The translations under genes were made by a program, and so were the position numbers. A stretch of 64,000 nucleotides of DNA from Raja brachyura (lineage: Eukaryota). Below, one piece after another: positions 1-64,000 of this stretch. Within the stretch, counting starts at the first letter, position 1. Each line of letters begins with the position of its first letter. The stretch covers positions 28,644,001-28,708,000 of the forward strand of contig OY740785.1 of the NCBI GenBank assembly GCA_963514005.1, written 5' to 3'. The notes beneath the pieces are model-generated. The model did no database searches and was not told the origin of the DNA. It worked only from the letters and a program-made list of their open reading frames with translations.

Positions 1-59
1 TCCCTTAAGAATTGTACATGTTTCTATAAGACCCCCCCTCTCATCATCCTAAATTCCAG

Positions 60-665
60 TGAGCTTCATGTTCCTAGGCATAAATATCAATGTGTCCTGT
101 TCAAATTACATTGATGGACAAAGGAAATTCAGCATGTCTCTCGTGATTCTTACCCATTTCTACGTTGCACCGTAGAAAGCATCACATTGGGGTGCATCAC
201 AGCTTAGTTGTCAACTTCTTTAACCAACTCCAAGAAAAAGCAGAGAACTGAATGCAACCCAGATATCATAAATACCAGCCTCCCCTCCCCATTAACTTTA
301 CCGTCACTTCACAGTGCCTCAGGAAAGCAGCCAACATAATCAAGGACCACTTTCACTTCTCTGCTGGCCCATTGGGCAGAAGATACAAAGGCTGGAAAGC
401 ACATATCACCAAATTCAGAAAGTTCCTTCACCACAGTCATCAGACTATTGAATAGGTCTCTCATAAGCTAAAGGCTAGGCTTGCCTTCTGAACTACCTCT
501 TAGCTTATCAGCACTTTCTGTATCTGTAACACATTGGATGTTATCTTTTCTTTCTCTTGTGCTACTTGCGTATGGTTTGATTGTACTCGCATGGTATGAG
601 ATTTCACGGGGCACCACTCAAATCTAAGCTATTTCACCATCTCAGCGCATGTAACCAGAATAAAC
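60..665 (+). mobile_element. Decayed Rex1/Babar-like LINE 3' fragment
   Basis: CLRKAANIIKD...PLGRRYK resembles the copies at 49.5 and 60 kb; AATAAA tail at about 659. Confidence 0.6.
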
Positions 666-835
666 TTATCAGGCTAGCCTCTCCATTCGAGACTACTACC
701 ATAATTTTCAGTACATTGTGCATTTTTCTTACATCTTAGTAATTGGATACAGACAAGTTAAAATGACCAGGGCAATTTAAAATGTGTGACATTGCCTAAT
801 TAAATCTGATGCAAACACAAGATACGTTAAAAGGT

Positions 836-841
836 TTTAAT
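836..841 (-). terminator. Probable ZC3H6 polyadenylation signal (ATTAAA), implying a 3' UTR of about 1 kb
   Basis: ATTAAA on minus, with TGTA elements just upstream and a GT-rich tract downstream; AT-rich UTR-like sequence gives way to repeats below about 700. Confidence 0.55.
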
Positions 842-1834
842 ACATTTGTACAAAAATCTTTTACATTAGGCTTTGTTTATAAAGCTCTCAGTAGCTCAAT
901 ATGAAAATACGGTGTCATACATAACAAACAACAAGTTCAGAAACTTATTAATACACAATAATCCACCACTAGCTCCTTGCATGGATGAGTAGTTGTTCAC
1001 CAAATTTCAGACTTATTCTAGGCCAAATAAAAGAGTTCTCACAATAAATGCCTTATAGATTGTTTACATTGATCTTCAGGAAATCATGACATGATCCAGG
1101 TTGATTTTCCAATTTAAAAACAGATGATCAGCTTTTACATTTGCTAAACAAAAATAATTTGAAATACTTAAGATGTACAGTGCAATATCTGAACAGTGTA
1201 ACTGTTAATGGTTCCACACTTGATTGTGACAAAACTTCAAAGCAATTTAAAACAAAACTGCAGTACGCGCATTACAGCGTCAATAAACGATGAAACACAA
1301 ATTGGTTAGGATCTTGACTAAATATACCATCACCAGAGTGGTACTATTGAAACTGTACAATATAAAAGTGGCAGTCATTTTTCTCTTTTAAGATTAACAA
1401 AAAAGTAATTACTTAAGGTACTAAAAACAATACACGTTCTTTTTCAGTGTACTACTTCTATAATACATAATCACACAATACCCAAGCAGGAAATAACTTA
1501 GAACGCCAGAACTGTACAATAGGTTTTAAGCAATTTCAGTACACGGAAAAACAATTACTTCACCGGGAAGAAGTTTAAATGTGGTCACAGGTATATTCTC
1601 TCTATACATATATATATCATAAAAAATAATTCATTCAAAATGTAGTTCTTACATACTCAGACCAAAAGAAAATTAGCACAGTCTGGCATGTGCCATTGCA
1701 TGCATTTCTTTGAACAGTTAAACAGACTGTACATGGTAAAAAAATAAATAAAACACTATCAACAAGCCAAATAAGTTAAAGAACCAGGACAAGCTACAAT
1801 ATACACACTGAACATCAGTCTTTCAAAATGGGTG

Positions 1835-3324
1835 CTAACAGAAAGGTGATGCTGTTGGATCAAAAGTCTTGAACATTTCTTTCAGTGGTTTTTTACCCTT
1901 TTTACTGTTTAAGTCAACTTCCTCTACCTGGTTGGAAGGTGCAGAATGTTTAGTTTGTCTTGGGTCACTGTACTGTGGTCTGATGAGGCCGGCTAAAGCC
2001 TGGATTGGTAGGTTATGCACAGCAGGAGCAGACGTTGTAGCTGCTTGGACAACAGTCTTTGACTGTGCTTTGTACACGTCTGATTTCTCTGGACCAAGAT
2101 CACTCACCTCTTCCGCACTTGTACTTTCCTGCGCCACTGAAGACTTGTAGATTGTTGATGAATCACACTGTGTGTTTTCTGATTTGATGGGATCTTTTGG
2201 TACACTAAGCTTTTTTAGTTGCTCCCCTTCCTTAGAGGAATCGGCTTGTGTGGTTAAAACCGAAGTCACTACACTTTGAGAAGTCTGGGTCCGTGGATCA
2301 TAGAGACTAATGCCACTGAGCAGCGTGCTCGGGGATCCAATTCCCATGCCACCTGCAGATAGTTTGGGAGCGTATGGAGGAAGCGCGGTCGGATCTGCCT
2401 TAACGGTAACTTGCGTCGAACCACCACTTGCTTTTGATAAGCGAGGATCCACTCGTGTGACATGGGACTCCCTTGTAGCAGTATCCGTGCTGTTTTTCTG
2501 CAACCTCGGATCCGACGACTTCTGCAATCGTGGGTCCAAAGGTCTTTCAGAAGAAGCCCTTGGGTCTACGCTCTTTTCTGCACTTTTTATCGCGCTGCTC
2601 TCCTTCAAGCGCACAGACAGCCGTGGGTCAGCGATCTGACGGGAGTCATTTGTAACACTCAGAACTCTGTTCAGGCGCTGATTGGCTATTAGTGGAGGGA
2701 GAGGCAAATTTATTGAAGACACCGGATCTGGTTTTGGCAGAGGCAAGGGAAGGAGGTCTTCCGGTGTCCATACAACAAGTTTTGCAAAGTTGGGTTTAGA
2801 GAGAGTTATGTCCATCTTGATGTGGCTAAACTGCTTTAACTGACTGCGTGGATCCCGCAAGGTTGCACCAGGTACGGACTCCAAAGGTATTATGGCTGCT
2901 TTCTCCCTCAGTTCTCGTTCAGTATCTTCATCATCATCCAGTCCTTGCTGCTTATTAGATATAGGATGAGTATCAAGTTTAGGGCTCTCACTGACAGAGG
3001 GAGCTGCAGGGGGATTCTCATGTGCTTTCATCTTTCTGGGATCTCTTGCTAATCTTGGATCAGCAGAGACGGCTTCTGAAGATTTCTTGACTTCTCCAGC
3101 TGTACCCTGACGCAGGTCAGATCTTGTTCGAAGATCAGAATGCTTATTTTCAGTGGACTTCTCTTTCACAAGTCTGGGGTCCGTGTATGTGTAAGATGCT
3201 TGTTCTGTTGTAGGAAGTTGCTGGTTCTTCATGGTCTCACTTTGTTTCTTGAGTGTTTTCAGTATCGATTTTACACTGCTACCAACGTCCTCCTCGTCAC
3301 TTGAATACCAATTAACAGTCTCAT
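1835..3324 (-). CDS. ZC3H6: ZC3H6 last coding exon (DETVNWYSSD ... DPR repeats ... FKTFDPTASPFC*)
   Basis: tttcag acceptor at 3326-3325; contains ORF 1835..3232. C-terminus FKTFDPTASPFC and QFSHIKMDITL..PNFAK match ZC3H6. Confidence 0.96.
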
Positions 3325-5932
3325 CTGAAATGATTTAGGAAAAGAAACATACGTATTTTCATTAACATGCCAAGTAAAATACAAGCATGTAGCAACTGGA
3401 ATAATTCTGCCACTTCTAGACATATCGTACATTAGAGAATGCTGCTCTAGATATGGATCATGAAACGGACAACAGTTGAACGTTCAGTTGTTGAACGGAC
3501 AGAAATGCTCGCCATGTCAATGGAATCAAAATGAATGAAAGGTTCCAGTACAGCAAGTTCAGATGGCCTTAAACCAATTGCAGCTGAACAAGATTTCATA
3601 ACACAAATACAACTTATTGCTGAAGCTATTTTATTAGACACCACAAAGCTGATTGTGACTGGGAGCGTCACCCAAACTGTTTGAACTTCTTACACTTTTT
3701 TTCTGCCTGTAGAGCCAACAGATTCTTATACGTAGATATGATGTGCTGATATCAGACAGTGTTACCGATCACTGAAGTTACCATTAGGATTGCCCCTGGT
3801 TTTCAAAAAGATCCTAAACTGAGTACACACACTATTATCCAAATCATTCTACACAAGGTCAAATTCATCCTTAAAAACAAAAGGTCCAAAATAATTAAAA
3901 TATAAAGAGTTCGTTAACATTCTATTTATATCGTATTCATTAAATGCACAAGATCTGGCCATAAAATGTGTATGAAGTTCAAACAGTTTGGGTGACGCTC
4001 CCAGTCACAATCAGCTTTGTGGTGTCTAATAAAATAGCTTCAGCAATAATTACATTATTTGGAGCACTGTATATAGTTATGATACAAAATCATACTTCCA
4101 GTTGATAGTTTTTATTTAGGTCTTTAAATTTTGGATTCAATTTTGCAACTTAATTGGTGGTTCTAAGCAGCAGCCACTGGGGGCATTATAAAACAGGTTT
4201 TGAAGTTGCTTGCAAACCTACGCACCATCTTGCTTAAAATCGAAATGACACCGAAACAGACCGTCAACTAGGTTTTGCATCTAATTCAACCGACAAAGTT
4301 TTCTATTCCGCTCTCCTTTGTATACATGAAGCATGCGACTTGCCTCAACTACTTCCTATGATAGTGGCTTCTACATTTCAACTGTTTCATTTAAAATCAG
4401 TCACTTTTTGAAGTTGTTTTGCCTCTTGGTCAGGTAGAAAACTAACAGATGGAAATGTATTCACCTTCCCTCATGTCTCTACACATTTCTGTCATACTGG
4501 ATCATAACCATACACAGTGCACCAAATAATGTAGTGAAGGTTCTTTGCATTTTATGGCCTTTATGTTCAAATATGTAGCATTTTCCTTCAAAATGCAATG
4601 TTTCAGTTTTGTATTGGCATGTTGTAATTAGCAAGGCAGATGACAAGCAAGAGATAACTGGCAGTATTAATAATGTGCCCTATGGAATATTGTTTCACAA
4701 ATCAAGACTCCATGGGGTGGGATAAGATATTAGAAGGTAAAAACGATTTACTGAAAGACTGAACTTCATAGAATACATAGATTATTTTTTAGGTTGGCAA
4801 ACTTTTAGTCCTGGGTAGGTATAGAGCATAACAATATTGAAAAGAACCAAGTATCTTCATGACACAAAGATGGAAAGTAGGAGGCCGATATATTAAGCAA
4901 GTTGTAAAAAGGCAGATTAAGTATATGGGGGTAAACATTAAATGGCCAGATATTATTAATCTATGTGCAGAGTGATTTAGGTGTGTCGGTACAGGAAACA
5001 GTTGAAATTCAAGTGGAGAAGGAATCAAATCAATTAATATACCGACACTCATTGCAAGATCCTGTTTTTACATTTATACAAATAAAGACTAGCTCTTAAA
5101 CAGCATCTTCCATTGCCACAGGATGTTCTGACATGCCTTAGTCAGCAATGTACCTGGAATTGTGATATGGTTGCAATGCAGGAAACTGTTAAGCCTGCAA
5201 GTAGTTAGTTGATTATTGTCAGGACAAATGAAATAGCTGTCTTTGTCTTGTGCAATAGCATGTTGGGATCTTGGTATCACGGAGCATCCAGAAATCAACA
5301 CTTTTGACAGTGCAAAGCATTTACTATACTGCGCTCATCTTTTCACAGATTATCTAAATCTTTACCCAGATTATTGCGCAAAGGTTTCCAGCCTCAAAAT
5401 GACGACTTCAAAATTCAGGAGCGAGAATACTACCCATTGTTTGACAGCTAATAACAGAGGGAACTCTTCTTTAATTGTACAGTTCTTTATGATCTCCTTA
5501 ACCAAGGTAGACAACAGTGATACAGATAAATTCACAGACACATGAGATTGATTTACGAGAAGAGACTGAGGACGTACCTATATTCTCTACCATTCAGCAA
5601 AATATGAAGCTCAATGAATCAAATGACAGTCGGCTAAATGCTAAGAGGTAATTTCCCCTGGTTTGAGATTAAAACAAGGGCTATAAAACTTGCAAGAAAA
5701 GTTGGCTACTATTAGGAATTACACTATATCAGACAAATGAGACATTTCATCAGAGCTGTGAATCTGTGAACTGTGATAGAGAGTTGGAGAGATATAGAGG
5801 GTTGGAGAGTTCCATTTTGTTCAAGGCGGAGGTACAAGTTAATAAAACAAATTCCTTGGATGAAATGGTTATTTAATTCACATGATGTAAATATTGCTTG
5901 CAAGGCCAACATTTACTGTCCACCGTATGGAA

Positions 5933-6590
5933 CAGGGCTCGAAATTAGTGGTTGCCCGGGTGCCAATGACCACCCAAAGTGCCACCGGGCAACCTAAACG
6001 CCGACTCATTTTGCCCGTCTTGGCACGCAAATACCGATTTATACCGATAGACACAAAAAACTGGAGTAACTCAGCGGGTCAGGCAGCATCTCTGGCGAAT
6101 AGGAACGTGAAGTTTCGTGTGGGCTGTGTGGGGCAAAGATACTAGGTGCGTGGTGATGAAGGGTCGGAGCGAATGACGGGCCCCGAACAGCGGCAACGGC
6201 TCCACCGTCACCTCCTCCTCCCGCACCCCGCCTGGCAGAAGGAGGCCTCCCTCTCCCTCCGAGAGGGGTTGTTTTGAAAACGCCGTTGGCGGATTTGCAA
6301 GCAGCGGCCGCTATCGCCCTGATAACGGCCGCTGCTTGCCAATCTGCCAACGGCACTATCAAAACAACCCCTCTCGCACGCCGAGGCTAGGAGGAGCGAG
6401 AGGGAGAAGGAGGCCTCCTTCCGCCATCTGAAGCAGCTGCACCAAAGGTCCAATACTTCATCCGAGCACATTATCGCACGCGTCATGCAAACCGTGTTAA
6501 ATAACCACCTAAACTGTCATTTGGCAACCTAAAAAGCTGTCAAGGTTGCCCGGTTGGCAACAGGGGAAAAAAAGATAAGTGAGAGCCCTG
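5933..6590. mobile_element. Non-autonomous hAT-like DNA transposon with 5-bp TSD (hAT5-like)
   Basis: TIR CAGGGCTC...GAGCCCTG; TGGAA duplicated at 5928-5932 and 6591-6595; subterminal GGTTGCCCGG/GGCAAC motifs. Confidence 0.75.
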
Positions 6591-6771
6591 TGGAATGGAG
6601 TCTCTTGCTGGGTAATTTCATGGAGTAGGAGTCAATAGCTCTTCGATCGGTCTAGACACACATAGGCTGGACAGGGTAGCAGTGAATTTTCTTCCCTTAT
6701 GTACATTATTAAATCAGAATTAAGACATGTGACCATAAAGCTTTAAATTAACAGCATATTTTAAGACTAAC

Positions 6772-7014
6772 CTTCATCTCTGCTCTGTTGCAAATGTGAC
6801 TGTTTATTGTCAGACCCTCCCTCTTCCTGCTGTTTCTGCTTAATTCTGAGAAACAGGGCTTTTTGTTTGGCTGGGAGGAAGTCTGGAACATTAACAGTAG
6901 GCTTACGACCTGTTGAACTGCTGGCATCTGATTCAGTGTCACTTTCTCTTGAATCATCTGTGGCCAAGAAAGACTGATGATCTCTCTGCTCAGATGCTGA
7001 ATTTGATACTCCAT
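6772..7014 (-). CDS. ZC3H6: ZC3H6 exon 11 (VPDFLPAKQKALFLRIKQKQQEE)
   Basis: cag acceptor, G|gttagt donor; 243 nt, phase 1 to 1. Confidence 0.93.
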
Positions 7015-7738
7015 CTGCATATTTTAAAAACAAAACAAAGCTTTCTTCATAAGTCAGTAATACATTACCCGTAGATCACTGACGAGCTGCATTTATATTT
7101 TTCGATAAACAAACATCTTCTCCAGTTAAATTGTGTTGCACCTTTAAGTAGCTCAGATTTATCTCTACTCTACATCTTCCTGTCCCAGTTAACCAGCGAG
7201 GAATCTTTAACCATACCTTCATATGATGCAACATTAAAACGTTAAATTGCTTGCCTACATAATGGGTCGCAAGGCAGTGAAGGTATTTAATTCAGTACCG
7301 AGACAATTACAAGCAGGATTTTTTATTTTATGGTGGTGCAGCACACCACCACAATGCCAAATTAGAAAGCAATTAAATCAGTATTATCTTCCCACTGAAA
7401 TGGCTGTATTAAACTGCAAAGATTACAAAGTACAAAATCTAGGCTACTTAACACATCTAAGTTGTTCATGCTCCACCTGAACTTGCTCTTACTGTTAGAC
7501 CTCTCAGCACAACCTTTCATTCCATTTCTCCTTGATGACAGCATTTTCAAACAAAAAATAATTAGATTCTCATTTGAAACTCTTGCTTGAGCAGCTATTC
7601 CAGTGGTAAATTCTGTTCCAACTGTAGCAGAGTCGCTGCATCTAGTCAAAGGTAAATTTTGCTCTCCAAATTCGATCTGGAAAAAAAAACATTTCATACA
7701 ATTTTCCAATCTTCAATTAAGAAATGATCATGCCGTAC

Positions 7739-8355
7739 CTCCCAGATGATTTTCTGGCTCCAAATTATGCACGGATTGCTGCGAATAGTAAGAGCTGTAG
7801 AAGTCCACCGGGTTTTGGATCTGCTGGTATGGGATGTCTTGTTGGTATGCCATATCTTGTTGGTATGCCATGTCTTGCTGGTATGCAACATCTTGTTGCA
7901 TCGCTTGAGGTCCATCAGGTGGAAACTGTGGGCGAGTTTGATTTTGTGATGGCGGTGGTACCTGATGCTCCATGGGCATGTTCATCATAGGTCCTTGAAA
8001 TCCCATCTGACCTGGAGCTCCATTTGGTCTTTGATTTATCAGCGGACCTGGAAATCCTGGTGGGGGAGGTGGACCTAGATGTCCTGGGGGAACTGGTGCG
8101 TCAGCTTGGTCCTGTAAACCTGGCTGTCCAGGTAAGCTTGGTGGCATGATGGGCCCAGACATGCCTTGTGGAACTGACATATTATGTGGAGCCACAGGGC
8201 CTGGAGGACCAAAACCACCTGGAGAACCTGGAGGCCCGTTGGATCCTGGAGGCATCATGTTTTGATCAGGACCAGATCCAAACATCTGAGGGGGAGGTGG
8301 TTGGTCTTCGTCAAATGGAGGATGTTGGGGTGATGTGCTGTTATAAAACTGGGGC
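7739..8355 (-). CDS. ZC3H6: ZC3H6 exon 10 (Pro/Gly-rich; QNPVDFYSSYY)
   Basis: Within ORF 7728..8405; tag acceptor, G|gtacgg donor; 617 nt. Confidence 0.93.
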
Positions 8356-8829
8356 CTAGGAGAAAATAATTGAACAATTGAAACGCTCTCAGAAGCAAAT
8401 AACAATTCAAATTACTGCCAAATATCATTATTGCCAACCATTTATAGCAACGCAGGCTAATTGCTTTTACTATTTTTTATTCCTGAATATGGATGCCAAT
8501 TAAATCATCCTCAATATACTCCCAAATAACAAAGTGATACACATTATTACAGGGTTCCCTGCTACTTTGTTCCGAAGTTTGGCTAGACCTCAATTCCAGT
8601 TGCATCAAATCTTGGCAATAAACTGGTTAAATATGAATAGCTTTGACGGGTCAACTTGGTTGGCATGGATAAGTTGGGCCAAAGGACCTGTTTTCGTGTG
8701 TATGATCAACTACTAGAACTAGGATACTTTTAAGTAAATAAACATCTGTAAATGAAAAATATGCAGTTTTATACACATCATTATCTATCCAATGATGTAT
8801 ATAGGATGTATATTTCATGTTCATGTTAT

Positions 8830-9050
8830 AGGAGCAGAATTGGGCCATTCACCCCATCAAGTATACTCTGTCATTCAATCATGGCTGATCTATATTTCCC
8901 TCTCAACCCTATTCTGCTGACTTCTCCCCATAACCCGAAACATTTACAAATCAAGAATCTGTCAATCTCTGCCTTAAAAACCTCCATCGACTTGGACTCC
9001 ACAAGCAATGAATTCCAGGTTCACCACCCGCGGTCTAAAGAAAGTCCTTT
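8830..9050 (-). mobile_element. CR1-like LINE 3' end, decayed
   Basis: ggccattc...attcaatcatggctgatc 3' UTR signature shared with other CR1 copies in the window. Confidence 0.6.
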
Positions 9051-9197
9051 AAATTGAATACAGCGTTGTTCCAACAATTTGAGTACCATTTGCTGAGCAC
9101 ATTTTAGTATATTCTAAATTCAGCTTGCATTGAATGATGCAACTCATGTATCCAGTCACTGACTTTTAATTCAACCGTAGACATAAAATCTACGTAC

Positions 9198-9541
9198 CGT
9201 AGTCCCATCTTGTGAGCAAAGACATCTGTTGGTTGTACAACAATATCAAAGATGGAAGGAATCTTCCTCCCTGGGGAAGAAGGGCACTGTGGCTGGTCGT
9301 TTGGTGGACCCATTGGCATTTGACCAGAAAAGTTTGGGGGTTGCGGAGGAGTTGGTAATAACCCAATCCCAGGTGGCGGTTTTGGGAGAGGACTTATGCC
9401 TTGTCTCCTCAGATCTTCTATTTCGAGTTTATCATCATCTTCATGATACACATAGTCATAATCATATTCATAATTATCAAAGTCATTGGTATTGCCGTAG
9501 TCTTTGTTGTCATCATAATTTACATTTTCATTATTCAGCAC
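9198..9541 (-). CDS. ZC3H6: ZC3H6 exon 9 (PLPKPPPGIGLLPTPP ... KIPSIFDIVVQPT)
   Basis: Within ORF 9104..9592; cag acceptor, CG|gtacgt donor; 344 nt. Confidence 0.95.
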
Positions 9542-10259
9542 CTGACAAAATGAAATTAATATTAGCCATGCAAACATAGCTTTAATAAACAATTTTGCAA
9601 GATTTACAAAAGCAAGTAACCTCGCTAAAGATTGTAACTACATTTAAGAAAAATGTCCTTCTAACTGAATGTATTATTCTACCAACAGTGGAAAATTCAA
9701 GTACTATAATAATTCCTTGCTAGGTACATAATCAACAATCACGAAAACATAAAATGGCCACTTGTCTAGTAAGAATCAATGAATTTGCTTTCAGCTTTTT
9801 AGGATCCAGCTAAAGGTAACGCATATGTACCAGTAATTCAAATTTAATCTTAAATCTATTTGAAACATTTTGTTCCATTGGCAAATTGTTGATTTGTTCC
9901 ATTCAACTGTTGCCAATGGAACAACATGTTTCAATTAGATTAAATTTGAATTACTGGTACATATGTGTTTTGTTTAATAACTTAAACACAGAAGCAATAT
10001 AGTGATTTTAAATACTTAATCATCCCAGATAATAACTCGTATTCAAGAAAATGGCCAGCCGTAGAAATAAAAAGGGTGCTGAAACTAGCAATGCTGTTAT
10101 TACCATTTTGATTAAGATCACATAATTGTAATTTGTGATCTATACCACAATGGCATATCAGATGGTGCATTTACCCACTATAGCCATTGAAAGAACAACT
10201 TCTGAAATATTGTTTTTTTTGTTTAAAAAAAAATCAGAGACATTAATTGACACACAAAC

Positions 10260-10369
10260 CTTGTCTAACAATTCCCTTGTTTCGTCAGTGAGTGGAGCAT
10301 GTGAGAACTTGCAATTATCACCTTGATAGCACATTGCTCCTGTATGATAGAATTTACACGGGTATTCAC
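10260..10369 (-). CDS. ZC3H6: ZC3H6 exon 8 (CCCH finger 3, [26 protein letters not shown])
   Basis: AC acceptor, AAG|gtttgt donor; 110 nt. Confidence 0.95.
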
Positions 10370-11387
10370 GTACATTAAAATCGTTAAGGAACATTAAAAA
10401 AAATAAGAACAAGGACATCCTAGTTTTTGATCTTGAAGAATACATTTACTTATTATTTAAAACCTAACTAAGCAATTCATGTTATGGAACTAGTTTATCC
10501 AAATGAATTTTTTATGTATTTAATGTATTCAAAAAGTCTGTAAACAACTTTAGATGTGGAGATCATTCTGAATGTAATTACATTTGCTGAGAAGCAGGAT
10601 TTCAGAGCCAAAGAACTTTAGATTCCCAAAATTGATTGGAGAATGACAAACAGTGCACAAATAAAATGTGAAGTACATGTTGTACGATGAATGATAAACT
10701 GCTTCATTCAGTTTCTGAGGAAGGACTTTCCAAATCTGAGGAAGGACATTATTGCCATAGAGGGAGTGCAGAGAAGGTTCACCAGACTGGGTTGTCAGGA
10801 CTGTCTTATGAACAAAGACTGCATAGACTCGGTTTATACTCTCTAGAATTTATGAGATTGAGAGGGGATCTTATAGAAACTTACAAAATTCTTAAGGGGT
10901 TGGACAGGCTAGATGCAGGAAGATTGTTCCCGATGTTGGGGAGGTCCAGGACAAGGGGTCACAGCTTAAGGATAAGGGGGAAATCCTTTAGGACCGAGAT
11001 GAGAAGGACTTTTTTCACACAGAGAGTGGTGGGTCTCTGGAACTCTCTGCCACAGAGGGTAGTTGAGGTCAGTTCATTGGCTATATTTAAGAGGGAGTTA
11101 GATGTGGCCCTTGTGGCTAAGGGGATCAGAGGGTATGGAGAGAAGGCAGGTACGGGATACTGAGTTGGATGATCAGCCATGATCATATTGAATGGCGGTG
11201 CAGGCTCGAAGGGCTGAATGGCCTACTCCTGCACCTAATTTCTATGTTTCTATGTTTCAACAGACAATCAGCTATATTTATTTTATAGGGTTATTTAAAG
11301 CAGATGTTTAAATTAAGAGTAGGAACTTAAAAACAAACAAAAATAATGTTTACATGTTATTCAAACAGTAAAGAGATAAAAGGATAT
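10370..11387 (-). other. U12-type (minor spliceosome) AT-AC intron of ZC3H6
   Basis: 5' end ATATCCTT at 11387; branch site TCCTTAAC at 10390-10383; terminal AC at 10371-10370; splicing restores frame MHG-EYPC. Confidence 0.95.
10728..11258 (+). mobile_element. CR1-like LINE 3' fragment inside the U12 intron
   Basis: LGLYSLEFMRLRGDLIETYKIL...RTRGHSLRI...FFTQRVVGLWNSLP; (TTTCTATG)n tail. Confidence 0.9.
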
Positions 11388-11499
11388 CATGCATGAAAAT
11401 GCAGTTGTCTCCTTTGGTACAAAATCCGTTAAGGTAGAATTTGCAGATATCCTTCTTCTTTTGTATGACGACGTCATGACTGTATCTGCATTGGTCCCC
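11388..11499 (-). CDS. ZC3H6: ZC3H6 exon 7 (end of finger 1 and finger 2, GDQCRYSH...ICKFYLNGFCTKGDNCIFMH)
   Basis: cag acceptor; ends at U12-type donor ATATCCTT; 112 nt. Confidence 0.95.
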
Positions 11500-12194
11500 C
11501 TGTTTAACAAAATCAAATAAAAACAAACATCATGGTTGAAAATCATTGCATCAAGTTTTCAATCTTTTTGCTGTCAGAAAAATGACACACTTGAAGTGTG
11601 CACAAAGTGCAAATTTGAGACAAATCCGTTCCAGCCGGATAAAATCATTATTGTGTATCTTGTGCATCTTCTAAGGCAGGCCATCCCAATTGTGTGTATT
11701 GTCAACATCTACAGGCCATGGTGCTATTAGTGAAAGATGCTCCAAATGACGCGACTGCTGCCAAGATATAGACTAACTAACTCATCCAACATGAAGTTAT
11801 AGTTCAAAAAATGCTAAGGACATTATTGCCCATGCTATATGATATAAAATTCCTCACTTTAGTTTTGGAATTATAAAGTTGAGAGTTTTGAATTTTCAGC
11901 TACATTTAGTGGAGATTGCAATTTATGCTATCAACTAAACTAACTAACCAGTTCAGCATATTCAGCAAGCCATGTGTTGTTATTGAATATTTTAAATCAT
12001 GCTCTCCATTAATAACGATGTGGGAATTCTGTCACGAACAAAGAGTTGGGAAAACCCCCAAAATGTAATGACACAAAATGTAATAACCACAGTAACATTT
12101 ACATTGTGAAGAGAAATAAGCTCCTCTTTACTTTTAATTTATTTTAACCATAGCCATCTCCAATTAAAAACATCATAAACAATGAGAAACATAC

Positions 12195-12323
12195 CCTTGT
12201 ACAGCGACCCTCCAGAAAATACTTGCATATGCCTCCTTTCCTATTCTTTTCAATTGGCCCATGGTATGGATAATCTTGATTTTTCTTCTTTTTTCGGGCA
12301 AAATTTGCACCTCCATAACCATC
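12195..12323 (-). CDS. ZC3H6: ZC3H6 exon 6 (start of CCCH finger 1, ICKYFLEGRCTR)
   Basis: cag acceptor, AGG|gtatgt donor; 129 nt. Confidence 0.95.
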
Positions 12324-12960
12324 CTGGAATATCAGCAAAGCTGCTTAAAACAATTGCTCCCCCACACTGTTTTATTACTTGCAAATCAAAGTCATCAAAA
12401 TCATAGGCAATTAGAAGTTTACAAATCTATAAAAAATTACTATTTACAAAATCAAAGTTGTCAATATTGAAAATATGTACCACAGTAAAAAAATTATCAA
12501 TATTAATGTCTTGCCTTAAAACCAATGAAATGTCTATGCAATCTAGGATAATTTTATTAACACTTGAATAGGCAGAAAAACCAAGTCACAAAAAGTACAT
12601 TGAACGCCATAAACATTTAGAAGGGCAACATCATTTATTTCCAAAAGGTGTTTGATCACACAACGCATTTGCTAGCAAAATTAAAGCATATATTAAAGGG
12701 ACAGTGTTACATGGATAAAGAAAAAAGCTAAGAAATAAAAGGAAGAGAACAGTGGTTTAATCAGACCAAAGGATGATATGCAATTTGGATTCTGAGACTT
12801 TGTTCCAAGGACAACTGCTTAGTTTAATATTTTGTAGTTACGATTTACTAATTGAATCAGTTTGCGTCATTTGGTTTGTAATAAAAATAACAAATTTCAA
12901 AATATCAGAAAAAGCTGATGGAATTTAATTTAATTTTAAGATTGTTTTTTAAAAGTAGCA

Positions 12961-13960
12961 AAGTGGGGTACCGCAAGACTCGGTGCTGGGACCGCAGCTA
13001 TTTACAATCTACATTAATGATCTAGATGAAGGGATTAAGAGTAACATTAGCACATTTGCAGATGACACAAAGCTGGGTGGCAGTGTGAACTGTGAGGAGG
13101 ATGCTATGAGGATGCAGGGTGACTTGGACAGGTTGGGTGAGTGGGCAGATGCATGGCATATTCAGTTTAATGTGGATAAATGTGAGGTTATCCACTTTGG
13201 TGGCAAAAACAGGAAGGCAGATTATTATCTGAATGGTGTCAAATTAGGAAAAAGGGAAGTACAACGAGATCTGGGTGTCCTTGTTCATCAGTCAATTAAA
13301 GTAAGCATGCAGGTACAGCAGGCAGTGAAGAAAGCTAATGGCATGTTGGCCTTCATAACAAGAAGAATTGAGTATAGGAGCAAAGAGGTCCTTCTACAGT
13401 TGTACAGGGCCCTAGTGAGATCACACCTCGGGTATTGTGTGCAATTATGGTCTCCAAATTTGAGAAAGGACATTCTTGCTATTGAGGGAGTGTAGCAAAG
13501 GTTTACAAGGTTAATTCCCAGGATGGCCGAACTGTCATATGTTGAAAGAATGGAGCAACTGGGTTTATATACATTGGAATTTAGGATGAGAGGGGATCTT
13601 ATTGAAACGTATATGATTATTGGATTGGACATGCTAGAAGCAGGAAACATGTTCCCGATGTTGGGGGAGTCCAGAACCAGGGGCCACAGTTTAAGAATAA
13701 GGGGTAGGCCATTTACAACAGAAATGAGAAAAAACCTTTTCACCCAGAGAGTTGTGAATCTGTGGAATTCTTTGCCTCAGAAGGCAGTGGAGGCCAATTC
13801 TGTGGATGCTTTCAAGAGAGTTAGATGGAGCTCTTAAAGATATCCGAGTCAAGGAATATGGGGAGAAGGCAGGAAAGGGGAACGGATTGTGGATAATCAG
13901 CCATGATCACAGTGAATGGCGGTGCTGGTTTGAAGGGCCTACTCCTGTACCTACTGTCTA
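12961..13960 (+). mobile_element. CR1-like LINE reverse transcriptase 3' fragment with stop and frameshift
   Basis: SGVPQ-SVLGPQLFTIYINDLD...FADDTKLGG RT motifs through to the CR1 C-terminus. Confidence 0.93.
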
Positions 13961-14398
13961 TTGCCGATTAATCATCAACTCTGACAACACCAAGCATTTT
14001 AAGGCATGCGTTGGTTGCAGTGTATTGTGAACCAGTTTACAATAGATTAAGCAATAGAGCCTATACAACCAAACTTGAATACAAAGAAGTTTAATGTTCG
14101 AGTTGCAGTGGCTGCCGAATATTTCTGCAAATATATGCCAATGCTCTCCAGAGATGCTGCCTGATCTGCTGGGTTTCCCCAGCACTTTGTGTCCTTTTGT
14201 ATATTAACAAGCATCTGCAGTTCTTTGTTTCTACTGCTTATACAATTATACTATTACTTGGCAAACCTTTACTCAGTTATAGAGGACAATCGGCAATAAA
14301 ATAAACCATTCTCTCCCCAATGTTCATTGTAACAAGGGTTTAACTGTATTGAATCACTTTAAATTTTAACAAGAAACGATTAACTTTCATTTCTTTAC

Positions 14399-14532
14399 CT
14401 CCTCACAGCCATCCATCATACCATCAGATCCTCTTCCAGGTCCCCAGGTTTTGCGTTTCTGTTGTGGTTTTGGTTGACCTCGCATAGCACGGCCACGGCC
14501 AATTCCTCGACCTCTACCCTTTTGCATGACAC
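14399..14532 (-). CDS. ZC3H6: ZC3H6 exon 5 (GRGRGIGRGR, RG-rich)
   Basis: tag|GT GTC ATG CAA AAG GGT AGA GGT CGA ... GAG GAG|gtaaag; 134 nt, phase 1 to 0. Confidence 0.9.
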
Positions 14533-15326
14533 CTAGTAAAAAATCCACAAATTATTACATTTCTCAGTTAAAAAACTCTCAAAGCACAAAAGCATCTGGC
14601 AGACAAAGTCCCGCATTAAATCTTTTCATTTAGTCAAACTAAATAAGTTTTCAGACTTGAGTGTCCCTTTTTATGGGGACGTCAGGGCAGATTCCTATTT
14701 GCGTAACGGAAGAAATGAGAAATAACAAGCCTGACAGAGTATTTCAGTTCAGTAATCAAATCAAAAGACATCATTTATGGAGTTATTTATTTCATATTTT
14801 TTATTTGGGTTAAAATTCATCCAAGAAAAAGTCTCTTCTGTCTGCTGCGTCATTAAAAAGTTTAAAAAAAAATTAGCCTAATCAGCAGTGGGCATGCTAA
14901 TGGACTTCAGATGATGCTGCTTGTCCCACTGAGTTACTCCAGCATTTTGTGTCTACCTTCAGATGATACAATCGGGATTTTGAAGGAGAAAAAACAAATT
15001 CAATGGAAGTAACTACAGAGATGTCTGTAGAAAACTAGGAATTGCAGATGCAGGTTTTAAAAAACGAGTTTGAGTAACTCAGCAGGCCAGGAAATAGCTC
15101 TGGAAAACATGGATAGGGGACGTTTTGTGTCAGGACCCTTCCTCAGACTGTCTTGTTTCATGCCTGATTGAATCATTTGCAAATTCAATTAAGAATTGTT
15201 TCTACTCTAGACAGTTAAGAAAATCCAGAGGTTTAGTGAAGTTTCAAATAAGTCATGAAGAATTGTGGAGCTTGCGTATCAACAGTTGATTTACTTGGAG
15301 CAAATTATATAAGCACTAGAGACTTA

Positions 15327-15628
15327 GGGCGGCATGGTGGCGCAGCGGTAGAGTTGCTGCCTTACAGCGCCGGAGACCCGGGTTCGATCCAGACTACAGG
15401 CGCTGTCAGTATGGAGTTTGTACGTTCTCCCAGTGACCTGCGTGGGTTTTCTCCAAGATCTTCGGTTTCGTTCCACACTCCAAAGACGTACAGGTTTGTA
15501 GGTTAATTGGCTTGGTATAAATGTAAATTACCCCCAGTGTGTGCAGGATAAGTGTGGGGCCCCAGGTCGGCGCGGACCCGGTGGGCCGAAAAGCCTGTTT
15601 CTGCGCTGTATCACTAAACTAAATTAAA
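15327..15628 (+). mobile_element. tRNA-derived SINE (HE1/V-SINE-like)
   Basis: A-box TGGCGCAGCGG, B-box GGTTCGATCC (15381-15390), core cgtgggttttctcc, CR1-like 3' end and (CTAAA)n tail. Confidence 0.85.
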
Positions 15629-15800
15629 CACTAAGCAGTGCTAAAATGTGTTTGAGGGGGAAAATGACCTTTGTAGCTGTCATAGAATACAAGTTCTTGA
15701 ATACAGCCCATTCACAAATGGCCACCTAAATTTAAATGTAACACATACACACCATTAAACTTCCGGAATACAAAGTTTTAAAGAAACAAACACAACTCAC

Positions 15801-16059
15801 CCATCGGGATATCCTTCATACCAGGTTTCCGCATCTGTCCCATTGGTGGCCCTTTTGGAGACATAACATTTGAGGCTTCCTTTGCCTGCTTGTATTGTTT
15901 CAGTTCATTCGCAAAGTCATCACACTCTTCCTCTTCATATGTATCATATTTCTCCTCACTATAGTCGCTATAATCAGCATAGTCACGGTTATCAGCATTG
16001 TTGTTATTGTACGGTTTCTGTGCAGGGGATTTCATGTAATTTCCAGGTCCTTGAGCATG
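15801..16059 (-). CDS. ZC3H6: ZC3H6 exon 4 (DDFANELKQYKQAKE)
   Basis: Overlaps ORF 15778..16035; tag acceptor, G|gtgagt donor; 259 nt; DFANELKQY family motif. Confidence 0.95.
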
Positions 16060-16199
16060 CTAAAACCAAAATGAGGCTAAGTCAAGTCCAAACACAGTTT
16101 CATATCAATTTCAGATTAACATTTTAAACATTATCAATGCATATTATAAAGCAGAATTTCAAACCAGGATTGTTTAACATCAGGAGCTTTCTCAAATGT

Positions 16200-16515
16200 T
16201 TAGTTTAGTTTAGAGATACAGCACGGAAAATGCCCTTTAGCCCACCAAGTCAATGCTGGCCACTGATCACCCGTTCACACCAGTTTTACATTATCCCATT
16301 TTCTCATCCACTCCTTTCACATGAGGGGCAATGTACAGAGGCCAATTAACCTAAAGGCCCACACATATTGTGGGATGTCAGAGGAAACCAGAGCACCTGG
16401 AGGAAACCCATACGATCACAGGGATAACGTGCAAACTCCAAAGAGACAGCGCCCAAGGTCAGGACCGATCCCAGGTCTCTCATGCTATGAGGCAGCAGCT
16501 CCACCAGCTGCGCTA
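16200..16515 (-). mobile_element. tRNA-derived SINE, same family, decayed
   Basis: (TTTAG)n tail plus agatacagc; reverse complement of core and head. Confidence 0.75.
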
Positions 16516-16583
16516 TTGAGCTGCTCCCTAAATGCTTTCCACATTTTATTATTCAAGCCACAGTAGATAAACTCATCCATATT

Positions 16584-16720
16584 ATTGTATCGTTGTATAC
16601 ATGACCATTTAATTCTATATTTGCCCAACTTCACTTTTAAATGTGGCAGAATTGTATCGTTGTATACATGACCATTTAATTCTATATTTGCCCAACTTCA
16701 CTTTTAAATGTGGCAGAATT
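16584..16720. repeat. Perfect 67-bp tandem duplication
   Basis: attgtatcgttgtatacatg...atgtggcaga at 16584-16650 and again at 16651-16717. Confidence 0.9.
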
Positions 16721-17233
16721 CAAAAAAATGGAATACACAAAAAACAATATAGTTTTCTGAATATATTGCTGACCAATTTATTAAATCTATTTAGTTGGGA
16801 GTTATGTACTGCACAACAACAAATACACCCAATTCTATGACTAAAAGAAAGTGGGTAAAAAAGTTATTTTACATAGGAGAGGGCTGCAACATGCTGGATT
16901 AACTCAGCAGCACAGGCAACATCTCTGGTTAGAAGGAATGGGTGACTTTTTGGGTGGAGACCCTTCAGTGTTTTACATTGGGTTGGATCCTTATCGTTAT
17001 AGGTATCTCTGCATGGGCATACCGTCCCGGTCAGCAAATTAAAAAGATCCACATTCATGCTTTAGTTTCAAAGCATGTTTTATCTACTACACAGAAATTA
17101 TTTACAGCAGCATAGTTGAAGTAACTATGTTGTAAAAAATTAAGTATTGCATTAAAAAAAAATATATATATATATACTAACTGACCAGAAAAAGGGCGCT
17201 TTGAAAATATCGTAGCTATTTTTGGGTACCTAC

Positions 17234-17350
17234 CGCAGGGAATGGAGCATCATATTCCCTGTAGGGTGCAGGAGCTTTCTTGTATGATCTTTCCGTATCA
17301 ATATCAGAATCATAGCTGTAGTCTGAATCACCACTGGAAGGAGAATGCCG
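17234..17350 (-). CDS. ZC3H6: ZC3H6 exon 3 ([16 protein letters not shown]...REYDAPFPA)
   Basis: tag acceptor and gtaggt donor; 117 nt in frame; similar to ZC3H6 HNSPSSDDSSDYSLDSD. Confidence 0.93.
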
Positions 17351-17431
17351 CTAGAAAGGAATTAAAGTTTATTCAGTACAATATGGCCCAATATATATAT
17401 ACATATATAAAATGTGAATGCTTATTTGATT

Positions 17432-18430
17432 CTAAAGGGGGTTGGCTGCCAGTGACCAGTGGAGTTCCACAAGGGTCGGTGCTGAGCCCGCTACTCTTCA
17501 CGTTGTATATTAATGATTTGGGCGAGGGGATTGAAGGCTTTGTGGCATAGTGTGCAGGCGATATAAAAATTGGAGAAGGGGCAGGTAGTGTAGAGAAAGC
17601 AGGACTCTGCAGAAGGACGTGGTCAGGTTGGCAGAGTGAGCAGAGAAGTGGCAGATGGAACATAGTGTAGCAAAGTGTGGATTCATGCATTTTGGTAAGA
17701 GGAATAAAGGTGGTGATTATTTTCTAAATGGGGTGAGAATCCAGAAATCGGAGGTGCAATGGGACTTGGTAGTGCTGGCGCAGGATTCCCAAATAGTTAA
17801 TCTGCAAGTGGAATCGGTAGTAAAGAAAGCAAACTCAATGCTAGCATTTATTTGTAGAGGGCTTGTGTACAAAAACAGGGATGTAATGCTGAGGCTCTAT
17901 AAGGTGTGGTCAGGCCGCATTTGGAATATTGTCAGCAATTTTGGGCACCATATCTGAGGAAGGATGTGTTGGCTCTGGAGAGGGTCCAGAGGAGGCTTTC
18001 AAGAATGATCCCAGGAATTAGTAGGTTAACCTATGATGAGCGTTTGTTGGCACTGGGCCTGTACTCAATGGAGTTTAGAAGAATGGAGGGGGGGCCTCAT
18101 TGATACATACAGAATAGTGAAAGGCTCGGTTATTGTGGATTTGGAGAGGATGTTTCCACCGGTGGGAGAGTCTAGGACTAGAGGTCATAGCCTCAGAATT
18201 AAAGGACGTTCTTTGAGGAAGGAGATGAGGAGAAATGTCTTTAGGCAGAGAGTGGTGAATCTGTGCAGTTCTTTGCCACAGAAGGCTGTGGAGGCCAAGT
18301 CATCGGATATTTCTAAGGCAGAGATAGATAGATTCTTAATTAGTTCAGGTGTCAGAGATTATGGGGAGAAGGTAGGAGAATGGGGTTAGGAGGGAGAGAT
18401 AATTCTAATTCTACTCCTATTCCTTATGAC
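17432..18430 (+). mobile_element. CR1-like LINE RT 3' fragment, disrupted
   Basis: [26 protein letters not shown] ... VRPHLEYC..FWAPYLRKDVLALERVQRR. Confidence 0.92.
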
Positions 18431-18495
18431 ATTATAGTAACCAAATTACATGGGTAAACCAGTCAATAAAGACACTAGTAATATAATTACTGTAC

Positions 18496-18682
18496 CTTGT
18501 GCTTCTCTTTCTTCCTCTTTTTTGTCTTTTTCTTTTCTCTTTCTTTCTCACGTTTTCTCTTCTTCTTGGATCTTCTATGGGACGATTTGTCCTCTTTCTC
18601 ATTTTCTTTTGTCTCCTTCTTTACTTCATTTCCTTCAGCTCCATCATCATCGATTTCCCCATCTTCAAGTTCCCCATCCTCC
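18496..18682 (-). CDS. ZC3H6: ZC3H6 exon 2 (EDGELEDGEIDD acidic motif plus Lys/Arg-rich tract)
   Basis: ttctacag|G GAG GAT GGG GAA CTT GAA GAT ... GAG AAG CAC AAG|gtacag; 187 nt, phase 2 to 0. Confidence 0.95.
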
Positions 18683-20119
18683 CTGTAGAAACGATTATCA
18701 GCAGCATAGAAAAGTCACGCCATACTCAGGTTTACACATTCATCATTGAAGTTTTAGCTGGGTAGTTTTTTTTAATGTTGTATTAAGGTTGGCTTTTAAA
18801 AAAAATCTGTCAAACTTTCTTCCAAAAAAAATCCACAGAAAATGGTCCATTGTACTAGACATGTGCTTAATGCTGACTAACTTCATCTCTTGCAATAATC
18901 AGAAATTGTGCAAAACCATGCCTCAAGACAACATTGTTACAATGAAAGAAATATAGTAAAATAAAAAAGAGCAAACCGTACCAGATACACAAATTACCTA
19001 ATAAAAATGCCCATAGCTAGCACAAGACAACCAGCAAAGAGTAAGCTAGTAGACCCATCAAGCTCACCCTGCTAGTCCATAAGTTTATGCTCATCTATGC
19101 AGGCATCAATTTCTCTTGTCGGTTTCCCCATAACCCCCAATTCATTGTCCCCTCAACTATTTACCCATCACTGTAAATATTTCTAATAATCTTCGCCTCC
19201 ATCACTTTCTGCAACAGCATTCTAGAGTCACTCTTCTGATAAAACATTGCTACGCAACTCAGTTTTAATCACCAGCCCCTCGTAGTTATGTCCTTTTATT
19301 AAAGACTCTCCCACTTATGAGAATATCTCAATGCCCACCTTCAGACTGACTGAAGGGGGGGGTTTAAGAAAGAGAGGTGGGTGTCATCTCTCCGTGTTCT
19401 CCAGAGATGCTGCCTGGAATGCTGAGTTTCTCCAGCAATTTGTGTCGTCCTTCGGTAAACCAACATCTGCAGTTCCTTGTTATTTCAATATCTACCTTGC
19501 CAGGCCCTTGAGACTTTATAATGTTTGATTAGGGTTATATCTCACTCGTATACACACAAAGGAATATAGGCCCAAACTGCTCTGTCTCTCTTGTTCGGCC
19601 AGATAACCCTCTCGTATCCGGAATTAGCCAGGTGATTCTCATTTGAACTGCATTCATGAAAGTATCACATAATGAATGTATCCAGAACTTGAGGCACTTT
19701 TGGCAACCCAGTAACTTTCTACTTCCCCATGTACCAAGGTCTATTCAAAGCAGTAAAATTCCATCATACGTGCAGAGCAGCTCATTGGTAGAAACACTTC
19801 AGAGTAGAAGACAGAACCAGACAGTCTATTTTATTATGTCAATGAGTTGGACAACATACTTTGTTAAGACAATATTTGCGGTGACCAAAGTTCAACTGGA
19901 AACAGAACCTGCTGATTATACGTGTAGCAATTCTGGTAACACGTTCATAAAAATAAACAAAGCGATGGATTTAGGTTAATTTAGGATTTATGTGGCGGTG
20001 TTGAAAACATAAAGCCAGTTTGGGGATAGCATGGAATTCCATTAATCATTTATGAGTTAACTTTTGATTATGAAAGCATGCTTCAGTAAAGATGCATACA
20101 AAACCTTACAAGACATTAC

Positions 20120-20372
20120 AAGTAGTCTGAAGAAGGGTCTCGACCTGAAATGTCGCCCATTCCTTCTCTCCAGAGATGCTGCCTCACCCGCCCAGTTACT
20201 CCAGCATTTTGTGTCTACCTTACAAAATATCAGTTGTCAAAGATTATAACTCTACCAATGTATCAGGAACAAAGGGTACACAAAAGGCAGGAGAAACTGA
20301 GCGGGTGCAGCAGCATCTAAGGAGCAAAGGAGATAGGCGACGTTTCGGGTCGAGACCCTTCTTCAGACTCTG
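20120..20372. mobile_element. Inverted pair of Penelope-derived short repeats with hammerhead-like cores
   Basis: CTGAAGAAGGGTCTCGACC(T/C)GAAA(T/C)GTC at 20127 (+) and 20366-20339 (-); same motif ends the Penelope fragments at 37.8 and 49.3 kb. Confidence 0.75.
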
Positions 20373-23300
20373 TTCAGGAACAAAGTTTATTTGCATCTTT
20401 TAACAACTAGTCAAGATATATGGATACATCTCTGAAACTTACCATATGAGTGTAGAGTAGCAAAAAGACTCAAAATGAAAAACTCAGATCACTCTTCCAA
20501 TTAAAGAGATAATTCAGGTAAACTAACCCAAGTACATTGTGGCCTCGCTATTCTCAAAGGATATGGGCATGGACATAACCCCCCCAAAAAAAAAGCTGGT
20601 AAAGATACTAAGAATGCACCTGTTAATACCTCCACAGATATAATTTATTTTATGTTTCAGTTTGTACATAAACCTACCCTGTTCGTGACTATATGAGTAC
20701 ATAGATGGCAAATGAGCAGATAATGGGGATATGTGTACTTTTTGAAAGTACAACAGTATCGCTACCACTGCTCTGCATGCTCTTGCGTGTGTCATGGCCA
20801 GAACTGGCATGCAGAGAGGAGAAAACAAACATAATTTAGGAGATATCTTGTTAATTTAACCATATAATTACTCCTTTACTGTCATTGGGACATAATCCTA
20901 TAATTGGAGGCCTTGCAGCAATTGCTGCAGTTCTTTAATATAAAGGCTGGAGCAATGATTGCTTACTGCCAACCTCAAGGGATAAGGATGCACAATAAAT
21001 ACCGCCAGCTATGCCAGCACCCAAATGAATAATCCACTAACTTTAAACAATTTTGTTACTCAAATTGTAGCGCACATTCTGTTAATGTTCTGTGTCGAAA
21101 GGAGTGCACAAAGGTTAAAATAACATCAATCTTGTTGCTGTCACTGATTTTAGAGCAACATTTCCCTCACTCCACCACAAAATGTGTTTCCCCCATAGAC
21201 GTCAATGTTGGTCTTAGACTCAACTGCCTCTTGCCATCTGTTTCCTTGCCAGTGAAACAAACCTTAATTAAGTTCTAACAGCAAATGCTAACCAAAATGA
21301 ACACAAGAACAGGGAGAGGGGTGGGAATAGGCCGATTGCCAAGGATCATTGAAACCCAGAGCTAGAGCTACTATTACCCAAATTACCCACTGATTTAAAA
21401 ATAACAGTAGCATTTCTCTACCACTATAAAGTTCCATAGTACCATAGCACTTGACTCAATGATTTGCTGGATAGGTTGCTGCCAATTTGCCAAAGTCTAA
21501 GCACTGTAAATGTAGTACACAAAATTAACACATTTAATTCAATTAATTTTGATAAATACCCATGATCTGGTTTAGTTTAGAGATACAGCGTAGAAACAGA
21601 CACTTCAGCCCACCAAGTCCATGCCGATCATCAATCTCTCTACACTAGTTCTGGATTTTTGATGACACGAATACCTAGTTACAGACTTCTGCATAACCTT
21701 CTAATTTTCTTTCTATCTTGTAACAGCCAGGTTCCCTTCAGTCAATGCTATTATCTCCAGTATCCAACAGAAAGCCCTGTTCCTCTCCTTCGTTTTTCAT
21801 GAACTTGCCCAAGTACTAATATCCAAAACAAAGCCGTAATTTATACAAAAACATAATTGTCACCTTGCCGTAACCCATGACCAAAGTTCCAAAGGTACCC
21901 CTGTTTTACCCATAAACACTTAATTTTCATCATTTACAAATATCATTAGGTATACTTAATATGAGATGCCAATCTAATGTACCACATACAACTCCATGCC
22001 TGCTAAACATAAAAGTAGTGTGCAATAGACAGAGCTAAGTAATCCCACAATTAGGTTGATCGAAGTTCAGCAACCCTACAGCCGATTATGATTCACTGAT
22101 TAAGTACCTAATGGAAGAAAATATTCAAAATCAATAATAATCTGATACATGGATGCTAATGATACAACTAAAACACTCATAACCACCTTCAGCCAGAGGT
22201 GCTCAAGGGATAAGCCACCTCAAGATTCCTCCTGACAAATGTCAGTCTTCAGCCAATTCTATTTACTTCATGTTGTAAGAAGTCATGAATCAGCTGGCAG
22301 TGCTAGATATTGCAAAGACAGTAACATCCCAGGTGTAATATATAGAATTATGCTCCAAAACTAGACCCACCTCCAGCTCATCTGTTCCAGTGCAGCTGCA
22401 CCATGCATCAACCCAAGAACATAGAAAATTGTCCTGGTACATCCGTTCCCAAAAAGCAGGACAAATACACTCCAGCCAATCATGACAAAGCCAGCCTACT
22501 TTCAAAGTAGTTGATCCCTGCATTATGGAGTGATGGGAGGGGGCAGGGGTGGGTAGTTCATTCTGGAAAAACTGTTTATACCCTGATTTTAGCAACATGA
22601 AATCCTACCATCTGCACAGGCAACAAGATATGAAAGTTGTAAACAAATATTTACTTGTTCTCACAAATTTCATGAGTGAATTTCCATTACCCCTGAGCTA
22701 GCATAACATGGGGAGCTTCTGTACTGGAAGGTTTTGTCTACAGTGTAATCAAGCAGCGTTTATTCACCAAGAACCTCCTCATCAATGTCCAATTTAAGAT
22801 TGAGTATGGATATTCAGCTTCAGTCCTCATCACAGACTTGGTCCAAACATTGGCCAAAGAACTGAATGTTCTACCTATACCCGTAACACCAAAGGATTAT
22901 TTGTCCAAGTAAGGCATTCCCCTTGATGTTAGTTTAAGAATCTTTGGAGAAACAAGTAACTGCAGGACGGTGCAATCTTGAGTAAAATGCAAAGTCCTGT
23001 AGTAACTCAATGAGTCAGGTAGCATCTCTGGAGGGAGAGGAGGGACATTTTGGTTCGGGAACCTTTCCTCAGATTCCAATTTTTGGTGTTACAGTTAGCA
23101 CAGAGAAAGCTAGATATTCATTCGAAGGTTAAACTCCTAACTGCAGGATGATTGCTACAATAGCTCCTCAGTGTGGACCTAGGCTCAAACCTTTTCAGCT
23201 GCCACATTAGTGAACTTTCTTCCAACACAAAGTCAGAAATTAGGATGTTTTTCCTATTCAAAGCTCTTCTACAAATGAAGCAGTGCCTTGACAATATGTA

Positions 23301-24046
23301 GGTGTGGTTGAAAAGTGGCAATGGATACTTGTACCACAGAAGCGCCAGCCATGATCATCTCTAAGAGTTAAATCTCCAACTCTTGGTAAATCAATAAAAT
23401 TACCATTGTTAAACCATTCACCATCTTCAAGTGTCACCGTTCATCAAAAACGCAATGAGAAAAATACTGTGGCTATCGGTTGAATGGGTATCTAATGCTG
23501 AGCAGTTCATCTCCTGACACCCTAAAGCCTCAGCTATCTACAAGGTACAAATAAAAAACACAAATAGCAAACTAGTTTCTAAACCGTGTAAGAAGGGAAA
23601 TATTACAAACCAGGACAGGATAAATATTTGAGAATAGGGAAATAAAGTTTTCATGACACAAAAAAATTGCCTGAAAATAGTGGTGTAAAGTGAACGCAGA
23701 GCTCAAAGAAATTAGGTAGACATAAAATGGTGGAGTAACTCAGCGGGACAGGCAGCATTTCTGGAGAGAAGGAATGGGTGATGTTTTGGGTCAAGACCCT
23801 TCTTCAGACTGATGTCAGGGGAGTGGGTGGGACAGAAATCTTTTCTGGACCCCTTTCTGATCAAAGAAATCAGTATTAGTTAAAGAAATGTACATAGTTA
23901 GAATATTGGTCTTTATTGCATGAGGATTTGAGTACAAAAGTAGACTGTGTTGATATAGTTATATTTAGCCTTAGTGAGACCACATCTGAAATATTGTGCA
24001 TGTCTAGCCAGCTACATGATTCACGCAATATAGCCAATGTAGTGAA

Positions 24047-26207
24047 GAGAGGGAGGGAGAGAGGGGGTNNNNNNNNNNNNNNNNNNNNNNNNNNNNNNNN
24101 NNNNNNNNNNNNNNNNNNNNNNNNNNNNNNNNNNNNNNNNNNNNNNNNNNNNNNNNNNNNNNNNNNNNNNNNNNNNNNNNNNNNNNNNNNNNNNNNGAGT
24201 GAGAGGGATGAGGGAGAGAGTGAGGGGGAGGAAGAGAGTGAGAGGGGGGGGAGGGGACGGGGGAGAGGGGACGGGGGAGAGGGGACGGGGGAGAGGGGAC
24301 GGGGGAGAGGGGACGGGGGAGAGGGGACGGGGGAGAGGGGACGGNNNNNNNNNNNNNNNNNNNNNNNNNNNNNNNNNNNNNNNNNNNNNNNNNNNNNNNN
24401 NNNNNNNNNNNNNNNNNNNNNNNNNNNNNNNNNNNNNNNNNNNNNNNNNNNNNNNNNNNNNNNNNNNNNNNNNNNNNNNNNNNNNGAGAGGGGAAGGGAG
24501 AGAGGGGAAGGGGAAGGGAGAGAGGGGAAGGGGAAGGGAGAGAGGGGAAGGGGAAGGGAGAGAGGGGAAGGGGAAGGGAGAGAGGGGAAGGGGAAGGGAG
24601 AGAGGGGAAGGGGAAGGGAGAGAGGGGAAGGGGAAGGGAGAGAGGGGAAGGGGAAGGGAGAGAGGGGAAGGGGAAGGGAGAGAGGGGAAGGGGAAGGGAG
24701 AGAGGGGAAGGGGAAGGGAGAGAGGGGAAGGGGAAGGGAGAGAGGGGAAGGGAGAGAGGGGAAGGGGAAGGGAGAGAGGGGAAGGGGAAGGGAGAGAGGG
24801 GAAGGGGAAGGGAGAGAGGGGAAGGGGAAGGGAGAGAGGGGAAGGGGAAGGGAGAGAGGGGAAGGGGAAGGGAGAGAGGGGAAGGGGAAGGGAGAGAGGG
24901 GAAGGGGAAGGGAGAGAGGGGAAGGGGAAGGGAGAGAGGGGAAGGGGAAGGGAGAGAGGGGAAGGGGAAGGGAGAGAGGGGAAGGGGAAGGGAGAGAGGG
25001 GAAGGGGAAGGGAGAGAGGGGAAGGGGAAGGGAGAGAGGGGAAGGGGAAGGGAGAGAGGGGAAGGGGAAGGGAGAGAGGGGAAGGGGAAGGGAGAGAGGG
25101 GAAGGGGAAGGGAGAGAGGGGAAGGGGAAGGGAGAGAGGGGAAGGGGAAGGGAGAGAGGGGAAGGGGAAGGGAGAGAGGGGAAGGGGAAGGGAGAGAGGG
25201 GAAGGGGAAGGGAGAGAGGGGAAGGGGAAGGGAGAGAGGGGAAGGGGAAGGGAGAGAGGGGAAGGGGAAGGGAGAGAGGGGAAGGGGAAGGGAGAGAGGG
25301 GAAGGGGAAGGGAGAGAGGGGAAGGGGAAGGGAGAGAGGGGAAGGGGAAGGGAGAGAGGGGAAGGGGAAGGGAGAGAGGGGAAGGGGAAGGGAGCGAGGG
25401 GAAGGGGAAGGGAGCGAGGGGAAGGGGAAGGGAGCGAGGGGAAGGGGAAGGGAGCGAGGGGAAGGGGAAGGGAGCGAGGGGAAGGGGGAGGGAGCGAGGG
25501 GAAGGGGGAGGGAGCGAGGGGAAGGGGGAGGGAGCGAGGGGAAGGGGGAGGGAGCGAGGGGAAGGGGGAGGGAGCGAGGGGAAGGGGGAGGGAGCGAGGG
25601 GAAGGGGAGGGAGCGAGGGGAAGGGGGAGGGAGAGAGGGGAAGGGGAAGGGAGAGAGGGGAAGGGGAAGGGAGAGAGGGGAAGGGGAAGGGAGAGAGGGG
25701 AAGGGGAAGGGAGAGAGGGGAAGGGGAAGGGAGAGAGGGGAAGGGGAAGGGAGAGAGGGGAAGGGGAAGGGAGAGAGGGGAAGGGGAAGGGAGAGAGGGG
25801 AAGGGGAAGGGAGAGAGGGGAAGGGGAAGGGAGAGAGGGGAAGGGGAAGGGAGAGAGGGGAAGGGGAAGGGAGAGAGGGGAAGGGGAAGGGAGAGAGGGG
25901 AAGGGAGAGAGGGGAAGGGGAAGGGAGAGAGGGGAAGGGGAAGGGAGAGAGGGGAAGGGGAAGGGAGAGAGGGGAAGGGGAAGGGAGAGAGGGGAAGGGG
26001 AAGGGAGAGAGGGGAAGGGGAAGGGAGAGAGGGGAAGGGGAAGGGAGAGAGGGGAAGGGGAAGGGAGAGAGGGGAAGGGGAAGGGAGAGAGGGGAAGGGA
26101 GAGAGGGGAAGGGGAAGGGAGAGAGGGGAAGGGGAAGGGAGAGAGGGGAAGGGGAAGGGAGAGAGGGGAAGGGGAAGGGAGAGAGGGGAAGGGGAAGGGA
26201 GAGAGGG
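24047..26207. repeat. Polypurine minisatellite, mainly (GGGAAGGGGAAGGGAGAGAG)n, with two N gaps
   Basis: 20-bp unit from 24486 to 26207; 14-bp GGGGACGGGGGAGA unit at 24250-24345; central GAGCGAG variant block. Confidence 0.97.
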
Positions 26208-26319
26208 TCCAAGTCAGTGTGGCACCCCGGAGCAGGAGCTGTTCACGGGTCACCCTCACGGGGGAAGAACGCTACCCTGCCGTCAATTAGCTCCCCCCCC
26301 CTCCCCACACTACCAACAC

Positions 26320-26545
26320 GCAGCGGCACGGTGGCGCAGTGGTAGAGTCACTGCCTCACAGCGCCAGAGACCCGGGTTCTGACTGTACGGAGTTTGTACC
26401 CGCTTGGGTTTTCTCCGGGGGCTCTGGTTTCCTCCCACACTCCACGTTTGCAGGTTAATTGAATATGTCCCAAGTGCGTGTAGGCTAGTGCATGGAGCAT
26501 CGCTTCAATGGGCCGAAGGGGCCGTTTCCGCGCTGTATCTCTAAA
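26320..26545 (+). mobile_element. tRNA-derived SINE with internal deletions
   Basis: gcggcacggtggcgcagtggtagag...gacccgggttc head; gggccgaagggcc...gctgtatctctaaa end. Confidence 0.8.
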
Positions 26546-26599
26546 GCTGCGCTACCACAAAACCCGCTAAATAGCCCGCTGCACGGACCGTGTAAGAGC

Positions 26600-26668
26600 T
26601 TGCTGCGGGCCGGATAAAGTCTGGTGGTGGGCCGGATGTGGCCCGCGGGCCATAGTTTGGAGACCCCT
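26600..26668 (+). mobile_element. Isolated right end of a hAT/Charlie-like element
   Basis: gggccggat-tggcccgcgggccatagtttggagacccct is a typical hAT MITE terminus. Confidence 0.55.
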
Positions 26669-27829
26669 TCTTTAGAGCTTAAAATAATAGAAATTGTATG
26701 ATTGAAATATTGTTCAACAGGGAACATGGAGATATGTTGTTTCCTTGGTTAAGGTACCCAGGACTAGGTGTCATAGCTTCAAAACAAACATCAGCCATTC
26801 AGGACAGACGAGAAGAAAATTCACCACCGAGAAGTACAACTTTAAAAATTGTCTAACCCTCATGGCTGTAGAGGTCAATGGTAAAATTGGCTTTAGGAAC
26901 TGAAAAGCTTATTCCTACTTCAACTTATGCAACTATGTGATGCAATGCTCTCCAATTACTTGATCAAGTATAGCGATGAGATCGACATCATCCAGGACAA
27001 AGCACTTCTCTTCCTTGGAACCCTACTCACCATTGCAAACATTCATTCTTCCACCATCAATGCATTGTGACAGCAGAATATGTATCATTCACAAATGTTC
27101 TGCAGTTATTAGTCTAGGCTGTTCCATAAGCAGTATCGCCCAAACAAGAGATCACCACGTGCTAACTGTGTGCATGGCACACCATTCTTACTGAGAAATC
27201 TATCACCCTTTGTAAATTATTGTATTAAACGCTAGCATAACATCCCCAATTTTATTGACTGTCACAAGCATGACCTCAGCTGTTCAAATATAGCTCAATC
27301 ATTTTCAAGGACAATTAGAGTTAGGCAATAAATGTTGGCCTTGCCTATGACGCTCACATCTAAAACATTAAACTCAATTATTAAAAACCTCATACTACAA
27401 GATCTACTTTACTGCTTTTGAAATTGAATGAGTTAAATGGATCCCATAACACCAGGAACTGGAACACTTTATGGTGACCACTATAATCTACACAGCAAAG
27501 TTTTAACTGGCTCAAAAACGTCTCATCACATACTTTACATTAATAAACATGCACACACTTGTCCAGCCCTATCACTTTTTCTCCCATCATGTATAACAAT
27601 AAAACTAAATGTCTAAAACAGTTTATTCTTTTGTTATTGTTATTCTTTTGCTAAAGTGCGACCTTTTGTAACTAATTCAATTATGCCACAGAAATTTAAT
27701 TGCAAAATGTATTCTGAACATGTATAATTTCAATAGTAAGTACATTTTTGTGCGGCAACTCCCAGAAAAAAACATTTTACTAATGTTGCCACTAACTCTT
27801 CCACCAATCTATGCTGTCACATTTATGAA

Positions 27830-28040
27830 CCTGAAGGACAACATTTTCTATACACAGTGGGCATGTGGAATGAGCTGCCAGGTGATAGTTGAGACAGGTA
27901 ATATAACAACATTTAAAATACATTTAGACAGGTGCATGGATAGGAAAGGTTTAGAAGAATATGGGTTAAAATGCGGGCAGGTGGGACTAGTACCGATGGG
28001 GGTCAGCACAGGGAAGTTGAGGCAGAGGGCTTGTTTTGTG
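27830..28040 (+). mobile_element. CR1-like LINE 3' end, decayed
   Basis: Translates to TTFKIHLDRCMDRKGLEEYG, similar to the 52.4 kb copy. Confidence 0.7.
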
Positions 28041-31000
28041 CTGTACGACTATAAGATGTCAAAGTTTGTTTTCTCTGCCCTGACTCATGAAGGCAAGGAT
28101 GCCACATGCCTTCTTCACCAGCCTATCTTCTTGTATTGCCACTTAAGGAATTACAGTCTTGATCCCCAAAGTATACCTATTCATCAACATTCCTGAGCGC
28201 TGTACATGTTATTGTATATGTATGTCCTACCTATATTTAAGTTTGCAAACTCCATCGTCTCTCACTTGTTGGGATAAAATCCCATTTGATAACATTCCAC
28301 CCAATTTTCCTGATCTATATCCTGCTGTCGCCTTAGATAATCTCTCTTGCTATACACACCAGCAACTTGTGTAATTGACAAACTGCAGTAAAAAAAAAAT
28401 CCTTCCAGCACAGCCCTGTCTCCTACCAACTTTAGATCCAGTTTGTCAACATGCCTCAAAGATTCCTTGCACCTTAATCTTCTGGACCAGACTACTTTGC
28501 AGGACCTTGTCAAATGCCTTACTGATGTTCAAATGAACAACATCTACTGCCCTGTTCTCAATGTTTTTAAAGTTACCTCCTTTTAAGTGGTATGCAAGCT
28601 GTGGTCTGACTAGCACTGTGCAGTCATAGCATATTTTCCCTGCTCTTATATTCTGTTTTGGCTAGTGAAAGCATGATTTCATTAACCAAAGCTCTTTATC
28701 TTACTGACCTCCTCTGCTACTTTTAATTATAAATGGAAACACATCCAATGTTCCTCCACACTACTCAATTTCCTTCCAGTTCTCTGTACATTTGTTCATC
28801 AATCATTCACCTGGGGCATTTAGAAGTAAATTCATAATCCTGACCCAGAATTTAATGAGCAAGTTTGATAAATGCAACCTAAGCAGTCACACAAGAGAGT
28901 GGCCAATATAATGATACAACATAGATTGACCACGAATTTAACACCAGCAGTGTAAAAAAATGTTCAATATATACAACTATAAAAATTAATGGAAGCATAA
29001 AAACATAAAATGCCAATATCTTGGATTTTGAGGAGGGTCAAATGGAATAGTAAAGAATGGTACTCGTGGCAATAGAAATAACCATCAATTGTAAAAGTGA
29101 CTGAAAACTTCAACAGCATGGAAGAGAGAACTGTAGGCAGAATCTGAGGGGTGAGAATGTTTAATGTTTCTTTAGAACAATAAGATCAAACATATTGTAT
29201 GAATTGGGTTTGATGTAGGTTGGATAAAGGTGATGCCTCCCATGACCCAAAACATACCAATTTACCAACTATATGAAAGAAAATGTGAGGGGTAAATTAA
29301 CAATGTAGTTATTTGGCTGCAGAGACAAAGGATTCTAGATATTGATGAAGTAAAATGGAAATAAATTGTATTTTGTCCTGATAACAAAAGAAAAGCACAA
29401 AAAAGCAGTACATAAGAACATAGTAGTAGGCCATCGTGCCCCTCAAGTTTGCGCTGATTCAATAGAAAATAATGACGGATCCATGCGGACCTAAATTCCT
29501 TTTCTATCCCCATTACCCTCAATCCTTAATTTCCACCTTAAATATATTTAATGATCTGGCTTTTGTCAGCCTTAGAAGCAACGAATTCCTGATATTCACA
29601 ATCCACAGAGGAACTTTTACCTCACATCAATTTTAAATGATAGGTGCCTTATTTTACAAATATGTCCCTGTATTGGTGACTTTACCACTAGAGAAAACAT
29701 ATCAACACCTGTCTGTCAAACCCTCTGTATCTTGCATGTTTGAAAAAGGATTTCCTCACTTTTCTAAATTTCAAGAAATATACTCATACAGGAAAGAAAC
29801 ATGAAAATAATAAAATGAGAATTTGAAGTGTAAGAAATAATTGACTACAGTAAAAAGGACTGATGGGGTCAGATGGAAAATCATTGAACAGTCTTAATCT
29901 GTTTTAAAAAACACATCAGCCCAATTTCATGTCTGCAATAATTCTCAAAAATGTGAATTTACTTATAAACGGGCAAAAAAAGTCTAGTGTTATTCAAAAA
30001 TTCTTCAAATTTATTTCAAAATTCAGGATTGCAAAATGTAAAAAACAAGCATTTCCCCAAAGTTTTCATGCTAATAGTATTTCAAGAAGCAAACATCCAA
30101 AAAAGATGTTCTGATAAGGTGATTTGATTGGTTACTTATAAATGGAAACTAACTTTATTTATTTAACACAGTACAATGTGGAAAATAATGAAGAAACTCC
30201 AATCTTATAACTGTTATAACGCTGTGTACACAGTACATGCGAATGATTCAGATAACTGATGAAACCAGTGTGTTTCAGTTTCAACTGATAGGTTGTAATG
30301 CAAGACAGCTTCATGTAGACTATGCAAATGTATAACTGTATGTACCACACTATTCATACACAGGACATTTAATAATTTTGAACTTTGCATTGTAGGCTTT
30401 GTCTGAAAATGGGTGTGATGTTAAATAATACATGGCTTGATACCCCAGCAAAAAAAGCTATTCTGGAGGCTATTAATTCAAATGACTAAAACATTTTCAA
30501 TTTTACTTTGGAGTTCAAATCTTCAATTTTGCTGCAAATCACAGGAAAATGAACACCTGCAAAACTATACAAGCTAACATTCCTACATTTTTACAAAAAG
30601 ATGACCCTGACCAAAAATGTTTGCTGCACATGAAGGCTAAATTAAAATGGGAAAGGTTAAAAATAAACAATGATTATTAATAGCCCAGATACCATTACTC
30701 TTGCACTCAATTCAAGAATCAAGGGAACAAGCAAATTGCACAAGCTACTTGATCAATTGCATCTCAGTTCAGTCAACCTTTCAATAGGTCAACAAGCCCG
30801 CTATCATTTGTAACTGCTATTATAGAAATCAAATCTATGAATAAAATTCACCTAACAATTTTGGTCGTCGTACATTTATAGCAGTACATGTTTAAACCAT
30901 AGTGGGTCTGCGTGAAGTTCAACTACTTGAATTAAGAGAAGTTCCAATCTGAATCAGCATATTTTGTTCTTGCAATCCCATCATAATTTTCCATTGTAAG

Positions 31001-34000
31001 ATATACTTATCTCACCGAAATATAGCAAGGAACTACATCAACCACCACGTATCTATTTTTACACTTATCAAGATCTAATCTATCTATATTCCCACAAATC
31101 TCCCCAGGTTTAATCATGCATCTCAATTTCCACCACTCATGAAAGCATATTCATGTCACTTCCAAGCTGGCCACTTACCAGTATCTATTCAACTGGTTGC
31201 CCATAAAACAACTGACAGATCAGTCAATGTGGATATCAAGTCCATCAAATCCAGTTCTGCCCTCAGATGGTGCAAAGATTCTAATTACCGAGGATAACGG
31301 CAACAGTAATCAGAAGCAGAAACTCTGCTCCATGCTGAGAATAACTGTACTTGCTCAAGACATGCAAATAGAGTTCAATCAACAATCACTGAAATTGAAT
31401 TCAGCAGTTTAGTGAAGTGATTTATTAATGAAAACAAATGGAAACATGGAATGCAACTGAATGGCACTTGCATTTTGCATTGAATTTTCAGGCTGAATAA
31501 AGTTCACTTGCAAATCAAGACTATTATTAGCTTTCTATATTGCTCAACAATTAAAGCACAGAAGCACATCTGTGATCAGCTATTTTTCACATGGGCAGTC
31601 AAGGCAAGGCAATGGAGGCAAGTGCTCCTGGGAATTAGAACCGATTCCACTGCCAGCAGCAAATTATACAAAAGCATGTGGAACCACCTGATTACTTCAT
31701 TGTTATACTTAGAGCATAGTAGCAACAGGTTTTGGGCTGGTATGTAAAGTATTAAGTTTAATCAAGACAATGTCAATACTGCTAGATTACACATTTCTCA
31801 TTTGTGTGTAACTTGTACACGAGTGGAAAAAGCCAAATTGGAGTGGAGTGACATTATTAAGAAGGGAAACTAACAAACAAAATATCTCGGTATCAGTGGA
31901 CCTGCACTTCATTAGCATGCTTTGACAATACACAAATAATTTGGTGTCATGTCATGCACTAAAACCTACATCTAAATGTGACAGAATTGTTAAGGTCTAC
32001 TATAATGAAAAGTGGTAGGGGCCTCATATCTGCAAATATAAAAGACACACACTGAAGACAAAGGCCATTTAATTTTACATTAAGCTTTAGAACCCCCCCC
32101 CCCCCCACACACACACACACACACATAAAGTCTAATCCTACCAAAGCATTGGGGACATTTGTAAATGTATAAATGGTCTGAAAGGAAATATCCTATTTTA
32201 GTGTTTTGCTACATTCTACATCCACCAGATCATTCTGAACATCCACATTTTTGGTTATAATTAAGCAAATGTTTCTGGCCTCAAGTATACTACATGATGG
32301 TCTAATATCATAACTAGCTTGGAGAAATTAATAATAATGTTTAATATTAAATTTACTTGAAGTGCTAACTGCAAAAGCAAATGTCTTTAATTTCCTAATT
32401 GCTCCAAGCCATGATGATCTCACTGTTGGTAATATTCTATTACAGAAAATAGGTTAAAAATCTGTTCCCTATTGGTTTTTGTAATTGTTTTTTTTAAAGG
32501 AGGCACGCATTCATGCAAGGCTGCCTCAGATAATTAGTGTTGCACTTAAAAACAATTCTGTGCAAAGATCAGCAACAGTCAAGTCCTAAACCTAAGGTGG
32601 AGAACATGGCAACATTTGGAATGAAGGACACCATCATAGAAAATGCAATCTTTATGAACAAAGAGATAGATGGAGAAGTACCCAGAAAATTAAAAAAAGT
32701 CTTCAGTAGGGCAGCAAATTTTTGGGAACCTATATTTTTGGTACATCTTAAATGACCTCAACAACATGGACACACTGACACGGCTCTTCACCTCTCAATA
32801 AACTATTCTGCACTCGTTGATATTGAAAGGGAATTATGTAAAGGTAACCATCTATAATGATAACCAGTCTTATGTCCACTCCATCGCTAATTTGGCATAC
32901 ATGCCAATAACAGCATTCCATTGTAATATTAATGTTTTGAAAATTTAAGCATAAACATATTTTAAAAATGCTGCATCTTTAAAACATGAACTCTATGGAT
33001 ATGACCATGAATAAAATAGGAATTTCTGCATGTGATTCCGGCTGAAAATCAATCAGCATGGACTTCATTGAAATGGCCAACTTCTGTTCCATAATATGCC
33101 CTATCTCTAATCTAAAAATATTATGAACTAATAACCTAGGACTTCATGCAGATCCAACTATAATTTGGCCACAAAGGCAGAAAGTTTGAGCGAAAAATTA
33201 TGTCCCGTATTAGTATTACTCCCACCTAACTTTGCAGAAGGGACCAGAATGATACCAACTACATTAAATTTGATGGGCATGTCTTCCCCACCATTAAGAG
33301 AAATGTTGTTAGAACATCTATTACATTTAGTAAATAAAAAAGTACAAAGTGAATGGTTGGGGAATGTCTTTTGGGATGTTTCATCAAATTACATTTCCCA
33401 TTTAACAAGTAGCTGGTTAAGTAATCTCAGCGGGCATTAAGATTCAAACTTTTAATATGTGACACTGGAACCATGTGAAAGCCAAACAGATTATCTCTCC
33501 TTTTGGGTGTAAACCATTTGCCTGTTTAATAATGATCTGGCAGTTTGTGCTTTACGGCTGGACAATTATCAGATTTTTTGAAGCACATTCTGACAGGATA
33601 GGAAAGTGACTTTTGGTTAAAGGTTTAAATCCCACCATGGCAAATCGTGGAACTGAATCACTGAGTGCAACTTTTGAGGGAACTGAATCAGAGGGTAATT
33701 ACATTTAAAACACATTTACTATTCTATTCTGCCCCTCACAACAGTATCATCTCCAAGCTCACAACCTGGTTGCGCTCACCGTTTGTGTTTTTATTTTAAT
33801 AACTGATGTTTACTGAGACTCACTGTTGATGATGAATGATACCATTTTGTTGTAGTTTTGAAATGGAAAACAAACATTAAGATCAACTATCCTTCCGCAG
33901 AATAAATGCCTATAATCAAAAATGTTGCAGGAATCTCAAGTTTGTCAATTTACTTTTTGCCAAGACTAAAATTAAGCTATCTACTGCACTAGTCCATTGG

Positions 34001-35196
34001 GAAAACAGTTCACATTTGAAACCGCTGTCTGAATTGAGAAGTTGTCACGGAACCTCGTTTATTTTTTACAAGGGAGGGAGGTGAGAAGGGTGAGAGTTGT
34101 GCCCAAGTTAATTGACGACGCTACGGGGGTCCCAGAAGTCCACAATGTGTAGTACAAAAACAAGTAATGTATGTACTCAACACAAGTACCTGTATCAAAC
34201 TGTCAATTATCGACAGTACGGGGGAGGGGTGCAACAGCAAAATGATCTGCATATACCAAAACGGCACGCGTTATTTAACGCGAGATCGATTATTAAAAAA
34301 AAGTTATAGATTTTGTTACTCGGGTATGTTTGTTTGTTAAGAGTTTTCCTTCTGCAATAAGCAAAGGGAAAGAAGAAACGAACAATACCATATTTTTTCG
34401 GGCATGCTATAAATAGACCTGTGGCAAATTGATGTGACAAGTCTGGGAGTAAACAATTTAAAAATAATTCAAGGTTAAAAGGAGAACACTCGAATCGTTT
34501 TAGTTTTCCAAATTATTCCATGTGATAAGTGCTTGTTTTCTTTTAGAAAAGCAGTTTTTTTTTGGAGGGGGGGAGGGGAGGGGAAGGACTTCTTTTCTCT
34601 GTGCTCATGGGTATATCAGTGTGGCAACATGTCGGTCACACCATTGATTCACATAAAGGTTCACTGCCAAAATGGAGGTTCTAATCCCATGAAGACGACA
34701 TGAAACCGGATCACCCCGACTTCGAGAAGAGGCTTCGTCGACCCAGAATAGACAGAACAATTCAAATCTCGTTACTACATAATAAATCAAAAATGATCTC
34801 TCCCCACCCCCCTCCCCCTCCTCCTTATTTAAAGAAAAAACTCACTTATTTTTGAAAACTTACCACAATGAGGTGTTTTTTAAATGGACGAATGAATATT
34901 GTTTTAGATATTTTTTTAAAAGCCAAGCATGCACAACTGTTTATATATTTTTTCCAAAAAAAAGGACAGGAATAATAGCCCTACCCAGCATACATTTTTT
35001 TTTTAACTGTAAAAAGAGAAAGAGAAATACAAACTGTATAGTATTCACATCCCAGGAGCTGATTTTCCCCCGGAAACAAAAGTTAAAAATTAAAGCAGGT
35101 AGAGAGAAAAGAGAGAAGAGAAAGAGAATGGCAATGTTAAAACTTAATTTTTAAGAATAATTTCAGAATGGTTGAGATATAAGAATGTTACTCGAC

Positions 35197-35291
35197 CTTT
35201 CGTTCCCTGCAAGCTCAGACTCTGTCATATTTAGAACATCATTTTTGTCAACTGGGTTTGGGGGGTTGGAGAAAAGGCTTTCAAAAGCCAT
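35197..35291 (-). CDS. ZC3H6: ZC3H6 coding exon 1 (MAFESLFSNPPNPVDKNDVLNMTESELAGNER)
   Basis: ATG at 35291. MTESELAGNER matches the recalled human ZC3H6 start MTDSEHAGHDR. Ends AG|gtcgag in phase 2, matching exon 2. Confidence 0.88.
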
Positions 35292-35599
35292 TTCCCCCAC
35301 ACAAGCAGTACAAGACTGGAGAGGGTCTCAACAAGAGACGTTGCTGGTGTGACTGTTGATTTAAAAAAAATAAATAAATAAAACCAAATTAAAAAAAATC
35401 TCACGGCAAATTTGATGAAGAGTACAGTATTTTTTCTTTTTTACAAAAAAGAAAAAAACACAAGAGCGTTCAACCTTACGCGAGTTCTTATTTGGTTAAA
35501 ACTGTTTGCGTATTGGTTCTATAGAGTTTGATACCCCTCTTTTTCCGCCGGTTTTGTTCTTGGTGATATTGGTTGGCGAGAGCAACAACAAAAAAAGAA

Positions 35600-36200
35600 A
35601 AGGAAAATTTTCAAACGCTGTGGTTAACTCCTCACAAACATGGCGCTCGATGCTGTGTAAGCGCAGCGACGGTGACAGGGTTCTCTACCGACTTTACACG
35701 GAGGACACGAATGAGCCCCCCGCGCCCAGCCGCAACCTAACCCGCTGGGCTCCAGCTCCCGCCTCCAGCCCGCTCCCACTGGCTGTCCGCCGCCACCCTC
35801 GCCGCCTGATTGGCCGCGGCCCCCATCAATCCTCCCCCTTGACGTGCAGTTCCGGTAGCAGGTTCGGTTGACGGCGACTCTTCTGGAAAAGAAAATAGAG
35901 CCCCCGGGCGCGGACTGATATCGACCGGAGTGATTATAGGCAAAAGGTATGTGGGTGGGGTTAGTGAAGCTTAGGAGGCTTGTTAATACTTTGGTGTTTC
36001 TGCTTTCCCCCTTTTTTACACGCCATATTTTCTCGGCGACCGCCGGGGTTGTGCGTTAGGTATCAGTTTGAGTGGGGGTTAAAAATCCTGCGACGCAGAT
36101 TTGACCGAAAAACCATCCGTCGTGCTGACAAAATGGCGCCGGCAGGAAGCGGCCTGCAGGCAGATTGAAGTCGACGACTTAATTTGCAGCCTGTGCTCCG
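35600..36200. promoter_or_regulatory. CpG-rich bidirectional promoter for ZC3H6 (-) and OARD1 (+)
   Basis: Local CpG/GC enrichment between divergent genes. CCAAT box (ATTGG, ~35809), CRE-like TGACGT (~35840), YY1-like AACATGGCG (~35637) and AAATGGCG (~36131), ETS-like CAGGAAG (~36143). Confidence 0.75.
35860..35946 (+). other. Probable non-coding first exon of OARD1 (start approximate)
   Basis: Strong donor AAG|GTATGT at 35947, just on the plus side of the promoter; the OARD1 ATG exon has an acceptor at 45237 and needs an upstream exon. Confidence 0.5.
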
Positions 36201-36397
36201 ACAACTGGTGTCCAATTGTTTGACCACATGCAAGCAGTCTCTACATATCTCTCGATTCCAGACACAGAACAATTTTTTCATGTTTTAAGTCGTGTTTCTG
36301 CAGCAAAAAAAAGACAAAATAAACGCGCAAAAGACACTTCAATCAATGCTCAAAAACGCACCCATTCCTCAGAGAAAGGAGTGGGAATATTAGAAGA

Positions 36398-36702
36398 AAC
36401 ATAGAAAAATAGGTGCAGGAGTAGGCCATTCGGCCCTTCGAGCCTGCACCGCCATTCAATATGATCATGGCTGATCATCCAACTCAGTATCCCGTACCTG
36501 CCTTCTCTCAATACCCCCTGATCCCTTTAGCCACAAGTGCCACATCTAACGCCCTCTTAAATATAGCCAATGAACTGGCCTCAACTACCTTCTGTGGCAG
36601 AGAGTTCCAGAGACCCACCACTCTCTGTGTAAAGAATGTTTTCCTCATATCGGTCCTAAAGGAATTCCCCCTTATCCTTAGACTGTGACCCCTTGTTCTG
36701 GA
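36398..36702 (-). mobile_element. CR1-like LINE 3' end
   Basis: Near-identical reverse complement of 10950-11258. Confidence 0.9.
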
Positions 36703-37504
36703 TTAAAATATTGTCTCAGTTAAAAAATGCAACGGTCACTTCTGGTTGAAAATTGTCAATTGACTTGTTTGACGAACCCCTGAAACAAATGGGCACAATT
36801 TGGAGGGTGCTTGGATTTGGATTGGCACACTGTTCACCAATGTTACACAATTTGTCATTATACCTATATAGCAAATGGGCAAACCATTACTTAAGAATTA
36901 GCTAAAGAAGGGTCTCGACCCGAAACGTCGCCTATCTCCTTCGCTCCTTAGATGCTGCTGCACCCGCTGAGTTTCTCCAGCTTTTTGTGTAACAAACCAT
37001 TACTTAATTTCTCCAAGTTAAAATTTAACCAAGTCAAATATTGGTCAGTTACTTTAATTCCCCCCCCCCCCCCCCCTTTAAGATGCCAGACACACTTTCT
37101 TTCATTTCTCCCCTATCTTATAACTTCCTTTGCCTCACTAAGTCCTTTTGGCTCTTTCAAGAAACCTCAAAATTATAAACAGTTACTTATCACTTAATTA
37201 TTTCTTGCATTGACCTTTTGATGCCGCCTGCCATCACCCATATTTCCTGTTGATGATGCAATTCTTGCTTGAGTACGAAGGTGCCTTTTTGTGTCGCTGT
37301 ACTAGAATTTAAAAATTAGCTGAGTTAATTTTACAGCTATCATTTTGTTCTAATCCAATAAGCAGGAAAAAAAGTCTTGTAGCTCGTTGTGTTATTCCTA
37401 GCTGTGGAAAACTCGTTTATTTTATGAATGCCAGGTCTGTTGTAAGATTACATAATACTACGCACAAAATATACTCTTTATTTTCTCAGTACTCGGTATT
37501 CTTT

Positions 37505-37890
37505 ATACTCCCCATTCCGAATCCGACCTTTCTGTTTTGGGTCTCCTCCATGGCCAGAGTGAGTTCCACCGCAAATTGGAGGAGCAGCACCTCATATTTT
37601 GCTTGGGTAGTTTACACCCCAGCGGTATGAACATTGTTTTCTCCAATTTCAGGTAGTCCTTGCTTTCTCCCTCCTTCCCCTTCCCAGCTCTGCCACAGCC
37701 TACTGTCTCTGTCTCTTCCTTTATCTTCCCCCTCCCCACCCCCCCCCCCCCCAAATCAGACTGAAGAAGGGTCGCGACCTGAAACGTCACCTATTCCTTC
37801 GCTCCATAAATACTGCCTCGCCTGCTAAGTTTCTCCGGCATTTATGTCTTCGTTCGATTTTTCCAGCATCTGCAGTTATTTCTTAAACAT
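37505..37890 (+). mobile_element. Penelope-like element 3' fragment (GIY-YIG C-terminus, pLTR with hammerhead core)
   Basis: HSESDLSVLGLLHGQSEFHRKLEEQHLIFCLGSL.PSGMNI.F; CTGAAGA..GAAACGTC at 37761-37788. Confidence 0.8.
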
Positions 37891-38180
37891 TCTCTCAGAA
37901 AAAATCCTTTTTAGCTGCTTTGATTCTATTATGTTTCAAATGTCAAAATAATTGGTAGCACTCAATCATAGATTTGAGTGTTGTATTATCAAATGTTTTT
38001 AAAAAAAAATGCATATTAAAAAGTGCATCTGACAATTTCTCAGTGACAAAGTCCATGTTAGAAATCAAAACAAAAACATTAGGATTTAGAATAGTTAGAG
38101 TAACAAATAAAGAACACTTAGAAGTAAAAACTGGAGAAAGTGTGTAGAATGAAGATATTGGCAAAATAACCAAAAGTGGT

Positions 38181-38400
38181 TAGTTTAGAGATACGACATT
38201 GGAAACAGTCCCTTCAGCCCACCAAATCCAAGCCAACCATTAATCACCCGTTCACACTAGGGAAAATTTACAGAAGCTAATTAACCCACAAACCATCCTG
38301 CTTTGGGATGCGAGAGGAAACCCACATGGTCGCAGAGTGCAAACTCCACATAGACAGTGCCCAATGTCAGGATGGAAACTAACCGGGTCTCTGGTGGTGC
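38181..38400 (-). mobile_element. tRNA-derived SINE, decayed
   Basis: tagtttagagata tail and reverse core, as at 16200. Confidence 0.65.
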
Positions 38401-39664
38401 AGAAACTGGTACCTGATTGCTTCTTGCACTGGCACAAACAGGCCAAAGGTAAAACATTTTTCCTAGTAATATTATCCAGCTACAGATTAAACCGTTTCAT
38501 TTTGTAACTGAAGTGTTTATAGGATTGCCATATTTGTTTGTTTACGTCATACTTTGAAACAATGGACAAATTTGCTTTACGTAGTATCTCAAAACCATAA
38601 GTGCTAAGGGGCTTCACATCCAATAAAATATTTTGCAGTCTAGTCACTGTTGTATATGACATTAAACATCTCTTAGCATTCTCTATACCGTCTCTATTCT
38701 CTATGCATTCTCTATAAGTGCCACCATACTAATATCCAGCTTTTCGTGTCTATCTTCATAATATCTAGCCAATACCACTTATTTCCATGGCTACAGTTTT
38801 GAAGGGAATTTGAAATTGTTCCCACACTCCTAGAGAAGAGTTCATTGTACTTTTAATAAAATACATTGGTACTTGTTTTATCCTTCTTGTTGCTTCTCTC
38901 TTTTTATAGCAGCAAGGGGTATTTATTCAAAAGCCATCCAGTCTCTGCTGGTTCCTACTCATTAAAGAGTGGTTTAAACCTTTATGATTGTTGTAGCTGT
39001 CCACCAAGCTTCAAATACTCCACATTCTTTGTGCAATGTTGCCCGGTGTCATTTGGACTTCCCAGCAACTCCCTGACAACCAATGTGATTCAAGGCATTC
39101 TGCATTTTTCTCCCCAGTTGTGGGAATGAATGCTTCAGTAACAACCAGCAGCAAAAACAAAGAATTTGCATGGTTGATTATAAATTATGATAAAATATGC
39201 ATACTGAAAGCTAAGCTAGCTGCAAAGCTGCTGTTTGTAAAGATTTTATGACAGGTATCTTGTGCTTGGGATCTTCTTGGCAATTTAGTTGCTGTGGACA
39301 GGTATTTGCATAAACATAAGATTTTTTTATTTTCACCCTTACCTTTACAATTTTTGATAGTACAGGATATATTTAGTGGATTTCCCTAATCATTGCTTGT
39401 AGTATGAATGAAGAAAGATTTTGAGTTTGTGTTACTGATTTTCTCAAAACTCCTTTTCCAGATTCTTAATGTTCTTCTGTAAAATCAAGTATTTATTCTT
39501 GTGTTTAGCTTTCCTTTCTGTATACAGTTCCATAGTTAAATGTGGAATAATAAAATAGTAGTTGATAGATTAGAAGCCATAATTCTGGGCTATTGATCCA
39601 GTAACAAGTTTGAATCCCATCATGTCAGTTGGATAATTTAAATTAATAACATAATTAAATAATT

Positions 39665-39988
39665 ACACAGTGGCACAGCTAGTAGAGCTGTAACCTCACA
39701 GCTCCATTGACCTGGGTTAGCTCCACTGACCTCAGGTACTGTCTGTGTAGAGTTTGTATGTTCTCCCTGTGATTGTGTCGGCTTCTTCCGGTTTTCTCCC
39801 ACATCCCAAAAGATGTGAGAGTTTGTTGGATAATTAGTCTCTTTAAATTGCCCCTGGTAGATATGGAGTGAATGAGAAAGTGCGGTCACATAGTACTAGT
39901 GTAAATGGGTAATCTTAGTTTGCACGGTTGGTGGGGCAAAGGGCCAGTTTCTATGCTGTATCTCTAGAACTAAAATACTAAAACTAAA
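39665..39988 (+). mobile_element. tRNA-derived SINE, decayed
   Basis: cagtggcacagctagtagagctg head, core, gctgtatctcta end with (CTAAA)n. Confidence 0.75.
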
Positions 39989-41284
39989 TAAAATAACATC
40001 CCAGCACAAACTCATGGATTGTAATTAAAAACTATCAGGTTCATTCAATTCTGCTGTATTTGTTTCGTCTGAGTGGAATGAGATTCCAAACCCATCTTAA
40101 CAGCTTCCTCTGTTTAGGGGTAATTTGAGATGTTCAATAAATGCCAGCTTTGCTAGCAGCATCCACACCTGGCAGGTGAATAAATAAAATAAACCTGATC
40201 CAATACCGAGCTCCCTTGCATCTTGTGTAAATGTTCGGATAATGTATTGTAATTTCCTCATCTGCAAGAATTCTTGCTGTAAAATGGAGTTTAAACAAAG
40301 TGCAGGGGTAGTAAATCAGAGCAGAAAAGGGTGAGAGAGTTTTGTGTTTGATAGTGAGGAAGAAGGACTGCAGTTGTGATTGAGAAGAAATTGTAAACTG
40401 AGTAGGAATAAAGACAGGGTAAGGATAGATGGCATTAAGGTGCCATTTGAAAAATGCTGACGAAAGGCTCCAAATGCTCAGTGGGACAGTCAACATCTCT
40501 GGATAGAAGGAATGGGTGATGTTTCGGGTCGAGACCCTTCTTGAGCCGTGAATGCTTACAGCTGTACAAAAATGCTGATGATGACGGTGACTGGGCTGGG
40601 AATTGAAAGGGATGGAAGCAACAGTGCTGCTTGCTGTTCAGAGACTGCATAGCAAGGTAAATAAATTAAGCAATTTAAGTACATTTTGAAAGAATGAATT
40701 GGGAAGGAAATAAATTTGACATTGAAACTAGTTGAGTTTTTAAAATTCATGTATATTCAGATATATATTTTAAAATTCATACTGTCATGTCTACCCTATG
40801 GGGATTAAATTAGAACAATGACAACATGTCATTTTGTCATTGCAACTATATTTATGCCTGCCTGTAACATTGGATCATTTTTCTACAACATTTTTAACCC
40901 TTTACAAGCTTGTGTAGAAAAAATACAGATGCTGGATTACACTGAAGATAGACACAAATGCTGGAGGAACAGGCAGCATCTCTGGATAGAATAAATGGGT
41001 GACGTTTCGAGTCGAGAAGGGTCTGAAGAAGGGTCTCGACCCGAAATGTTGCCTCTTCGTTCTATCCAGAAATGCTGCCTGTCCACCATTTATGTCTATC
41101 TTCGGCATCTGCAGTTCTTCCTACACAAGTTGTATAACAAATTTCAGGATGTCAGAAAGAACATGTAAACCATAGTAACCAATGTATAGAATAGAATCTC
41201 AGAGTTACAAGGAGCTGCAAATATTGAAATCTTGAGCTATATACTGCGTGTTGGAGTAACTCAGCAGATCAGGCAGAATCTGCA

Positions 41285-43286
41285 TCTATCTATATACTTT
41301 TAAAACTGTGTGTGTGTGATTTAGCATGTGAAACGTATCTCCTCGAAAACCAGACACAAAACCGCGGAGATTTTTACCATTTTGGTAGGGGTTTTCCTTA
41401 TGAGTTCGGAAATCCACTCCTTGGCAATTATTTCCCCAGATTTTGAATAAAATTGATCACAAAACTCAACTTTTAAAATCTAAACGGCTCTCACCAGCTG
41501 CTGACGTCACAATGCTCACATGCCGACCAATCCAGGCCCATCTGTGTCCTGGCCCCGCCCCCCGCCGCTGTGGATTAAAGGCGCAGAAATATTGAGAAAG
41601 TTCTGTAGAACAAACATTCTACAGCTCCGTTCCGCTGTAGCTTTGTTCTACAGATCTCGGGGCAGCGACTCCTCACGCGCTGAACCGTATCTTCACGGAC
41701 TGTTGGTGCAGTCCGTGAAGCCCTGCGCGCTCATTCCAGCTATCGGTTTACAGAGTAAGAAGCCGCTTCTCTCTCTCTCTTCATTTGGCAGCCCGGCTCT
41801 CCTCCACCATCCCCCCCCAACTAGTTTCAATGTTTAACTGACAATTTCATAATTGCACTCCTCTCTAGATTTGGTTAATTATTTCCCTGGATTTTGAATA
41901 AAATTGTTCACCAAATATCAAAAATATTTAAAATCAAACTGCGGCATGAGTCACTGGGCCACCTCACAGATCCAATCACAATGGATCTCATTCACATATA
42001 TGACATCACAATGGGACAGGGATGGGAGATCAGAACCTTCACGTGGTCCCACTAAAATCAAACTTCTGCATGAGTCACAGTGCCATCTCACAGATGTCTA
42101 ATCACAATGGGCCAGGGGTGGGAGATCTCTCCCCCTCCCTCCCTCCCTTTCACAATGCCTTTGCACCTGGCCCAATTGGCCCCGCCCCCCCCAGCCTGCC
42201 CGCTGGTCCCGCCCCCCCCCCCCCCCCCCCCCCCCCAGCTGCTAGGTTGTAGATTCCATTGCTTTTCATTGAATTGAATTATTTGTCACTTAACATCACT
42301 AATTCTTAACATTTTTAACTTTTAATTTCAAAGACAATTTAAAAAGAAAATTGCTATATTCATTGACAGCTTGGATCGGACCCGCTGTGTGTGTTTGGAG
42401 GGGGAGAGAGGGGGAGGGAGGGATGGGGGGGTGTGGTTAGAGGGGGGCTGGTTAGAGTGTGTGTGATGCGGCAGAACATTCTGAACGCATGACGCNNNNN
42501 NNNNNNNNNNNNNNNNNNNNNNNNNNNNNNNNNNNNNNNNNNNNNNNNNNNNNNNNNNNNNNNNNNNNNNNNNNNNNNNNNNNNNNNNNNNNNNNNNNNN
42601 NNNNNNNNNNNNNNNNNNNNNNNNNNNNNNNNNNNNNNNNNNNNNNNNNNNNNNNNNNNNNNNNNNNNNNNNNNNNNNNNNNNNNNNNNNNNNNNNNNNN
42701 NNNNNNNNNNNNNNNNNNNNTCTTTCTCCCCCACCCTCTCCCCCACCCCCCCCCTGCCCCTCCCCAAACTCCCTCCCCTAAACCCACTTCCCCCCTCCTC
42801 TACCCTACCCCTTCCCTCCACCCCATCCCCCTCCCTTCTCCCCCTCCTTCCCCTCCCTCTCTCTCCCCCCCTCTCTCTCCCCCCCTCAGCCCCCCTCTCT
42901 CCCTCTCCTCCCCTCTCTCTTTCCTCCCACCTCTCTCACCCACCCTCCCCCCCTCATTCACCCACCCTCCCTCTCCTCCACCTCCCTCTCCCTCTGTCTC
43001 TGCCCCTTTCTCTCTGTCTCTCCCCATTTTCTCTCTGCTCTCACTCTCTACCCCCCCCCCCCCCACCCTCTCTCTCTAGATGCACCTGCGAGTTGGGGGC
43101 TATACGTCAGTGTATAGGGCGGTTATGGGGTAAAAGGAGCAAATTAAAATATTAATATAATATCAAAGGGGGTAGTTAGCATGTGTGCGGGGGGGTAGTT
43201 AGTGTGTGTGACGCCACATGCCGCCCCTCTATCCCCCGCAACCACACTTTGGGGGAACAGACCCAACGGCTCTGCACTTGGTCTAG
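41285..43286 (+). mobile_element. Non-autonomous Helitron (spans an assembly gap)
   Basis: A|TCTATCTATATACT 5' end; subterminal hairpin CAGACCCAACGGCTCTG; 3' CTAG|T. Confidence 0.75.
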
Positions 43287-43332
43287 TAATTAACTTAAAA
43301 ATAGCATGACCACCTAAGATTATGAACCCTAA

Positions 43333-44580
43333 AGGGCCTGTCCAACTTGGGTGACATTTTCAGCGAAAGCCTGAAAAAATGCCATCGCCACATGGTCGCG
43401 TGGTGACGCCTGTATTGACGAGCCGTGTCTCCTCAAGTGTCACAACATTTTTCTTGCTCTCGCTGGATTTTGAAATGTTCAAAATATTACCGCGACACTG
43501 GGCTTGACGTTGCGTGTCTTCTCATGTCGTAGGTGCTGTCGTAGACTGTCGCCAGTATGACGCCCAGTGACGTACGAATTCGCAAGGTCATAACCTTGGC
43601 AAATTCCTTTTGTGAACAGCTGCGTCATCATTCGTAAACCGGCGACAGTGCCTGTGTCAAGATGCGTCACGGTGCAACATTTGAAAAAAAAGCACCGCTC
43701 CACGTGATCACTCATGTATATAAAGCGCCGACATTCAAAACTTTTTTTTGCTTGCAAAGGAGGCCATCAGAAAATGGCACCAAATAGAAGCAAGGCTCAT
43801 CAAAAGAGCAAGGCACAAACCCCACCCCTACCAACCATGCAGGAGGAGACCCAGATCCAGCAGATTGAGATCTAGGAGGAGGAGACCATTGAGGTGAACA
43901 TTGAGGGGGTTCGTGGCCACAGCACCACCCCACTCCTGAGGGCCACATTCTCTTCTGCTGCTGTTGCTGTTGCTGCTGGTGCAGATTGGGATTCTGATTT
44001 TGCTGAGGACACTGATGCCTCAGTTGAGAGAAGGAAGAAGAGGAGAATGATCACCAAGCCATATGATTTCAGCAGGGAACAAGAGGGGGACCTGGTAGAT
44101 TGATATCAGGCCAACCCTGAGCTGTACGATAAGAACAGCAGGCTCAGTCAGTCAGCCTACCTCAGTCAGCAGAACAGCGAGAGGAAGCAGACCATGGCCA
44201 TCCCCACTGCAGGCTCCAGCAAAACTGCGGCTGAGGGTGTCTAGACAGGCAAGTCAGCGGGAGATGATCAAAGGGGTAGGTGCTTTTGGGTGAATTATCA
44301 GAAGACTTCTCTTTTCATCCACCCGTCCATCCATTTATCTCCATCGTTTCCCAAAAATTACTTACCTGTACGGTACTCTTTTTTTGTTGCCGATCATGCA
44401 ACAGGCAAAAGCGACCACGGATACCATGAAAACCATGGCGCAGCCTAAGACACAACATGAGAGGTTGGTTGAAACCTTCTCAGCCGTCTTAAAAGAAGAG
44501 ATGACGTTGATTCCAGAAAACCAATGGAATAGCTACTCCATGGAGGCCTTTGCCTTGGCAAGGGCCCACCAATTCTCTCA
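43333..44580 (+). mobile_element. Decayed PIF/Harbinger element: left TIR plus MADF/Myb-like gene remnant
   Basis: TAA|AGGGCCTGTC left end like the 56519 MITE; disrupted frame ...YDFSREQEGDLVD*YQANPELYDKNSR; no right TIR found. Confidence 0.65.
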
Positions 44581-45267
44581 GTTGGTATATTTCTTAATCA
44601 AAGTTTGTGGAATTTATAAAACATTAGACTTTAATAATGTGTTTGTATGAATTACTATGAATTCATTGGTGTTGCAGAGTCTGAGACCCTAAATTTCAAC
44701 TGATAGAAAATCTCTCAAAAAGTGTAGAATTGGCTCAGCACAACACTGAAATAACAGTCCAGATTTAAGCACATTTGCTTAACCCTCAGATATCATTTTG
44801 ACTTCTGACTGAAATACTCAGAGAGAAGGGTGTGATTATTTCAGTCAGAGTTGCAACTATCAGTAGACTGTGAAAAATATACATCTTCTAGATGCGCTGG
44901 GATGCATGCTCAGTGATATGACCTGGGGTCATCGGGTGTTTCGGGTCTCACAACATCAGACACCCTCGCTTAGGCGACCTAACTGGATTTTTAGGCCACG
45001 GTGGTTCATTAGGCCTTTTCGTAGCTTTGTTGGGTGTCTTTCTCACGAAAGACACAGACTGGGGTACTAAGCCAGCCTGTCCCGGGTGCCATTTTTCCAT
45101 GCCGTCAACTGTCTCTCCAGTAGTCACCAAACTATTCTTGGTTGTCACCCAGTCTATTCTTAGGTGCCACTGGGTGAGCCAGGAAATTATAATCGATAAT
45201 CGAGTTAATAAAATATTTATTTTGCTGTTTAATAAAGGAAGGACTAACGGAAAGAAAAGGACACAAC

Positions 45268-45303
45268 ATGGCTAATTCTGCAGACACTCCACTGGAGGGC
45301 AAT
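45268..45303 (+). CDS. OARD1: OARD1 coding exon 1 (MANSADTPLEGN)
   Basis: caacATGG Kozak context, AAT|gtaagt donor in phase 0 matching the next exon; upstream acceptor at 45237. Confidence 0.8.
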
Positions 45304-45617
45304 GTAAGTATGGATCCCAGTGAACAAGTGCATTTCACAATGTCTTCTGCCGTGTCTCTGCAAATGCCGGGAACTATCTCCTCTTCCGCATTCAAAATCA
45401 TTTTGAGCTAAAGAAATACTGCGTTTTGGAATTGAAATACGTGAAAACACAGCCACGAGGGAATTTCCTATTCTAAAATTGATTTATCAGGGCATTTGAA
45501 GAGAACTTTGAAGTGTTTTATTGTTAAAGTTCTCATGTTTTTGAAACTGCTTGAGATACTTTGACTATGTCCCCAATAATAACGGTCTCATAATTAGTAA
45601 AGGTTACCCAGTTAATA

Positions 45618-47593
45618 TCTATATATAACTAAAGCTCTGATCTTGTTATCTTCCGGTTTGCGCTGTCTTTCAATTTGCACAAAAACGATTCGCAATAGCG
45701 TTATGATTTTTCGCCAGCTTACTCACCGTTCTCCTGTGCTACGAGTGCACCAAGTTTTGTTCCGATAGGTGGCCTAATGTAAAAGGTAGCGAGGACTAAA
45801 AATCTTAAAAAGCGCGCATGCGCAGATCGATTTGCTCTCCTGCCAGTCAGCGCCACGTGAATTGGTCTTTTCTCCAGTCATTCCGTGAGACAGTCTGCCC
45901 CTTCCTGCGCCATTGCGTCTTTACTGGAGCTGTGGATGGCCGGCGGGAGTTTCCAACCGCACACAATCTTTGGAGGGACTAAGCGGCGCAGGAGATGTCG
46001 CCAAATGGAAAACGGAGAATCCAGCGACAAGCGCCTGCTGTGAGTTCTCATCGCACCGTCGGCTCTCAGCCCCTTCCACTCTGGTCCCCTCGCTGGCTCC
46101 TGCCCCTCTCCCGTGATACCCCCCTCTCCCCCACAGCCCCCGTCTTTTCTCCAAGTTCTATCCCCCCCACCGCACGCACACCCCACTCCCCCCACAACCC
46201 CACCTCCCCCCACAACGCCCCCACACCTCTCCTACCCTCACACCCCCCCTCGCCTCCACACCCCCCTCCCCCCGCCCCAGCCCACACACACTATGCCCCC
46301 CACAGACCCCCCTCCCCACACAAACTGCCCCACCCACACCACCCTCTCCCCACTCCCCCCTCCCCCCTACAACCCTCCCACCCACATGGCCCCCCGCCCA
46401 CGCGCCCCCTCCCCGCCCACAAGCCCCCCTCCCCCTGCCCACACATCTCCTCCCCCTCCCCCTGCCCACACAACCACCCCCTCCCCCACACACCCCCCTC
46501 ACCCCCCCCACAAACCCATCTCCCCCACACACACCCCTCCTCCACACACCCCCCCCCACTCCCCCACACTCCCCCTTCCCCCACCAGCCCCCGCCTCAAA
46601 CCACCCCCCTCCCCGGCTGTAGGACACCTCCCCTAGCCCCCGCCTGAAGCCGCCCCCCTCACCTGCTGCAGGATGCTTCCCCCCCCCCCGGCCCCCTCCT
46701 GAAGCCGTCCCCATCGCCAGCTGCAGGACCCCCCTCCCCGCTCTAGGACGCTCCCCCTTGGCCCCTTGCTGAGGCCATCCCCCTCCCCTGCTGCAGGACG
46801 CCTTCCACCCACCGGCCCCTGCCTGAAGCAGTCCCCGTCCCCAGCTGCAGGTCCCTGAGCTGGTGGACGGGGATGGCTTCAGGCGGGGCCCGGTGGGGGC
46901 TGGGGAACATCCTGCAGTGGGGGACGTGACGGCTTCTGAGGGGGGCGCACTCCCACCCACCGTCACCGTCCCCCTCCCCCGGCCACAGGATGCTCCCCCC
47001 ACCGACCCCCAACGGCCCCCGTCTGAAGCTGTGACCCTCCCCCGGCTACACGTGCTTCCTCCCACCGGCCCCGGACAGTCCCCGCCTGAAGCCCCCTCCC
47101 CCGGCTGCAGAACGCTACAAGAGACGCAACAAGAAAGAATGGACTGAATAAATCTCATCTTTAACGTTTAAATTGTTTTAAGTTATTCACATTTTAAGCT
47201 TTAATAAATCCCTTTTCAACTTGCCATGTCTGTCAGCTACATCACAATGGGAACTCAATGGGTGGGAATGGCTGCGCCGCCGGAGAGCCGCTAAGAGTGG
47301 ATGGGTGGGGGGAGGGGGTTTGAGGGGTGATGGAGTGAGTAAGACGGGGGGGGGGGGGGGGGGAGTGCTAGGGGCGGAGTGAGGGGAGGAGGGAGGATCA
47401 GGGGCGTCACAACGGAAACCCGTCAGCCGCACCTGCGCAGTTAGGGGCTATGGATGAGTGGTGGAATATTGTATTGGGGATGGGTTGCGTTGGAGGAACG
47501 GGTGAGTGGTGGAATGTTGCATAGGGGAATGTGTTGCGTTGGGGGACCAGGCCTCCCGTGTGACTGGCACCCAACGGGTCCCACTTAGTCTAG
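45618..47593 (+). mobile_element. Non-autonomous Helitron with C-rich low-complexity interior
   Basis: A|TCTATATATAACTAAA 5' end; GGCACCCAACGGGTCCC hairpin; CTAG|T end; no TSD. Confidence 0.85.
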
Positions 47594-47762
47594 TATAGAC
47601 TGAAATTAATTGGAACAGCCTTTTTCTATTTCTATTCTTTTGCTGGTTTTGTTTATCTCAAAGGCTTTGTAAACTAGAGCCTTTTTAAGTAATCTGATAG
47701 TAAGACCGAACAGTTTTCCATTATTCTAATCATCTAAAATGTCTTATCATTGGTATATACAG

Positions 47763-47916
47763 AGCTTCAAGATCTGTTATGTGCAAGGTGATCTATTTTC
47801 ATGCCCAGAAAAGGATGCGTTGGCACATTGCATTGGCGAAGATTGCAACATGGAGGCTGGAGTAGCAGTCTTGTTCAAAAGAAAATATGGATGTGTCGAC
47901 GAACTACAGAATCAGA
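47763..47916 (+). CDS. OARD1: OARD1 coding exon 2 ([10 protein letters not shown]...[24 protein letters not shown])
   Basis: Matches recalled TARG1 [34 protein letters not shown]; cag acceptor, gtaaga donor; 154 nt. Confidence 0.95.
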
Positions 47917-48786
47917 GTAAGAAAATTGGTATTATTAGAAATAACCTTTCACCAGAAGAATGTTGACTTAGATCCACCTGAATCTTTCACTATAGGAAAG
48001 AAAAAAAGTGCCTGAGTAACTCAGTGGGTTTTGCAACAGCTCTGAAGACCATGTTCTCCAGAGATTCTGCCTGATCCACTGTGTTACTCCTACACTTTGT
48101 GTCTTTTAGGTTGTAAACCAGCATCTGCAGTTCCTTGTATCTACTATGGGAATGGATGCGTTTCTACCATTTTCTTAAATCAAATTATTTCTTTAATCTT
48201 TCAAAAGCAGTTATTACTTTCAGGTGTTCCACTTGAATGGCCAACCTAATCTCCTGTTTTATTATTTATTTTATTCCCTGTTTTTTTTAAACAACATTTT
48301 AGTATGTCAAATATTGCCATGGTTTTTACTTGTCGTTAATTGATAATGTTATTTGCATAAAATCTTTCTTTACCTGAATCTCCTTTTTGCCTATTATATA
48401 TGGAATTTTGGAAACAAACTTTGTGTGTGTGTGTACACTGAACTTTTTTTTCTCGTTTATTGTTTAAAGAGTACTATGTTTACATATATTCTGTTGTGCT
48501 GCTGCAAGGAAGAATTGTATTGTTTTATCTGGGACATATGACAATAAAACACTCTTGGCACAAAGGAGGATGAAAACATTGCCGTACAAACATATACATG
48601 AGATTTCATTCATGAAGTTTATAGAAATAGGTTTTTATTTTATTGATAAATCTTTATTTGACTTTGACTCATTCAGATACATTGTAATAACACTTCTCAT
48701 TGCAATTGTTTGAATTTCCCTGAATATGCCTTAAATATGTAACTCTGATTGATTTAATAGTTGTCAAGTCAAGAGAGTTTATTGTC

Positions 48787-49365
48787 CGAACACCTCCACT
48801 CAGTCCGCAATAACCAACCCGACCTCCCGGTGGCTCAGCACTTCAACTCCCCCTCCCATTCTGTATCCGACCTCTCGGTCCTGGGCCTCCTCCACGGCTA
48901 GAGTGAGCAACACCGCACGTTGAGGAACAGCACCTCATATTCCGCTTGGGGAGTCTGCATCCTCTGGGCTTAAACATTGAATTTTCTCAATTCTGTTAAC
49001 CCTGGCTGCTTCTTCCCCTTCCCACCTCTCCCTCAGCCCTCGGGCCCTGGCATTCCGTCTCTCTCTATCTCTCCCCCACCCAAGTCGCACTAGCTTCTCA
49101 TTTTCACACTACAAACAGCTTACAATGGCCTGTTTTCTTTATCATCGATACTTTTTTGCATATCTTTCATTCATTGTTCTTTATCTCTCCACATCACCAT
49201 CTATATCTCTTGTTTCCCTGATCCCCAACCAGTCTTAAGAAGGGTCTCGACCCGAAACGTCGCCTATCTCCTTTGCACCTTAGATGCTGCTGCACCCGCT
49301 GCGTTTCTCCAGCCTTTTGTGTACCCTCGATTCTCCATCATCTGCAGTTCCGTCTTTAACACTTA
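48787..49365 (+). mobile_element. Penelope-like element 3' fragment with 13-bp TSD, inserted in a Rex1-like tail
   Basis: EHLHSVRNNQPDLPVAQHFNSPSHSVSDLSVLGLLHG; AGAGTTTATTGTC duplicated at 48774-48786 and 49366-49378. Confidence 0.85.
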
Positions 49366-50160
49366 AGAGTTTATTGTCATGTGTCCCAGATAGGACAATG
49401 AAATTCTTGCTTTGCTGCAGCACAACAAGATATAGTAGGAATAAATACAGAACAGATCAGTGTGTCTATATAGCATAGACCATTTATATACACATAAATA
49501 AACAGATAAAGTGCAATAGGCTGTTATAGTTCAGAGTTTGTTTGATGGCAAGTTTAATAGCCTGATGGCTGTGGGGAAGAAGCTGTTCATAAACCTGGAT
49601 GAACCAGATTTCAGGCTCCTGTACCTTGCACCTGATGGCAGCGGAGAGATGAGCGTGTGGCCAGGATGGTGTGGGTCCTTGATGATGCTGGCAGCCTTTT
49701 TGAGGCAGCGACTGCGATAGATCCCTTCGATGGTGGGGAGGTCAGAACCGATGATGGACTGGGCAGTGGTCACAACTTTCTGCAATCTTTTCCGCTCCTG
49801 GATGCTCGAGTTGCTGAACCAAGCCACGATGCAACCCGTCAGCATGCTCTACTGTGCACCTGTAGAAGTTCAAGAGGGTCCTCATTGACATACCGACTCT
49901 CCGTAATCTTCTCAGGAAGTAGAGGCGTTGATGTGCTTTCTTTATAATTGCATCAGTGTGCTGGGACCAGGAAAAATCTTTGAAAATATGCACGCCCAGG
50001 AATTTGAAGTTCTTGACCCTTTCCACCATCATCCCGTTGATATAAACGGGATTGTGGGTCCCTATTCTACCCCTTCAAAGTCCACAATCAGTTCCTTGGT
50101 TTTGCTGGTGTTGAGAGCCAGGTTATTGTGCTGGCACCATTTGGTCAATCAGTCGCTCTT
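49366..50160 (-). mobile_element. Rex1/Babar-like LINE 3' fragment
   Basis: VERVKNFKFLGVHI..SWSQHTDAIIKKAHQRLYFLRRLRR...LTGCIVAWF...SFFPTAIRLLN with a frameshift. Confidence 0.85.
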
Positions 50161-50924
50161 ACATAAATCTGCATTCGGCTGTACAACCTGATCTGAGCAG
50201 TTTCAACATTTTTATTTCAATACAAATTTCCAGCATTCACAGTTTACTTTAATCATATTTCTAATCTGCACATTAAATACACCTTTGAAACTTTTAGTGC
50301 CGTGCTATCTCGATTTGTTTTGTGGCTGTGTTAGATATCATTGTAAACCAATGGGTTAGATCCTGATCTGATTGTAAATGGACCTCGTTATTATTACTTA
50401 TGGGAGTCCAACATACCTGCTTATGTGATATGATTAACAAACTTATTCACATTGAAGATAGACACAATAAGCTGGAGTAACTCAATGGGTCAGACAGCAT
50501 CTCAGGAGAAAAGGAATAGGTGATGTTTTGAGTCGACTCGAGCAGGAGGAATCACAGAGGGGGAGCAGCCAGAGAGGATGATGCAGAACTCTCGTCGGCG
50601 AGAGGATAATTTCTTCAAAGTAGGCTTACCTTGAGATTTCACAGTGGGGCGGATTAAATGTGTGGGAAGGAACAGCAGATGCAGACAAAATGTGTAGAAC
50701 GGAACTGCAGATGCTGTTTTTATCCTGCTTCCTCTCTCGCTGCTCCCCGTCTGATTCCTGCTGAGTCTGTAGAAGGGTCTCGACCCGAATTGCTTTACTC
50801 CAGTGATGCTGCATGACCCGCTGAGTTACTACAGCTTTTTGTCTTATTCACATTAATTTGTCGTCGGGGCGTTGTATTTTCATGTTAGCTAAAAGGATTT
50901 TTAATTGGTATTTTGTTTATACAG

Positions 50925-50983
50925 AAAAAGAAGTTGGGAGTTTTGCAGTGCTTCAGAAAGATCAGAGACACATCTATTATTTG
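50925..50983 (+). CDS. OARD1: OARD1 coding exon 3 (KKEVGSFAVLQKDQRHIYYL)
   Basis: cag acceptor, gtaatt donor; 59 nt, phase 1 to 0. Confidence 0.93.
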
Positions 50984-51825
50984 GTAATTGAGCTAACATT
51001 TAAAAAAAAAATTATGAAATTAGATAATTTGCTTATTGAATTTATTTAAATATTTTAGAAAAAGATACAGAATAAATTATAAATCTAAATACTTTTGTAA
51101 TGTGTACCTTTTGATAATCAATTAGCTTTGTAGATTGTAATATACCTGCAGGTTCCAATGGTTTGTCGCTATATTTGTTAATCAGATGGAAATCTCCACA
51201 ATGCCTCTTAAAAACCACTAACCTTGATTCAACTCCAAATTTCAACGTATATCCTCAAAGGCCAAACTCCCAAGTTATGGATATGACATTCAAAGGCTAT
51301 ATAAAAAATAGAAACGGGAATAGATGATTCACAACCCTCTTGTCTGCCCTGCTATTTAATAAGATTTTGACTAACCCAAGTGCCACTTGCCTAAATCGAC
51401 TGTATATCTTTTGATTCCTTTAATATCTATAAATCTATCTCTTGAATATACTAATTGCCTGTAGCTTTCTAGACCTTGGTTAAGAATGCAAAAAAAAATC
51501 ACCATCCTCTTAGTGAAGATTTGTTTCTCATTGTGGTGCATAATGGCCAGTTCTTTATTCTGAGTGTGACCTCTAGTTAACTGAGGCAGGGGAAGCCACA
51601 AAGCAACCAACCACTGCAGTAATTTCGTCTGTTTCAATTAGAGTTTTCTTTGTCACTTCAATTTTGCAAGGGGGTCCTTGATTGGTAATGTTCTGAACCT
51701 AGATGATCCATTGCATTTGGACATAAACCTTAGAACATCTTTATTTGTTATGCTTCTTGATCTTAATTACCAGCCTAGACAGTTAACAGAACATGCCCAA
51801 TATTCAATGATATATTTCTCTATAG

Positions 51826-51938
51826 ATCACCAAAAAGCTGGCATCAGATAAGCCTACGTATGATGATCTGCAGAACAGCCTCAAGGCCATGAAGGACCAC
51901 TGCGTGGCTAATGGAATTCTCAGGATCTCAATGCCCAA
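51826..51938 (+). CDS. OARD1: OARD1 coding exon 4 ([26 protein letters not shown]...ISMPK)
   Basis: tag acceptor, gtaaaa donor; 113 nt; retains the catalytic Lys84 equivalent in ITKK. Confidence 0.95.
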
Positions 51939-52164
51939 GTAAAAATAATAGATGCATTTAGTTATTGATAGTACACTGTTTAAATATTTGTAGATACCCT
52001 TGTTCTTCCTTCCAGCTTGTTGTTCTCTGCTGTCCCAGCTTGGTGTTCTCTACCCTCCACAGCGTTGGGAGAGTGGGATGTCTTGAAGGCCAGTGTGGGG
52101 AACACAAGGTCGTAGAACTGCCAGGACTCAGTGGGTGGGTGGGCGGACGAGGGGGAGGAAGGGG

Positions 52165-52590
52165 AGGGGGAGAAGAGGCTGAGCTATAGGGAGAGGTTGA
52201 GCAGGCTGGGACTATTCCATAGAGTGCAGGGGGATGAGGGGTGATAATAGATGTGTATAAAATCATGAGAGGAATAGATCGGGTATATCTTGCCCAGAGT
52301 AGGGGCATCAAGGACCAGAGAACAGTTTTAAGGTGAAGGGGAAAATATTTAATAGGAATCTGGGGGGTAGCTTTTTCACTTCAAGGGTGGTGGGTGTATG
52401 GAATGAGGTGTCAGAGGAGGTAGTTGAGGCAGGGACTATCCCAACATTTAAGGCACAGTTAGACAGGTACATGGATAGTACAGGTCTGGAGTGATATGGG
52501 CCAAACACAGGCAAGTGTAGCTGGGACATGTTGGCCGGTGTGGACAAGTTGGGTCGAAGGGCCTGTTTCCAAAGTCTATGACTCTGAGCT
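52165..52590 (+). mobile_element. CR1-like LINE 3' fragment
   Basis: YRERLSRLGLF...MRGD...YKIMRGIDR similarity and CR1-type 3' UTR. Confidence 0.8.
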
Positions 52591-53467
52591 GGTCATAGTT
52601 ATGGAGATAGTAAAGTATAGAGCTGCAACAGTTGAGCATATCAAATTCGAGGCATCAGTGATTAGGTTTAGAGGACGCCACACTCGTTGCGGCACAGCGC
52701 CACAGACCTGACCTTGTGTGGGGTTGGTGTGGATTCTGTGGGCTCAAGTGCCTGTTTCCAATGCTGTACCTGGAAACTAAAAATGCAACTGAATGTATTT
52801 CACAGGAAAGCCTGAAGTTATGCATAAGCAGGAATATGGCGAAGAAAGACCACTCTCACTACAAACCAAGTGTTGACTGCATGAAAAGTCTTCAGAAGCA
52901 GCAATGTGGTCCCAGTCACAGGAAGTTGATAATGTAGAATGCAAGGACATTATCTTGCTTTGAAATAACACTGTGTTGAAACAACACAGCTTGTTGAGAG
53001 CTGACAGGTGCTCTTTTCATAAAGACTGAGCACAGCTGATATGAATGATCTCTGAAATCTGCTGAGTCTGATTTTGGAACTTTAGCTGGCACGTTGTTTA
53101 GACAGCTAGTTGGGAGTTTTGTAGTCTCAAAGGAAGTCGGATGAAATAAATGTTAAAATGAGTAGATGAAACTACCAGGAGTTGTTTTGGTTCTCTTATT
53201 TCTTCTTTTCACTGAAGATATAGCTCTGTTTATAGATATATTAATAGCCTCATTGTATGCAGTGACACACCCTGAACTAGAAGCCAACACAAAGTTGTTT
53301 GTCAAATCAGACTTGTGTTCTGAGGGGATTGTCGGGAATAATTTTTGCATTAATTTATTCTTATCGTTATTACTGCAGCACAGTACTTTTCCAATATCAG
53401 TCGAGCATATGAATAAAATAATGCACTAGAGGGCTTTAAGACAGGGTTCGGCAACCTTGCTCTGCAT

Positions 53468-53995
53468 AGGCGCTGCAAGCCGGCAGCCCTGTTAGCAGCT
53501 GTCTGTCTTTTTTCCACTTTTTGTGTTTTTAGTATGTTTCAGTGCACCGTTTAAATGTTTCTTGGTCTGTCTTGTGTGGGGGGTGGTGAGGGGGGGGGGG
53601 GTAAGGGGGAACCCGTTTTGGCCGCCTCTTCCACGCAGAGGCAACTTTTCCATGTCGCCTCCCCCGTGGCCTAACACCAAGGATCGGCGCAGCCTTTCCC
53701 GGAGACGCGCCCGGGAGTTCAGTGGCGGGCGCACCATGGACACTCGGCGTGGAGCGGGTGAGCCCTCGCTGGGGCTCGCCGGAGGGGAGCGCTTCTTTTC
53801 GCTGGCCCGCGGCAGTTGGCAGCCTGAAGCCTGAAGTCTACAGGGCTCCAGCGGGGAGCGGCGTCAGCAGCCCGGGATTCCTCGTGGGGGACCCGGGGGA
53901 AGAAGGAGCCACCACCGCCGGCCCGCGGCCTACTTCTACCGCGGGTCCGGCATGGACTTACCATCACCCCCGGAGGGGAGCTTCAACCACCGGCT
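53468..53995 (+). mobile_element. GC-rich non-autonomous retroelement, 5' part
   Basis: GGCGCTGCA...GTTAGCAGC, T-rich tract and G-run-GGGGAACC shared with the reverse complement of 61500-61680. Confidence 0.55.
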
Positions 53996-54320
53996 CTGCT
54001 GTCTGCTTTGACATATTATCCATTTGGCCGAACCAACAGAAGTCACAGCTTTGGGGGAAGCGGGGTTGGAAAATTGGTGGTGGACCTGCAGCTCTACTAT
54101 CGGTCATTATTATAGTCACCTTAGCCCTGAGTGGTGGAATGCTCTTCCTACACCTTGACCTTGCTGCCCATATTACATCCTTTGAAATGCTCCTCTGTTA
54201 TCTGGCCCGATATTCTTTTCTATGTGTTAATCTGCAGATATTATTTTGTATTGTTACTGCTTTTCACTTCTAACTCAGTATCTGGGTCTATTACAACAAA
54301 CATTGCTATTTTCCCTGCAG

Positions 54321-54423
54321 GATCGGATGTGGACTAGACGACCTGAAGTGGGACAAAGTTTCTGCGATAATTCAAGAGGCCTTTAAAAGCACAAATATTA
54401 TAATCACGGTGTACTCTCTGTGA
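54321..54423 (+). CDS. OARD1: OARD1 last coding exon ([13 protein letters not shown]...ITVYSL*)
   Basis: cag acceptor; IGCGLD motif with the Asp125 equivalent; TGA at 54421-54423. Confidence 0.95.
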
Positions 54424-55060
54424 GAATGTCATTGTCATATCTGTAACACTAATAAGTATTCTTTATGAATATTTCTGGGTACAGATAAGCATGAAATGTC
54501 GGCAGGTATTTTTTTGGTTACCTGTTTGATTCCTATTGTTTGGTAGTTTGTGTTTTCTGCCTCTGTTGGCAGGACCGAAAATCTTGGTGTTTAATCATCT
54601 ACCAAAATCACTATATTTGCAATCACGAATTTCAATGCTGCATATTTCACAATTCCTATAATGTTCCCACAGTTTGGGAGAAACACTCATTTTGTTAGTG
54701 TAATTTTGTCTGAAATCTTTGAGAATTCCAGAACTTTTTTCAGTCTGAGATCTATGGCAAGCAATCTAGCACTAAGTCAAACACAACATGAATGATGCTG
54801 TTCTCATGTTCTTGCCGTATGAATTGTTGAAAATTAAAACCTTTTGTTGAAACTGCTGTTGTCATGGAATTATTGTGGCTGGTTTAAAAAAAAATGTTAT
54901 TTGCATTCAATTTTATTAGTCATAAACAGACCATTTTACACAAGAATGTTTTCACTGCATCATGTCAACATTGATTTTGGTTCGTTTCTTCATTGTGTTT
55001 CTTTTCATGTTCAATTATTGGAGTTTTTCATCCCAACCATGTTCCACATTCACACCAATG

Positions 55061-55066
55061 AATAAA
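55061..55066 (+). terminator. OARD1 polyadenylation signal AATAAA
   Basis: AATAAA about 640 nt after the stop codon, followed by a GT/T-rich tract. Confidence 0.7.
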
Positions 55067-55126
55067 GAAGTTCAACTTGAATTTATTGTTGGATTTGTTA
55101 GGGGTTGTCTTGTATTTATTTGTTCA

Positions 55127-55325
55127 CTAGACTAAGTGGGACCCGTTGGGTCCCAGTCACACGGGAGGCCTGGTCCCCCAACGCAACCCATTCCCCAATG
55201 CAATATTCCACCATTCATCCGTTCCCCCAATGCTAAATTTTCCACCACTCACCCATAGCCCCTAACTGCATAGGTGCGGCTGACGGGTTCCCGTTGTGAC
55301 GCCCCTGATCCCCCCTCCTCCCCTC
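55127..55325 (-). mobile_element. Helitron 3' end, same family as 45618-47593
   Basis: actagactaagtgggacccgttgggtccc is the reverse complement of the hairpin-CTAG end at 47567-47594. Confidence 0.85.
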
Positions 55326-55331
55326 ACAGCA

Positions 55332-55630
55332 AGGAGACAGCAAGGGTCAACAGAATTGAGAGAACATTGAACATTTTGAACATTGAATTCTCTCAATGCT
55401 GTTGACCCTTGCTGTCTCCTCCCCTTCCCACCTCCCCCTCAGCCCTTGAGCTCCTCCTTTTTCCTTTCTTCCCCCCCGCCTCCCCCCACCCCCTATCAGT
55501 CTGAAGAAGGGTTTCGACCCGAAAAGTTACCTATCACCTTCGCTCCATGGATGCTGCTGCATCTGCTGAGTTTCTCCAGCATTTTGTGTACCCTCGATTT
55601 TCCAGCATCTGCAGTTCCTTCTTTAACACT
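55332..55630 (+). mobile_element. Penelope 3' fragment with 5' inverted duplication and hammerhead-like core
   Basis: aacattgaattctctcaat...gctgtctcctcccc matches the Penelope end at 48970; CTGAAGA..GAAA at 55501-55524. Confidence 0.7.
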
Positions 55631-56082
55631 GAATTAACTTGCCGAGTGAATTTGACTGGCTGCATGTAGAAGTACTGTAAAACAAGTGAGTACTAATGAA
55701 GGGGCAAGTATTTCAATTGTTCAACTTGCATCTTGCATAGAGAAAAATGTCTGTGGTTGGTGATGATCAGCCTTGGATTGTTTATATAGGCATTCCCTGT
55801 ACAGGAGATAGAGACAAAAAGCTGGAGTAACTCAGCAGGACAGGCTGCATCTCTGGAGAGAAGGATCGGGTGACGTTTCGGGTCGAGACCCTGTCTATCT
55901 TTGGTTTAAACCAGCATCTGCAGTTCCTTCTTACACATTCCTTGTGCAGGGTTGGATAAATAGCCATCTTCATGTGTTTCATTAATGAGCTCCCTCACAC
56001 CATAAGGGATAATGATTTAAGGATGTTCAGCTTCTCAGAAAGAGAATATAGTTTTCCTGCTTGCAGCAAGACAGACAATATC

Positions 56083-57647
56083 TAGCAATGTTACACATTT
56101 TTGAGATTTAAAAAATCAAATCTGCAATTTATCCCATCAGATAAAGCATACAAAGAAGTTTAATTTGACACCTAATTCACTTTCATATCTTCAGTATTAA
56201 AAAAGTTATGGCCATTTTCATACTCGGAAATTAGCATCTTGTTCCCCATTGCCTTTCCATTGACTTAACGCAAAAGTTGTGATCGAGGACAGTCAAAAGC
56301 CTATAACTTTCTTAAAAATTAAGAGAACTAAAATAAATTTTCAGTTATTATAGATTGACCATTCTGAAACTAATATGAAACAATCTTACTTGGATGACCT
56401 GAAATTAAAGCATATAATTAGTTAGTTATCTAATTGTAGCTAATTACAAAATTCAATTACTAGATCTAAACATCTATCCATTTCTTAAGAAAATATTAAC
56501 ATTTTTTTTAAAGCCTAAAGGGCCTGTCACACTAGCGCGCGATTAGACGCGACAAGCGCGACAAATTCGGACGCGGGGATCGCGTGGGGTCGCGTGTGGG
56601 TCGGGCGATCCCGGTGCGAGTTTCGTGCGAAGTCCGCGTGAAGGTTGCGCGTGACGTCATTTTGCATCATCCGTTGGAAGAACACGTGGTAAGTATCTTC
56701 AAAACGCGCGCGTTTTTTCTGTTGCGGTCATGTGCGTCGCACGACGTCGGGCAGTGACGTCATCACGCACCGCCACGCTGATGACGCACGACGTCAAAAC
56801 GTCACGACGTTATCCACGTTCTCCATGCGAATCCGGCCGACAGGATTTTGCCGCGCAAAATTTTTAAGCAGTGTCGGTTTTTGCTGGCTCGACGCGATGT
56901 CGAGACCAGCTCCACACGAGTCCGCGCAACTCCACGAGACTCCGGCGATTGAAGTGGGACAGGGTCACGCGAGGCCGGACGACTAAAGCGACCACGGTAG
57001 GTCGCGCTTGTCGCGTCTAATCGCGCGCTAGTGTGACAGGCCCTTAAGTGTCCAAATAACATTCACACAGGGATTTACAATATAACATGATTTTTAAATC
57101 TAATTGTCATTAATTTATAGGCCAAATTGAAGGAATTTTGTGTTTAATGCCTGTAAATTAATGGCCATTTAAACAGCTTGCGAATGGGATTTTCTGGAAC
57201 GCGATGGACTGGAACATTGCGGTTGCAGTGAATTTAAACCCAATATCGGCAGGAAAAATTCTGCCGGTTCATATGGGGACTAAATCACCGTTTCGCAACA
57301 TGAAATATTGAAGTCACCTAAACAAGCAAGTGTATATGTAAAAATAAACAGCTTTCACTTACCTGTCCCCTACGTAAAATCCGTCCTCGTTGTCGGCGTT
57401 CATGGCATTAGGAGCTAATTTTTATTTTACTGCAGCGCAGAAATAGTCGGGTGATTAAAAAGAAATAATAATAACTTACCGGCAGTCGGTACGAATCTCC
57501 AGAAATAGATCGCACTCCGAGAAAATATAATTCCAGTGGCAAGGGGAAAACCGCATTTTAACCCCCCCCCTTAAAGGATCCAAAGTCGCGCACACGGCCA
57601 GCGGTAGAACTGCAGTACTGCTAAAGGTAAGTTTTGTAACATACCTA
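56083..57647. mobile_element. Non-autonomous DNA transposon, TAG...CTA termini, 7-bp TSD
   Basis: TAGCAATGTTACA versus reverse-complement TAGGTATGTTACA; CAATATC duplicated at 56076-56082 and 57648-57654. Confidence 0.7.
56519..57044. mobile_element. PIF/Harbinger MITE nested in the previous element
   Basis: Perfect 44-bp TIRs (56519-56562 and 57001-57044) flanked by TAA TSDs; CpG-rich interior. Confidence 0.92.
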
Positions 57648-57799
57648 CAATATCCAAGCTTGGGTTTGATAATGTGAAGAATAGCATCTGTTCTACCCAA
57701 ATGCTGGGAACTGATCATCGCCAAAGGACAGACTATGAATACCTACTCTCGCCTTACAGGATCTCGACCAAAACATCACCTACCTACCTTCCTACAGCC

Positions 57800-58135
57800 T
57801 TAAGGCCCCTGGGTTGAAGGAGCCAGCGGCTGTGTCCTGGGTCGGCACCATGGAGGCATCAGGACGGGAGCCACCAACGATGGTGCAGAGGTCGATGATG
57901 GCGCCGACTGATGGACAAGGACGGTCCACGTGGGAGTGAGGACCCCGCTGCCGGTGGGCGAGGAACAAAGGAGGACCTGGCGTGAAGGGATCGCCGTGAG
58001 GAAGGGGGACCAGGGATGCTTTATAACATTGTCTGCGCCATTTATGTGGCGACCATTTGCATACCTTGGGTATGCAGGCAAAGAGTTTCACTGTGACTTG
58101 TCACATGTGACAATAAAGCATTCATTCATTCATTC
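57800..58135 (+). mobile_element. GC-rich retroelement 3' part with AATAAA and (CATT)n tail
   Basis: tttcactgtgacttgtcacatgtgacaataaagcattcattcattc resembles the Rex1-type tails in this window. Confidence 0.55.
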
Positions 58136-58649
58136 TCCAAAGATGTTGCCTGAGTCGCTGAGTTACTCCAGCATTTTGTATCTTTGTAAACCAGCATCTG
58201 CAATTCCTTGTAACTACCTACTCCTGGCATTCAACAATCTCACCATTTTGAACTAGCTCCCACCATCAATCTGGAGAGTGCGTAGGGAAGAACTGCAGAT
58301 GCTGGTTTAAATTTAAGATAGACACAAAATGCAGGAGCAACTCAGCGGGACGGGCAGCATCTCTGGAAAGAAGGAATGGGTGACGTTTTGGGTCAAGATC
58401 CTTCAGAAGAATCTCGACCCGAAAGGTCACCCACCAACTGACCAAAATAGAATAATCTCTATAAAAGCTGTGGCTATGAAGATCAGTCAGTGATCAAGTA
58501 TCTATCCTGTGTTGAATCCTCCTGAATCCTTACAATCTTTCCATCACTGCAATGCTCTTCTGAATGAGTGTGGGTCACATGATAAAGTGGGCCACTGATT
58601 AATTGCCTGAAATGTTCCCTGCGCTTGTTACCCATTCGCCATGGCCCCA

Positions 58650-58966
58650 TTCTCCATCTCATAAAATACACTGCAGTTTGCACTGGACAGGCGCTCCTGG
58701 AAGAAATCCATGCAGGAAGGAGCTGCACGTCATGAAACAGAGCCACGCCGTGTCGCAGAGACAAAGCGACAGGACCGTAAGGAGAGAGAGAGAAGGTGGT
58801 TCTACGACTACCAACCACCGCTAGTCTCCACTGCCCACGTTGCACCAAGATGTGTGGATCGCGGATCGGCCTCCAGAGACATCTGCAGACCCACAAGTGT
58901 ACGACCCTATGGAGAGGAGAGGACATACTCGTTTCGAGTGACCTCCGATGATGATGATGATGATTA
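58650..58966 (+). mobile_element. RTE-clade LINE 3' end
   Basis: ALDRRSWKKSMQEGAARHE...RKER, then C2H2-like CPRCTKMCGSRIGLQRHLQTH and a (GAT)n tail. Confidence 0.75.
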
Positions 58967-59166
58967 CCCGTGAAGTTACATTTGTCACCACCACCAGCGT
59001 GCTGAGTTTGGCAAATGGAAACCACCTCCTGCAGCTTCTCCAGATATTGGGGAACAACATTCCAACTTGGAAATGTATCACTGCCTAAATGTAGGAATGT
59101 CCTTCTCAACAGCACTGAAAGCAAATTCATCAGAATGAATACGCCGTTTCAAGAAGCCTTGAAGTC

Positions 59167-59627
59167 GGGCCAGCATGGTGGCGCAGCGGTAGAGTTGCTG
59201 CTTTACGGCACCAGATACCCGGGCTTGATCCTGATTACGGGTGCTGTCTCTATGGAATTTGTACATTCTCTATGTGACCGCGTGGGTTTTGCTATATTTA
59301 AGAGGGCGTTAGATGTGGCACTTGTGGCTAAAGGGATCAGGGGGTATGGAGAGAAGGCAGGTACGGGATACTGAGTTGGATGATCAGCCATGATCACATT
59401 GAATGGCGGTGCAGGCTCGAAGGGCCGAATGGCCTACTCCTGCACCTATTTTCTATGTTTCTATGTTTCTATGTTTCCTCTGGGTGATCTGGTTTCCTCC
59501 CACATTCCGAAGTCAGACAGGTTAATTGGCTTCTGTAAATTGTCCCTCGTGTGTAGGCTAATGTACAGGGTGGTCGGCATGGACTAGGTGGGCTCCAGGG
59601 TCTGTCTCCAAGATATATATCTCTAAA
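59167..59627 (+). mobile_element. tRNA-derived SINE split by a CR1 3' fragment (59291-59476)
   Basis: SINE head at 59167-59290, CR1 end AIFKRALDVALVAKGIRGYGEKAG with (TTTCTATG)n, then SINE core resumes at about 59477. Confidence 0.85.
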
Positions 59628-59964
59628 GTCTGTTGACCCTTCAAAGCGGTATCTTGCCATCACTAATTGCTGTCACTACTAGCAGTGCCTTAATGAAAAA
59701 AAATGACTGAGGATGTTGTTGTTCACAAATTTCTAAAGGGTTGGATAAAATATCTCAAGACCTGTTCGAGAAAAATACCTTGAGTTTTTTGGTGCAAGTG
59801 AAAATGCAGCTGCATGTTTGGAAGATTAGCTAATGGATTAGAAACAAAGCATTTGAACACAAGTATTTCAAGAATATATTGGAGAAGCATTAGACATCTA
59901 GAAGCAGAAAACAGCAGCTGCTGGAAATCTGAAAAATCATTGAAAATTCGCAGCATTTCAAGCA

Positions 59965-60745
59965 ATCCGGGATGACAATGAGCTGGCTTACAGGGAGGAG
60001 GTGAAACAACTGGTGGACTGGTGCAATACAAACAACCTGATCCTGAATGTCGAAAAAACAAAGGAGGTCATCGTCGACTTCAGGAAAAACCGGCACAGTC
60101 CCACACCACTTCACATCAATGACAGCGATGTGGAGGTGGTCAGTAGCACTAAGTTACTGGGGGTGCTGATCACTAACAGTCTGACCTGGTCAAATAACAT
60201 CTCATCAACAGTTAAGAGAGCGCAGCAGCGTTTGCACTTTCTGCGCCGGATGAGAAGAGCTCACCTCCCCCATCCCATCCTCACCACTTTCTACAGGGGC
60301 ACAATGGAGAGTATTTTGACTAACTGTATCTCTGTCTAGTTTGGGGACTGTAAAGCCTCGGACTGCAAGTCTGTGCAGAGAGTGGTGAGGACAGTGGAAA
60401 AAATCATCGAGACCGCTCAATCGGGGATATTGCGATAAGGCCAGCAGTATTATAAAAGACCCCACACATCTCCATCACGGACTATTCACTCTGCAAAAGA
60501 TATCGTAGCATAAGGAGCAGAACACCAAGGTTCTGCAACAGCTTCTTCCCATGAGCCATCAGACTCCTGAATGCCATGTAATAGACTGCCACCATTGTCT
60601 ATTTTATCCTTTTATCCATTTTTTTTCCATTTTAACCTTTTAATTATCGTGTTGCACGGGGAGCCAAATGCAACGGAATTTCGTTTGGAATTGCATATAT
60701 CGATGTATTTCTAAATGACAATAAAGTTTGTTTGACTGACTGTTT
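59965..60745 (+). mobile_element. Rex1/Babar-like LINE 3' fragment
   Basis: WCNTNNLILNVEKTKEVIVDFRK...KRAQQRLHFLRRMRR...TFYRGTMESILTNCI; AATAAA and (TGAC)n tail. Confidence 0.85.
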
Positions 60746-60848
60746 GACTGAACATCTGTGAAGAAAGAAATGGTTAACATAGAAACATAGAAAATAGGTG
60801 CAGGAGGAGGCCATTCGGCCCTTTGAGCCAGCACCGCCATTCATTGTA

Positions 60849-61680
60849 ATACGATATGATGGCACTTTATTGTTCCACCGAGGTCTGAAATTTGTTTTTG
60901 CATACAGCCATATAATAAAATAAAGACCACACCACACGAAAGAGTTCAACAGCAAACATCCCCACACAGCAGAATCAAAAGTTTCCCACTGTGAGGGAAG
61001 GCACCAAAGTCAGTCATCGTCCTCGATGTTCCCGATGTTCACCCGTGGACGGGGCCTCCGGAGCCCTCCGCAGTTCCCGCTACGGGCAGCCCGCCGCTCA
61101 GGCCAGCTCGCCGGGATGTTGGAACGCTGACGTCGGGACTGGAGGGCATCGTCGGCGGCTTGGACCTCCATATCGGCCGCTTCCCACCGGAGTCCGCAGC
61201 TCCCAACGTCCCCAGGCCGCTCCGGGCGGAGATTCACTCTGGCGGCCCTCGGCAAAGGGCCCCAGGGACTCTGCGATGTTCGAGTCAGCGCCGCCTGCAT
61301 TGGAAGCACCGCGCAACACAACTCCTCGATGTTGGAGCAGCGGGCGTAATGCTCCGGAGCTTCAAACGGCGATCCAGGTAGGTATCGCCCGCTCCGCGGT
61401 GAATCCAGCGCCGCGCTGCCGCTGCCCAAGCTCCGGTCCTCGGTCACCAGTAGCAAAGGCCGCTCCGATCCAGATGGTAGGCCGCGAGGAGGGGGACTCA
61501 GAGAAGTAGTCGCATCCTCGCCAGGATGCGACTGGGAAACGGTTCCCCCGTTACCCTACCCCCCTCCCCCACGCAGAAAAACTAAAGAATCCCCAAAACA
61601 AACTGTTAAGACAAATTAAAATAGGAACATAGGAAAAAACGGACACCTTGCAGGCAGAGGCTGCTAACAGTGCAGCGCCC
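60849..61680 (-). mobile_element. Apparently complete GC-rich non-autonomous retroelement inserted in CR1
   Basis: 5' end shared with the 53468 copy; 3' AATAAA (tttatt at ~60866) and short-repeat tail; no credible ORF. Confidence 0.6.
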
Positions 61681-61975
61681 CATTCCAATGGCTGATCGTC
61701 CCCAATCAATAACCCGTGCCTGCCTTATCCCCATATCCCTTGATTCCACTAGCCCCTAGAGCTCCATTTAACTCTCTTAAATCCATCCAATGATTTGGCC
61801 TCCACTGCCCTCTGTGGCAGGGAATTCCACAAATTCACAACTCTCTGGGTGAAAAAGTGTTTTCTCACCTAAGTCCTAAATAGCCTCCGCTTTATTCTAA
61901 GACTGTGGCCCCTGGTTGTGGACTCGCCCAACATTGAGAACATTTTTCCTGCATCTAGCTTGTTCAGTCCTTTTA

Positions 61976-62982
61976 TCTATCTTCTATCTATATAACTAAA
62001 AGTCTGATCTTGACCACTATTGGCCCACTGTGCTGCGATTTCCGAGAGAACGCCGCCACCTACGGCCGTCATTTTTTGCCACCTTGCTCAGAGCCCCCCT
62101 CCGCCTTCCGGGATCAAAGGATTTTTCCCATCGATGAAAAATGAGAGAGATATTAATGTTTAAAATAAATTCCCCATTCTCTCTGTTCTCTCTGCTTCCC
62201 CCGCTGGCGGCAGGGGGAGGGACTATAAAACCCGGAAGTGTCGTGCCTCACTCATTCTCTGCCTGACCCAGGAGGCGAGAGGGTCACGGCTCTCTGATCT
62301 GCGAATAACACTGAACGCACGTCTACTCCACAGTGAGTTCCCTCGATGTGGCTGCTGCCAAATTGTTTGCCTCGCCCTTTTTTTTAAAGTCTGTGTTCAC
62401 AAAATGAATTTTGGTTGTCAGGTGGCTGCAGCCCAATTGTTTGCCTCGCCTTTTAAAATAATTTGTGGTCACAAAATGAATTTTGGTTGTCAGGTGGCTG
62501 CAGCCCAATTGTTTGCCTCACATTTTTAAAGAGTTTGGTTTCACAAAATGGATTTTGGTTGTCAGGTGGCTGCAGCCCAATTGTTTGCCTCGCCCTTTTA
62601 AAAAGTTTGTGTTCACAAAATGGATTTTGGTTGGCAGGTGGCTGCGGCCCAATTGTTTGCCTCGCCTTTTTAAAATGTTTGTGTTCACAAAATGGATTTT
62701 GGTTGTCAGGTGGCTGCAGCCAAATTGTTTGCCTTGGCTTGGCTTTTAAAATCATTGCAACAGTTGGCTGCCAGACCAAGAATCCATTCGTCCCACAATG
62801 TCTATACTAGCCCTCAGGAAACCAGCACCTTCGGCCCGCAACACCCACTCTAGCGCAACAGGAAGCCCCCCCCCCCCCCGCCACTGGCGAGCAAAATTGG
62901 AATTGGTGGAGAGCTGGAATATTGCGTTGCTGACCAGCCCTCCCGTGTGATGCTGGGACCCAACGTGTCCCACTTACTCTAG
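61976..62982 (+). mobile_element. Non-autonomous Helitron with internal 72-bp minisatellite
   Basis: A|TC 5' end, GGGACCCAACGTGTCCC hairpin, CTAG|T end; host CR1 rejoins as cctttta|taattttatatg with no TSD. Confidence 0.9.
62348..62750. repeat. 72-bp tandem repeat, about 5.5 copies
   Basis: GTGGCTG recurs at 62348, 62422, 62494, 62566, 62638 and 62710. Confidence 0.92.
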
Positions 62983-64000
62983 TAATTTTATATGTTTCTA
63001 TAAGATTCCCCCTCATCCTTCTAAACCCCAGTGAATACAAGCCTAGTCTTTTTCAATCTTTCCGCGGTTTAGAATGATTCCTTTCGATCAGAAGCAGAAA
63101 ACTGAGAAAGCAACTGTGTTCTAAATTGCAAAGCAGAGGGGTGGAAAGAACAAGGGGGTGTCTGTGTTGGGTTTAGGTTCCTTGTTGTTACGTGTATCGA
63201 GGTAAAGTTAACATGTTCTGCATGCTATCCAATCAAATCAGATAAATACAGATATGGTAGACTATGGTGGTGGTAGGGGGGTGGGGGGGAATAAATAGTA
63301 TCAGTTGTTGTTGATTGCCTGCCATAACCGAGTACGGTATTATCAATGTATACAGTTGAAATAAAGAACTTGAATAAATAAATTAACATGACTGGCAAGG
63401 GTTTGAGGTAAAATTGTGTATTTTGTGTAAACACTTAGTTACGACAAATTGTATGCACAATCTCTGAGAATGTTGGAAGAAATTTTTGCACAGTTCCTAT
63501 GTTGTACCTATATTATTTTGATTTTTTTTAAACTCAGCTAGTCAGGTAGCACCTCTGGAGAACATGGACAGGTGACGTGGGGCCCATCTTCAGTCTAATT
63601 CAGTCTGCTGAGTTCCTCCAGTGCTTTGTGGCGTTTCACCTTAAAGCTAGGCGCCGATGCCGCTGGTCTGCACCGGCGAGCCCTTCTTGACTGGTTGAAG
63701 TGTGGCTCACATTGTAGCCCTGCCAACAGAGTTTTCATAGGACTGCCACCACGGACAGGACACACACGGCCACAGTGGGGCTCCCTTCCCTTTCACCCGT
63801 TACTATATCCGCTCCACCACTGCCACATCCTCCTTCTCCCCTGCAGTCACCCACATCTTCCACGGTGGACTATGTCGGGACTCTGGGGTGGAGGATGAGG
63901 CGGTGTTGGAAGTGGGGTGGGGGGGGGGGAGGTGAGCACTTATTGTCAGTGTCGACCTTCTGAAGAAACGCTGTCTCTGAGGGGCTACAAGATGAGCTGC

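Follow-up and report, generated by a model that had tools for sequence, protein, structure and literature searches.

Minimal hammerhead ribozymes (min-HHR) in the pseudo-LTRs (pLTRs) of fish Penelope-like elements (PLEs), solo and opposite-strand copies of these units, and elements with tails and inverted ends are already published. In fish, min-HHR were reported in Neptune, Poseidon and Xena elements (Cervera and De la Pena 2014, PMC4209133); the available sections of that paper name no cartilaginous fish. The motifs described there have a type I core with an extra base between positions 9 and 10.1, a G10.1-C11.1 pair and a palindromic 15.2-16.2 stem without loop 3, and they are mostly solo in the genome, with some opposite-strand pairs. 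The ray repeat analysed here is alike in all these respects. However, its stems I and II have 2 and 4 bp compared with 4-5 and 7-8 bp in the schistosome motifs (a D. virilis variant also has a 2-bp helix I), and an estimated million copies here stand against about 4,000-9,000 motifs in coelacanth and Xenopus, by counting methods that differ.

The element also resembles the endonuclease-bearing EN+ PLEs of the Neptune/Nematis type, as described in the available parts of PMC8557442 and PMC3846280, in having a reverse transcriptase (RT) with a C-terminal GIY-YIG domain, a Zn-finger-like linker, partial tandems, 5' truncation, an adjacent inverted copy, a tail of 30-40 bp and target duplications. 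Unlike in those accounts, an insert of the pLTR only is the dominant product here. Rotifer solo pLTRs are ascribed, in the sections at hand, to recombination or deletion, whereas the solo copies here carry their own duplications. In the Penelope element of D. virilis, the start site lies inside the pLTR, with an internal promoter containing Inr and DPE (PMC2377424, in part).

A further likeness is to the Poseidon element PAc of Anolis (Frangieh et al. 2024, PMC11167929). The available parts of that paper describe two internal RT starts that bound the tail, uncut RNA as the main template, and protein-assisted cleavage. PAc is from another PLE clade and its ORF starts inside stem II, whereas here the ATGs are at +54 and +167. 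For PAc, no RNA reads are described at the cut site, while here genomic A-tailed junctions mark it; the activity of PAc has been shown, while the element here is known from sequence alone. In the sources covered here, PLE minimal hammerheads are described as cleaving weakly in vitro or with the help of protein, and no RNA ends are reported at the cut.

Non-LTR retrozymes (PMC7229834, bioRxiv 10.64898/2026.07.22.740005, both in part) share with the repeat a type I hammerhead, a non-coding nature and a kinship to PLE pLTRs. They are described as head-to-tail units of about 150-450 bp, with mostly canonical active ribozymes and circles. In contrast, the copies here are dispersed, either solo or head-to-head, and not bounded by the cut site.

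In the openly accessible main texts covered, we found no account of run-off pLTR copies of PLEs, of a cap-derived G or of A-tailed junctions at the cut site. A shark and ray genome-size preprint does not contain Penelope, PLE, SINE or LINE as whole words. The locus itself is ordinary; the copies across the genome provide a lead on where the RNA of a PLE begins and on whether its hammerhead cuts.

Two copies in intron 1 of ZC3H6

Units are numbered so that +1 is the A of AGUCUG, and the predicted cut is after +31. The window is the whole stretch of 64,000 nucleotides that was analysed. The features around the motif are as follows.

18685..35180, minus strand: ZC3H6 intron 1, containing copies A and B; boundaries approximate, from tblastn
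20273..20369, minus strand: copy B, a short PLE pLTR copy of the young subfamily, +1 to about +97, 97% identical to young copies
20339..20366, minus strand: minimal type I hammerhead core of copy B, from C3 (20366) to C17, by sequence and pairing
20374..20385, minus strand: 12-bp target-site duplication of copy B, 5' copy
20263..20274, minus strand: 12-bp target-site duplication of copy B, 3' copy, overlapping the element end
20124..20222, plus strand: copy A, short and from an older pLTR subfamily, spanning +1 to about +98 and lying antisense in the pre-mRNA
20103..20111 and 20217-20225, plus strand: 9-bp target-site duplication of copy A, 5' and 3' copies
20121..20373, minus strand: hairpin predicted by folding in the pre-mRNA, in which copy B pairs with copy A over about 95 bp

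The motif at 20369-20339 on the minus strand reads AGU CUGAAGA A GGGU CUCG ACCC GAAA CGUC, i.e. CUGAAGA, an extra A, a 4-bp stem II with a 4-nt loop, GAAA and the ACGU palindrome. Its stem I has 2 bp, a U.G plus a G-C, and from these letters the cut is predicted after 20339. The minus-strand sequence bears out what a first-pass annotation had claimed, namely that a core runs from C3 at 20366 to 20339, that this copy is intact (catalytic letters and stem positions are all unchanged) and that it has the minimal type I anatomy, with an extra base after A9, a palindromic stem III without loop and a weak stem I. At E<=5, an Rfam covariance-model scan matched no hammerhead family; the assignment is thus based on the motif and its relatives and not on a covariance model. 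The Rfam miRNA and mraW matches are far below their cut-offs and lie on hairpin-forming sequence, those at 55.3 kb on the inverted PLE end; they were discarded.

Between the 5' duplication of copy B and its +1 there are four extra bases (20373-20370), the last of which is a G, and in copy A there are 12. The hammerhead letters of copy A (20127-20154) retain the catalytic positions, with C11.1>U and C15.2>U in stems II and III. Read on the plus strand, 20273-20369 (the antisense strand of copy B) has by eye a loose likeness to the A and B boxes of Pol III promoters, with a spacing of about 53 nt; ARAGORN and Rfam found nothing.

The host gene is ZC3H6, with ray proteins as its best matches at 85% and 83%, as would be expected of a batoid cartilaginous fish. 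Its first two coding exons (35291-35181 and 18684-18628, minus strand) flank copy B, which is thus sense to the pre-mRNA, as had been proposed. This orientation, the intronic position and the retention of every core and stem letter would all suit a copy that cuts or regulates the ZC3H6 pre-mRNA. However, the antisense copy A follows about 50 nt further on, and the hairpin between the two has a predicted energy of -152.8 kcal/mol (z -17.4), with none of 200 shuffles equally stable. The whole core of copy B is predicted to be paired with copy A, so the hammerhead would be buried, and no activity is predicted for it here. Nor was a nearby same-strand intact partner found for copy B. Moreover, 33 of the 192 near-complete copies sampled are equally pairable, and therefore about one intact pairable copy is expected per locus. 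Cleavage of the host RNA by copy B is thus very unlikely, and a regulatory role is hardly credible; the ZC3H6 copy in itself is ordinary debris.

An HMM trained on copies from the window detects 27 in total, which cover 1,950 bp or 3.0% of its length; each of five block-shuffled windows used as control gave zero matches. All 19 repeat positions listed in the first-pass annotation are recovered, and copies at 14.9, 41.2 and 58.1 kb are additional to them. Among 12 near-complete window copies, all catalytic letters are retained in four, and every stem position is also unchanged, by eye, only in the one at 20369 on the minus strand. In the wider sample the core is intact in 66 of 192 near-complete copies, and the stems are pairable as well in the 33 mentioned above. 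Longer and paired copies in the window are:

48816..49363, plus strand: longer 5'-truncated copy that retains the C-terminus of the endonuclease, the 3' UTR, a hammerhead at 49231 with G5>U, and the tail to +133
37511..37890, plus strand: longer copy of another subfamily with endonuclease C-terminus, 108-nt UTR, hammerhead at 37758 and tail
55332..55630, plus strand: copy with UTR, 5' inverted segment (55332-55364), hammerhead at 55498 and tail
40952..41084, no single strand: two short copies arranged head-to-head, with their junction at the 5' edge of the hammerhead
58322-58432 and 48005-48102: similar head-to-head pairs

Other features of the window are:

24046-26380: purine-rich tandem array in intron 1 of ZC3H6, about 2.3 kb long and repeating every 20 nt
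62348-62753: about six tandem units of 72 nt each
10672-11260, 12959-13834, 17185-18386, 36406-36702, 59288-60336 and 61688-61977: presumably CR1/L2-type LINE reverse transcriptase ends, by resemblance; the LINE-like fragments include two near-identical pairs (93-98%)
3614-4049, 47379-47594 with 55126-55327, and 56501-57062: inverted repeats with arms of 62-108 bp, possibly small DNA-transposon derivatives
43715-45272: open frames, possibly exons of an adjacent gene; the one frame tested has no Pfam match

Parent element and genome-wide abundance

Upstream of the repeat, near-identical long copies continue through a UTR rich in pyrimidines and into the terminal part of a GIY-YIG endonuclease. 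The same 92 nt are found 98-329 nt past the GIY-YIG stop in 13 of the 21 endonuclease ends in the sampled DNA, and four of the five large sequence clusters contain endonuclease-linked members. The unit occurs both behind the endonuclease stop and before the long ORF of full elements. In the locus L084 these are joined in a partial tandem of endonuclease end, UTR, hammerhead unit and then the start of the long ORF; L087 is a second partial tandem that forms pLTRs. Because the unit adjoins endonuclease ends, takes part in partial tandems and shares clusters with them, we identify the repeat, by sequence, as the hammerhead-bearing pLTR of a young autonomous Neptune-type PLE with RT and GIY-YIG domains. 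Its PLE identity is practically certain, and the Penelope origin suggested by the first-pass annotation stands.

In one locus, a 920-aa open frame contains RVT_1 and GIY-YIG, both below the Pfam cut-off there; in L005 the GIY-YIG match is above it. The frame also has a DKG motif and a C-x4-C-xx-C linker (in the translation of L061). A CX2-5CxxC linker between RT and endonuclease is a trait of Neptune and Nematis (PMC8557442, available sections). The Neptune label is a provisional one drawn from this linker, which is common to Nematis; no named reference RTs were among the matches. The family is young, as each of the 150 scored endonuclease matches has 99-100% identity to the query.

Of seven near-full elements extending as far as the motif, five start within +1..+28. 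ATGs are found at +54, opening a 41-codon frame, and at +167, opening 770 codons in L087; an intron at a GT near +166 was considered and is unneeded, as the ATG at +167 already opens the long frame. The 41-codon upstream frame overlaps the long-frame start in all five near-full copies (L084 and L087 among them). In the unit of L084 (482-615, i.e. +1..+134) a stem of +51..+59 with +109..+117 appears to be conserved in every subfamily seen, although the bases between its arms vary. The 5' half of the hammerhead is predicted to pair with the end of the tail (z -1.6). By folding, this stem and this pairing may be an RT-binding fold and an off-state of the ribozyme.

The genome was sampled in 80 stretches of 10 kb at round coordinates (800 kb). 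This sample contains 333 matches covering 3.25% of the bases, with at least one match in 69 of the 80 stretches, in agreement with the high abundance claimed in the earlier reading of the window. If the sample is representative, the genome as a whole would contain about 1.1 million copies. One 34-mer alone has 22,245 exact matches genome-wide. For the young subfamily, the 800 kb contain 39 cores, five UTRs, three endonucleases and no RT. In contigs of four sequencing runs the repeat is present and the depth of the core is far above that of the ORF in all four, and in one unlabelled, probably DNA, run the difference is about 160-fold or more. Neither element ends nor an intron joint were seen among the rows listed for contigs of these four runs, whose nature as RNA is a guess.

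For annotation this means that about 3% of the sampled DNA consists of PLE stubs which would be misfiled as SINE. Inverted pairs such as copies A and B would also form long intronic double-stranded RNA.

Ends of the short copies

Both short and long copies have their 3' ends concentrated at +96-99 and +131-134. The distance between these two sites agrees with the PLE tail of 30-40 bp, which Frangieh et al. attributed to two internal RT starts. The 5' starts of 174 non-inverted copies pile up at the other side of the unit, with 61 at -3..+5, 28 at +6..+15, 14 at +16..+25 and three at +31..+33; 25 lie beyond -30. Among inverted copies this far-upstream class is inflated, as one reference contained an inverted copy. 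The pile of short copies at +1 is three bases ahead of the hammerhead core.

The base that precedes +1 is also informative. Exact copies of the 34-mer have the template C in 17,781 cases and another base in 4,464, of which 2,356 (53%) are G, while at the control junction at +4 a hand count finds G in 18 of the first 100 rows listed (p=2e-12 against +1). When 30 C-preceded loci were re-read by eye, 19 continued into UTR, four were inverted and seven solo, while 30 G-preceded loci gave one with UTR, 13 inverted and 16 solo. A duplication could be resolved in three of these 16 solo copies, and all three read duplication, one G and then the unit. Reverse transcriptases can copy the cap as a G. The G excess before +1 fits run-off copies of the start of a capped, uncut mRNA.

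Target duplications of 10-17 bp were found in 17 of 54 solo young copies, a set that was enriched for +1 starts by the searches. In these 17 resolved insertions, extra bases adjoin +1 in 11 cases and the 3' end in four. An exact duplication of at least 9 bp is present in only 10 of 45 solo copies.

Many copies are paired. Head-to-head pairs comprise 114 of 320 copies, many centred at +1, and among the neighbours within 300 nt of 289 copies, 60 are head-to-head, 14 tail-to-tail and 12 same-strand. In L143, L167 and L173, head-to-head inserts found at different places have the same junction and the same 3' flank; these were probably copied as part of another repeat. The near-palindrome around +1 may attract junctions by itself, and the pile at +1 could then come from fold-back or annealing of the cDNA at this site, or from an antisense template as in rotifer PLEs. 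The abundance of head-to-head pairs centred at +1 would suit the former, and self-priming on an antisense template has been argued for in PMC3846280 (available parts). However, the same pile is present among non-inverted solo copies, the G excess is specific to +1 and the extra bases are on the +1 side, all of which speak against such origins. We regard these explanations as improbable, and instead an RNA of the element that starts at +1 is quite probable.

The short copies were described in the first-pass annotation as a retrozyme-like SINE family. In such a scheme, the units would form a separate non-autonomous family with transcripts of its own, which the hammerhead would cleave to monomers or circles and the PLE enzyme would put back into the genome. 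It is true that short copies outnumber long ones (39 young cores against three endonucleases in 800 kb) and that one old cluster of 15 copies has no endonuclease-linked member in the sample. Tandem retrozymes derived from PLE pLTRs, and present in one chondrichthyan, are also described in the available part of a 2026 preprint (bioRxiv 10.64898/2026.07.22.740005). Here, however, head-to-head neighbours outnumber same-strand ones by 60 to 12, the ends are at +1 and +97/+133 and not at the cut site, and long copies have the same 3' ends. Head-to-tail arrays, which characterise retrozymes, are not the arrangement of the sampled copies, nor are their units bounded by the cut site. A SINE would have a Pol III head derived from tRNA, 5S or 7SL; ARAGORN finds no tRNA and Rfam gives no match, and no poly(A) tail was seen at the 3' ends. 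Thus the copies are SINE-like in size and number but lack these defining traits of both classes, and since the same unit is also found behind the endonuclease stop, the earlier classification is not supported. We consider a separate family very improbable, although rare true arrays elsewhere in the genome are possible.

Possible traces of cutting and a proposed life cycle

If the hammerhead cut its RNA, ends would be expected around +31 and +32. Pattern matches for 5' ends number 238 at +32, 202 at +35 and 101 at +29, and the solo fractions are 9/31, 5/20 and 5/20, respectively. Scaled in this way, there are about 69, 50 and 25 solo ends, i.e. a weak excess at +32; the counts at +35 and +29 rule out a large peak. 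For 3' ends at the cut site there are 52 pattern matches compared with 223 at +34, and all 12 that were inspected run on, so these were rejected. Most inserts are therefore likely to have been pasted from uncut RNA, as there are no real 3' ends at +31 and few 5' ends at +32.

The bases joined to +32 are of another kind. AA precedes +32 in 17 of 100 listed rows compared with 2 of 100 at +35 (p=4e-4). This comparison was picked post hoc, there is a single usable control position, and the signal comes from about nine loci. At other positions, AA is found at one of 37 junctions of the loci collected, and both AA rows at +35 are templated or within a duplication. All 17 AA rows at +32 and one AG row were inspected. 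Eight of the 17, plus the AG row, have untemplated A-rich tails of at least 3 bases, while the others are short, templated, inverted or ambiguous. These nine loci are A-tailed exactly at +32. In L333, L326 and L215 the tail follows the element's own core, trimmed by 0, 1 and 3 nt, respectively; in L328, L334 and L336 it follows sense pieces of the ORF, in L335 a poly(A) signal, and in L332 and L337 other sequence. Extrapolated, there would be about 20-25 A-tailed +32 copies against 22,245 whole copies. To form such joins, an RNA end must be free at +32, which cleavage by a hammerhead would provide; they are a likely trace of such a cut, with RT pausing as the alternative.

In L322, L323, L325 and L305, the sequence attached to +32 is itself a piece of the element's 5' region from further downstream. 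The rejoined pieces end near +55, +204 or +274, or are the whole +32..+92 unit, as small circles or jumps of the RT would give.

Can the motif be active? The elements of a min-HHR core are present (CUGANGA, GAAA, UH, the extra base after A9 and G10.1-C11.1), and the stem III palindrome, ACGU here and AGCU in relatives, would allow a dimer. The dimer helix adds only -3.1 kcal/mol, and stem I, with 2 bp, is short of the 4-5 bp of min-HHR; a further 2 bp past a 2x2 loop are possible only in the context of the 3' pLTR. Folding of the monomer gives no hammerhead (z 0.23), and the minimum-energy fold is a small weak hairpin that ends at +32.

The conservation of the core does not stand out plainly from that of the 3' flank. 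Across clusters, 3 of 31 columns are variable in +1..+31 compared with 16 of 56 downstream (p=0.057, or 0.03-0.18 depending on clustering), and two of the three variable core columns are CpG sites. The lengths of the upstream UTR vary from 98 to 329 nt. Within the genome, stem II shows no covariation. Further away, 26 endonuclease loci from metagenomes gave nine regex matches, of which L225 and L226 are ambiguous and four on the opposite strand were set aside; the remaining three of the 26 have the same architecture about 100-500 nt downstream, with different but pairing stems. Their hammerheads have a 4-bp stem I and ACGU or AGCU as stem III:

L227:594, L241:891 and L243:1274, metagenome contigs: distant minimal hammerheads with 4-bp stem I, downstream of GIY-YIG genes

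These three would be better candidates for in-vitro assays than the ray motif.

The motif could instead be a catalytically dead relic, kept because it overlaps an internal promoter or a protein-binding site, and the A-runs at +32 could then come from RT pausing at the small hairpin or from DNA repair. The 2-bp stem I, the non-hammerhead fold with its hairpin ending at +32, the lack of excess of 3' ends at +31 and the weak excess of 5' ends at +32 agree with a relic, and so does the internal Inr and DPE promoter of Penelope (PMC2377424, in part). Against it, the A-tailed joins to foreign RNA-like ends are at the exact predicted cut, the young subfamily retains all catalytic letters, and distant relatives keep the fold with changed stems. 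A relic, together with such an origin of the A-runs, seems rather unlikely, and on balance we lean slightly towards a hammerhead that, judged from these junctions, cleaves rarely in vivo.

We suggest that the best explanation, with a probability of about three in four, is that the repeat is the pLTR of the element and that its short copies are run-off cDNAs from an uncut, probably capped RNA start, with rare cutting by a hammerhead that is predicted to be inactive at the locus in ZC3H6. Pol II would start at +1 in an initiator-like YCAGT, which would explain why only 3 nt precede C3. The RT-endonuclease would nick host DNA and, by analogy with the anole PAc, prime internally at +97 or +133. 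Priming on the 3' pLTR of a read-through RNA would give the long 5'-truncated copies. Priming at the 5' end of the mRNA would instead run off after 97 or 133 nt, the cap often being copied as a G, and the products would be SINE-sized inserts with duplications of 10-17 bp, or head-to-head pairs. The hammerhead would need a dimer and probably the help of a protein. Its rare cuts would leave a free end at +32, which ligation or RT jumping would join to A-tailed RNA ends.

It can be tentatively speculated, at less than even odds, that the million copies are a fossil record of this cycle. Priming by the RT about 100 nt away from the cap would be followed by run-off, the hammerhead would be the first 31 nt of the mRNA, and a rare cut would decap it; the products would be trimmed, oligo-adenylated, rejoined to the 5'-OH end at +32 and then copied into DNA. 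The junction counts give predictions at the level of single bases: a start at +1, priming at +97 and +133 and a cut after +31. They bear on whether the minimal hammerheads of PLEs cut in vivo, and why. If true, the fossil-record reading would be a direct trace of the cutting of a PLE minimal hammerhead in an animal.

Follow-up and report, generated by a model that had tools for sequence, protein, structure and literature searches.

A ZC3H8-like leader peptide on ZC3H6 of Raja brachyura and its place in the ZC3H4/6/8 family

The gene whose first ATG lies at position 35291 on the minus strand of the window (the whole stretch of 64,000 nucleotides of Raja brachyura DNA that was analysed) is, going by its sequence, an ordinary ZC3H6 gene, with a start that is already annotated in public models of its relatives. 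The protein opens with a leader of 13 residues that is also found at the start of ZC3H8. We hold with considerable confidence that this is a full-length ZC3H6 read mostly from the first ATG (ATG1), that its leader is ancestral and a putative docking peptide, and that the family had the history proposed below, in which ZC3H8 would be a later partial copy of ZC3H6.

The ZC3H6 gene in the window

The features of the gene and of its 5' region are as follows.

35624..35641 (-): upstream ORF of five codons (MFVRS-stop) at the edge of the sense read cover; its ATG sits in a CGCCATGTT site that we take to be YY1-like
35292..35660 (-): 5' leader under sense RNA reads (39 reads, one run), with no splice joint seen and an uncertain upper end
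35197..35291 (-): coding exon 1, with ATG1, leader motif, linker and ATG2; 95 nt, phase 2, with an RNA splice to exon 2
35289..35291 (-): ATG1, the probable ancestral start; G at -3, G at +4
35253..35291 (-): leader motif MAFESLFSNPPNP (core FxxLFxxP), 13 residues, likely a short linear docking motif judging by the conservation counts
35231..35242 (-): two out-of-frame ATGs (35242, 35239) with a mini-ORF, MMF-stop, that leaves 2 nt between its stop and ATG2
35226..35228 (-): ATG2, in frame; A at -3, A at +4; the start position in placental ZC3H6 records
18496..18682 (-): exon 2, with a tandem [ED][ED]GE[ILV] ARS2-type motif (as the motif is defined in PMC9402713) and a basic stretch
14399..17350 (-): exons 3-5 (17350-17234, 16059-15801, 14532-14399), with linker, DF.xELxQY block and RG-rich stretch
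10260..12323 (-): exons 6-8 (12323-12195, 11499-11388, 10369-10260), with three CCCH zinc fingers, from Pfam on the Mobula protein, which is 86% identical
10370..11387 (-): AT-AC intron between finger 2 and finger 3 (ATATCCTTT ... TTCCTTAAC ... AC), presumably of the minor class, going by the consensus
1835..9541 (-): exons 9-12 (9541-9198, 8355-7739, 7014-6772, 3324-1835), with a proline-rich region and the DPR-repeat C-terminal part, absent from ZC3H8

The 12 exons give an open frame of 1278 aa with 86% identity to the ZC3H6 of Mobula, and the splice ends are AG/GT throughout except for the one AT-AC intron. Several public models of relatives read through that intron ('...HNIL...'), which leaves them with a garbled finger 3. 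From ATG 35291 exon 1 reads MAFESLFSNPPNPVDKNDVLN, and from the in-frame ATG 35228 it reads MTESELAGNER; the coding part ends at 35197 with a GT donor. The initial annotation had placed the first of these peptides ahead of a second in-frame Met, as is confirmed here. The splice to exon 2 (EDGELEDGEI, 18682) is present in 7 reads of one poly(A) run and in one contig of another run. The poly(A) run, of which about 6% was sampled, placed 39 reads, 27 of them at an identity of at least 99%, and two further runs that were mapped had nothing on exon 1.

The three CCCH fingers, the long C-terminal part and the ARS2-type motif of exon 2 all read as ZC3H6 traits. The length of 1278 aa and the ARS2-type motif set the protein apart from ZC3H8, which has about 300-450 aa and ends soon after finger 3. 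The last exon has 84% identity to that of Mobula ZC3H6 and includes the conserved PTASPFC tail, and in a search with this exon (best 120 of 383 full-length relatives) the nearest named relatives are rays and sharks.

With regard to the surroundings of exon 1, the donor is GTCGAG (window 35181-35196, -), and a similar RSS peptide is found in a Polypterus model (P0034) that reads through it, so that this unusual donor may be conserved. Intron 1 next to the donor is covered by one contig and a few reads, and elsewhere holds a long purine-rich tandem array (window 24000-26400). The window as a whole has many scattered reverse-transcriptase fragments that we take to be LINE-like. Contigs of two runs, which we guess to be RNA, indicate a divergent transcript from the same CpG-rich promoter, at window 35876-35940 (+) and then at about 45238-45410 (+); they leave 35940 and continue with letters nearly matching 45238 onward, for which the donor would be GC. 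An ORF of 47 codons begins at about 45268 (+) in this transcript.

The leader motif and its occurrence

The human ZC3H8 and ZC3H6 starts quoted in the initial annotation agree with primate records (macaque ZC3H8 P0131 and langur ZC3H6 P0071). Ten of the first 13 residues of the window leader are identical to those of P0131, and the leader also fits the longer pattern FxxLFSxPPNP of the ZC3H8 N-terminus, which we regard as an ancestral trait common to both. Taken alone the match to ZC3H8 is weak (tblastn E 0.33 in 264 kb), but its position at the very first residue of a paralogue, together with its recurrence among most named non-placental ZC3H6 proteins, shows that it is not a chance match.

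The latter were found in the last-exon search, in which the best 120 of 383 full-length relatives were sorted by source name into 51 non-placental, 63 placental and 6 unnamed. Among these 120 the pattern FxxLFx(2-3)P is present in 38 of the 51 non-placental ZC3H6, which range from chimaera to echidna and koala. The remaining 13 are models that begin elsewhere and have no matching first exon. None of the 63 placental ZC3H6 has the pattern. The leader start, already shown by public models, is the normal ZC3H6 form outside placentals. The leader is not special to this genome: it is the ordinary annotated ZC3H6 start of non-placental jawed vertebrates. The loss in placentals is read from protein annotations rather than from placental DNA, and the in-frame upstream stretches of two placental ZC3H6 models (P0068 and P0070, both poor) have no relic of the motif.

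In the case of ZC3H8 we used a koala finger-region search among short proteins (best 120 of 173 matches), in which the records named ZC3H8 are from placentals, marsupials and echidna and the non-mammal rows are pieces of ZC3H6. Taking the named records with four marsupial 'uncharacterized' ones, and excluding unnamed and hypothetical placental rows, gives 85 ZC3H8 rows among these best 120, with the leader motif in 75 and the ARS2-type motif in none. The motif core is in none of 55 ZC3H4-type records, 33 of which have a MAVES-like start, and no internal copies of the motif were found in full-length ZC3H6 and ZC3H4.

With echidna ZC3H8 as query, HMMER run on 1.84 billion representatives (best 150 of 766 matches at E up to 1e-10) recovered family members starting MALES[LV]F..(P)P, and for 30 family members the source names were looked up. 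Related starts are found in two lamprey proteins, in Diadema (sea urchin), Holothuria (sea cucumber) and Ptychodera (acorn worm), and in the ticks Ornithodoros and Rhipicephalus. The leader motif is, as we read these proteins, older than the vertebrates.

Among the same best 150 of 766, 42 representatives start M.F..LF but do not have the usual family layout, with the ARS2-type motif in 1 of the 42 and two or more DPR repeats in none, as against 5-14 repeats in the full-length proteins checked. The 12 that are named by source are all teleosts. Internal copies of FxxLFx(2-3)P, 1-4 in each, are present in 32 of the 42, whereas 200 shuffles gave 0.45 on average and 2 at most; this loose pattern was chosen post hoc, and under a stricter pattern the count is 6 of 42, with 0.09 as the shuffled mean. 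These include a fast-evolving second teleost copy of ZC3H6 (P0307, P0312-P0315, P0326-P0328 and others), which goes by the name ZC3H8 in Arapaima and Denticeps and holds as many as four internal motif copies. The eight teleost copies tested are nested in ray-finned ZC3H6 (100/99 in a finger-only tree, Denticeps not included), and a single clade of the teleost copy and ZC3H8 is rejected (p-AU 0.002). Marsupial ZC3H8 has 2-3 copies of the motif in 7 of 8 records, in N-termini that are otherwise rewritten. Since the teleost copies fall in ray-finned ZC3H6 and not with ZC3H8, two lineages have independently kept the motif and the fingers and shed the termination-linked motifs.

A conserved IPS[IL]F.IVV.P block follows the fingers in exon 9 (window about 9250-9290, -), at the position of the first internal motif copy in some of the teleost copies, and this block may be related to the leader motif.

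That the motif was kept and multiplied independently in the teleost copy and in marsupial ZC3H8 argues for a real docking motif, and the leader is likely to be a docking peptide. It is rather unlikely that its conservation has nothing to do with docking to a stable partner and reflects, say, a degron or a constraint acting on the mRNA around the start. Such a cause would fit the place of the leader at residue 1 in most lineages, and also the PDB, where a search with the 32 aa of exon 1 gave no match up to an E of 10. ZC3H8 matches zinc-finger structures only (31 sequences), and Pfam on five family proteins found zinc-finger families only, none of them over the leader. However, echidna and marsupial ZC3H8 have the motif away from the N-terminus, and marsupials and teleosts have internal copies of it, which argues against a role at the mRNA level or one strictly tied to the N-terminus, leaving room for an internal degron.

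Use of the two in-frame starts

Translation of the window gene is likely to start mostly at ATG1, with ATG2 little used. The context of ATG1 is strong, and the residue after Met1 is Ala in all 38 of the leader-bearing non-placental ZC3H6 (best 120 of 383 relatives). Both out-of-frame ATGs that intervene, at 35242 and 35239, have A at -3. In the scanning model re-initiation after 2 nt is poor. Under this model a strong ATG1 followed by two out-of-frame ATGs would leave few ribosomes to reach ATG2.

It had been suggested that alternative initiation could toggle the ZC3H8-like peptide, and we find no support for this. With two working starts, leaky scanning would give, in a regulated ratio, a long protein that has the leader and a short one that lacks it, an arrangement that we consider improbable for this gene. 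It is true that Met2 is kept in 32 of the 38 leader-bearing non-placental ZC3H6 (best 120 of 383 relatives), with Asn or Thr before it in 30 of the 32, from which A at -3 may be read, and that 35 of the 63 placental ZC3H6 in the same set begin at this position, which can therefore serve as a start. But quite apart from the strong context of ATG1 and the intervening ATGs, whose stop lies 2 nt ahead of ATG2, Met2 is missing in Narcine and in the salamander genera Ambystoma and Pleurodeles, and neither of the lamprey proteins, nor any of the three ambulacrarian ones checked, has a second Met ahead of the ARS2-type motif. Read depth is also about even, with 16.3 for the bin over ATG1, 14.9 for the one after it and 9.35 for a bin about two-thirds filled by the exon, and no pile of read starts was reported (39 reads, one run), so that a promoter between the ATGs is not seen, on what are thin data.

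As the motif is old and the lamprey and ambulacrarian proteins have no second Met, we infer that ATG1 is the ancestral start and that placental proteins came to start from what had been an internal Met.

The origin of ZC3H8 and comparison with known systems

With finger-3 exon, echidna ZC3H8 and macaque ZC3H8 queries, the close family members found in this genome are at two loci, the window gene and a gene on contig C40 (G000:C40 about 16130350-16153500, +, loci L009-L011) that has a full C-terminal tail and best matches among ZC3H4 records, and for which no first exon could be placed. A further match on contig C16 has 38-42% identity and scores below ZC3H4. Outside the gene, four ZC3H8 queries against the window and a further 200 kb had no match with an E below 1.7, in agreement with the initial annotation, which had seen no ZC3H8 upstream and had proposed the genome search. 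The span searched reaches past an upstream gene with Sushi and EGF exons, 119-145 kb from ZC3H6 on the same strand (G000:C5 about 28798200-28823900 (-), loci L034-L036), which we take to be FBLN7, a gene expected upstream of ZC3H6 on the same strand if the human gene order is as we assume. A finger-2 exon query matched only itself and missed ZC3H4, showing that short queries are insensitive, and longer ones were used. As the genome search scores best candidates only, absence of ZC3H8 from this genome is likely rather than proven.

Trees of ZC3H4, ZC3H6 and ZC3H8, which had also been proposed, are in line with the view that the window gene keeps the state before duplication and that ZC3H8 is a later partial copy. 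The first covers 373 columns of the N-terminal region in 28 proteins, with marsupial ZC3H8 and the teleost second copies excluded. It puts the window gene with shark ZC3H6, inside ZC3H6 (95/94) and not ZC3H4, and ZC3H8 as one clade (97/95) within tetrapod (100/99) and amniote (95/97) ZC3H6; on these columns a position of ZC3H8 outside all ZC3H6 is rejected (p-AU 3e-6). The grouping of ZC3H8 with mammalian ZC3H6 has a support of only 58/85, so that an origin in stem amniotes with loss in reptiles and birds is possible. The second is a finger-only tree (118 columns, 59 proteins, one eel model dropped) with ZC3H8 within bony-vertebrate ZC3H6 (98/97) and no resolution of shark ZC3H6, on which neither an early origin of ZC3H8 (p-AU 0.085) nor a single ZC3H8 clade (p-AU 0.59) is rejected. 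The window gene is not grouped with ZC3H8 in either tree. A block before finger 1 is common to ZC3H8 and tetrapod ZC3H6 and is not found in sharks; the first residue of finger 3, Y in placental and echidna ZC3H8 as against F in tetrapod ZC3H6, speaks against the nesting.

Finger 3 of the window gene reads ...FSHAPLT, as had been stated, but its likeness to ZC3H8 does not have the meaning first given to it. The finger ends HAPL in 76 of the 85 ZC3H8 (best 120 of 173), and in ZC3H6 (best 120 of 383) it ends HAPL in 16 and HDPL in 17 of the 51 non-placental proteins and HDDL in 46 of the 63 placental ones. As HAPL and HDPL are also the non-placental ZC3H6 state, the likeness is a shared ancestral state.

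ZC3H8 is therefore likely to be a partial duplicate of ZC3H6 that arose in stem mammals, or possibly in stem amniotes. It is very improbable that ZC3H8 predates the shark split and was lost everywhere but in mammals (and perhaps teleosts), making the window gene a plain post-duplication ZC3H6, for although the finger-only alignment does not reject this and NCBI gives the name ZC3H8 to some fish proteins (Arapaima, Denticeps), the longer alignment does reject it, the teleost copies tested nest elsewhere (Denticeps not in the tree), and many independent losses would be needed.

We suggest the following history, with ZC3H8 as the partial copy. A single bilaterian gene would have carried the leader, the ARS2-type motif, three fingers and a DPR tail, and the leader would have decayed in ZC3H4. 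A partial duplication, probably in stem mammals, would have given ZC3H8 with leader and fingers but neither ARS2 motif nor tail. Echidna and koala, with other marsupials, have both ZC3H6 and ZC3H8 with the leader on both, so that the split seems to have been in two steps, with loss of the leader from ZC3H6 coming later, in placentals. The idea of modules partitioned by a partial duplication is thus right as to the partial copy but not as to the partition, which was not brought about by the duplication itself, only placental ZC3H6 having lost the leader. There ATG1 would have been lost, with fallback on an in-frame Met that was already present. The second teleost copy would have come to a similar layout on its own. 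By this reading the short FxxLFxxP peptide of the leader would dock to a partner protein.

Mouse ZC3H4, ZC3H6 and ZC3H8 have been grouped as one subfamily (PMC2478707). A further paper calls ZC3H4 and ZC3H6 paralogues and reports that knock-down of ZC3H6 has little effect (PMC8137146). That ZC3H6 has an ARS2 motif has been noted (PMC9402713), and the C-terminal region of ZC3H4 is reported to bind WDR82 (PMC10760643). ZC3H8 associates with the little elongation complex and, according to a review, binds the C-terminal domain of ICE1 (PMC5493778), which makes ICE1 the first candidate for the partner. Against ICE1 as the partner, 7SK RNA is reported to be needed for the association (PMC6057032), and the association is reported for a subfraction of the complex only (PMC7044329).

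We would go further only tentatively, to a view that we think doubtful as a whole. FxxLFxxP may be an undescribed docking motif as old as the bilaterians, by which the ancestor of ZC3H4, ZC3H6 and ZC3H8 attached to the C-terminal domain of ICE1 in the little elongation complex, with mammals and teleosts independently spinning off copies with motif and fingers and human ZC3H6 being the stripped remainder. If so, one ancestral protein tied snRNA and histone elongation to ARS2- and WDR82-linked termination, and the stripped state of human ZC3H6 helps to explain the small effect of knock-down. The sources leave unsettled by what route ZC3H8 joins the complex and what the role of human ZC3H6 is (PMC5493778, PMC6057032, PMC8137146). 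ZC3H8 is the sole placental family member with the motif, which was also retained and multiplied in two fast-evolving lineages that lost most of the rest, and this points to a 13-residue peptide that is directly testable. It should also be borne in mind that human ZC3H6, as studied, is a shortened form of the protein, and that some of the fish genes to which the name ZC3H8 has been given are probably not its orthologues.

The motif is undescribed in the literature that could be searched, while the gene and its start are already known from public models. Our search, which left most subscription papers outside, found no account of the leader motif, of an origin of ZC3H8 from ZC3H6 or of ZC3H6 start usage.

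With regard to known proteins, the window gene is most like non-placental ZC3H6 (Mobula, turtle, koala), with leader, second Met, ARS2-type motif, three CCCH fingers and C-terminal tail all in common. Sharks and rays differ from other non-placental ZC3H6 in a linker that is about 3 residues longer, here bringing in the two out-of-frame ATGs, and do not have the bony-vertebrate block before finger 1. Placental ZC3H6 is the orthologue, with the same domains from the second Met onward, but it has no leader (0/63) and its finger 3 mostly ends HDDL (46/63; best 120 of 383). Mammalian ZC3H8 (Fliz1) shares the leader motif, the DF.xELxQY block, the three fingers and the HAPL end of finger 3, but stops soon after that finger and has neither the ARS2-type motif (0/85) nor a Met at the ATG2 position. 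ZC3H4, the subunit of Restrictor with WDR82 and ARS2, has the same overall layout, often with a MAVES-like start (33/55), and in fish and amphibians its first segment is also about as long, but it is without the motif core (0/55) and is a separate gene here, on contig C40.

In subfunctionalisation after duplication, ancestral modules are distributed to different copies. ZC3H6 and ZC3H8 differ from that model in the long overlap between the copies, since the leader is still on both in monotremes and marsupials.
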